A stretch of DNA of 27,446 nt from Clostridia bacterium. GTDB lineage: Bacteria; Bacillota; Clostridia; Oscillospirales; CAG-272. The notes under the pieces were generated by a model that ran no database searches, had not been told where the DNA came from, and saw only the letters and a list, made by a program, of their open reading frames with translations. Each line of letters begins with the position of its first letter. Positions within the stretch are counted from its first letter, which is position 1. Both the position numbers and the translations under genes were made by a program. Shown here in pieces: positions 1-27,446 of this stretch. Location: positions 1 through 27,446 of the forward strand of contig JAGALI010000241.1 in assembly GCA_017625275.1 (NCBI GenBank), written 5' to 3'.

Positions 1-1587
1 GAAGTCAATAAGCATTGTAAGGTTTGTCTTGTGCAAGTCGAGTGACAAGCAAACAACTCTTACATTATTTTCTCTGCCTGCAAGCATTACGGTTTTTGTT
101 TGACCACTGCCGTGGCAGTTAAAGACTGACTCGTATGTACCTGATGTATCCTTAATTGGCCAGAATTTACCTACATAAATCTTTCTTGAGCCATTTTCAC
201 CACCTATGTTTTTGGTGAGTGTCTTGTAGGCCTCTGTATCGTTCTCTACCTCGGCAATGAACTGATACGGCTTTCCCTCTGGTGCCTCAATTGGCTCAAC
301 TCCAGAAAGCTGAATAGATGTGCCTACAGGATCAGATGGTGGATTTACAAACCATACTGCTCCATCGTCTGGTAAAACAGCTGGCATAACTCCCTCAAAG
401 ATATAAAGGTCATAGCCCTCTATCGCGCCACCATTATTTACCTGACTTAGCTCCTTTTTAATGTCTGTTTTGTTACTTAACGAATGTCCAAGAACACGAA
501 GAACTGCTACAAGGAAGGTGGTTGCATTTACATCTGCAACGGACGATCCGTCCTCTGCCTTCATCATAACTGCGTCCTTACTAACAACAAGAATCTTTAC
601 TCTGTTTTCTGCTGCACAGTAAATTGTTCTTGAGTTGTCTGTGTCAAGTCCGTCGTTTTCAGCGATAATTTCAACTCTTACGCTTTCATATGTCGAGAGC
701 TTGTCAATTTGGAAGAAAAGGTTTCCTTCAATAACATTAGCCTCGTTATTAGTAAAGGTAATTACATTCTTTGAATCAGCTGGGAGTGTGTAGTTGGCCC
801 TTCTGTGCTCGGTGGAATTATTAACACCGTCAATTTCCGTATCCATATAGAATACTACAGTAATCTCCTGCTCCTCTTGGCTGAAGTTATTTACAACAGC
901 GTTAAAGAGGAATCTTCCACCCATGAGAGAATCTGTAAGGCTAGTAATGCCTATGTTTATATCCTCATCGGTTGAGAAGTCCACCACCTCTATACCATAC
1001 TGGTCCATATAGGTTTTATCTGTGTAGAAATAAACCTTTGCCTCTGGATTTATGTTTTGAACATTATTTACTAGCTGAAGTGCACCATCTATATCTGGTG
1101 TTCCATCAGTGCATTCGATTTCATTGAGCTTGTTCAAAACCTCTGCCTTACTAGAGCTTCTAACAGTCAAGGACTCTGCTTTAGTTCCGGCATTAATAAC
1201 TGTAAATTTATTATTTTCACCTGCAGAATTTGCTTCGCTTTCAAGCTTTTCAAGTGCAAGCTCATATCTTGTTTTTCCGTTATCGGTTACGGTCTTCATG
1301 CTCGCTGAGGAGTCGAGCACTATAATCGTATCCTTCGTTGCAAATGGGATAATTGTAGGCCTGGAAAGCGCCAAGCTTGCAAGTATGACCATTAACAATT
1401 GCAAAACAAGCAATAGTGAAAATGTAAAGTTTAGGGGCAAGCGTGTCTTAAGGTATTTAAGACTTCGTTGCCATATAAAGGTACTTGACACTGGCTTCTG
1501 TGTATACTTTGATTTAAGCAAATAAATAAGTATAATAATCGGAATGCCAAGTAGGCCAAGTAAACCCAAGCCTTGCAATAAACTCAT
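1..1587 (-). CDS. BatA-domain / von Willebrand factor A (vWA) membrane protein of the MoxR operon, 3'-truncated by the window edge (>=529 aa; absent from the ORF track)
   Basis: Manual translation from ATG at 1587 (ATGA overlap with the DUF58 stop): MSLLQGLGLLGLLGIPIIILIYLLKSKYTQKPVSSTFIWQRSLK...LLLVLQLLMVILASLALSRP, the double-TM BatA-type N-terminus, then IIVLDSSASM (vWA MIDAS DxSxS). No stop codon was seen in the stretches translated; the frame is open at base 1 (...RVVCLSLDLHKTNLTMLIDF). Confidence 0.88.
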   Translation of the reverse strand, partial: MSLLQGLGLLGLLGIPIIILIYLLKSKYTQKPVSSTFIWQRSLKYLKTRLPLNFTFSLLLVLQLLMVILASLALSRPTIIPFATKDTIIVLDSSASMKTVTDNGKTRYELALEKLESEANSAGENNKFTVINAGTKAESLTVRSSSKAEVLNKLNEIECTDGTPDIDGALQLVNNVQNINPEAKVYFYTDKTYMDQYGIEVVDFSTDEDINIGITSLTDSLMGGRFLFNAVVNNFSQEEQEITVVFYMDTEIDGVNNSTEHRRANYTLPADSKNVITFTNNEANVIEGNLFFQIDKLSTYESVRVEIIAENDGLDTDNSRTIYCAAENRVKILVVSKDAVMMKAEDGSSVADVNATTFLVAVLRVLGHSLSNKTDIKKELSQVNNGGAIEGYDLYIFEGVMPAVLPDDGAVWFVNPPSDPVGTSIQLSGVEPIEAPEGKPYQFIAEVENDTEAYKTLTKNIGGENGSRKIYVGKFWPIKDTSGTYESVFNCHGSGQTKTVMLAGRENNVRVVCLSLDLHKTNLTMLIDF

Positions 1588-2483
1588 TTTATTATTTCCG
1601 CCTCATATCCCTTTCCAAAAATAACCTTTTCTATTGGATCATCTGATGATACTGTAAAGAAGGTAGCCTCTCTTGCGGCGCAATAGTCAATAAGCTCCTT
1701 TTCGTAATCATCAAATGCCTTTTGGTAGGCCTCAACCATTTTTCTTGTAATACGCATTCTCATGTTCTTTGAGTCCTCTAGCGATATCGACTCAGCATCA
1801 ATCATATGAACGCGTCCGTCAAAGTTCGGATACAATTCGTCAGGTGAAAGAATCTGAATACAAAGGATTTCTCTACGCTTAAAGGTCAAGAAATCTATTG
1901 CCTTCTTCCAGTCACTCTCTGTCAAAAAGTCCGAAATAATTATTGTTACACCGTCATCATATCCTGGTGATGGAATTCCAACTATTGATGCCTCAAGGTC
2001 TGTTTCACCCTCAAAGTCTGTGTTCTCGAGCACTTGAGCTGCACGATAGAAGGAATCCTTATTATATACAGTGAAGCCGATGTCCTCCGCCTTGTTGCCC
2101 TTTAGGAGCTTGTAGGAGACACGGTCCATTGCACAAACCGATAGATATCCAAATGCCGCCGCTATACGAAGGGCTTGCTCTGCCTTTTCAGGCTCACCAC
2201 ATGCCATCGACGCTGAGCAGTCAATCAAAATGTGATTGTGCATCTGTCTTTCATCCGTGAAAAGTCTTATAAAGTACTTTTCAAAACGGGCATATACGTT
2301 CCAGTCGATACGTCTAATATCGTCGCCTGGAAAGTATTCACGGAAGTCGGCAAATTCTACCGTACTACCATAGGAGCGCGCCTTACGGCCACCACCAAAG
2401 TAACCCGTCATTGGATTCTTAAGCAATAAAGAGGCAGCATCAAGACGGTCAAGAAACGCACCGTCTAATATTCTTCTTTTCAT
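1584..2483 (-). CDS. DUF58 domain protein (vWA-like partner of MoxR ATPases)
   Basis: Signature GSTVEFADFREYFPGDDIRRIDWNVYAR and MIDAS-like LIDCSASM; directly downstream of moxR; RBS AGGCGG. Confidence 0.95.
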   Translation of the reverse strand: MKRRILDGAFLDRLDAASLLLKNPMTGYFGGGRKARSYGSTVEFADFREYFPGDDIRRIDWNVYARFEKYFIRLFTDERQMHNHILIDCSASMACGEPEKAEQALRIAAAFGYLSVCAMDRVSYKLLKGNKAEDIGFTVYNKDSFYRAAQVLENTDFEGETDLEASIVGIPSPGYDDGVTIIISDFLTESDWKKAIDFLTFKRREILCIQILSPDELYPNFDGRVHMIDAESISLEDSKNMRMRITRKMVEAYQKAFDDYEKELIDYCAAREATFFTVSSDDPIEKVIFGKGYEAEIIK

Positions 2484-2501
2484 TTTTACCGCCTATTTAA
2501 A

Positions 2502-4226
2502 TTACTTTTTCTTTTTTCCGGCACTTTTTTCTACTGTTGCAGTAGAAACGTTGTTAAGGTCTGCAATAAGACTTCTTACTACATCGTCTGGTGACATCTT
2601 TGAGGTAACAGCCTCAAAGCCGAGCTTGAGTCTGTGACGAAGAACTGGAACTGCAAGTGAGTTGATGTCATCATAGGATACATTATATCTGCCGTTGATA
2701 AGAGCTCTTACCTGTGCTGCAGTAATAATAGCCTGCGCAGCACGAGGAGATGCTCCTGCACGGATATATCTCTTTGTTGTTTCTGGTGCAACTGCACTGT
2801 CTGGGTGTGTTGCTGCGATAAGAACCATCGCATAGTGGAGAACCTCGCTTGATACAGGGATTGTCTTAGCTACGGCTCTCATTCGGAGAAGCTCCTCACC
2901 ATTACAAGCTGCTTGCGCAGTTTCTTCCATGGTCTTATGTGTCATATTAACGATTTGTCCAAGCTCCTCAGCTGATGGGTTTGGAACGATAATCTTAAAC
3001 ATGAAACGGTCCATCTGAGCCTCTGGAAGTGGGTATGTACCATCCTGCTCAATTGGGTTCTGTGTAGCAAGCACGAAGAATGGCTCATCCATCTTTCTTG
3101 TTACACCCATTACTGTAACCTTGTGCTCCTGCATGGCCTCAAGCAAAGCTGCCTGTGTCTTTGGGGTAGCACGGTTAATTTCGTCGGCGAGTACTATGTT
3201 AGAGAAGATAGGACCCTTTTGGAACTCGAATTTTTGGTTTCCGTTTTCGTCCTTTGTAATAACGTTGGTACCTGTAACGTCGGCAGGCATCAAGTCAGGT
3301 GTAAACTGAATACGTGAGAATGGAAGGTCAAATACCTTACCAAGAGATCTTACAAGACGGGTTTTACCAAGTCCAGGAGCACCCTCGAGAAGTACGTTAC
3401 CACCGGCGATGATAGCTGCGATTGTAGATTCAACAACCTCTCTTTGACCGATCATATCCTTACGAACCTCTTCGAAGATTCTCTTACATTTTTCAGCGAA
3501 GAGCTTAAGCTCTGCCTCTGCAAGCTTATCTGTCTTGATTTCCTCTGCTGTGCGTGGTGGCTCAGCCTGTTTTGGTGCTTCAGCCTTCTTTGGCTCTTCC
3601 TTTACAGGTGCTGGCTGTTGTGCTGGTGCTGCCTTTGGAGCCTCTTGTGCTGGAGCCGCTTCCTTCTTTGGTTCCTCAGCCTTTGGAGCTTCCTCGGCTT
3701 TATCGTCATTCTTTCCAGCCTTTTCAGCCTTAGCCGCTGCCTTAGCCTCTTCCTTAGCTCTTGCAGCCTCTTCCTTAGCCTTTGCTGCTGCTTCCTTAGC
3801 CTTTAGCTTTTCAGCCTCTGCTGCCAATTTAGCCTCTTCCTTAGCCTTAGCTGCATCTGCCTTAGCCTTTGCAGCCTCCTCCTTAGCCTTTGCCTTTTCA
3901 GCATCTGCTGCAGCTCTAGCCTTGTCGGCCTCTTCCTTAGCCTTTGCCTTTTCAGCGTCAGCTGCAGCCTTAGCGTCTGCCTTAGCCTTATCAGCCTCTT
4001 CCTTAGCCTTCTTGTCTGCTTCAGCCTTTGCTGCCTTTTCAGCGTCGGCTGCCATCTTTGCCTTTTCCTTTTCGCTTAGCTCCACAACAGGTGCCTCCTT
4101 CTTTTTATCTCTACCAACTGTTGATATTGAAATACCACCAGACTGCTTATTAGCAGCAGAAGCATCTGCCGATGCTTTGCCGGCAGATGCTCCATTATTA
4201 ACGTTTTTATTTTCCATGTTTTCCAT
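2502..4226 (-). CDS. moxR: MoxR-family AAA+ ATPase with a long Ala/Lys/Glu-rich N-terminal extension
   Basis: Walker A GAPGLGKT, RIQFTPDLMPAD, Walker B VLADEINRATPKTQ, FFVLATQNPIEQDGTYPLPEAQMDRF, GASPRA, VLRHR. The ATPase core starts at about residue 240; residues ~1-235 are low complexity. Confidence 0.95.
   Translation of the reverse strand: MENMENKNVNNGASAGKASADASAANKQSGGISISTVGRDKKKEAPVVELSEKEKAKMAADAEKAAKAEADKKAKEEADKAKADAKAAADAEKAKAKEEADKARAAADAEKAKAKEEAAKAKADAAKAKEEAKLAAEAEKLKAKEAAAKAKEEAARAKEEAKAAAKAEKAGKNDDKAEEAPKAEEPKKEAAPAQEAPKAAPAQQPAPVKEEPKKAEAPKQAEPPRTAEEIKTDKLAEAELKLFAEKCKRIFEEVRKDMIGQREVVESTIAAIIAGGNVLLEGAPGLGKTRLVRSLGKVFDLPFSRIQFTPDLMPADVTGTNVITKDENGNQKFEFQKGPIFSNIVLADEINRATPKTQAALLEAMQEHKVTVMGVTRKMDEPFFVLATQNPIEQDGTYPLPEAQMDRFMFKIIVPNPSAEELGQIVNMTHKTMEETAQAACNGEELLRMRAVAKTIPVSSEVLHYAMVLIAATHPDSAVAPETTKRYIRAGASPRAAQAIITAAQVRALINGRYNVSYDDINSLAVPVLRHRLKLGFEAVTSKMSPDDVVRSLIADLNNVSTATVEKSAGKKKK
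3770..4060 (-). repeat. Degenerate in-frame coding tandem repeat (about 54 bp / 18 aa period) in the MoxR N-terminal arm
   Basis: Plus-strand CCTTAGCCTTTGCCTTTTCAGC recurs at ~3881 and ~3935 (54 bp apart); protein reads AAADAEKAKAKEEADKAR AAADAEKAKAKEEAAKAK. Confidence 0.8.
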
Positions 4227-4267
4227 AATCTCTAAATTCTCCCTAAATATTAATTATGCGATTTTAT

Positions 4268-7138
4268 TTATTTTTGAGTTGCTGTGCCCCAGCCCTGAAC
4301 CTGTTGCATCCATGAGTTGTTCCACTCTTGCTCTTCAGCAGAAAGGTTTTCGTCGCCCTTAGATGCGTCAATCTGGTTGTTAACGTGTGAGCCGTTTGTA
4401 CCGTTCAAGTATTCCTCAACAGTAACATCTCCAAGGTTTGGATGCCAAACAGTTCCATTTACAATGCTTGAGCCTGTACCATCACTGACAACGCCCTCTT
4501 CCTCTTCCTCCTCAGGAATTTCAGGTGGCTTCTCTTCCTCGCCCTTACCAGTTTGCTCTGACTTTTGATCAGACTCCTGCTCCTGCTCAGACTCAGACTC
4601 GGACTCCTGCTCACTCTTTTCATTGTTTATCTTGTCCTGAGTTTGCTGCATTTGGTCCTTCATCTGCTCAGCTGTTTGGTTTTGCTCAATGTTTGATTGC
4701 ATATCCTTGTTTAGCTCATCAAGAACCTCGTCAGCTGCTTCCTTTTTCTCCTCGTCAGTCATGTTTTCATCCTTGGCGATTTGATCCATTTTATCAGCTG
4801 CGTCTTCAAGTGGCTTCTTGAAATCGTTGTTCTCAGGAAGCTTATCGGCTGCATCCTGCATATCCTTTGAGATATCCTCAAGCTTTTGGTCGAGGTCATC
4901 GCCCTCAAGGTTCTCATAAGAATCCTTTACATTTTCGAAAGCATCATCAAGGTCTTCCTTAGCATCCTCGTATTCCTTGTCGGTTTCTGCCTTTTCAGCC
5001 TTGTCAAGCGCATCGCTTACCTCTTCCATGGTTTCGTTGTCCTTCATGGCGTCGCTAGACTCGCTCTGCTGCTTATCGTTCTCCTGCTCTATCTTGTCAA
5101 GCTCCTGCTTAGCATCAGATATAGCCTGATTTATCTTATCCTTAGCCTCCTGATCGATTTCCTCGTCAGTCTTTTCGTTGGTAGGATCATTCTTTTGGTT
5201 TTGCTTATCCTGCTCGATTTGATCAAATTCCTTCTCAAGCTCATCTATAACATCGTTAGCCTCTTGCTTAGCGTCCTCAGTAAGATTCTCGTTGTTATTA
5301 ACTTGATCTCTCATGTCATCGATAAGGTCGTCAGTATGCTTTTTATCACCAGCGAGGTTTTCCTCCATCTGGTCAAATTTTTGCTCAAGGTTTTCACCAG
5401 CCTGCTCAAGGTTTTCTATGTTCTCCATTGAATCCTGAACATTTTGCTCAAAGTTGTTGAAGGCGTCGTTGATTTCCTTATCCATCTTTTCGCCCTCTTC
5501 CATCTTATCATGGATGTCCTGAAGGTCGTTCTTCAAGTCCTCCATAGCACCCTCAAGCTCAGAGCTATCTTGATTCTCTTGATTTTCATTCTTATTAAGA
5601 ATATCCTCAAGAGCATTCTTATAATCCTCAACCTTGTCTTGCTTTTGTTGCTCATTATCAGAATTGAGAATGTCGTTCTTCATATCATCAATGATGTCGC
5701 TAACCTCTTGCTTAGCATCGTCAACCTTTTGTTGAGCGTCCTGCTTTTCCTGCTCGGTCTTAGCATTGTTAAGGTCATCCATTGCTTGGTCGAACTTATC
5801 CATAGCATCCTTAAGGTCCTCAAATTGCTCCTGCTTATCAAGAACATCGTTTAGGTCCTTATTAGCTTGGTCAACGCTCTCTTGAACATTTTCCTTAAGC
5901 TCAGCATCGGTTGAAGAATCCTCAAGGTCATTTTCAAGGTTTTCCTTAAGGTCCTCAAACGCATCCTTCATTGAGGTGTCAGGCATGTTTTCGATAGCCT
6001 GCTCAAGATCCTCTACAAGATCCTCAAGCTCGCTTCTATCCATTTCTGGAATCTTATCAAGAGCATCCTTAAGCTCTTCCTTAGCCTGCTCCTTTTCCTC
6101 CTCGGTTTCTGCCTTCTCTATCTTTTCAAGAGCATCAGCGATATCCTCGAGAGTTTCGTTTTCGGTATCCTTAAGAGCATCCTGCTCATCCTTGTTGTTT
6201 TGCTCCATATCCTGCTTGGTCTGCTCAAACAATTCGATTTGCTTCTTTATAAGCTCCTCAATTTCCTTTCTTGTTTGACGAACATCCTCGTATTTGTCAA
6301 CATCGGACTCGGTTACATCAAGTCTGGACTCAAGTGCATCTACGAGCTCGTGAAGCATTGTCTTGAAGCTATCTCCAACATCTGCCTCATCAATCATTGC
6401 ACGGATTTCATAGATTTGAACCTGAAGGTCAATCGAAACAAGGATTCTGTCCTTCATCGCCTCAGCCAAGAAAAGCTTTTGAGCATTTGTCATCTCTTCG
6501 TTTTCCTTGAGCTCATCAATTCTATCGTCGATTTGCGCATGTCCTATTGCAAGGAAGTCTTCCTTAACCTTGTCTGAGTTGCCGTCAAGCAAATCATGAA
6601 GCTCCTCTCTGATTTCCTCAAGTCTTTCGTCTGTCTCAAGGTCCTCTCTCTCAACAGCAGAAAGTGGTGCTGGCAAGATTGTAAAGAGAAGAAGAATTAC
6701 AAGAAACATTGCTACACAAGAAATGATTCTTCTAATTGGTAATCTAAGCTTAAATTGCTTTACGTTGAGCTTGGAGATACGCTCCATTGTGTCCTCACGC
6801 TGTACCTTAGCAACAAAGGAACGGTCCTTTTTGTACTCTACCATTGTGATTACACGCTCATCAAGTCCAAGAGCGTCTATTCTCTTAGCAAGCTTATCCA
6901 CATTTGATTTAAAGCGCTTCTTGTAGGTTGAAACGCCGATTGCCACAGCTGTCACTACACCTAAGCCGATTGTTAAGAGAACAGGTATTAAGCTAACATC
7001 GTTTAGGATATATCTGCAAACGAGAGCAGATACAAGTGAAACTGCAAGTCCAAAGAACAAGCCGGTCATTATCGCTTTAAGAAAAGCTTCAACCATAAGT
7101 CTTATTCTATAGGGCTTCATTGCCTCATTAAATTCCAT
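4268..7138 (-). CDS. 956-aa membrane-anchored, highly acidic helical-repeat protein; first gene of the MoxR operon; function unknown
   Basis: Three N-terminal hydrophobic segments with a basic loop (LAKRIDALGLDERVITMVE) between TM2 and TM3, then ~800 aa of D/E/K/Q-rich helical sequence with internal repeats; RBS AAGGAG and own promoter. Confidence 0.85.
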   Translation of the reverse strand: MEFNEAMKPYRIRLMVEAFLKAIMTGLFFGLAVSLVSALVCRYILNDVSLIPVLLTIGLGVVTAVAIGVSTYKKRFKSNVDKLAKRIDALGLDERVITMVEYKKDRSFVAKVQREDTMERISKLNVKQFKLRLPIRRIISCVAMFLVILLLFTILPAPLSAVEREDLETDERLEEIREELHDLLDGNSDKVKEDFLAIGHAQIDDRIDELKENEEMTNAQKLFLAEAMKDRILVSIDLQVQIYEIRAMIDEADVGDSFKTMLHELVDALESRLDVTESDVDKYEDVRQTRKEIEELIKKQIELFEQTKQDMEQNNKDEQDALKDTENETLEDIADALEKIEKAETEEEKEQAKEELKDALDKIPEMDRSELEDLVEDLEQAIENMPDTSMKDAFEDLKENLENDLEDSSTDAELKENVQESVDQANKDLNDVLDKQEQFEDLKDAMDKFDQAMDDLNNAKTEQEKQDAQQKVDDAKQEVSDIIDDMKNDILNSDNEQQKQDKVEDYKNALEDILNKNENQENQDSSELEGAMEDLKNDLQDIHDKMEEGEKMDKEINDAFNNFEQNVQDSMENIENLEQAGENLEQKFDQMEENLAGDKKHTDDLIDDMRDQVNNNENLTEDAKQEANDVIDELEKEFDQIEQDKQNQKNDPTNEKTDEEIDQEAKDKINQAISDAKQELDKIEQENDKQQSESSDAMKDNETMEEVSDALDKAEKAETDKEYEDAKEDLDDAFENVKDSYENLEGDDLDQKLEDISKDMQDAADKLPENNDFKKPLEDAADKMDQIAKDENMTDEEKKEAADEVLDELNKDMQSNIEQNQTAEQMKDQMQQTQDKINNEKSEQESESESEQEQESDQKSEQTGKGEEEKPPEIPEEEEEEGVVSDGTGSSIVNGTVWHPNLGDVTVEEYLNGTNGSHVNNQIDASKGDENLSAEEQEWNNSWMQQVQGWGTATQK

Positions 7139-7182
7139 TTTATACTCCTTTTCTAGTTAAATAATTATAATTATATATTAAT

Positions 7183-7211
7183 ATTATAGCACGCGACCAA
7201 TTTTTTTGCAA
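7183..7211 (-). promoter_or_regulatory. sigma70/sigmaA promoter of the MoxR operon
   Basis: Minus strand TTGCAA-17 bp-TATAAT with extended -10 TG, about 45 bp upstream of the 7138 start. Confidence 0.75.
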
Positions 7212-7310
7212 CCTTTAACAAGCTTTTGACCCGTGCCATTCGGATTTTTGGCATTTTCCACAAAAAACGAATTTCTTGTTTTTGAATATGGACTTGTTTT
7301 TTGTGGAAAT

Positions 7311-7490
7311 TGCCCAAAGTCTGGGGACGCTCCCAAACTTTTTAGAGCTAACCTTTCAGGCGTTTCCTCCTTTTTGTCATAGCCCCAAAAGCAGGGGGCC
7401 GAATTTAGAGATTAGGGAGATTTTGACGCCATTCTCTATAGGTGGCGCCAACGGTTAGGGGATGGGTATTTGCCCAGCTTCCCCTGCCCA
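7311..7490 (-). ncRNA. Candidate structured non-coding RNA or long leader (family not recognised)
   Basis: GC-rich island in an AT-rich intergenic region, starting just after a consensus promoter, with several nested complementary segments (see findings). No known family motif matched by eye. Confidence 0.35.
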
Positions 7491-7495
7491 TTGTC

Positions 7496-7524
7496 ATTAT
7501 ATGGTAAATTCCTTTGGTTTTCAA
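7496..7524 (-). promoter_or_regulatory. sigma70/sigmaA promoter with no credible ORF directly downstream
   Basis: Minus strand TTGAAA-17 bp-TATAAT; predicted start near 7489-7491. Confidence 0.6.
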
Positions 7525-7707
7525 TGGACTTCAATCCCTTTTCGGTGGCTTTTCACAGAATTTTCACATTTGGTTTATTTTCTTCACAAAAAGCACATTT
7601 AACATATAATTTTCTTGATTTTTTATATAATTTTTATGATTTATTCATTAAATTTTTCGCGCGCAAGCAATTGTAAACTTTTTATTAAATTTTTGCTTTT
7701 TAGCGCA

Positions 7708-7737
7708 AAAAAAGCAAGCCCGAAAGCTTGCTTTTTT
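7708..7737. terminator. Intrinsic terminator (bidirectional form) after the 1209-aa lipoprotein gene
   Basis: AAAAAAGCAAGC-CCGAAA-GCTTGCTTTTTT, 11 bp past the stop codon. Confidence 0.85.
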
Positions 7738-7748
7738 ATTTGGTTTTA

Positions 7749-10700
7749 TTAGCCTACCTTGGAGATTACAACTGTACCAGCATCAGGAATTGCGTCGAAG
7801 TAAAGAACGCCATTCTTAACTGTACAAGCCATATCCTCAGCCATGTTAGGTGCATACTTATCGTTTTTAACAACAGGGATTGATACGCCATTTTGTGTTA
7901 CTGTTACATTTGTCCAACCACTTGGAAGATTAAACTCAAAGGTTAGAGGCTGTTGGAACATAACATCATCAAGTCCATCTGTAATTTCAACAGAAATTTG
8001 AGTGCTACCAACTGTCATGCTTGAAACGCTTGCAGCGTGTGCCTCTCTGAAGTAGAGGAGCGCCTCGTTGTAGGAGGATACCCAAACGCCAGTCTTAACA
8101 AAGTAGTCGAGCTTCTTTTCAAATACGCTCTTAGGAACGCTGAACTTATCGGTTAATACTGGTGTATCTGCTACATCAATTGTATGGATACAGTCAGCAG
8201 TCCAAAGTCCGTTCTTTACGATATGATCGATAGCGCCCTTATAGTCAACGCCCTCTCTTTCGCTTGCAGAAGCGCCAAAGGTTGTTGTTCTATAGGTGAT
8301 ATAAGATGGTAGGTTACCCCATTGCTCTCTTGTTGTGAGTGAATCAGGGTCACAATAGGTTCCTGCCTGACCACCACTACGTCCACCGAGCATAAGGTCG
8401 TTTACAAAGTTAGCTGTTCCTGCGCCTGTTGCACCGTTAGGTGTAGCAAAGCCGATTACTCTTTGACCTGGCACCCAGCTCATAAGAGTATAGAACGCAT
8501 CGTCAATCTCAGATCCCAATGTGATTTCATCCATATCTTCGCCTGTAAATGGTCCTGCGTGGAAGGATGAGTGAGAGCCGATGTCAAATGCACCAGATGC
8601 AACATACTTCTTCCAGTCTGTTACATAGCCACTTGAGTATTGAATTGTCAAAACAGCTGTTGCCTTCATATGACGCTTCGCAAGCTCTGGATATACCCAC
8701 TCATATGTGTCGATATAGTTACCATCGTCGAAGGTCATTGACCATGATGCAGGTGCATTATGGTAGTACTTTGTTACCTTTGGAACTGCAATGTAGCCAT
8801 CGCCTGTTCTGTATTCTGTAACATCTAGCTTTGTTGCACCACAGCCTGATGTACAGGAGTATTCATTAACCTTATTGTTGTTAAGGTCTGTATCAGCTAC
8901 AGCCTGACCCCACTTGTGGCCGTTTGCTTCAATAGCATCTGTCTTCCATCTCTTGTCACACATCATACACTCATAAACAGTGTAGCCTGCGCTTGTACAG
9001 GTAGGAGCAACTATCTCCACAGGCTCTGCCTTTGTGTACTTGTGAGGACAAGACTCATTTTCTGGAAGTGTCTGTGCAATTTCAGCAACAGTATAAGGAA
9101 TTACATCATTTACATACGCACCAAAGCGCGCTGTTTCTCTTGTTACCTCAAGACGGAATGCTGTAAGGTATTCACCAATATCAACTGTAAACTTAGCATA
9201 AGGAGCAGATACATCGCCTACCTCAAGACGCTTGAGCTCAACCCAGTATCCACCATCCGCCTCGTTTGTATCCTCAACCCACTTTTGGAGAGACATTTCT
9301 CTTCCCCTTGTACTATCGCAGGAAATCTGGATATACGCTATGAATTGTGGAGTTGGGAATGTGAAGGAGGCATAAACCTTCCTTCTATTTGTTAGCTTAA
9401 TATCATTATAGTCTTTATTTGTACCACTTTCATTAATAGTAACACCTGTGATGTAGTGGTGGTCTCTATCCTCGTCAGCGCCATAGTTATCAACCTCTAC
9501 ACGAACAACGGAAACGCCATCAAGGGCTGATGTTTGCTCCTTACCCTCGCTATCCTTCCATTTAGGTGTGAAGGTATATGTGCCTGTGTCGCCTTCCTTT
9601 ACGGTATACTTACCGAAGCTAATCCATTCGGTTTTTGTATCCCAAATATCGTTACCATTCTCGTCCTTTGCAGGCTCCTTGAGTGGTTTTCCCTCTGGGT
9701 CAAGAAGGGTTTCCCATATTTCGTTACCATTTTCGTCAAGAAGTGGGTTTCCTTGCTCGTCGGTTAGCTTAACCTTTTGGTTTTGCATTCTCTGCTCATT
9801 CCATGAGCGACATGCCCAAACCTCAATGGTCTCGCCAACGATAACCTTACTTGCCTTTACAACCACATTGCCAATTGACTTGGTTGGGTCAACATTATTT
9901 TGATTATCCTTTACGCCGTATTCAACCATCCAGTTGGTAATATCCTCAAGATACTTGTTACTGTTGTATACAGGATTTTCCCACCATACACGGGCGTCAG
10001 TACACCATGAAGTAACTGTTTTGTTATCAAGAAGGTTTGCAGCGCTGGAATCAACCCATGCGTTATATGAACCAGTAATAAAGCCTGTTGCCAAAGGTCC
10101 AATAGACTGTGGTCTTCTAAGAACCTGATCGTTTCCGAGGTAAGCATATGCTGCAACCTCACAAATCATTGCAGGAGTATAACGACCTGCGTGAGTTACT
10201 GTGAATCTAATTTTACTTGTTGTCTTTGGCTCAGTAAGAGCAAGTGATACTGTTACCTTTTGTGACTTAGGGTCTCTGTTGTCAGCGTCAGAGATTTCTC
10301 CAACCTTAACCCATGCGTCATCAACAAACATTTCTACATCATATTTTACATAGCAATCATCGCCAAGCGCCCAGCCGTAATAGTTAGGAAGAACAAGCTC
10401 AACTGTCTTAAATTCATAAGCAGTCAAGAATTCAACCGTTAGCTGGTCACCTGTGTAGCTTGTGCCGTCAACAAGTGTGTCTGCTCTCCAATAGGTAGCA
10501 GGTGCGCCATCAAGCACATTAGATGCAAGTGTAAGTCTATAAAGAGATGTTGCATAGGCTGTTGCAGTAGAAGCAACATTTACATACTTCTTGTCACCGT
10601 GTGAAACGGTTTTGATGTCAAGAGTGTCGTAGAGTGCTACATTCTTAGGCTCAACCACGTCAACTTTACCCTCAACACAGCCGACTGTCATGCAAGCCTG

Positions 10701-11378
10701 TCTCTTTTCGCCGTATGCATAATCTGTTGGCTCAAGTGTAACATACCAGTCTGTGTATACATGCTCACCCGTTGCCAATGCATTTGGGTCAATCTCCTCA
10801 ACCCTGTAGTCACAGTCCTCTCTCTTACACTTTGTTATAATTTTTCCATTCTGGTAGCAGGTTGGTTCCTTGTTTGTTGTCTTAAGGTCGTGTCCCTGCG
10901 CCTCTTGAATAAGAGTTGTTATAATTCTACCCTGTTCGTTATTACATTGTGGATTACGACATTGCTTAACGAGCATATGGTTGGTTGTACAGCTAAGAGG
11001 TGTATAACCTATTGTTTTGTATCCTGCTGAGTGAGCACATGGTGGCTCCGGACTCCATTTTGCAACTAGCACAAGGTCACCTGTAACCTTCTTTGCAGAG
11101 GTGTACTTGGTTGTAAACTCTGTGTCGTCCTCGGCATACCAGCCTTCAAAAATAAAGCCCTTTCTATAAGGTGTTGGAAGCTCACCTATCTTCTGATTGT
11201 ATTCAACCTCTCTGCCCTCAAGCTCAGGCGCGCCCTCATAGTTAAGATTGAAGGTTACCTCGAAAAACTCACCCTCAAGGTTTTCTGATGGTTCTTCCTC
11301 TTCATCACCACCACAGGCAACAAGCATAAAGGTCAAGCACAGAAGCAAAGCAAGAATTGCTAAAAGTCTTTTTTTCAT
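7749..11378 (-). CDS. 1209-aa modular lipoprotein: InlB B-repeat (Flg_new-like), Cys/His repeats, discoidin/CBM32-like domains, C-terminal polysaccharide deacetylase (CE4/NodB-like)
   Basis: Lipobox LVA|C22; VTFNLN...PTPYRKGFIFEGWY (B-repeat); H..PTC..G..C..C repeats; ASNVLDG...YW and AANLLDNKTVTSW (discoidin-like); TFDDG (D884/D885) and HSSFH (H936/H940) deacetylase metal motifs. Confidence 0.8.
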   Translation of the reverse strand: MKKRLLAILALLLCLTFMLVACGGDEEEEPSENLEGEFFEVTFNLNYEGAPELEGREVEYNQKIGELPTPYRKGFIFEGWYAEDDTEFTTKYTSAKKVTGDLVLVAKWSPEPPCAHSAGYKTIGYTPLSCTTNHMLVKQCRNPQCNNEQGRIITTLIQEAQGHDLKTTNKEPTCYQNGKIITKCKREDCDYRVEEIDPNALATGEHVYTDWYVTLEPTDYAYGEKRQACMTVGCVEGKVDVVEPKNVALYDTLDIKTVSHGDKKYVNVASTATAYATSLYRLTLASNVLDGAPATYWRADTLVDGTSYTGDQLTVEFLTAYEFKTVELVLPNYYGWALGDDCYVKYDVEMFVDDAWVKVGEISDADNRDPKSQKVTVSLALTEPKTTSKIRFTVTHAGRYTPAMICEVAAYAYLGNDQVLRRPQSIGPLATGFITGSYNAWVDSSAANLLDNKTVTSWCTDARVWWENPVYNSNKYLEDITNWMVEYGVKDNQNNVDPTKSIGNVVVKASKVIVGETIEVWACRSWNEQRMQNQKVKLTDEQGNPLLDENGNEIWETLLDPEGKPLKEPAKDENGNDIWDTKTEWISFGKYTVKEGDTGTYTFTPKWKDSEGKEQTSALDGVSVVRVEVDNYGADEDRDHHYITGVTINESGTNKDYNDIKLTNRRKVYASFTFPTPQFIAYIQISCDSTRGREMSLQKWVEDTNEADGGYWVELKRLEVGDVSAPYAKFTVDIGEYLTAFRLEVTRETARFGAYVNDVIPYTVAEIAQTLPENESCPHKYTKAEPVEIVAPTCTSAGYTVYECMMCDKRWKTDAIEANGHKWGQAVADTDLNNNKVNEYSCTSGCGATKLDVTEYRTGDGYIAVPKVTKYYHNAPASWSMTFDDGNYIDTYEWVYPELAKRHMKATAVLTIQYSSGYVTDWKKYVASGAFDIGSHSSFHAGPFTGEDMDEITLGSEIDDAFYTLMSWVPGQRVIGFATPNGATGAGTANFVNDLMLGGRSGGQAGTYCDPDSLTTREQWGNLPSYITYRTTTFGASASEREGVDYKGAIDHIVKNGLWTADCIHTIDVADTPVLTDKFSVPKSVFEKKLDYFVKTGVWVSSYNEALLYFREAHAASVSSMTVGSTQISVEITDGLDDVMFQQPLTFEFNLPSGWTNVTVTQNGVSIPVVKNDKYAPNMAEDMACTVKNGVLYFDAIPDAGTVVISKVG

Positions 11379-11447
11379 AATTTTGCCTCGTTTTAGTGTT
11401 CTACACTAATTTTCTCGAATGATTTTTTGTGAATGTATTAAGTGCTT

Positions 11448-11475
11448 GTAAGCCCCCTCAAGCGAGGAGGCTTAC
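11448..11475. other. Intergenic stem-loop between the two lipoprotein genes (no U-tract on the coding strand)
   Basis: GTAAGCC-C-CCTC-AAGC-GAGG-A-GGCTTAC; more like an mRNA-stabilising or partial-termination hairpin than a strong terminator. Confidence 0.5.
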
Positions 11476-11487
11476 CATTAATCAAAA

Positions 11488-12600
11488 TTATTCCTCTTCA
11501 GGGATTTGAGCTACAGCTACCTCATAGAAATAGTCAGTACCATAAGCTCCTGCAAGGATGTCAACCTTTATACCCATAATAGCCTTATCGATATTTGAAA
11601 GGTCGATGCAGTGTCCGTTCTCTCTGCCCCATTCGCCAGTTGCAAAATAACCAGAACGAATTGGCTCTTCCTCGTAGTCAGTTGCGCCAGAGTAAAGCAA
11701 GCGAACCTCATAGCCGTCAATTACAGGCTTACCAGAGCCGTTACCCTTACCCTCAACGCTGAATACGATTTGGTCAACGTCTGTTGCGTTCTCAAATGAG
11801 AAGGTTACGCTCCAAGCAGAGCCGTTAGAGCTTGACAAGCATGGGTCTCCACCCTCTTGAGTAGAACGACCGTCGCCCCATTTACCATCAATCAATACAT
11901 CAGCCTTAAGTCCACCATAGAAGCCACCAGTTGTAGTTACAGTTGACTTACCTGTAATATCGGTAAATGTCTCAAGCTCAACCTCTGTACAGCCCTCTCT
12001 TAGACAAGCTCTCTTCTTTGCAAGAGGAATTACAGTCCAGCCCTCTTGGTCAAGAGCGCCGTCCTCTGCCCACTTGTGGCCAAGTGCCTTGTTTGCTGGA
12101 AGTGTTGAGTAAAGTGGGTCAATTTCTGTGTATCCACATGCTGAGCACTTCATTGTCTGTGTACCTGCCGCATCGCAGGTTGGGGTTGTGTATTCATAAG
12201 CGTATTGGTGCAAGCCCTGAGCACAGTTTGCTGAGTTACCACCACTGGAATCTCCACCCTCTGTCTTAGCAACAAAAAGTGCATAATATGTAGCATCCTC
12301 TGTTGGCTTTGTTGTCTTCTTTAGCTTTGTTGTGCTATCCTCAACATCCTCATACCAGCCCTTGAAGGTATAGCCCTCAAGCTTTGGTGCTGGCAAATCA
12401 CCAATCTTTTCACCGGCCTCAACTTCCATTTCCTCGTCGAAGTCCTCGTCCCATTCAACACCCTCATATTCACTATAATCGAAGGTGATGAGTACAGTTC
12501 CTCCGCCTTCTTCCTCGTCCTTACCACAGGCAACGACGCCACCGAAGATGAAAACAAGCGCAAGAAGCATGCACATCAAAATTCTTACTGTGTTTTTCAT
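11488..12600 (-). CDS. 370-aa lipoprotein: InlB B-repeat, Cys/His repeats, C-terminal discoidin-like beta domain
   Basis: Lipobox VVA|C25 followed by GKDEEE; PAPKLEGYTFKGWY; HQY..PTCDAAG..KCSACG and GHKW..ACLREGC; ADVLIDGKW..WSVTFSF..VDQIVF..EVAV; RBS AAGGAG. Confidence 0.75.
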   Translation of the reverse strand: MKNTVRILMCMLLALVFIFGGVVACGKDEEEGGGTVLITFDYSEYEGVEWDEDFDEEMEVEAGEKIGDLPAPKLEGYTFKGWYEDVEDSTTKLKKTTKPTEDATYYALFVAKTEGGDSSGGNSANCAQGLHQYAYEYTTPTCDAAGTQTMKCSACGYTEIDPLYSTLPANKALGHKWAEDGALDQEGWTVIPLAKKRACLREGCTEVELETFTDITGKSTVTTTGGFYGGLKADVLIDGKWGDGRSTQEGGDPCLSSSNGSAWSVTFSFENATDVDQIVFSVEGKGNGSGKPVIDGYEVRLLYSGATDYEEEPIRSGYFATGEWGRENGHCIDLSNIDKAIMGIKVDILAGAYGTDYFYEVAVAQIPEEE

Positions 12601-12667
12601 TTCTAAAAACTCCTTATTAATTCTATCTGCAAAATGTTTATGCAGAATTTATTTTTATTGCTCTTTT

Positions 12668-12696
12668 ATTATATACCCGAAAATAGAAAAAGTCAA
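12668..12696 (-). promoter_or_regulatory. sigma70/sigmaA promoter of the lipoprotein pair
   Basis: Minus strand TTGACT-17 bp-TATAAT. Confidence 0.75.
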
Positions 12697-12849
12697 CAGA
12701 GAACGGCCCCCACTGTCGTTTTTTGTAGGGTTGCACAAAAAATTAAATAAATCGAAGGCTCGAAAATCCAAAAATTTGTGCATTTTGCCGATTATCTGTC
12801 GACTCTTTCTGTTGTTCTAAAAAATCAAATTTTAGTAAAAATTTGTGAT

Positions 12850-15294
12850 TTATTCTACCTTATAGCCAGCCTCAGCTATCGTGCTTTTTATGGTGGAGAT
12901 GTCTGCCGGAGCATCGAATTTCACCTTAACAAGACCCTTTTTATGGCTTGGGCTTGCCTTCTCAACTCCCTCGATTTTTTCAAGAGCCTCTTTAACTCTT
13001 GCCTCACAATGTGGACACATCATTCCACTTACCTTGATTACTGTTACCATATCATCCTCCTCTGTATCTGTTGGCTCGCTTGAGCCCTTTAATGCCTTAA
13101 AGAAATTCAGTCTTAATGCGTTTGTAACCACGCAAACGCTTGATAGGCTCATTGCAAGCGCGCCAAGCATTGGACTAAGAGTCAAGCCGACTCCAGCCAG
13201 CGCACCTGCTGCTATCGGTATTGCTATTACATTATAGAAAAATGCCCAAAATAGATTTTCCTTGACATTTTTAAGCGTAGCTCTTCCAAGCCTTATAGCG
13301 TTACAAACGCTTATAAGGTCGCTTTTCATAACGACAACCTCTGCTGTATCTATTGCCACATCTGTTCCTGCGCCTATTGCAATTCCAACACTAGCCTCTG
13401 CCAGTGCAGGAGCGTCGTTTACTCCGTCGCCAACCATAATAGTCTTGCCATGTACGCCAAGCGCTTTAATCTCGCTCTGCTTTTCGTTCGGTAAAACTCC
13501 AGCGATTACCTCATCAATTCCAACCTCGCCTGCTACTGCACGCGCTGTGTGCTCGTTATCGCCTGTTATCATTACCACCCTTAAGCCATTTGACTTAAGC
13601 CAAGCGACTGCCTCCTTGCTTGATGGCTTTATCGTGTCGGAGATTGCTATAATTCCCACAAACGCTCCATTTTTCGCAAAATACAGAGGTGTTTTGCCCT
13701 GCTCTGCAAGGGAGCTTGCCATTTTCAAGGCGTCGTCTGGAATACCTGCATGCTTGGCTATAAAATCAGCCTTGCCACCAAGGGCAATTTCTTCCTTTAT
13801 TATCGCACGCACGCCTTCGCCTGCATGCGCTTTGAAATCCAAGCCCTCAATATATTCGCTTTCTCTTTCCTTGGCATATTTAACTATTGCCCTGCCTAAT
13901 GGATGCTCGCTCTTCTCCTCAAGGGAATATGCAAGGCACAAAAGCTCGTCCTCGCTTATTCCATAAGGAATTATATCGCTAACTCGCATTTCGCCAGAGG
14001 TCAGCGTTCCTGTTTTATCAAAAGCTACTATTTTGGCTCTGCCCGTTTCCTCAAGCGCCTGTGCGGTTTTGAAAAGGACTCCGTTTTTAGCTCCTACTCC
14101 ACTACCAACCATTATGGCAACTGGGGTTGCAAGCCCAAGCGCACACGGACAGCTTATTACAAGCACCGAAATTGCGCGACCTATTGCGTAGCCAACCCCC
14201 TCTCCAACGACAAGCCAAATTATCATTACCAAAACGGCAATTGTAATTATTGCAGGAACAAAAAATCCAGATACCTTATCTGCTATTTTAGCGATAGGTG
14301 CCTTGGTTGAGGTGGCATCTGCTACTGTTTTTATGATTTGAGAAATTGTTGTATCTGCGCCTGTGCGCTCTGCCCTGCATTTTATAAATCCAGAGGTGCA
14401 TATTGTAGAGGCACTAACCTCACCACCCTCTGCCTTATCAGCTGGCACGCTTTCTCCCGTTAGCGAGGACTCGTCAATGCTTGCCATGCCGTCGATTATT
14501 ATGCCATCGGCAGGAATGCTCTCTCCATTTCTTACGACGAATATATCCCCCTCGCAAAGCTCCCTAGCCTTGATGGTAATCTCCTCACCATCCTTTATGA
14601 TTGTTGCATATTTAGGGCTTAAATCCATAAGAGCCTTTAGTGCAGAGGTTGTCCTTCCCTTTGCCTTAGCCTCAAGAAGCTTACCTACCGTGATAAGCGT
14701 AACAATCATTCCTGCGCTTTCAAAATAGAGTCCGTGCAGATAGCCATGTGGGCTTTGTGAAAAAAGCATTTGAGCAAAAATGTATGTGCTATAAAGGAAC
14801 GACACGCCAGAGCCTAGGGCAACGAGTGTATCCATGTTGGGCGAGCGATTTATTATCGCCTTAGCTCCACTTATAAAGAATTTTCGGTTTATCACCATGA
14901 CGATAAGCGCTAGGATAAGCTCCAAAAGTGCAATTGTTATAGGGTCCGACAGAAACGACGGAAGTGGCCACGACCACATAACGTGTCCCATTGAAAGGTA
15001 CATAAGCGCCAAAAGGAAGCCGATTGACCAAATAAGGCGCTTTATTAAAGCAGGGCTTTCCTTATCAGCAAAGCGCTCATCGGTGGCGGTTACATCCTCT
15101 GCCCTTATCGCGCCATAGCCTGCGCCCTTGACTGCTGATATTATTACCTCGTCGTCTATTATTCCCTCAACAAGCATCGAATTTGTAAGCAGGCTTACAG
15201 AGCATTTTTGAACGCCATCAACGCCTGTCACAGCCTTTTCAACGCGCGAGACACAGGCGCTACAGCTCATTCCTGTTATGTCAAATCTTTTCAT
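12850..15294 (-). CDS. copA: Copper-exporting P1B-1 type ATPase with N- and C-terminal HMA domains
   Basis: GMSCSAC (N-terminal HMA), TGES, CPCALGLATP, DKTGTLT, SEHPL, GDGVNDAP, YN and MSLSS Cu(I) ligands, C-terminal GMMCPHC HMA; RBS AGGAGG. Confidence 0.93.
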   Translation of the reverse strand: MKRFDITGMSCSACVSRVEKAVTGVDGVQKCSVSLLTNSMLVEGIIDDEVIISAVKGAGYGAIRAEDVTATDERFADKESPALIKRLIWSIGFLLALMYLSMGHVMWSWPLPSFLSDPITIALLELILALIVMVINRKFFISGAKAIINRSPNMDTLVALGSGVSFLYSTYIFAQMLFSQSPHGYLHGLYFESAGMIVTLITVGKLLEAKAKGRTTSALKALMDLSPKYATIIKDGEEITIKARELCEGDIFVVRNGESIPADGIIIDGMASIDESSLTGESVPADKAEGGEVSASTICTSGFIKCRAERTGADTTISQIIKTVADATSTKAPIAKIADKVSGFFVPAIITIAVLVMIIWLVVGEGVGYAIGRAISVLVISCPCALGLATPVAIMVGSGVGAKNGVLFKTAQALEETGRAKIVAFDKTGTLTSGEMRVSDIIPYGISEDELLCLAYSLEEKSEHPLGRAIVKYAKERESEYIEGLDFKAHAGEGVRAIIKEEIALGGKADFIAKHAGIPDDALKMASSLAEQGKTPLYFAKNGAFVGIIAISDTIKPSSKEAVAWLKSNGLRVVMITGDNEHTARAVAGEVGIDEVIAGVLPNEKQSEIKALGVHGKTIMVGDGVNDAPALAEASVGIAIGAGTDVAIDTAEVVVMKSDLISVCNAIRLGRATLKNVKENLFWAFFYNVIAIPIAAGALAGVGLTLSPMLGALAMSLSSVCVVTNALRLNFFKALKGSSEPTDTEEDDMVTVIKVSGMMCPHCEARVKEALEKIEGVEKASPSHKKGLVKVKFDAPADISTIKSTIAEAGYKVE

Positions 15295-15344
15295 ATGCTC
15301 TCCCTCCTAGCTTATTTAAGTTAGCATAAACTAACCATGCTTAT

Positions 15345-15373
15345 ATATTAGCACTATTTTTTCAAAAAGTCAA
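15345..15373 (-). promoter_or_regulatory. copA promoter
   Basis: Minus strand TTGACT-17 bp-TAATAT with extended -10 TG. Confidence 0.65.
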
Positions 15374-15374
15374 C

Positions 15375-15401
15375 AAAAGAGCCCAAAATTCAGGCTCTTT
15401 T
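15375..15401. terminator. Intrinsic terminator after mntP
   Basis: AAAAGAGCC-CAAAATTCA-GGCTCTTTT just past the mntP stop. Confidence 0.75.
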
Positions 15402-15405
15402 ATCA

Positions 15406-15987
15406 TTAAATCATTCCAGTTATAAAAATTTCTATTCCTATGAGAATTAAGATAACCCCACCGACTATACTAGCCTTATTTGAGAATTTACAGCCAACCC
15501 TCTCGCCGATATGAACACCTGTAAAGCAAAGGGCAAAGGTGATTGTGGCAATTATGAGCGCACAGATTATAGCTGGCAAAAGCTCATATTCTGCAATGGT
15601 AAAGCCTACAGAAAGTGCGTCTATTGAGGTGGCAATTCCCTGCACTAAAAGGGTGGCAAGGGTCAGCCTTTGCACGCGCTCACACTCACATTTTGCGCGA
15701 ATGCCCTCGTATAGCATCTTTCCACCTATGTAGCAAAGCAGGGCAAGCGCTATCCAGGGAATAAATTTTTCAAACGCCTTGAATTTTTGAACAAGCGTAT
15801 GAACTAATATCCAGCCGACAAGAGGCATCAGCGCTTGAAAAAAAGCGAACACGCCAGCAATTCCTATTGCCTTTTTAGTGCTCATTTTAGGCTCACTAAT
15901 TCCATCTGCAATCGAAACGGAAAACGCATCCATAGCCAAGCCAACGCCAAGCCCTACGCTTGTTAAAGTAAATGCTAAATCTATCAT
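15406..15987 (-). CDS. mntP: Manganese efflux pump MntP family (DUF204/YebN)
   Basis: Duplicated motifs GLAMDAFSVSIADG and ATSIDALSVG; about six hydrophobic helices. Confidence 0.9.
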   Translation of the reverse strand: MIDLAFTLTSVGLGVGLAMDAFSVSIADGISEPKMSTKKAIGIAGVFAFFQALMPLVGWILVHTLVQKFKAFEKFIPWIALALLCYIGGKMLYEGIRAKCECERVQRLTLATLLVQGIATSIDALSVGFTIAEYELLPAIICALIIATITFALCFTGVHIGERVGCKFSNKASIVGGVILILIGIEIFITGMI

Positions 15988-15996
15988 TGTGCTTCC

Positions 15997-16995
15997 TTAT
16001 TTGTTTTTTGAATATAGGTAGTAAAGCTCGTGTGCATACTCCCTTACGCTATGAACAACTGTTGGTGGAGAGATTACCTGCATACGATTGCCAAACGAGC
16101 AGCACCAGGCAATAAAGGTAGGAGAAACCTGAACCTCTGCCTCGAAGCGGACCTTGTCATCGCGCTCCGTAAGCTTAATATCTCCAAATTTATCAAAGAT
16201 AACATCTGTAAGCGACGACTCTGCCTCAATTGTCACGCGTCTTGTTTCGCCTGTATACATTGAGAAGACCTGTCTATTATGCTTGCCGATATCAAAGCCC
16301 TCAATCTCAGCGCATGGGGTTATATCCTCATCAAGAACCCTAACCCTTTCCATTCTATCAACGCGATAGTGAGTCATTGTCTTGTGCTTATCATCGTAGC
16401 AAACAAGGTAGTATTTATCATCGGAAAAGATTGTGGCATAGGGGTTCACAACATAAACCTTCAGCTCTCCCCTTGTATCTCTTCTGTAAACGCGCTCATG
16501 CCCTGCGTCATAATTAAAATATGTAAATTCAATTTTTTTATTCTCAATTATTGCTGTCGATATTTCATTTACAGCATAATATATATGCTCGTTTGTGCTT
16601 TTTGTGTTATTAAAAGCAACTATATTTTGCTTTAGCACCTCTGCCCTACGGCTTCCTGCAAGATGTGCAATCTTATCGACTAAAACATCGGTTTTCTTCT
16701 CAGTTATAAAATCTGCTGCCTGCACGGCGTCCATAAGAATACGAAGCTCCGTCAAATCAAACGCGCCAACATCAACGCTATATTCATTTGACGCCCCACG
16801 AGAGCAGTCTATCTCGTAGCCATAATTGTTTAGTGTTTTTATATCGTCGTAAAGGGTGCGCCTATCGCAATCAATTCCCATATCCTTTAGTCTTTTTAAA
16901 ATTTCGGGTGTACCCATTGGATGCTCAGGGTCTGTCTCCTGAGAAAGTAGCTCCCAAAGCTTTAAAAGCTTTATTTTGTTTGTCCTTTCGCCCAT
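15997..16995 (-). CDS. WYL-domain transcriptional regulator (HTH-WYL-WCX)
   Basis: N-terminal winged helix (KLLKLWELL..TDPEHP..RRTLYDDIKTL), WYL core (VNPY..YYLVCYD..YRVDRM), C-terminal WCX-like region (WCCSFG..VISP). Confidence 0.9.
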   Translation of the reverse strand: MGERTNKIKLLKLWELLSQETDPEHPMGTPEILKRLKDMGIDCDRRTLYDDIKTLNNYGYEIDCSRGASNEYSVDVGAFDLTELRILMDAVQAADFITEKKTDVLVDKIAHLAGSRRAEVLKQNIVAFNNTKSTNEHIYYAVNEISTAIIENKKIEFTYFNYDAGHERVYRRDTRGELKVYVVNPYATIFSDDKYYLVCYDDKHKTMTHYRVDRMERVRVLDEDITPCAEIEGFDIGKHNRQVFSMYTGETRRVTIEAESSLTDVIFDKFGDIKLTERDDKVRFEAEVQVSPTFIAWCCSFGNRMQVISPPTVVHSVREYAHELYYLYSKNK

Positions 16996-17028
16996 AGTAG
17001 CCTTCTCCTTTTTTGTCTTGATGTCATT

Positions 17029-17057
17029 ATTTTATCACATTTATTTACTCTTGTAAA
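17029..17057 (-). promoter_or_regulatory. Promoter of the WYL-mntP unit
   Basis: Minus strand TTTACA-17 bp-TAAAAT with extended -10 TG. Confidence 0.6.
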
Positions 17058-17089
17058 TACCTTAGACAAAATTAGACGCTTTTAGCAAA

Positions 17090-17120
17090 AAAGAGATTTT
17101 GCGCGACGCAAAATCTCTTT
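17090..17120. terminator. Intrinsic terminator after rubrerythrin
   Basis: AAAGAGATTTTGCG-CGA-CGCAAAATCTCTTT, perfect 14-bp stem. Confidence 0.85.
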
Positions 17121-17145
17121 AATCTGTTTAATTAACGCACCCTGC

Positions 17146-17691
17146 TTAATAGTTTTCAGCGTGAATTTCAAAGTATGCCTTTGGATGTGCACAGGTTGGG
17201 CAAATCTCTGGAGCCTTTGTACCAACAACAATGTGTCCACAGTTACGGCACTCCCAAACCTTAACCTCGCTCTTTTCAAATACCTGAGCAGTCTCTACAT
17301 TCTTAAGAAGCGCACGATATCTCTCCTCGTGATGCTTCTCAACTGCTGCAACAAGACGGAACTTTCTAGCAAGCTCTGGGAAGCCCTCCTCGTCAGCAAC
17401 CTTAGCAAATTCTGCATACATATCTGTCCACTCGTAGTTTTCGCCATCAGCAGCAGACTCAAGGTTAAAGGCAGTATCTCCAAGGCCATTTAGCTCCTTG
17501 AACCACATCTTTGCGTGCTCCTTCTCGTTCTCTGCTGTCTTTAAGAAGAGTGCACTGATTTGCTCATAGCCCTCCTTCTTTGCAACTGATGCAAAGTAGG
17601 TGTACTTGTTTCTAGCCTCACTCTCACCAGAAAAGGCTGCCTTCAAATTCTGCTCCGTTTTTGTGCCTGCGTACTTGTTTTCTCTAATCAT
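17146..17691 (-). CDS. rbr: Rubrerythrin
   Basis: Di-iron motifs [35 protein letters not shown]; C-terminal rubredoxin-like CRNCG..CPTC; RBS AGAGGAG. Confidence 0.97.
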
Positions 17692-17815
17692 TTCTATTTC
17701 TCCTCTTGATTTATTATTGATTGCCCTTCGGCTTTTTCAATCATTTTAAGCTAACACCCCCAAGGGTGTGTCGATTTAAGGCGCTTTTCTAATAGTTTTT
17801 TTGCTCCTTATTTAT

Positions 17816-17844
17816 ATTTTACCACTTATGCCCAAAAATATCAA
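17816..17844 (-). promoter_or_regulatory. Rubrerythrin promoter
   Basis: Minus strand TTGATA-17 bp-TAAAAT with extended -10 TG, about 125 bp upstream of the start. Confidence 0.6.
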
Positions 17845-17872
17845 GAAAAACTAAAAAAAATTATAAAAAACA

Positions 17873-17896
17873 AAAAGCAGGACAATGCCTGCTTTT
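17873..17896 (-). terminator. Intrinsic terminator after icd
   Basis: AAAAGCAGG-ACAATG-CCTGCTTTT with a long T-run following on the minus strand. Confidence 0.85.
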
Positions 17897-17899
17897 AAT

Positions 17900-19117
17900 T
17901 TATGCGAGCTTTTTCTCAAGTCTTTCTCTTATAGCCTTGATAAATTCGATGGTGTTTACAGCCTTAACCTGTGTACCCTCTACAACAAGTCCTACAAGGT
18001 CCTTTGTCATAATTCCATCGTTCAATGTATCAATGCAAGCCTCCTCAAGCTTATCTGCGAAGCTAACAAGGTCGCCAAGGCCGTCAAGCTCTCCACGCTT
18101 ACGAAGCGCGCCACTCCAAGCGTAGATTGTTGCCATTGGGTTGGTTGAGGTTTCCTCGCCCTTGAGGTAACGATAATAGTGTCTTGTAACTGTTCCGTGT
18201 GCTGCCTCATACTCATACTGACCATTAGGAGATACAAGCACAGAGGTCATCATAGCAAGTGAGCCAAACGCGGTTGATACCATGTCGGACATTACATCTC
18301 CGTCATAGTTCTTGCACGCCCAAATGTAGCCACCCTCTGAACGAATTACGCGCGCTACTGCGTCGTCGATTAGTGTATAGAAGTATTCAATTCCAAGCTC
18401 CTCGAACTTAGCCTTGTATTCGTTATCAAAAATCTCTTGGAAAATGAGCTTGAAGGTTTGGTCATACTGCTTTGAAATTGTATCCTTTGTAGCGAACCAA
18501 AGGTCCTGCTTTGTTTGAATTGCATAATTGAAGCAGGAGTGAGCGAAGGAGCGAATAGAGCTATCCTTATTGTACTGACCCTGAAGCACGCCTGGGCACT
18601 CAAAGTCGTAGATTGTCTTTCTGAAGCTCTCATTTCCGTCCTTGTCTGTAAACACAAGCTCAGCCTTACCCTCTGCTGGCACTCTATGCTCTGTTGCCTT
18701 GTAAACATCACCATATGCGTGACGGGCGATTGTGATAGGCTTCTTCCAGTTGCGAACAGCTGGCTTAATTGAGTCTATAAGAATAGGTGCACGGAAAACA
18801 GTACCATCAAGAATTGCACGAATAGTACCATTAGGGCTCTTCCACATTTCTGTGAGGTTATATTCCTCTACTCTTTGCTTGTTAGGGGTGATGGTTGCGC
18901 ACTTAACTGCAACACCATACTTTTGGTTTGCGTATGCCGAATCATATGTAACCTTATCCTTGGTGCGCTCTCTTTCTGGCAAGCCAAGGTCGTAATATTC
19001 TGTCTTTAGGTCGATAAAAGGCAAAAGAAGCTCGTCCTTTATCATTTTCCAGATAATTCTGGTCATTTCATCTCCGTCCATCTCAACGAGGGGAGTTGTC
19101 ATTTTGATTTTTTCCAT
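17900..19117 (-). CDS. icd: NADP-dependent isocitrate dehydrogenase (type II)
   Basis: [80 protein letters not shown]. Confidence 0.97.
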
Positions 19118-19150
19118 AGTTATTCTCCGTTTTATTTAATTGCTTGTACT

Positions 19151-19179
19151 ATTTTACATTAAAATTTTAAATTTTTCAA
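19151..19179 (-). promoter_or_regulatory. icd promoter
   Basis: Minus strand TTGAAA-17 bp-TAAAAT. Confidence 0.65.
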
Positions 19180-19236
19180 GGGGGTAACAAGAAATAAACG
19201 ACTTATTCTTTTAGAATATTACTAAAAATTAATAAA

Positions 19237-19254
19237 GCGCACCACAGGGTGCGC
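19237..19254 (-). terminator. Intrinsic terminator after the DUF4091 gene
   Basis: GCGCACC-(4 nt)-GGTGCGC followed on the minus strand by TTTATTAATTTTT. Confidence 0.7.
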
Positions 19255-19259
19255 CCTAT

Positions 19260-20876
19260 TTATTTCGCTAGCGCCCTTTGGGCGAGCCTTCTTATCCTTT
19301 TAAGAGCTTTTATGCTATGAGGATAATCGGTAAATGTCCTTTTAAAGCCGTTTTCAAGAAGAAGCGCCTCGGCACCCTCTCTTCCTATTTTCTCCTCTAA
19401 GCGCTTAAAGAGCATATAGTCCTGTATTGCATCATAAAAGTTTTCGTGGCGAATGGAATCAAGCGCGCCGTCCTTGCCTGGATAAACAGAAAACGCATCT
19501 CCGCTTTGCAGTCCTCCTCCACAATCTGTAATCAAATATGGGTCAACAGCCTCATCGGAAAGAACTGAGTTGTAGAAATTATAGCCCCAGTGCAAAAAGC
19601 CCTTAATATCGTTTAGGTACATTTGCATGCCAAGCACCCTTATTCTCTCTCCAGACATCGACATGTATCTGTTAGATAGGTAGGAGTGTGTCTCTGCACA
19701 GCAATAATAAGCCCACAAATTTGGGGTTTTATTATCAAGAAAGGCTTGAATATGCGCTGTTGAGGAAATGGCACCATCAACAAGCCCCTGCTTGTAAAAC
19801 TCGTAGTGGCTAAGTGCGTCCATTACTGGAGCATCTGGTGCATATTTTTTGAAAATTCTTCTTGCGCTTTTATAGTCCTCAAGACACTGCTCATTTGGCT
19901 CATCGGAGATATGGAAGCGACAATCCTGATATAGCCCTTCCTTCTTCAGTGTGGCAACAAGCTGAGGTAAAAATGCGCCCAAAAACGCCTCGTATTCCTC
20001 TCCTACTGCACGACTCTCCCAGCCAAAAATGCGCCTTACTCTTCCGTTCACCTTGGCCACTATTTTCGGTGCAAATTTCGCACCCCATTGGGTAAATAGA
20101 TGGCTCATTTCAAAGTACTTAATGCCAAGCTCCCTTACCTTTTTCATAAAGGAAATTAAGCGTGCAAAATCAAATTCATATCCAGCCTCTGTCTTGGTAA
20201 CATCGACAAGCTGTACAGTCAGCCTTTCCTTTCCCATTCTTGTGTCAAGTGGTGGGGTGAACATAGGCACTAAAAGCATATTCATTCCATGTCTTACGGC
20301 ACAGCTTATAAAATTGTACATTATTTTGTTGTATTTGGGTGAGAACACCTTCAAATTATAATACTGGGCAAGACCATCATAATGAAACCAGTTTGTATAT
20401 ACAAGAGTGCTTTCTCCTAGATAAAAATCGAGGACCGTAACCTTATATTCTGCTTTTCCGATAACATATCCATTTTGCTCAAGCGAAATTTCTATTGGGT
20501 ATTCACCTGGGGTTAAATCGCCCTTTATGGTAAACCATATACTATTGTATGAGCCTAATCTTGCCGTTGGCTTACGCTTCTCGCAGGAGCACAAAACATC
20601 TGGGCATAAAAATGGCTTTTTGGTTAAATAATAGTCATCCGTTGCGCCTAGAACAGGAGTTGTGCAGGGAACATATTCAACCTGTCTGTAGGTTATGTAC
20701 TTTTTTATCGGACTTTTTATCTTTACCTCTATTTCCTTTTGAAGCCACTCTATTTTATACGCAACCTGAAAGGACAAGGTCTCATCCCTTGCCATTGTGT
20801 TCTCCCTTTCAACCATTTTAGGTCTTTTGTCTATAAGCACCCTTTCCTCAGCGCATATTGTATAAATTTCGTTCAT
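19260..20876 (-). CDS. DUF4091-domain glycoside hydrolase (GH123-like, putative beta-N-acetylgalactosaminidase/hexosaminidase)
   Basis: HISDEP (D325-E326 pair), WAYYCC, GFLHWGYNFY, GDAFSVYPG..SIRHE..DAIQDY (DUF4091 C-terminus); no signal peptide; RBS AGGAGG. Confidence 0.75.
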   Translation of the reverse strand: MNEIYTICAEERVLIDKRPKMVERENTMARDETLSFQVAYKIEWLQKEIEVKIKSPIKKYITYRQVEYVPCTTPVLGATDDYYLTKKPFLCPDVLCSCEKRKPTARLGSYNSIWFTIKGDLTPGEYPIEISLEQNGYVIGKAEYKVTVLDFYLGESTLVYTNWFHYDGLAQYYNLKVFSPKYNKIMYNFISCAVRHGMNMLLVPMFTPPLDTRMGKERLTVQLVDVTKTEAGYEFDFARLISFMKKVRELGIKYFEMSHLFTQWGAKFAPKIVAKVNGRVRRIFGWESRAVGEEYEAFLGAFLPQLVATLKKEGLYQDCRFHISDEPNEQCLEDYKSARRIFKKYAPDAPVMDALSHYEFYKQGLVDGAISSTAHIQAFLDNKTPNLWAYYCCAETHSYLSNRYMSMSGERIRVLGMQMYLNDIKGFLHWGYNFYNSVLSDEAVDPYLITDCGGGLQSGDAFSVYPGKDGALDSIRHENFYDAIQDYMLFKRLEEKIGREGAEALLLENGFKRTFTDYPHSIKALKRIRRLAQRALAK

Positions 20877-20913
20877 TTGTTTTCCTCCTAGATATATCTA
20901 GCTCTCTAAAAAG

Positions 20914-20942
20914 ATTATATAAAAAATTCCCACTAAAATCAA
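20914..20942 (-). promoter_or_regulatory. Promoter of the DUF4091 gene
   Basis: Minus strand TTGATT-17 bp-TATAAT. Confidence 0.7.
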
Positions 20943-20952
20943 GTAGTAAAAG

Positions 20953-20977
20953 AAAAAAACACCCACGCTTGTGAGTG
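20953..20977 (-). terminator. Distal terminator closing the tRNA/repeat region
   Basis: Minus strand CACTCAC-AAGC-GTGGGTG-TTTTTTT (one G.U pair). Confidence 0.7.
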
Positions 20978-21091
20978 ATTGCTTTATTCTTTGTTTTGCT
21001 AGATTCTCGCCTTTGGCGATGATTGACGCTTTGCTTAAATCGAACCAGATTCTTGTCGAAGACAAGAAGGCTGTCCGAAGACGCTTCCTCG

Positions 21092-21130
21092 CACAAAAAA
21101 AGGACACCGAATTGGTGTCCTTTTTTTGTG
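21092..21130. terminator. Terminator-like hairpin of repeat unit 2
   Basis: CACAAAAAAAGGACACC-GAATT-GGTGTCCTTTTTTTGTG, perfect 17-bp stem, T-runs on both strands. Confidence 0.8.
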
Positions 21131-21230
21131 GTGGGGGAAGCTGGATGATCGCCTTTGGCGATGATTGACGCTTCACTTAAATCGAACCAGAGTCTTGCGA
21201 GCAAGACCTGGTACGAAGACGTTTCCCTAT

Positions 21231-21275
21231 CATAACAGAAAAGCGAGTACACTTGGTGCTCGCTTTTCTGTTATG
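21231..21275. terminator. Terminator-like hairpin directly after tRNA-Tyr (repeat unit 1)
   Basis: CATAACAGAAAAGCGAG-(11 nt)-CTCGCTTTTCTGTTATG, perfect 17-bp stem. Confidence 0.8.
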
Positions 21276-21358
21276 GTGGGGGAAGCTGGATTCGGACCAG
21301 CGAAGTCAGTGACAACAGATTTACAGTCTGCCCCCTTTGGCCGCTCGGGAATTCCCCC
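21274..21358 (-). tRNA. tRNA-Tyr (GUA), CCA encoded
   Basis: GGGGGAATTCCCGAGCGGCCAAAGGGGGCAGACTGTAAATCTG...CGAATCCAGCTTCCCCCACCA; long variable arm; anticodon at 21322-21324. Confidence 0.97.
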
Positions 21359-21374
21359 ATATAAATCGCGAGAT

Positions 21375-21449
21375 TGGAGCTGGTGATCGGAGTCGAACCA
21401 ACAACCTGCTGATTACAAATCAGCTGCTCTGCCATTGAGCCACACCAGC
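21375..21449 (-). tRNA. tRNA-Thr (UGU), CCA encoded
   Basis: GCTGGTGTGGCTCAATGGCAGAGCAGCTGATTTGTAATCAGCAGGTTGTTGGTTCGACTCCGATCACCAGCTCCA. Confidence 0.97.
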
Positions 21450-21471
21450 ATAATATCTCGCGACGGTTGTT

Positions 21472-21500
21472 ATTTTAACATATATTTTTTTACTTGTCAA
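21472..21500 (-). promoter_or_regulatory. Promoter of the tRNA-Thr/tRNA-Tyr operon
   Basis: Minus strand TTGACA-17 bp-TAAAAT with extended -10 TG. Confidence 0.85.
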
Positions 21501-21548
21501 TATGTTTTTTTATTTTTTTAAAAGAATTTTTATATTTCTCCTTTTTAA

Positions 21549-21577
21549 TTGACACACGACCTTTAAGATTGTATAAT
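21549..21577 (+). promoter_or_regulatory. Divergent promoter of the methyltransferase-lipoprotein unit
   Basis: Perfect TTGACA-17 bp-TATAAT. Confidence 0.85.
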
Positions 21578-21611
21578 ATAAATAACTTACTATTTTGACA
21601 AAGAGGTGCTT

Positions 21612-22217
21612 ATGACTGACCTGCTTGCTTTGCAAAAAAGCTTTATTTTATCACACCTTGGAAAGGGTGATGTGTGTGCAGATTTCACGATGGGAAATGG
21701 ACATGACACTCTTTTTCTATCAAGGACCGTTGGTGAAAACGGCAGGGTGTATGCCTTTGATATTCAGCCTAGTGCGCTTGAGAGCACAAGTGCCCGTCTT
21801 ATAAGCGAGGGTGCGCCACAAAATTACACGCTAATAAATGACAGCCACTCAAATCTTAAGCTTTACATCAAGGAAAAAATCAAGGCTGGAATGTTCAATC
21901 TCGGTTATTTGCCAGGCAGTGGCAATAAAAATATAACCACCATGCGTGAAACGACAATTCCTGCCGTGCTTGGTGCGATTGATTTGCTTGATGCGCGCTC
22001 AATCTTACTTGTTGCCGTTTATCCAGGGCACGAAGAGGGAGATGCTGAGGGGCGCGAGCTTGATGCGCTTTTCGAGAAAATCGACCGTCACGCAATAAGT
22101 GTTATGAGAATTAAAATTATTAATTCCCCCACCTCTCCATATTTCTTTGTGCTTGAGACTGGAAAAATAAGTATTCAAGAATACAAGGATACATATGGTA
22201 CAATTTTTGAAAAATAA
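21612..22217 (+). CDS. mnmM: Class I SAM-dependent methyltransferase, YtqB/MnmM-like (PF06962-type)
   Basis: DFTMGNGHDTLFL, VYAFDIQ, DSH, MFNLGYLPG, AVYPGHEEG. ATG 21612 is preferred over GTG 21606 because the GAGG RBS overlaps the GTG. Symbol tentative. Confidence 0.75.
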   Translation: MTDLLALQKSFILSHLGKGDVCADFTMGNGHDTLFLSRTVGENGRVYAFDIQPSALESTSARLISEGAPQNYTLINDSHSNLKLYIKEKIKAGMFNLGYLPGSGNKNITTMRETTIPAVLGAIDLLDARSILLVAVYPGHEEGDAEGRELDALFEKIDRHAISVMRIKIINSPTSPYFFVLETGKISIQEYKDTYGTIFEK

Positions 22218-22226
22218 GGAGCGTTT

Positions 22227-22790
22227 ATGAAAAAGATTTTATGTCTTATAATTTGTGTCCTATCTGCCTTGTCTCTTTGCTCCTGCTCCAGCTGTGAAAG
22301 AGATGATGAGGGTGGCACTCTTGCTGTTCCTGTGTTGACAATTAGCGAATTTGGCGAGGTTAGCTGGGAAGCGCAAGGGGGCGCTGTTGGATACGAATAC
22401 AAAATAAACGATGGTGAGCCCGTTTTTGTTGAGCACACCGTAAATAAGATATTAATTCTCTCTGGTGAGAGCATTTGCGTGCGCGCGCTTGGTGATGGCG
22501 AAAAATACACATCAAGCGAATGGAGCGAGGCGATTACAAGAGGTCTTATTCAGCTACCCAAGCCTATCGTTACCTCTAAGGAGGTTGGCGAGCAGGTTTT
22601 GGTGCTTTGGGAAAAGAACGCCAGGGCAAGTGGCTATATTATTCGCATAAATGATGGAGAGGAAATCTCCGTTGAAGGCGACTCCGAGGGCTATCTTATC
22701 AGCAAGAACGACACTATATATGTTCGTGCTAAGGGTGATGGCGTTGCCTTTGCTGATAGTGATTGGACCATTGTAGGGGCTGTTAAATAA
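22227..22790 (+). CDS. Small lipoprotein with two fibronectin type III-like repeats
   Basis: Signal peptide ending in LSLCSC; repeats P..W..A.GY..INDG..VRA.GDG..S.W occur twice; RBS AAGGAG overlapping the upstream stop. Confidence 0.7.
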   Translation: MKKILCLIICVLSALSLCSCSSCERDDEGGTLAVPVLTISEFGEVSWEAQGGAVGYEYKINDGEPVFVEHTVNKILILSGESICVRALGDGEKYTSSEWSEAITRGLIQLPKPIVTSKEVGEQVLVLWEKNARASGYIIRINDGEEISVEGDSEGYLISKNDTIYVRAKGDGVAFADSDWTIVGAVK

Positions 22791-22826
22791 GCGCAGAACA
22801 AAAGTAGACAAGCTCGCTTTAAAGCA

Positions 22827-22856
22827 AAAAGACACAATCGCAGGATTGTGTCTTTT
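22827..22856. terminator. Bidirectional terminator between convergent genes
   Basis: AAAAGACACAATC-GCAG-GATTGTGTCTTTT. Confidence 0.88.
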
Positions 22857-22859
22857 CTT

Positions 22860-25820
22860 TTATATTTTAAGTCCTTGTGCGATTTTGAGCATTCGCTCAA
22901 CATCTACCTTGAGGGCACGTCTGTCATAGGTTAGCAGTCCGTTTGTTTCATCCTCTACATCGGATACCTGTGTATAGATTGAGGCGCAAAGCCCTTCCCT
23001 TACAAGTGGGATTATCTCGTCATTGTAAAGAGCCTCAAGGGCGTCCATAAAGTCCTCTTTTTTCTCAAAGAAGCGATAGCCATAGGTCTTATCAAGATTA
23101 AAGGAGTGTCCCTCTAGCTTGCAGGAATAGCCACCAAACTCGCTTAGCACAAGAGGGGCGCTTCCCTTTTTCATTTTTACGCGCTTAAAGTACACATGCT
23201 CGCTTATGACATCGCTTGGTGCTCCCTTGAACCAGCCTGAGGCTGTGTCAATGAAGCGTGAGGAATCAAGTGATTTTAGTAGCTCATACATTCTTGCACT
23301 ATCAAATTGTCCCCAGCCCTCGTTAAAAATAGTCCAATAGCATATACATGGGTGATTATAAAGTGCGTCTACTGTTCCTCGCATCGCATCCTCAAACGCC
23401 TGTCTTGTTGCGCTATCACGATGAAGCCCTTTATCATTTCTCGTCTTTACACCTATTGTTGGTAGGGCTGTATCTCGAATAAAGGAATATGCTCCATTAT
23501 TCACCATATCCTGAAAAACGACTATTCCGTGCTTATCGCAGTAGTAATAAAACAGCTCTGGCTCGATTTTTATATGCTTTCTGAGGGTATTAAAGCCAAG
23601 CGCCTTCATCTCAAGCACATCTCTTTCAAGATTTTTAGGCGATGCCGGAGTGTAAATTCCGTCGGGATAATAGCCTTGGTCTAAAAGTCCATGGAAGAAG
23701 TATGGTCTTGAGTTAAGGCATAGGCGAGGGGTGTTATCTACCTCTTTTATTTCAAGCGTGCGTACGGCAAAGTAGGATTTTACAATATCCTTACCTGCCT
23801 CAATGGTAAAGTGATACAAATATGGAGACTCTGGTGACCATTTTTGAGGGCTAGCCAGCTCTATTTTGCACACACCATCGCTCATTTTATATTCATCGCC
23901 ATTGTCAAGCGTGATTTTCGCCTCATCTACTCCCTGCGCCTTTATTATAGCTCCGTTTTCGCTTGGCTCTATTTTCATCGCCCTTATATACTCGCTAGGC
24001 ACACACTCAAGCCAAACGCTTTGCCATATTCCACTAACAGGTGTATACCACATTCCTCCTCTTTTAAGGCGTTGCTTACCATATGGCAAAATGTGATTTT
24101 CGAGCATGTCCTCTACACGCACCTCAAGCATATTATTTTGCTCAAGCGCGTCTGTTATATCAAACGAAAATGGCAAATATCCACCTACATTTTTGCCAAT
24201 CTCCTTGCCGTTTAGGTATACTGTTGTAATTTGGTCTGATGCGCCAAAATTCAGTATAGTTCTATCGCCTGCAAGCTCGCATGGCAGGGTGAACTCCTTC
24301 TTATACACAAGCCTTGTGACCCTTTTTGGTGTCCTACCTATTCCAGAAAGAGGGCTTTCTGGTGGAAATGGAACAAGTATTTTTTCCTCTGCTCCACCAT
24401 TTATTGATATGCTCCACTCACCATTAAGAGAGAAATATGAATCTCTTTTTAGCTGTGGGCGTGGATACTCATCCCACGCGCAAGGGTCGTGCTCCTCACC
24501 CTCCCTTGTGTAAAGAGTGCGAAGCCTTGGTGCTTGAAGCTTATTCATAAGCATAAGCATAGGCACCAAAAGCGCGCCAAGCACTATAACCACAACCAAG
24601 GCGCCTGTAAATATGCTTTCATTTGGCAAAAACGAGGTTGTGCCATCGCCATTTGTTATAATTTCGGCATCCTTTAAAATTGCCTTTCCTATCATAGGGC
24701 CTATAACACCTGGAATTAAAACCTGTGCCACAATTCTAAGTCCTTGGAACATTCCTGACTTGTTTTCTGGAGTGTTATCACGAATTGACGCGCCAAAAAC
24801 TGCCATTGATGAAAGATAGCCACACATCATAAGAAGCGAGCCGATAAACACAGGCAGGGCTGTGCGCGTGAAAATAAGGATTATATATCCCAGTGCAAGA
24901 AGCGAAACTGACACCACAACTGATTTTTTAAAGCGTAGCTTATCGTATGCCCTGCCCCAAAGCGCCGTAAACACCGAGGCAAGTATAATTGCTGGTGCCA
25001 TTATAAACACATAATCTGTCATTTGAAGTGATTTTTCATAATAGATTATGAGATATGGCATAAAGATTTGGATTGATATTCCAAATACAGCAAACGCAAA
25101 AAGAAGCATATATAGCACAGGGCTTTGCTTTATTACGCTTGGACGAAAGCCATAGAATATATTCTTAAAATAGCTTTGATTTTGCTCTGTTTTAATTTGT
25201 GGGTCGCTTATAAGGAAAAAGCCAAGCACGCCTATTATAACAACAGCTATGCCTATAACAAGGAATATAACCGTCCAGCTCTCGCTTATTGACTGGTCAA
25301 GACCCATGAAGCCACCAAACACGCAAAGAATTGCAACAAGTGGCATCATTGAGTTAATTCCCTCAGCCCTTCCTCTATCCTTTTCCGTGGTGACATCGGT
25401 TAGCCACGCATTAAAGCAGGCATCGTTTGCGCTTGAGCCGAAAAAGGTCATAACGCAATCCATTATTATAACAAGGGTTATACAAACAGCGCTAGCTGAG
25501 GCAAGTGGGAATAGCTTGCCAATTATATCCACGCGTATGAGTGCAAAGGATAAAATCGACACGCCCCAAAGTATATAGCCACCACAAATAAAGGCACGCC
25601 TTTTTCCTAGCTTATCAGAAAGCGCTCCTATAAGAAGGGTGGTTACTGTTGCGCTAATCGCGCTTGCCGACACCATAAGAGAAATATCCGAGGGTGAGGC
25701 ATTGAACATCTTGTAGATGAATACATTAAAATACATATTCTCTACAACCCAAGCAATTTGACCTGTAAGACTGAAAATTACGAGGGCTATATAAAATTTA
25801 CTTCTCTTTTGCTCTTTCAT
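22860..25820 (-). CDS. MFS transporter fused to a glycoside hydrolase family 2 enzyme
   Basis: Residues ~1-426: 12 hydrophobic helices with MFS motif A (GALSDKLGKRR). Residues ~445-986: YPRPQL..SLNGEW, LNFGASD, SGIWQSVWLE, HGLLDQGY, GFNTLRKHIKIEP, FNEGWG (E834) and LSEFGG (E894). One continuous frame. Confidence 0.9.
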   Translation of the reverse strand: MKEQKRSKFYIALVIFSLTGQIAWVVENMYFNVFIYKMFNASPSDISLMVSASAISATVTTLLIGALSDKLGKRRAFICGGYILWGVSILSFALIRVDIIGKLFPLASASAVCITLVIIMDCVMTFFGSSANDACFNAWLTDVTTEKDRGRAEGINSMMPLVAILCVFGGFMGLDQSISESWTVIFLVIGIAVVIIGVLGFFLISDPQIKTEQNQSYFKNIFYGFRPSVIKQSPVLYMLLFAFAVFGISIQIFMPYLIIYYEKSLQMTDYVFIMAPAIILASVFTALWGRAYDKLRFKKSVVVSVSLLALGYIILIFTRTALPVFIGSLLMMCGYLSSMAVFGASIRDNTPENKSGMFQGLRIVAQVLIPGVIGPMIGKAILKDAEIITNGDGTTSFLPNESIFTGALVVVIVLGALLVPMLMLMNKLQAPRLRTLYTREGEEHDPCAWDEYPRPQLKRDSYFSLNGEWSISINGGAEEKILVPFPPESPLSGIGRTPKRVTRLVYKKEFTLPCELAGDRTILNFGASDQITTVYLNGKEIGKNVGGYLPFSFDITDALEQNNMLEVRVEDMLENHILPYGKQRLKRGGMWYTPVSGIWQSVWLECVPSEYIRAMKIEPSENGAIIKAQGVDEAKITLDNGDEYKMSDGVCKIELASPQKWSPESPYLYHFTIEAGKDIVKSYFAVRTLEIKEVDNTPRLCLNSRPYFFHGLLDQGYYPDGIYTPASPKNLERDVLEMKALGFNTLRKHIKIEPELFYYYCDKHGIVVFQDMVNNGAYSFIRDTALPTIGVKTRNDKGLHRDSATRQAFEDAMRGTVDALYNHPCICYWTIFNEGWGQFDSARMYELLKSLDSSRFIDTASGWFKGAPSDVISEHVYFKRVKMKKGSAPLVLSEFGGYSCKLEGHSFNLDKTYGYRFFEKKEDFMDALEALYNDEIIPLVREGLCASIYTQVSDVEDETNGLLTYDRRALKVDVERMLKIAQGLKI

Positions 25821-26704
25821 TCTTCCTCATCAAGCTCCTTGTCAGGCTCCTTTTCCACTATCTTTTCAAAGGGAAAAAGAAGATTGGTTTCGTTTTTGTA
25901 CTCCTCGAAGCCTTCCTTTTTCGCCTGCCTTTCCTCTGCCATTGGTATGCTGACAAAGGCAAACAAAAGACTGTTTGCAATTGCCCCTGCGAGCATATAC
26001 CACATATCAGGACGCTGCGCGATACAATATAGCGCAACACCCCACCACATAAGTATCTCTCCAAGATAGTTGGGATGGCGCGCGTTTTTCCAAACGCCTA
26101 TTCTTACAAAGGTTGTCCTTCTGCTTTTTCTATATATGTGCATTTGAATATCTGCTATGGTCTGTAGGGTAATTGCGATAACGCTCAAAAGAAGAGCGAC
26201 AAGCCCCTCTGGCTCAAGCACTGGTCTTGCTATTATAACATGCATAGCAGGAAGCGTGCAAAGATACACAACCAGCGTTGGTACAATATGTATTCCAAGA
26301 AGATTTATAAGTGGATAAAGTGTGCCTGTTTTCTCCTTGAGCATTGTATAGCGCCAATCCTGATGTGCCATTCCCTTAAAGGTGTATGCCCAGTTTGCAG
26401 TTAGGCGCACTCCCCAAATGGCAATCACTATCAGCACAAGCGCTGAGGTTAAATTCAAGCCATAGCCAATTGCAAAGCAAGCAAGAATTATAATCGGCTG
26501 AACGCTCCAATAAGGGTCATATACCGACGCATTTTTGAATATAACGCTAAATACAAAAATCACAAGCGTTGCCACTATATCTGCAATAAGCAACGCTAGC
26601 CACGCAGTAAAATCAAGCGCCTGATACACAAGCACGCCTACCACTGTAGCAAGAATGTATGCAAGTGATATTATTATAAAGCTCGGTGCTCTTTTTATGT
26701 TCAT
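25817..26704 (-). CDS. DUF1295 membrane protein (steroid 5-alpha-reductase/ICMT-like superfamily)
   Basis: ASVYDPYWS, WGVRLT, DWRY, IADIQM, GVWKNARHPNYLGEILMWWG; multiple TM helices; ATGA overlaps on both sides. Confidence 0.85.
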   Translation of the reverse strand: MNIKRAPSFIIISLAYILATVVGVLVYQALDFTAWLALLIADIVATLVIFVFSVIFKNASVYDPYWSVQPIIILACFAIGYGLNLTSALVLIVIAIWGVRLTANWAYTFKGMAHQDWRYTMLKEKTGTLYPLINLLGIHIVPTLVVYLCTLPAMHVIIARPVLEPEGLVALLLSVIAITLQTIADIQMHIYRKSRRTTFVRIGVWKNARHPNYLGEILMWWGVALYCIAQRPDMWYMLAGAIANSLLFAFVSIPMAEERQAKKEGFEEYKNETNLLFPFEKIVEKEPDKELDEEE

Positions 26705-27165
26705 TTTTCTATCTCCTTGCCTTTAAGATTTTCCAAAAGCTCAACACAGCCCCTGTAGATTTCCTTATATGCCACATCAAAATCGTCAGTATACCAAGGG
26801 TCACTAACATCCTTTTCGTTTAGCTTTCTTATTTTGTTTTCTGGGTCAGAGCCAAAAATAAGGCTCATATTTCTTATATTGGCACTATCCATTCCTACGA
26901 AAATATCGTATTTATCATAGTCATCGGCTCTGAGTCTCACTGCTCTTTTTCCACCGCAGGATATTCCGTGCTTCGCAAGCTCCTCTCTCGCGGGAGGATA
27001 AACGGGATTGCCTACAGCGCCCCATATCTCCTCCGAGCTCGTTGCGCTTGAGGCAATATAAAATCTATCTTCAAGACCTCTTTTTGCCACCATATCCTTG
27101 AATATAAATTCCGCCATTGGTGAACGGCAGATATTCCCGTGGCAGACGAACATTATTTTCGTCAT
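26701..27165 (-). CDS. Low-molecular-weight protein-tyrosine phosphatase family protein
   Basis: P-loop FVCHGNICRSPMAE (CX5R) and DPWY; ATG 27165 has a GAGGAGAG RBS and is preferred to the track start at 27186. Confidence 0.92.
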   Translation of the reverse strand: MTKIMFVCHGNICRSPMAEFIFKDMVAKRGLEDRFYIASSATSSEEIWGAVGNPVYPPAREELAKHGISCGGKRAVRLRADDYDKYDIFVGMDSANIRNMSLIFGSDPENKIRKLNEKDVSDPWYTDDFDVAYKEIYRGCVELLENLKGKEIEK

Positions 27166-27190
27166 ACTTCTCTCCTCGCAAAACACGCGT

Positions 27191-27217
27191 GGGAAGGAGA
27201 GAAAATCTCTCCTTCCC
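27191..27217. other. GC-rich stem-loop between ileS and the phosphatase gene
   Basis: GGGAAGGAGAGA-AAA-TCTCTCCTTCCC, perfect 12-bp stem; no immediate U-tract on the coding strand. Confidence 0.6.
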
Positions 27218-27230
27218 TGCTAAAAGCATA

Positions 27231-27446
27231 TTACTTTTTGACCGATATTTCAATAATATCGTCGATATTGATAACAGTATCGGGGGTATCTATCTCTCCG
27301 ACACGGCTAAGCGTTTCAGTACAAATAGTTTCTACCCACGCCTCGGGATAGTCTCCCTTGATGCTTATAGTGATATTATCCATTATCTCGCATCCAATCT
27401 GCTTTCTCGCATCCTGAATGCTTCGGATCATCTCACGCGCAAGTCC
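27231..27446 (-). CDS. ileS: C-terminal fragment of a probable type 2 isoleucyl-tRNA synthetase (5'-truncated by the window edge)
   Basis: Frame open to 27446: GLAREMIRSIQDARKQIGCEIMDNI, matching the (E)GxARExxxxIQxxRKxxGxxxxDxI motif at the end of type 2 IleRS. Only 71 aa visible. Confidence 0.65.
   Translation of the reverse strand, partial: GLAREMIRSIQDARKQIGCEIMDNITISIKGDYPEAWVETICTETLSRVGEIDTPDTVINIDDIIEISVKK

Follow-up and report, generated by a model that had tools for sequence, protein, structure and literature searches.

The window analysed here, a 27,446-nt stretch of Clostridial DNA, carries a tRNA-Thr/tRNA-Tyr operon that is followed by a repeat region (Table 1). Reading in the direction of the tRNA, tRNA-Tyr is succeeded by a 17-bp hairpin, a first repeat unit (unit 1), a second 17-bp hairpin, a second unit (unit 2) and a terminator. 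Unit 1 starts 44 nt past tRNA-Tyr and ends in an exact copy of the last 18 nt of this tRNA, and unit 2 ends in a degenerate copy, in which the acceptor part is lost and only a T-arm 3' half, GAATCTAGC, is left (21006-20998, an 8/9 match). The 18-mer, ATCCAGCTTCCCCCACCA, occurs exactly twice, and the 127 nt between the two occurrences contain no open reading frame of any size and no integrase. The cores of the two units, 58 nt in length, are 90% identical and spaced at 142 nt. A tandem repeat built on the tRNA-Tyr 3' end had been described in a first-pass annotation of this DNA, and all of its parts (the 18-mer twice, the two hairpins, the cores, the degenerate copy and the terminator) were found again. 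The same holds for the claim that both hairpins begin on the CA of the CCA with equal stem length, as each has perfect 17-nt arms.

Table 1. Features of the tRNA-Tyr repeat region and its borders, listed in the direction of the tRNA genes; all coordinates of the repeat region are valid on the minus strand.
Feature	Position	Strand	Details
Promoter-like site of the tRNA-Thr/tRNA-Tyr operon	21472..21500	-	TTGACA-17-TAAAAT with TG; consensus match only
tRNA-Thr(TGT)	21375..21449	-	ARAGORN and Rfam
tRNA-Tyr(GTA)	21274..21358	-	CCA encoded; T loop TCCGAAT; ARAGORN and Rfam
Site copy 1	21291-21274	-	last 18 nt of tRNA-Tyr
Hairpin 1	21231..21275	-	perfect 17-bp stem from the CA of the CCA; 17-nt arms 21275-21259 and 21247-21231
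Unit 1, 5' part	21213..21230	-	ATAGGGAAAC (inverted, degenerate copy of the acceptor 3' strand of the tRNA), then GTCTTCG
Unit 1, hairpin C	21186..21212	-	ACCAGGTCTTG-CTCG-CAAGACTCTGGT; helix with compensatory changes across the family
Unit 1, CTGGTTCG	21183..21190	-	direct copy of the T-arm 5' half; ends at the split point TTCG^
Unit 1, S-type module	21147..21182	-	3' remnant of a ~70-nt L module
Second 18-mer copy	21129..21146	-	exact (18/18); tRNA-Tyr positions 59-76 including CCA
Hairpin 2	21092..21130	-	perfect 17-bp stem, GGACACC core, A run/U run; arms 21130-21114 and 21108-21092
Unit 2 (S type)	20998..21091	-	GAGGAAGC, GTCTTCGGAC, hairpin C, CTGGTTCG, truncated module, GAATCTAGC
Final intrinsic terminator	20951..20977	-	7-bp stem (20977-20960) and T7
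Promoter-like site of the downstream GH123 gene (ORF 20876-19260)	20914..20942	-	outer limit of the element, not part of it

As the U tract that forms the tail of hairpin 1, TTTTCTGTT, is weak, this hairpin probably serves as a leaky first terminator. Hairpin 2 looks like a canonical intrinsic terminator, and it is a member of a hairpin family present at many sites in these genomes. The 3' arm of each hairpin is prolonged by sequence that repeats the acceptor 3' strand of the tRNA in inverted orientation; at hairpin 1, positions 21222-21250 pair with 21256-21284 (29 nt, 86%). Comparison with relatives identifies the GTCTTCG in the 5' part of unit 1 as an inverted remnant of the T loop. Hairpin C, which has a TTCG loop in unit 2, comes next, and the T-arm 5' half stands directly ahead of each core, so that the core sits within a split T loop. 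In the minimum-energy fold of unit 1, GGG is closed with CCC and the ACCA is single-stranded.

What appears as a core in the window is all that is left, on the 3' side, of a larger module which relatives have in full. Both units are of the S type, which equals the L type minus about 32 nt, and the module of unit 1 retains hairpin F only (ATCGCC-AAA-GGCGAT, 21162-21148). Without these ~32 nt the long helix cannot form in either unit. Since both have lost the 5' strand of helix E together with its apical hairpin, the two copies in the window are probably relics, whatever the module does.

The first-pass annotation had also raised the prospect of a one-off local duplication, to which an artefact of assembly may be added, given that the whole array is spanned by no single public contig. 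Unit 2 and hairpin 2 are covered by overlapping pieces on public contigs from X1 and X2, as are the second 18-mer and a part of unit 1, and one X2 contig shows a form that skips 138 nt, approximately one unit. The presence of homologous arrays in dozens of independently assembled genomes makes a one-off event or an artefact extremely improbable.

A family of folded units behind tRNA genes

A BLASTN search with the S-type core, as proposed in the first-pass annotation, gave no other copy in the window's own genome. There the family was revealed by a covariance model only (R1, built from relatives), which gave 10 matches on six contigs. When R1 was searched in 50 genomes of the genus (uncultured gut Clostridia), ~380 units were found in 48 of them, at 2-19 per genome. 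Most units stand in arrays of 1-4 that begin 40-54 nt past tRNA-Tyr, Gln, Arg, Glu, Met or Ser; in three near-complete genomes, 27 of the 35 units belong to arrays starting 40-54 nt after a same-strand tRNA. As homologous arrays trail tRNA-Tyr in most genomes of the genus, the repeats in the window are not due to chance. The family was found behind at least nine kinds of tRNA gene, and the earlier frame, a peculiarity of tRNA-Tyr, is too narrow: the two repeats past tRNA-Tyr are eroded versions of a small, folded, non-coding element found behind many tRNA genes.

An intact unit opens with an inverted copy of the T arm, acceptor and CCA, which extends the terminator hairpin of the tRNA, and continues with the variable hairpin C. 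Next, the T arm is repeated in direct orientation, and the ~70-nt module interrupts this copy precisely behind TTCG; the module has two helices, F and E, the latter with a CUUG loop at its tip. What remains of the T arm comes after the module, in some units together with the acceptor strand and CCA, and usually a further terminator-type hairpin closes the unit. Of the tRNA 3' end, most intact units retain 8-13 nt; typically the module is succeeded by about 8 nt of tRNA identity, the 3' strand of the T stem, and then by a different conserved spacer. The flanks track the local tRNA: units have CTGG/CCAGC where tRNA-Tyr has GCTGG/CCAGC, GTGG/CCACC where it has GGTGG/CCACC, and ATGG/CCATC behind tRNA-Gln. 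Intact units are accompanied by many truncated and orphan copies.

The fold of the module is well defined by the alignment, in which 91.3% of cells are paired compared to 68.8% in shuffles. Compensatory changes were observed in 29 of the 31 base pairs, and the covariation score was 0.524, against at most 0.096 when the partners were slid. In addition, the folds of the units are significantly stable (z -2.2 to -4.1). Given this strong covariation, the fold is under some selection, unlike a purely passive repeat.

Outside the genus the family is patchy. None of seven sister genera had a unit match, and among other genomes of the order 3 of 150 did, in three different families; one of these three matches lies 42 nt behind tRNA-Gln. 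A scan for exact patterns that covered 185,579 species gave matches limited to gut MAGs of uncultured Clostridia, Eubacteriales and Oscillospiraceae, plus a single match in Bacteroidota that is inside a reading frame and was taken as chance. BLASTN of an intact unit against phage and plasmid collections gave no match. The pattern scan of viral contigs gave one, on a prophage-like contig identical to a MAG locus, where the unit adjoins a tRNA 3' fragment. Literature searches returned nothing on such tRNA-linked units in Clostridia.

Several other candidates were considered and dropped. Searches of the window and six intact-unit loci against Rfam 15, at gathering and permissive thresholds, returned the tRNAs and chance hairpin matches only, and no RtT, tmRNA, T-box or ribozyme. 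A T-box-like sensor of tRNA is further at odds with the downstream genes, which vary. The inverted copy spans the whole T loop, contrary to a retroviral-type primer-binding site or a reverse-transcriptase stop at m1A58, and the R-box consensus of an integron attC-like site was absent. Protein coding was dropped because the open reading frames across the units (e.g. 20848-21252) are broken by indels between unit types.

Split point, strand and spread

Some units are located upstream of antisense tRNA-Ser(TGA/CGA) genes, where they are inserted in CGCTTCG^ATATTCCT. At these loci it is the tRNA-Ser 5' ends, read in reverse complement, that hold the module, again at TTCG^A, a finding that speaks for spread by way of DNA. 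In every case TTCG (or TGCG) precedes the module, and the target sequence around it exists in three copies. At the tRNA-Ser loci the only evident promoter, recognized by eye, is TTGACA-17-TATTAT, and the units are antisense to it, so that transcription there would not produce the strand that folds.

This orientation is difficult to reconcile with the idea that the units are host-beneficial sRNA genes, either tRNA-like (cf. RrA/B/F) or regulatory sponges, whose copy number reflects dosage and arises by ordinary duplication, with no mobility at the DNA level. The covariation and the stable folds described above would suit such genes, as would the conserved U-G pair and the UUCG/CUUG loops on the tRNA strand, and a position between two terminators like that of the E. 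coli rrn sRNAs derived from tRNA-linked repeats (TLRs) (PMC8144298). However, the sister genera are without a match and three distant families have one, truncated and orphan copies are numerous, and helix E is absent from both copies in the window. Moreover, apart from the one conserved U-G pair on the tRNA strand, G-U pairs are about as frequent as A-C (56 vs 47); so weak a strand asymmetry is not what a classic RNA gene would show, nor does it amount to a clear signal of single-strand DNA. We consider it rather unlikely that the units are genes of this type.

Single-stranded DNA is the substrate in another explanation, in which the module is a derivative, itself non-autonomous, of a HUH transposon of the IS200/IS605 PATE or REP/RAYT kind and inserts 3' of TTCG in single-stranded hairpin loops. 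The fixed insertion point after a tetranucleotide would be expected from such an element, and so would a definition by structure over sequence, with hairpins at the ends, and a conserved wobble or mismatch. Like REP/BIME, MITE-like repeats and the PATEs of IS200/IS605, the units are short, hairpin-rich, multi-copy and lineage-specific, occur just past gene ends in mosaics or tandem arrays, and conserve structure over sequence. In contrast to these, their flanks copy the neighbouring tRNA end, and no cognate RAYT or TnpA tracks the family. The Y1 (IS200-like) transposase domain, PF01797, was detected in only 23 of the 50 genomes of the genus and on no contig of the window's genome; the 27 genomes that have units but lack the domain include near-complete ones. 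A model search of bona fide IS200-like loci found no units at their ends. Units do lie within 4 kb at 3 of the 7 Y1+HTH gene loci, a proximity that is only suggestive, as tRNA trailers are general insertion hot spots. IS200/IS605-type transposons make no target duplications, whereas the target is present three times here. Taken as a whole, a HUH origin of the module appears doubtful, and we assign it a small probability.

We favour a course of events in which the units spread as DNA, multiplying and changing place. The family comprises numerous copies in tandem, with a patchy distribution and a variable copy number, and its module always sits at TTCG^A. As likely routes, the units of an array could cross over unequally, and hairpin-forming copies of tRNA ends could take up the module at TTCG^A, by insertion or by template switching. 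A tRNA 3' end that has been duplicated could serve as a 3' processing site of the tRNA type, and in the window processing might release a unit 1 RNA of ~100-145 nt that ends at or near the CCA. Read-through past the first hairpin may be low, since this hairpin is a strong terminator in many relatives. In two metatranscriptome runs that share sequence words with the window, only the tRNAs were covered; coverage of the flanking genes was zero and the organism was not evidently present.

Comparison with known systems

Duplicated tRNA 3' ends are familiar from the attachment sites of islands and prophages, and in the T-loop class, attributed to Williams (2002), the direct repeat reportedly starts in the T loop and runs to the CCA. 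The two copies of the 18-mer likewise form flanking direct repeats from the T loop to the CCA. The first-pass annotation had suggested, as one of two alternatives, a non-autonomous miniature element that accumulates at a tRNA att site through an integrase acting in trans. In a fuller form of this reading, the units are miniature integrative elements or their scars, and a tRNA-targeting tyrosine integrase (e.g. from a prophage) recombines the 18-nt block and leaves one unit per integration. The tRNA-proximal copy is perfect and the distal one decayed, as this would predict. The reading is also in line with the role of tRNA trailers as insertion hot spots of the genus, and with the prophage-like contig and a 1.2-kb insert that separate tRNA remnants from units. 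Unlike att-site elements, however, the repeats here enclose no integrase and no cargo, and a circle excised from them would be only ~145 bp. The module interrupts the copy of the T arm instead of lying beside an intact core site. The part of the proposal that describes a multi-copy, patchy and copy-number-variable element holds, but its integrase/att part is unsupported: past the module, most intact units match the tRNA over just ~8 nt before the different conserved spacer begins, tRNA-Ser 5' ends carry the same module in their reverse complement, and no co-occurring integrase or other recombinase partner was identified, short of a genome-wide association. Integrase-mediated accumulation of the units is thus quite unlikely, and a duplicated tRNA 3' end is not always the scar of an island.

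The units share acceptor-like and T-arm-like segments, and in unit 1 also the terminal CCA, with tRNA and tmRNA genes. They differ from these by the lack of a D arm and an anticodon arm, and by a T loop that holds a module of 36-75 nt. When ARAGORN and the Rfam tRNA/tmRNA models were run on the region, the two true tRNAs were called and the units were not recognized.

In E. coli, tRNA-linked repeats have been known since 1978, most of them without an established origin or function; K-12 carries 22 TLRs, distributed over ten loci, a unit closes with 18-19 nt that match the 3' end of its upstream tRNA exactly, and some TLRs, flanked by a terminator on either side, arise by read-through (PMC8144298). 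The 178-bp tyrT/tyrV repeats (rtT RNA, rttR, RF00391) are tandem units of the same orientation directly behind the tRNA, as observed here. TLRs as a kind stand directly past a tRNA or rRNA gene, on its strand, and this position is shared by unit 1 of the window and by most units of the family. Unit 1 also shares the identity to the tRNA 3' end from the T loop onward (18/18), and unit 2 has only its 9-nt remnant. At tyrV/rttR we find an inverted 22-nt copy of the tRNA T-arm/acceptor (86% complementary), followed by AAGGTTCGA, the T-arm 5' half, a ~66-nt structured insert and, at the end, AATCCTTCCCCCACCACCA, the final 19 nt of the tRNA. The Clostridial units have the same parts in the same order (inverted copy, T-arm 5' half, structured insert), and an inverted copy with a split T arm, as read in tyrV, is present both in the window and in relatives.

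No sequence similarity was found between tyrV/rttR and the Clostridial units, and the Rfam RtT model (RF00391) gave no match with E up to 10 on the window and up to 0.1 on six intact-unit loci. The idea of a Clostridial analogue of tyrT/rtT, which had been voiced at the start, is thus upheld for layout, parts and order, and not for similarity to the RtT sequence or model. Unlike in the TLRs of E. coli, the terminator hairpin here continues straight into the inverted copy, the insert is another, two-helix module with lineage-wide covariation, and a mirror form occurs in tRNA-Ser leaders. The Clostridial family reaches 19 model matches per genome, compared to the 22 TLRs of K-12 (PMC8144298).

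Because tyrV/rttR shares the layout, though without sequence similarity, the tRNA-linked repeats of E. coli are, by analogy, the closest known kind. The balance of the evidence tips towards the view that this region of the window holds two degraded representatives of a tRNA-linked repeat family specific to the lineage and of the same kind as E. coli TLR/rtT. For the annotation of these MAGs, the family accounts for recurrent contig breaks and for 'orphan tRNA 3' fragments' beside tRNA genes. The genus also represents a much larger natural data set of the TLR design, with hundreds of units behind many kinds of tRNA, a module fold fixed by covariation, intact and decayed copies together, the tRNA-Ser mirror form and the sharp TTCG^A split, so that origin and RNA relevance become testable by comparative genomics and end mapping. 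More tentatively, and as a possibility that we rate well short of probable, TLR-type units from E. coli to gut Clostridia might be products of one undescribed process. Structure-defined modules would enter TTCG^A in hairpin loops of DNA copies of tRNA ends and generate inverted and direct copies of that end, as self-propagating mini-elements in the safe zone beside tRNA genes. If true, this would explain the roughly 45-year-old puzzle of rtT and the TLRs.

Organization of the tRNA-Tyr array

The first-pass annotation had described a tandem repeat of tRNA 3' ends, hairpins and conserved cores behind the tRNA-Tyr gene, and reading of the window together with a repeat finder shows this account to be accurate. 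The last 18 nt of unit 1 (21146-21129) are those of tRNA-Tyr, as seen by direct reading and with the repeat finder, which also confirmed hairpin 2. Three features had escaped notice: an inverted copy of the acceptor, a split T loop, and the nature of the core as a remnant of a larger module. The 3' arm of hairpin 1 continues as GATAGGGAAA, which is an inverted and degenerate copy of the 3' acceptor strand (29 nt, 86%; repeat finder). Before each core stands CTGGTTCG, the T-arm 5' half of tRNA-Tyr, and after it (A)ATCCAGC, the 3' half; the core therefore lies inside a split T loop. The U tract of hairpin 1 is weak; unit 1 is flanked by two hairpins and has a tRNA-type 3' end.

Features of the tRNA-Tyr array in the window, in the direction of transcription of the tRNA genes
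Feature	Position	Strand	Basis
Promoter-like site, upstream of tRNA-Thr and tRNA-Tyr	21500-21472	minus	
tRNA-Thr	21449-21375	minus	
tRNA-Tyr	21358-21274	minus	
Hairpin 1, perfect 17-nt arms	21275-21259 and 21247-21231	minus	direct reading and repeat finder
Unit 1	21230-21129	minus	direct reading and repeat finder
Hairpin 2, perfect 17-nt arms, GGACACC core, A-run/T-run	21130-21114 and 21108-21092	minus	
Unit 2, 3' end GAATCTAGC	21091-20998	minus	direct reading and repeat finder
Terminator and T run	20977-20960	minus	
GH123 gene promoter and start, after the terminator		minus	

The T loop of tRNA-Tyr itself (21291-21297) reads UCCGAAU, with a C at position 55 in every genome of the genus inspected; a tRNA-Gln in locus L035 was also listed for this loop. 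Position 55 is a U (pseudouridine) nearly universally. The units behind these tRNA-Tyr genes retain the canonical GGTTCG. The terminator hairpin AAAAAGGACACC-N4-GGTGTCCTTTTT (21092-21130 in the window; positions 73-112 of contig C32 of the same genome) is itself repetitive: it follows many genes and tRNAs throughout the genus and occurs in dozens of places per genome.

A family of folded units behind tRNA genes

The first-pass annotation had looked to BLASTN for further copies of the core in this genome and in related Clostridia. The relatives bore this out, with related tRNA-Tyr trailers in many of the genus genomes, whereas the window's own genome (a 1.41-Mb MAG in 242 contigs) gave no second BLASTN match to the core. 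The trailers of the relatives contain longer units, termed L type, with an intact module of approximately 70 nt (helix E and hairpin F); eight of them yielded a consensus fold with compensated changes in 18 of 31 pairs. A covariance model built from these units, R1, gave about 380 matches in 48 of the 50 genus genomes (2-19 per genome, often in tandem). In the window's genome R1 gives ten hits on six contigs: beyond the tRNA-Tyr array, units occur behind tRNA-Arg(ACG), Glu(CTC), Arg(CCT) and Met(CAT), and in an array at the end of contig C167. Visual reading of all 26 tRNA trailers in this genome added variant units behind tRNA-Glu(TTC) and tRNA-Ser(TGA), and with both approaches seven of about nineteen operon ends carry units. 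Of 35 units in three near-complete genomes, 27 belong to arrays that begin 40-54 nt past a same-strand tRNA. The unit family is thus not peculiar to tRNA-Tyr.

At an intact unit the CCA of the tRNA is followed by a terminator-type hairpin, the 3' arm of which extends into a reverse complement of the tRNA 3' end in the order TGG, acceptor, and a T-arm-like hairpin around TTCGRA. Hairpin C, free in sequence but conserved in pairing, comes next, then a direct repeat of the 5' T-arm strand with TTCG, and then the module. Helix E consists of three stacked segments with the tip N1N2-CTTG-N2'N1', in which N1 and N2 covary; hairpin F has a short loop, commonly a triloop closing a 6-bp stem. The module is followed by A(A/T)TCC and then the 3' strand of the T stem, which in some units continues into the acceptor strand plus CCA. 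The sequence of the T stem varies with the adjacent tRNA: units have CTGG/CCAGC where tRNA-Tyr has GCTGG/CCAGC, GTGG/CCACC where it has GGTGG/CCACC, ATGG/CCATC behind tRNA-Gln(TTG) and TGGG/CCTAG behind tRNA-Gln(CTG). Over 62 units, 91.3% of cells are paired (68.8% in shuffles), compensatory changes occur in 29 of 31 pairs, and the covariation score is 0.524, compared to at most 0.096 with slid partners. The fold is therefore strongly supported, and the intact module is constrained in structure.

In some units a further hairpin of ~45 nt (GGGGTTCCCCAA-ACGAAG-ATGAG-TTTGGGGGTTC-like) is nested in the CUUG loop of helix E, at the identical point in units behind different tRNAs (L026:1692-1876; L043:1665-1852; L050:1663-1848; contig C119 of the window's genome, 5587-5769; L068, equal to L131:4441-4614); it represents a subfamily of the module or else one element inside another. 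The variant unit behind tRNA-Ser(TGA) (contig C86, 2921-3008 for the tRNA) has an inverted T-arm copy, GGGTGGGATTCGAAGGGG, followed by an AT-rich insert of ~130 nt unrelated to the L module and then by 19 nt that repeat the tRNA 3' end exactly, together with a copy of the tRNA's terminator.

Alignment of the two window units with S- and L-type units from three related genomes shows that the S type lacks ~32 nt of the L type, namely the 5' strand of helix E and the apical hairpin, and retains remnants of the helix E 3' strand together with hairpin F; helix E cannot form in S-type units. These were found only behind tRNA-Tyr, and only in the window's genome and three others (G010, G023 and G032). 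The tRNA-end copy proximal to the tRNA is perfect and the distal one decayed in the window, and the same gradient is present in the G010 and G032 arrays. The window units are thus two decayed members of a large lineage-specific family resembling tRNA-linked repeats (TLRs). In public DNA runs contigs break within the repeats, and one contig, from run X2, joins 21084 to 21223, skipping 138 nt with several differences nearby; this represents a related strain whose array is shorter by about one unit.

Other repeats also follow tRNA genes. A second family, unrelated to the units, forms arrays of short hairpins directly behind tRNA terminators, with TATATCATC / GTATGTAATC as spacers over the first half of the array and their complement, GATGATATAC / GATTCCATAC, over the other half, giving a large composite palindrome (L037:280-520; L049:130-330 and 860-1060; L015 and L016, downstream of tRNA-Tyr; and C167 (L056), distal to the units there). 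In L037 this family is accompanied by two small ORFs, inserted between tRNA-Tyr and its unit. A different tandem repeat of ~150 nt (TTGCCTGCAGGGGCTCCCCTG...ACAAAACAGGATTTTTTGTTTTGTGCGACATTGTCGAG...) follows the terminator of tRNA-Thr(GGT) (2727-2802) on contig C187 in at least 2.5 copies.

RNA genes or propagation at the DNA level

The distribution searches were samples, and absences mean that matches were not found in the genomes searched. R1 matched none of seven sister genera of the same family and two of 150 other genomes of the order; R2, a broader model of 59 units from many tRNA contexts, matched three of 150, from three different families. One of these matches again lies 42 nt behind tRNA-Gln and ends in the tRNA-Gln 3' end. 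An exact 19-base module pattern scanned over 185,579 species hit 52 stretches, 51 of them in MAGs of uncultured Clostridia, Eubacteriales or Oscillospiraceae bacteria, many from goat, deer and sheep guts; the single Bacteroidota match lies inside a reading frame and was taken as chance. Together, these results show a family that is abundant in one genus and sporadic elsewhere, as expected of an element that is mobile or turns over rapidly, and not of an old RNA gene.

A same-strand tRNA precedes 29 of 57 pattern matches by less than 900 nt; another nine sit too near a contig or locus edge to judge, and the other 19 have no same-strand tRNA within that distance. Several of these 19 are orphan arrays, with only a 10-12-nt tRNA 3' fragment before the hairpin; one adjoins a prophage-like contig. 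L124, a 37.6-kb IMG/VR contig identical to L090 and predicted to be viral or prophage, terminates next to a tRNA 3' fragment with a unit behind it, which suggests a prophage integrated between the tRNA and its trailing units. Another six of the 19 adjoin an intact tRNA-Ser gene, with anticodon TGA or CGA, that is encoded on the opposite strand. In this mirror form the module splits CGCTTCG^ATATTCCT, the reverse complement of the tRNA-Ser 5' acceptor/D-arm, and module and gene are separated by an inverted copy of this segment and a palindromic hairpin. Visual inspection places a strong promoter (TTGACA-17-TATTAT) on the tRNA-Ser strand, reading through the unit into the tRNA, so that the transcribed strand is the complement of the one with the conserved U-G pair.

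An ordinary RNA gene would agree with the UUCG and CUUG loops and a single conserved U-G pair (50 of 58 units), which lie on the tRNA strand, and with the stable folds, and has a precedent in E. coli. However, outside the conserved pair G-U (56) is hardly commoner than A-C (47), many copies are truncated, the distribution is patchy, and the tRNA-Ser mirror form argues for spread at the DNA level. What trailer and mirror forms share is thus not a tRNA 3' trailer RNA but a module placed at TTCG^A within a third copy of the tRNA-gene-end sequence, beside an inverted second copy. This placement rule points to DNA-level propagation as a proposed mechanism. Read-through from the tRNA operon would transcribe the units, and such putative transcription is likely a consequence of propagation as DNA. 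In two public RNA runs coverage was confined to the tRNAs, and the organism's flanking genes had zero coverage there.

A Y1 transposase was considered as partner and rejected, as it occurs in 23 of 50 genomes and is absent from that of the window; no units were found at IS200-like ends. A protein of 250-286 aa with an IS200-like Y1 domain and a C-terminal helix-turn-helix is encoded in seven of 50 genomes, at three of seven loci within 4 kb of units or tRNA-Arg genes (L131:2634-3386; L135:2934-3467; L132:5203-5535), and this proximity might offer a faint lead to a partner.

Comparison with the tRNA-linked repeats of E. coli

The first-pass annotation had also considered an analog of the E. coli rtT arrangement, and the E. 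coli K-12 tyrV/rttR locus shows this to be right in layout. Its 178-bp repeat begins with a spacer and GGGGAAGGATGAGAAGCTTCGA, 86% complementary to TCGAAGGTTCGAATCCTTCCCC of the E. coli tRNA, and continues with CCAAGGTTCGA, a GC-rich hairpin insert of ~66 nt and AATCCTTCCCCCACCACCA, the CCA of which is the annotated rttR 3' end. The Clostridial units share this design, with the T loop split at the same point to within one base, but they have no sequence similarity to it and no match to Rfam RtT. A 2021 paper counts 22 TLRs at ten loci in E. coli; in each, 18-19 bp match the 3' terminus of the preceding tRNA or rRNA exactly. None had a known function, and the phenotype first ascribed to the tyrT TLR is reported to have proved due to an open reading frame close by (PMC8144298). 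Three E. coli units behind rrn operons sit between two terminators (PMC8144298), much as unit 1 of the window lies between two hairpins.

Follow-up and report, generated by a model that had tools for sequence, protein, structure and literature searches.

Pairing a permease with a cytoplasmic glycosidase is textbook biology. LacY/LacZ and UidB(GusB)/UidA of E. coli and LacS/LacZ of Streptococcus thermophilus each combine a secondary transporter of the MFS or GPH type with a cytoplasmic hydrolase of family GH2. Secondary carriers are also found joined at their cytoplasmic end to soluble domains that act on or respond to the substrate: LacS, a GPH carrier, has a IIA-like regulatory domain at its C-terminus, and in LplT-Aas an MFS transporter of lysophospholipids is joined to an acyltransferase/acyl-ACP synthetase. 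The gene described here, from a window of 27,446 nucleotides (the whole stretch of DNA that was analysed), encodes an MFS permease and a GH2 glycosidase in a single chain. It resembles the LacY/LacZ-type pairs in its proposed import-then-cleave logic, and in its split form also in consisting of adjacent operon genes. The partners in those pairs are, however, separate polypeptides, with GH2 enzymes of group I (β-galactosidase, β-glucuronidase) and permeases of other families, whereas the module of the window is one chain in many lineages. The domains added to LacS and LplT-Aas are a regulator and a lipid-modifying enzyme, respectively, not glycosidases. Our literature search, in which subscription journals were thinly covered, yielded no account of an MFS permease–glycoside hydrolase fusion, that is, of a natural single-chain version of the textbook pair. 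The words "fused" and "fusion" are absent from a 2026 review of bacterial glycoside transporters, and a 2025 GH2 subfamily paper describes no MFS–glycoside hydrolase fusion.

The hydrolase half has its best PDB matches in BACCELL_01794 of Bacteroides cellulosilyticus (7SF2, E = 1e-97) and ORF1110 of Streptomyces sp. JHA19 (9J6M/9J6N, E about 1e-91), both over the full length, versus about 1e-25 for β-glucuronidases. This ranking upholds the first-pass annotation of the window, which had placed the motifs of the enzyme in the GH2 clade that contains galactofuranosidases and not with LacZ or UidA. ORF1110, a GH2_18 enzyme (PMC11627007, PMC4560423), has the same core of jelly-roll, immunoglobulin-like and TIM-barrel domains, is identical at 8 of 8 catalytic and Galf-mimic-contact positions, and shares the group-III threonine in place of the stacking tryptophan. 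It differs in being secreted by means of a signal peptide, in carrying a C-terminal CBM42-like domain and in attacking fungal galactomannan extracellularly; the enzyme of the window, known from its sequence, has no signal peptide and no CBM, is fused to a transporter and is predicted to be cytoplasmic. BACCELL_01794 has the same motifs but is a stand-alone protein of 588 amino acids with no transporter. It is uncharacterised and so adds no functional information.

The fusion gene and its distribution

The fusion gene lies on the reverse strand at 22,860–25,820 and is composed of 986 codons and a TAA stop codon, with no internal stop in its translation. The open reading frame and its translation agree with the single transporter–enzyme frame proposed initially, and a Pfam profile search with MFS_1 and the N- and C-terminal Glyco_hydro_2 models finds all domains above curated cut-offs, MFS first and GH2 second. 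The junction is genuine, as Logan contigs from three independent studies run across it and differ by substitutions but not by indels, and neither a stop nor a frameshift interrupts the linker. The whole gene is spanned by a single 11.8-kb Logan contig. The 29 variants listed in the Logan contigs comprise 19 synonymous and 10 missense changes and no stop. An uninterrupted fusion is also present in four congeners and hundreds of further species, and full-length homologues show 46–73 % identity. The source contig belongs to a fragmented MAG (242 contigs, 86.6 % complete), and the copy of one congener (G010) has an in-frame TGA in its MFS half, which could speak for an assembly or sequencing artefact or for a decaying pseudogene. 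These readings are effectively refuted, and their probability is negligible, given the indel-free coverage of the junction in three studies, the lack of stops among the variants, the hundreds of fused orthologous frames, and the invariance of all catalytic and many MFS residues.

The module is common among gut Clostridia and has repeatedly switched between the fused and the split state. At least 578 fused loci occur in species-representative genomes under no other name than "MFS transporter", and the expectation that uncharacterised fusions of this kind already exist in databases was thus correct. The label makes the glycosidase invisible to name-based surveys, and CAZyme analyses may overlook the family as well if they discard transmembrane proteins. 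Members of the family abound in gut Clostridia of herbivores and other hosts, and the fused form comes mostly from MAGs of ruminant or herbivore guts. In the genus of the window, the module is fused in five genomes and split into adjacent genes in at least ten. In an even sample of the order, the module is fused in about 12 cases, adjacent in about 20 and unlinked in about 10. The caveat that orthologues might normally be split therefore holds for the larger part of the sample but not for all of it, and the excess of split forms indicates that the covalent link is not required for function.

In the split module, the MFS gene precedes the GH2 gene. In 21 of 32 split pairs the GH2 gene starts before the MFS gene has ended, with an overlap of 4–26 nt, and three of the 32 are a single in-frame stop away from fusion (TAA followed by ATG or GTG). 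The tree requires at least 10–11 changes between the fused and split states, at least six of them forced by supported branches, and a single fused clade is rejected (ΔlnL 580, p-AU 4e-5). All 18 Lachnospiraceae rows of the tree are fused. Pairwise identities of the MFS and GH2 halves correlate (r = 0.83). The recurrent pairing and this correlation indicate that the two halves are functionally linked.

Structure of the two halves and the connector

The MFS permease half is formed by residues 1–428 (24,537–25,820, reverse strand), with 12 transmembrane helices and both termini predicted inside from Pfam, hydropathy, the positive-inside rule, AF2 and Foldseek. Pfam MFS_1 (PF07690) matches residues 32–375 with E = 1e-32 and 113.8 bits against a cut-off of 33.4, and it matches 47 of 47 family members. 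Hydropathy delimits 12 transmembrane segments, and no hydrophobic stretch follows residue 430. Lysine and arginine are enriched at the N-terminus, in loops 2–3, 6–7 and 8–9, and after TM12. This charge bias and the 12 helices indicate an N-in/C-in topology, which places the GH2 half in the cytoplasm, in line with the first-pass annotation; an odd number of helices was not seen. Motif A, G65-ALSDKLGKR-R75, is located between TM2 and TM3 (nt 25,596–25,628, reverse strand) and satisfies the consensus G-x-x-x-D-[RK]-x-G-[RK]-[RK], with G65, D69, G72 and R74 invariant in 71 sequences. A conserved extracellular β-hairpin (residues 386–398) connects TM11 and TM12.

AF2 models of the permease contain 12 long helices with a central loop (pLDDT 89 and pTM 0.86 for the MFS half). 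A Foldseek search of the PDB with the MFS model returned 366 matches at E <= 0.001, all of them MFS transporters, with TM scores of about 0.6–0.75 and identities of 10–18 %, which are generic and do not single out an informative subfamily. Searched by sequence with the MFS half, either alone or as a profile of 49 sequences, the PDB offered no better match than 6G9X at E 0.11, and an ESM Atlas look-up yielded just unnamed "MFS transporter" clusters. The GPH-type profile MFS_2 has no match in the protein of the window at E <= 0.01. It is matched weakly by 20 of 47 relatives (best 1e-11), each time below their own MFS_1 score, and GPH structures are absent among the top Foldseek matches of the MFS model. 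Since no characterised transporter is closely related to the MFS half, its substrate class, coupling ion and direction are read from context only; it probably acts as a cation or H+ symporter.

The connector of 24 residues, 429–452 (QAPRLRTLYTREGEEHDPCAWDEY; 24,465–24,536, reverse strand), was delimited by junction comparison. A linker of about 20 residues had been placed at 24,490–24,545; the connector is present there and overlaps that interval, but is longer, filling the stretch between TM12 and the YPRP motif. Its length has a mode of 25 residues and is 23–28 in 64 of 71 sequences. The connector is not rich in glycine or serine, and residues L436 and T438 form a near-invariant L-x-T motif. 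It is predicted to be ordered, with pLDDT 83–92 in the full-length AF2 model (whole-chain pTM 0.74, mean pLDDT 89.3). The counterpart of the connector in split loci is an N-terminal extension of the free GH2 enzyme. The L-x-T extension is kept in unlinked GH2 orthologues and absent from the GH2_19 paralogue, which suggests that it has a conserved role, possibly in docking.

The complete GH2 module comprises residues 453–986 and is composed of three domains, all encoded on the reverse strand. The N-terminal sugar-binding jelly-roll domain spans about residues 453–610 (23,991–24,464; Pfam Glyco_hydro_2_N and N2, alignment with 9J6N and 7SF2), the immunoglobulin-like middle domain about residues 611–705 (23,706–23,990; PF00703, β-sandwich in the AF2 model), and the catalytic TIM barrel about residues 706–986 (22,863–23,705; Pfam Glyco_hydro_2_C). 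The profiles PF02837, PF22666, PF00703 and PF02836 all score above cut-off and follow each other in GH2 order, with Glyco_hydro_2_N at 498–604, Glyco_hydro_2 at 633–684 and Glyco_hydro_2_C at 727–863 above their curated cut-offs. The GH2 half matches 120 GH2 chains in the PDB at E <= 1e-5.

The active site was mapped onto that of ORF1110, in which the roles of the catalytic and ligand-contact (Galf mimic) residues are described (PMC11627007), by a HMMER alignment of the GH2 half. Residues K212, Y228, H401, N463, E464, E530, Y551 and E594 of ORF1110 correspond to K582, Y592, H749, N833, E834, E894, Y915 and E958. The acid/base E834 (nt 23,319–23,321) follows N833 in FNEGWG, and the nucleophile E894 (nt 23,139–23,141) follows S893 in SEFGG, exactly where the first-pass annotation had put the two glutamates. 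K582 (nt 24,075–24,077) and Y592 (nt 24,045–24,047) are located in the jelly-roll domain; R747, H749, N833, Y877, Y915, T950 and E958 are further key residues of the TIM barrel according to the alignment. All eight ORF1110-equivalent residues are invariant in 71 fused homologues, down to 46 % identity. Group III enzymes have a threonine instead of the tryptophan that stacks in the −1 subsite, and conserve R399 and Y512 (PMC12243196 and its supplement). The counterparts T950, R747 and Y877 are present and invariant in the 71 sequences.

The GH2 half belongs to the furanosidases of group III and, judged by PDB proxies, appears to be GH2_18-like. The alignment with the GH2_18 proxy 9J6N is full-length and reaches 310 bits; that with the GH2_19 proxy 7XYR is partial and reaches 175 bits. 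The free-standing GH2 paralogue of the genus is of the GH2_19 type and has the reverse pattern, with 410 bits to 7XYR, which indicates that the transporter-linked enzyme forms a separate and dedicated lineage. Each of the five GH2_18 enzymes that have been characterised is a Galf-ase (PMC12243196 supplement). About 80 % of GH2_18 proteins are reported to be secreted, and the subfamily to be rare in Bacillota (PMC12243196), so the fused clade is atypical for GH2_18. Two other enzyme classes were considered and rejected: a β-glucuronidase, as in a UidB–UidA Rosetta-stone fusion (113.6 bits with the PRK10150 equivalog model against 544, and about 1e-25 to PDB β-glucuronidases), and a LacZ-type β-galactosidase (NCBIfam models at 69–88 bits against cut-offs of 999–2000).

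Substrate and coupling

The substrate is most likely a β-D-galactofuranoside. Galactofuranose is made by bacteria, fungi and protozoa, and not by mammals or plants. Glf (PF03275), a marker of Galf synthesis, was not found in the genome of the window (86.6 % complete) or in the near-complete carriers G021, G023 and G003, and it went undetected in most carrier genomes searched, several of them incomplete. This suggests that the substrate is probably foreign to the cell. Self-recycling of the cell's own Galf glycans is unlikely on the same grounds.

We hypothesize that the permease would import a small glycoside or oligosaccharide with a furanose, most likely β-D-galactofuranose, at its non-reducing end, and that the short, ordered connector would hold the GH2 enzyme at the cytoplasmic face. 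The putative retaining exo-furanosidase, of group III and on the GH2_18/ORF1110 side, would cut the sugar right after entry, and the released galactose, once its ring forms have equilibrated, could pass into central metabolism. The fusion is a hard-wired version of the two-gene module, in which stop and start usually overlap. We consider it rather probable, as a whole, that a small galactofuranoside is taken up and is hydrolysed on the inner side of the transporter; the direction, Galf as the substrate and the hand-over are inferred. Import-coupled hydrolysis, or channelling, was likewise proposed from the sequence at first pass, and we infer it from the short, ordered and length-constrained connector, the recurrent fusion and the translational coupling of the split genes, which favour it. 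If the substrate is galactofuranose, the proteins would point to a widespread route of cross-feeding on glycans of microbial origin and would be the first intracellular bacterial Galf-ases tied to a dedicated importer.

It is also possible, at somewhat below even chances, that the fusion brings no mechanistic gain and joins an ordinary permease to a soluble-type glycosidase by near-neutral fusion and fission of overlapping or abutting genes. The state would change by loss of a stop codon or a 1-nt shift, and the outcome would be at most a 1:1 stoichiometry and membrane localisation, without channelling. Such drift would fit the split-adjacent and unlinked orthologues, which are at least as common as the fused ones, the junctions that lie one mutation from fusion (TAA then ATG or GTG at three loci, overlaps of 4–26 nt at 21), and the at least 6–11 state changes, which affect small and large clades alike. 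It accounts less well for a connector of tight length across independently fused lineages and of predicted order, for the L-x-T extension kept in unlinked orthologues and missing from the GH2_19 paralogue, and for the persistence of fused clades across families, as in the 18 of 18 Lachnospiraceae rows. The protein could also be an obligate vectorial machine, in which L-x-T docks the GH2 site onto the permease at its cytoplasmic exit and hydrolysis pulls transport, with the split version forming the same complex non-covalently. We regard this as improbable; if true, it would represent a PTS-independent, group-translocation-like route for glycosides, with the natural fusions and fissions as ready-made controls. 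The many independent fused and split versions constitute a natural experiment on the kinetic benefit of covalent transporter–enzyme coupling.

The same architecture and logic could serve another substrate, α-L-arabinofuranosides such as plant-wall arabino-oligosaccharides or a β-galactopyranoside, which we find unlikely, though with a real share of the probability. Group III includes a bifunctional Galf/Araf enzyme, an α-L-arabinofuranosidase from Thermotogae and two β-galactosidases (PMC12243196 supplement), the C6 hydroxymethyl group is the sole difference between Araf and Galf, and arabinofuranosides are plentiful in the ruminant and herbivore guts from which most host MAGs come. Y592 is the only residue whose sole contact is the Galf-specific O6, and conservation of the residues is therefore compatible with Araf as well. 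Nevertheless, the O5- and O6-binding residues of ORF1110 are all invariant, including Y228/Y592 (O6 only) and the bidentate E594/E958, and ORF1110, with the same site, is strictly Galf-specific (PMC11627007). The arabinofuranosidase and the β-galactosidases are GH2_19 enzymes, whereas the fused enzyme lies closer to the proxies for GH2_18, and the GH2_19 type exists in the genus as a separate paralogue. A far more remote reading is that the MFS half handles a membrane glycolipid or lipid-linked glycan, which the GH2 half trims at the inner leaflet. MFS lipid flippases such as LtaA and LplT exist, LplT-Aas is an MFS–enzyme fusion, and PDB sequence and fold searches did not resolve the MFS subfamily. 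However, the top PDB matches reveal no sequence or preferential fold likeness to LtaA or LplT, the glycoside/sugar-type MFS_2 model is matched by 20 of 47 family members, carriers in which Glf was not found, the majority, probably have no Galf glycolipid of their own, and no lipid-metabolism genes adjoin fused loci.

Operon and neighbourhood

The neighbours of 73 fused loci include no conserved regulator or catabolic partner, so the context gives no clue to the substrate. Nor is any other neighbouring gene conserved across these loci; the most recurrent are ABC exporters (9 loci), GH123 (5), MatE (4) and SASA esterase (4). In the window, two co-oriented genes identified by Pfam are located upstream of the fusion on the reverse strand, encoding a low-molecular-weight (LMW) phosphotyrosine phosphatase (26,701–27,186) and a DUF1295 membrane protein (25,817–26,704), with 4-nt overlaps. 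Phosphatase, DUF1295 and fusion stay linked only within the fused clade of the genus, in the same order in L006, L008 and L009; elsewhere the linkage is limited to 3 of 73 fused loci.

The start context of the fusion (25,817–25,828, reverse strand) contains a Shine-Dalgarno-like GAGGAAG at 25,822–25,828 and the ATG at 25,818–25,820, which overlaps the TGA stop of the DUF1295 gene as ATGA. The fusion stands at the end of its operon. Directly after its stop codon, a terminator scan identified a 13-bp hairpin flanked by an A-run and a T-run (22,827–22,856), which is likely a bidirectional terminator shared with the convergent gene at 22,227–22,790 on the forward strand.

The fused gene and the architecture of its product

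The minus strand of the window (all 27,446 bp of contig C234 from a 1.41 Mb MAG that is 86.6 % complete in 242 contigs) encodes at 22860–25820 an uninterrupted frame of 986 codons, with no internal stops in the ORF list and translation. The product is composed of an MFS_1 domain (residues 32–375) and three GH2 domains (residues 498–604, 633–684, and 727–863), all above the curated Pfam cut-offs. Twelve transmembrane segments were located by a hydropathy scan: TM1–TM6 at residues 9–27, 46–68, 77–97, 109–132, 154–176, and 184–205, and TM7–TM12 at residues 235–257, 271–291, 300–318, 324–346, 360–382, and 407–427. The same scan gave no hydrophobic segments past residue 430. Lysines and arginines cluster at the N-terminus, in loops 2–3, 6–7, and 8–9, and after TM12, and MFS motif A (GALSDKLGKRR) is located in loop 2–3. 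The twelve segments and the distribution of basic residues indicate an N-in/C-in topology, and therefore a cytoplasmic GH2 half.

The first-pass annotation had read this region as a single 986-residue MFS–GH2 frame, which the ORF, the Pfam matches, the twelve-segment scan, and independent contigs bear out. It had proposed a check of read support across the junction; Logan contigs from three different studies bridge the connector (nt 24465–24536) with substitutions and no indels. The whole gene is contained in a single 11.8-kb Logan contig. The 29 variants listed comprise 19 synonymous and 10 missense changes and no stops. Uninterrupted fusions are also present in four congeners at 66–73 % identity. 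The fusion gene is almost certainly real. The closest fused relative (L007/L015 in genome G010, contig C147, JAFTIV010000162.1; 73 % identity) contains one in-frame TGA within the MFS half, downstream of which the frame is 848 residues long; a sequencing error could explain this stop, or the copy could be a pseudogene or have been inactivated recently.

The MFS half is canonical by profile, motif A, helix number, and fold. Its AF2 model (pLDDT 89, pTM 0.86) superimposes in Foldseek on many solved MFS transporters with a TM-score of about 0.7, at sequence identities of just 10–18 %, and a PDB sequence search with this half gave no match. The GPH-type MFS_2 profile matches 20 of 47 relatives weakly. 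In the AF2 models, an extracellular β-hairpin (residues 386–398; 24627–24665, minus strand) connects TM11 and TM12, and its region is strongly conserved (D392, G393, T394, F397, P399, and N400). The modeled hairpin, unusual for MFS transporters, could be a substrate-capture lid. The mean pairwise identity among 109 loci is higher for the MFS half than for the GH2 half (61 % vs 52 %).

Between the C-terminal end of TM12 and the YPRP motif, the connector is most often 25 residues long, and 64 of 71 sequences have 23–28 residues there. It is rich in charged residues, Thr, Leu, and Pro rather than Gly and Ser, and contains the motif L-x-T-(P/E)-(F/x)-(E/G). The full-length AF2 model has a mean pLDDT of 89.3, with 83–92 in the connector, and a whole-chain pTM of 0.74. 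From this pTM, for domains of 430 and 550 residues, we infer that the model assigns the MFS and GH2 domains a defined position relative to each other.

The GH2 half and its probable substrate

The best PDB match of the GH2 half is 7SF2 (BACCELL_01794, uncharacterised; 1e-97), and ORF1110, a β-D-galactofuranosidase of Streptomyces sp. JHA19 (9J6M/9J6N), matches at about 1e-91; both alignments are full-length. The β-glucuronidases in the PDB reach merely about 1e-25, and the NCBIfam GUS and LacZ equivalogs score far under their cut-offs. Eight residues of ORF1110 are catalytic or bind an iminogalactitol that mimics galactofuranose (Galf): K212, Y228, H401, N463, E464, E530, Y551, and E594 (Fujio et al., PMC11627007). 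According to the PDB alignment, all eight are identical in the fusion (K582, Y592, H749, N833, E834, E894, Y915, and E958), and they are invariant in 71 fused homologues with identities down to 46 %, as are R747, Y877, and T950. The counterpart of T950 is the threonine that replaces a stacking tryptophan in GH2 group III (PMC12243196). This CAZy group holds the GH2 furanosidases and comprises subfamilies GH2_18 and GH2_19; every one of the five characterised members of GH2_18 is a galactofuranosidase, and GH2_19 includes one galactofuranosidase, one arabinofuranosidase, and two β-galactosidases (PMC12243196). Judged by PDB proxies, the transporter-linked GH2 falls on the GH2_18 side. The PDB scores, residue conservation, and subfamily proxies thus uphold the galactofuranosidase-type clade that the first-pass annotation had suggested, and the catalytic residues it had named (N833-E834 and S893-E894) were correct.

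We lean towards a β-D-galactofuranoside as the substrate of the fusion. An α-L-arabinofuranoside or another glycoside is an unlikely substrate; such activities occur in GH2_19, and the O6 hydroxyl by which Galf differs from arabinofuranose is recognised in ORF1110 by Y228, K212, and E594 (PMC11627007), three of the eight residues shared with the fusion. No Glf, which would mark Galf biosynthesis, was detected in the incomplete genome of the window or in the near-complete carrier genomes G021, G023, and G003; within the genus, only 8 of 24 genomes have it. If a galactofuranoside is the substrate, scavenging from other microbes is a more probable source than recycling.

The genome of the window and nearly all others in the genus additionally encode a free-standing GH2 paralogue of about 570 residues that is GH2_19-like (7XYR, 410 bits), so each organism keeps two distinct group-III GH2 enzymes. 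The paralogue contains an N-E motif, lacks the N-terminal extension equivalent to the connector, and begins at the PRP motif; unlinked orthologues of the fusion's GH2 half retain this extension. Paralogue loci include G000:C87:49–1281 (L002/L004) and L135:913–2625, at about 38 % identity.

Fused and split forms, and the proposed mechanism

Every one of the 120 matches listed from the protein collection is a fusion of about 990 residues with 57–73 % identity, which NCBI, where it gives a name, labels 'MFS transporter'. Species-representative genomes contain at least 578 loci encoding a fusion-type module. The hosts, most of them sampled from the guts of ruminants and other herbivores, include Oscillospiraceae, Acutalibacteraceae, Christensenellaceae, Lachnospiraceae (among them Roseburia and Acetatifactor), Erysipelotrichaceae, one Bacilli MAG, and one Sphaerochaetaceae MAG. 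In the genus of the window, five genomes carry the fusion, counting the G010 copy with the in-frame TGA, and at least ten carry a split form, in which an MFS gene of about 440 codons has a GH2 gene (about 565 codons) directly after it. The full-length query skewed the 80 loci taken from the species scan towards fusions; frequencies are more fairly estimated from an even sample of the order (301 genomes, 30 families). Its 61 carriers comprise about 12 with fused genes, about 20 with split adjacent genes, and about 10 with orthologues on different contigs; in the remainder, GH2 alone was detected at the threshold applied.

Of 32 split pairs, 21 have a GH2 gene that begins 4–26 nt ahead of the MFS stop. 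In three pairs (L017, L021, and L121), the two genes share a frame and are separated by a lone TAA followed at once by ATG or GTG, and are thus one point mutation or stop read-through short of a fusion. The N-terminus of the free GH2 (M-K-I-K-H-L-Y-T-K-E-G-E) corresponds to residues 433–444 of the fusion (R-L-R-T-L-Y-T-R-E-G-E-E), a region that starts about six residues past TM12. A 122-row tree of GH2 domains requires 11 changes between fused and not-fused states, at least six of them forced by well-supported branches. A 51-row IQ-TREE phylogeny requires 10 fused/split changes, and the grouping of all fused genes in one clade is rejected by an AU test (delta lnL 580, p-AU 4e-5). The gene of the window belongs to a fully supported six-row clade of its genus, all fused, whose sister group of 23 rows is nearly all split. 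Pairwise identities of the MFS and GH2 halves are correlated (r = 0.83).

In the reading with the best support, the MFS half would take up a small furanoside and the tethered cytoplasmic GH2 would perform exo-hydrolysis at once after uptake. The two halves probably act upon the same substrate. Repeated fusion, the translational coupling of split genes, and the constraint on the connector all suggest that it is favourable to have the halves close together. Split and unlinked forms are frequent, so the covalent link is dispensable, and direct hand-over of the substrate, beyond co-localisation, is a tentative proposal that we consider doubtful.

The module functionally resembles LacY/LacZ and UidB/UidA, but differs from them in its permease clade, its furanosidase-type GH2, and its occurrence as a single chain in many lineages. 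Fusions of a carrier with another domain have precedents in LacS-IIA and LplT-Aas. In the literature searched, mostly outside subscription journals, we found no description of an MFS–glycoside hydrolase fusion, which is absence of evidence only. A 2026 review on glycoside transporters in bacteria contains neither 'fused' nor 'fusion'. The 2025 paper on GH2 subfamilies reports no other known domain on GH2_19 proteins, and it excluded membrane-spanning proteins from its analysis of secretion signals (PMC12243196). The MFS–GH2 fusion is conserved and, within that literature, apparently without a published study.

Genomic surroundings

The fusion is the last of three minus-strand genes joined by 4-nt ATGA-type overlaps, following a low-molecular-weight phosphotyrosine phosphatase and a DUF1295 membrane protein (25817–27186), the latter with weak similarity to steroid-reductase and ICMT families. 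This upstream pair is kept in fused relatives of the genus (L006, L008, and L009) but elsewhere in only 3 of 73 fused loci. The ATG of the fusion is preceded by a Shine-Dalgarno-like GAGGAAG. Just 3′ of its stop, a strong and perfect 13-bp hairpin with an A-run on one side and a T-run on the other (22827–22856) separates the fusion from a convergent plus-strand gene (22227–22790) and is likely a bidirectional terminator. No neighbour recurs in more than nine of the 73 fused loci; the module is effectively self-contained.

Some 2 kb away from the fusion, and belonging to another transcription unit, is a GH123-family gene (19260–20876, minus strand; E 2.5e-97). In five other loci (the L050, L054, and L063 group), the fusion is directly preceded by a co-oriented GH123-like gene. 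This proximity may hint at a common glycan source.

At the far end of the window (1–4226, minus strand), a MoxR-type AAA ATPase (2502–4226), a DUF58 protein (1584–2483), and a BatA/VWA protein (1–1587, running past the contig end) form a classic MoxR-DUF58-VWA operon. The adjacent minus-strand ORF of 956 residues (4268–7138) has no Pfam match at E <= 1e-5. The 1209-residue product of 7749–11378 (minus strand) contains Listeria-Bacteroides repeat, F5/8 type C, and polysaccharide deacetylase domains, and is probably a surface carbohydrate-active protein.
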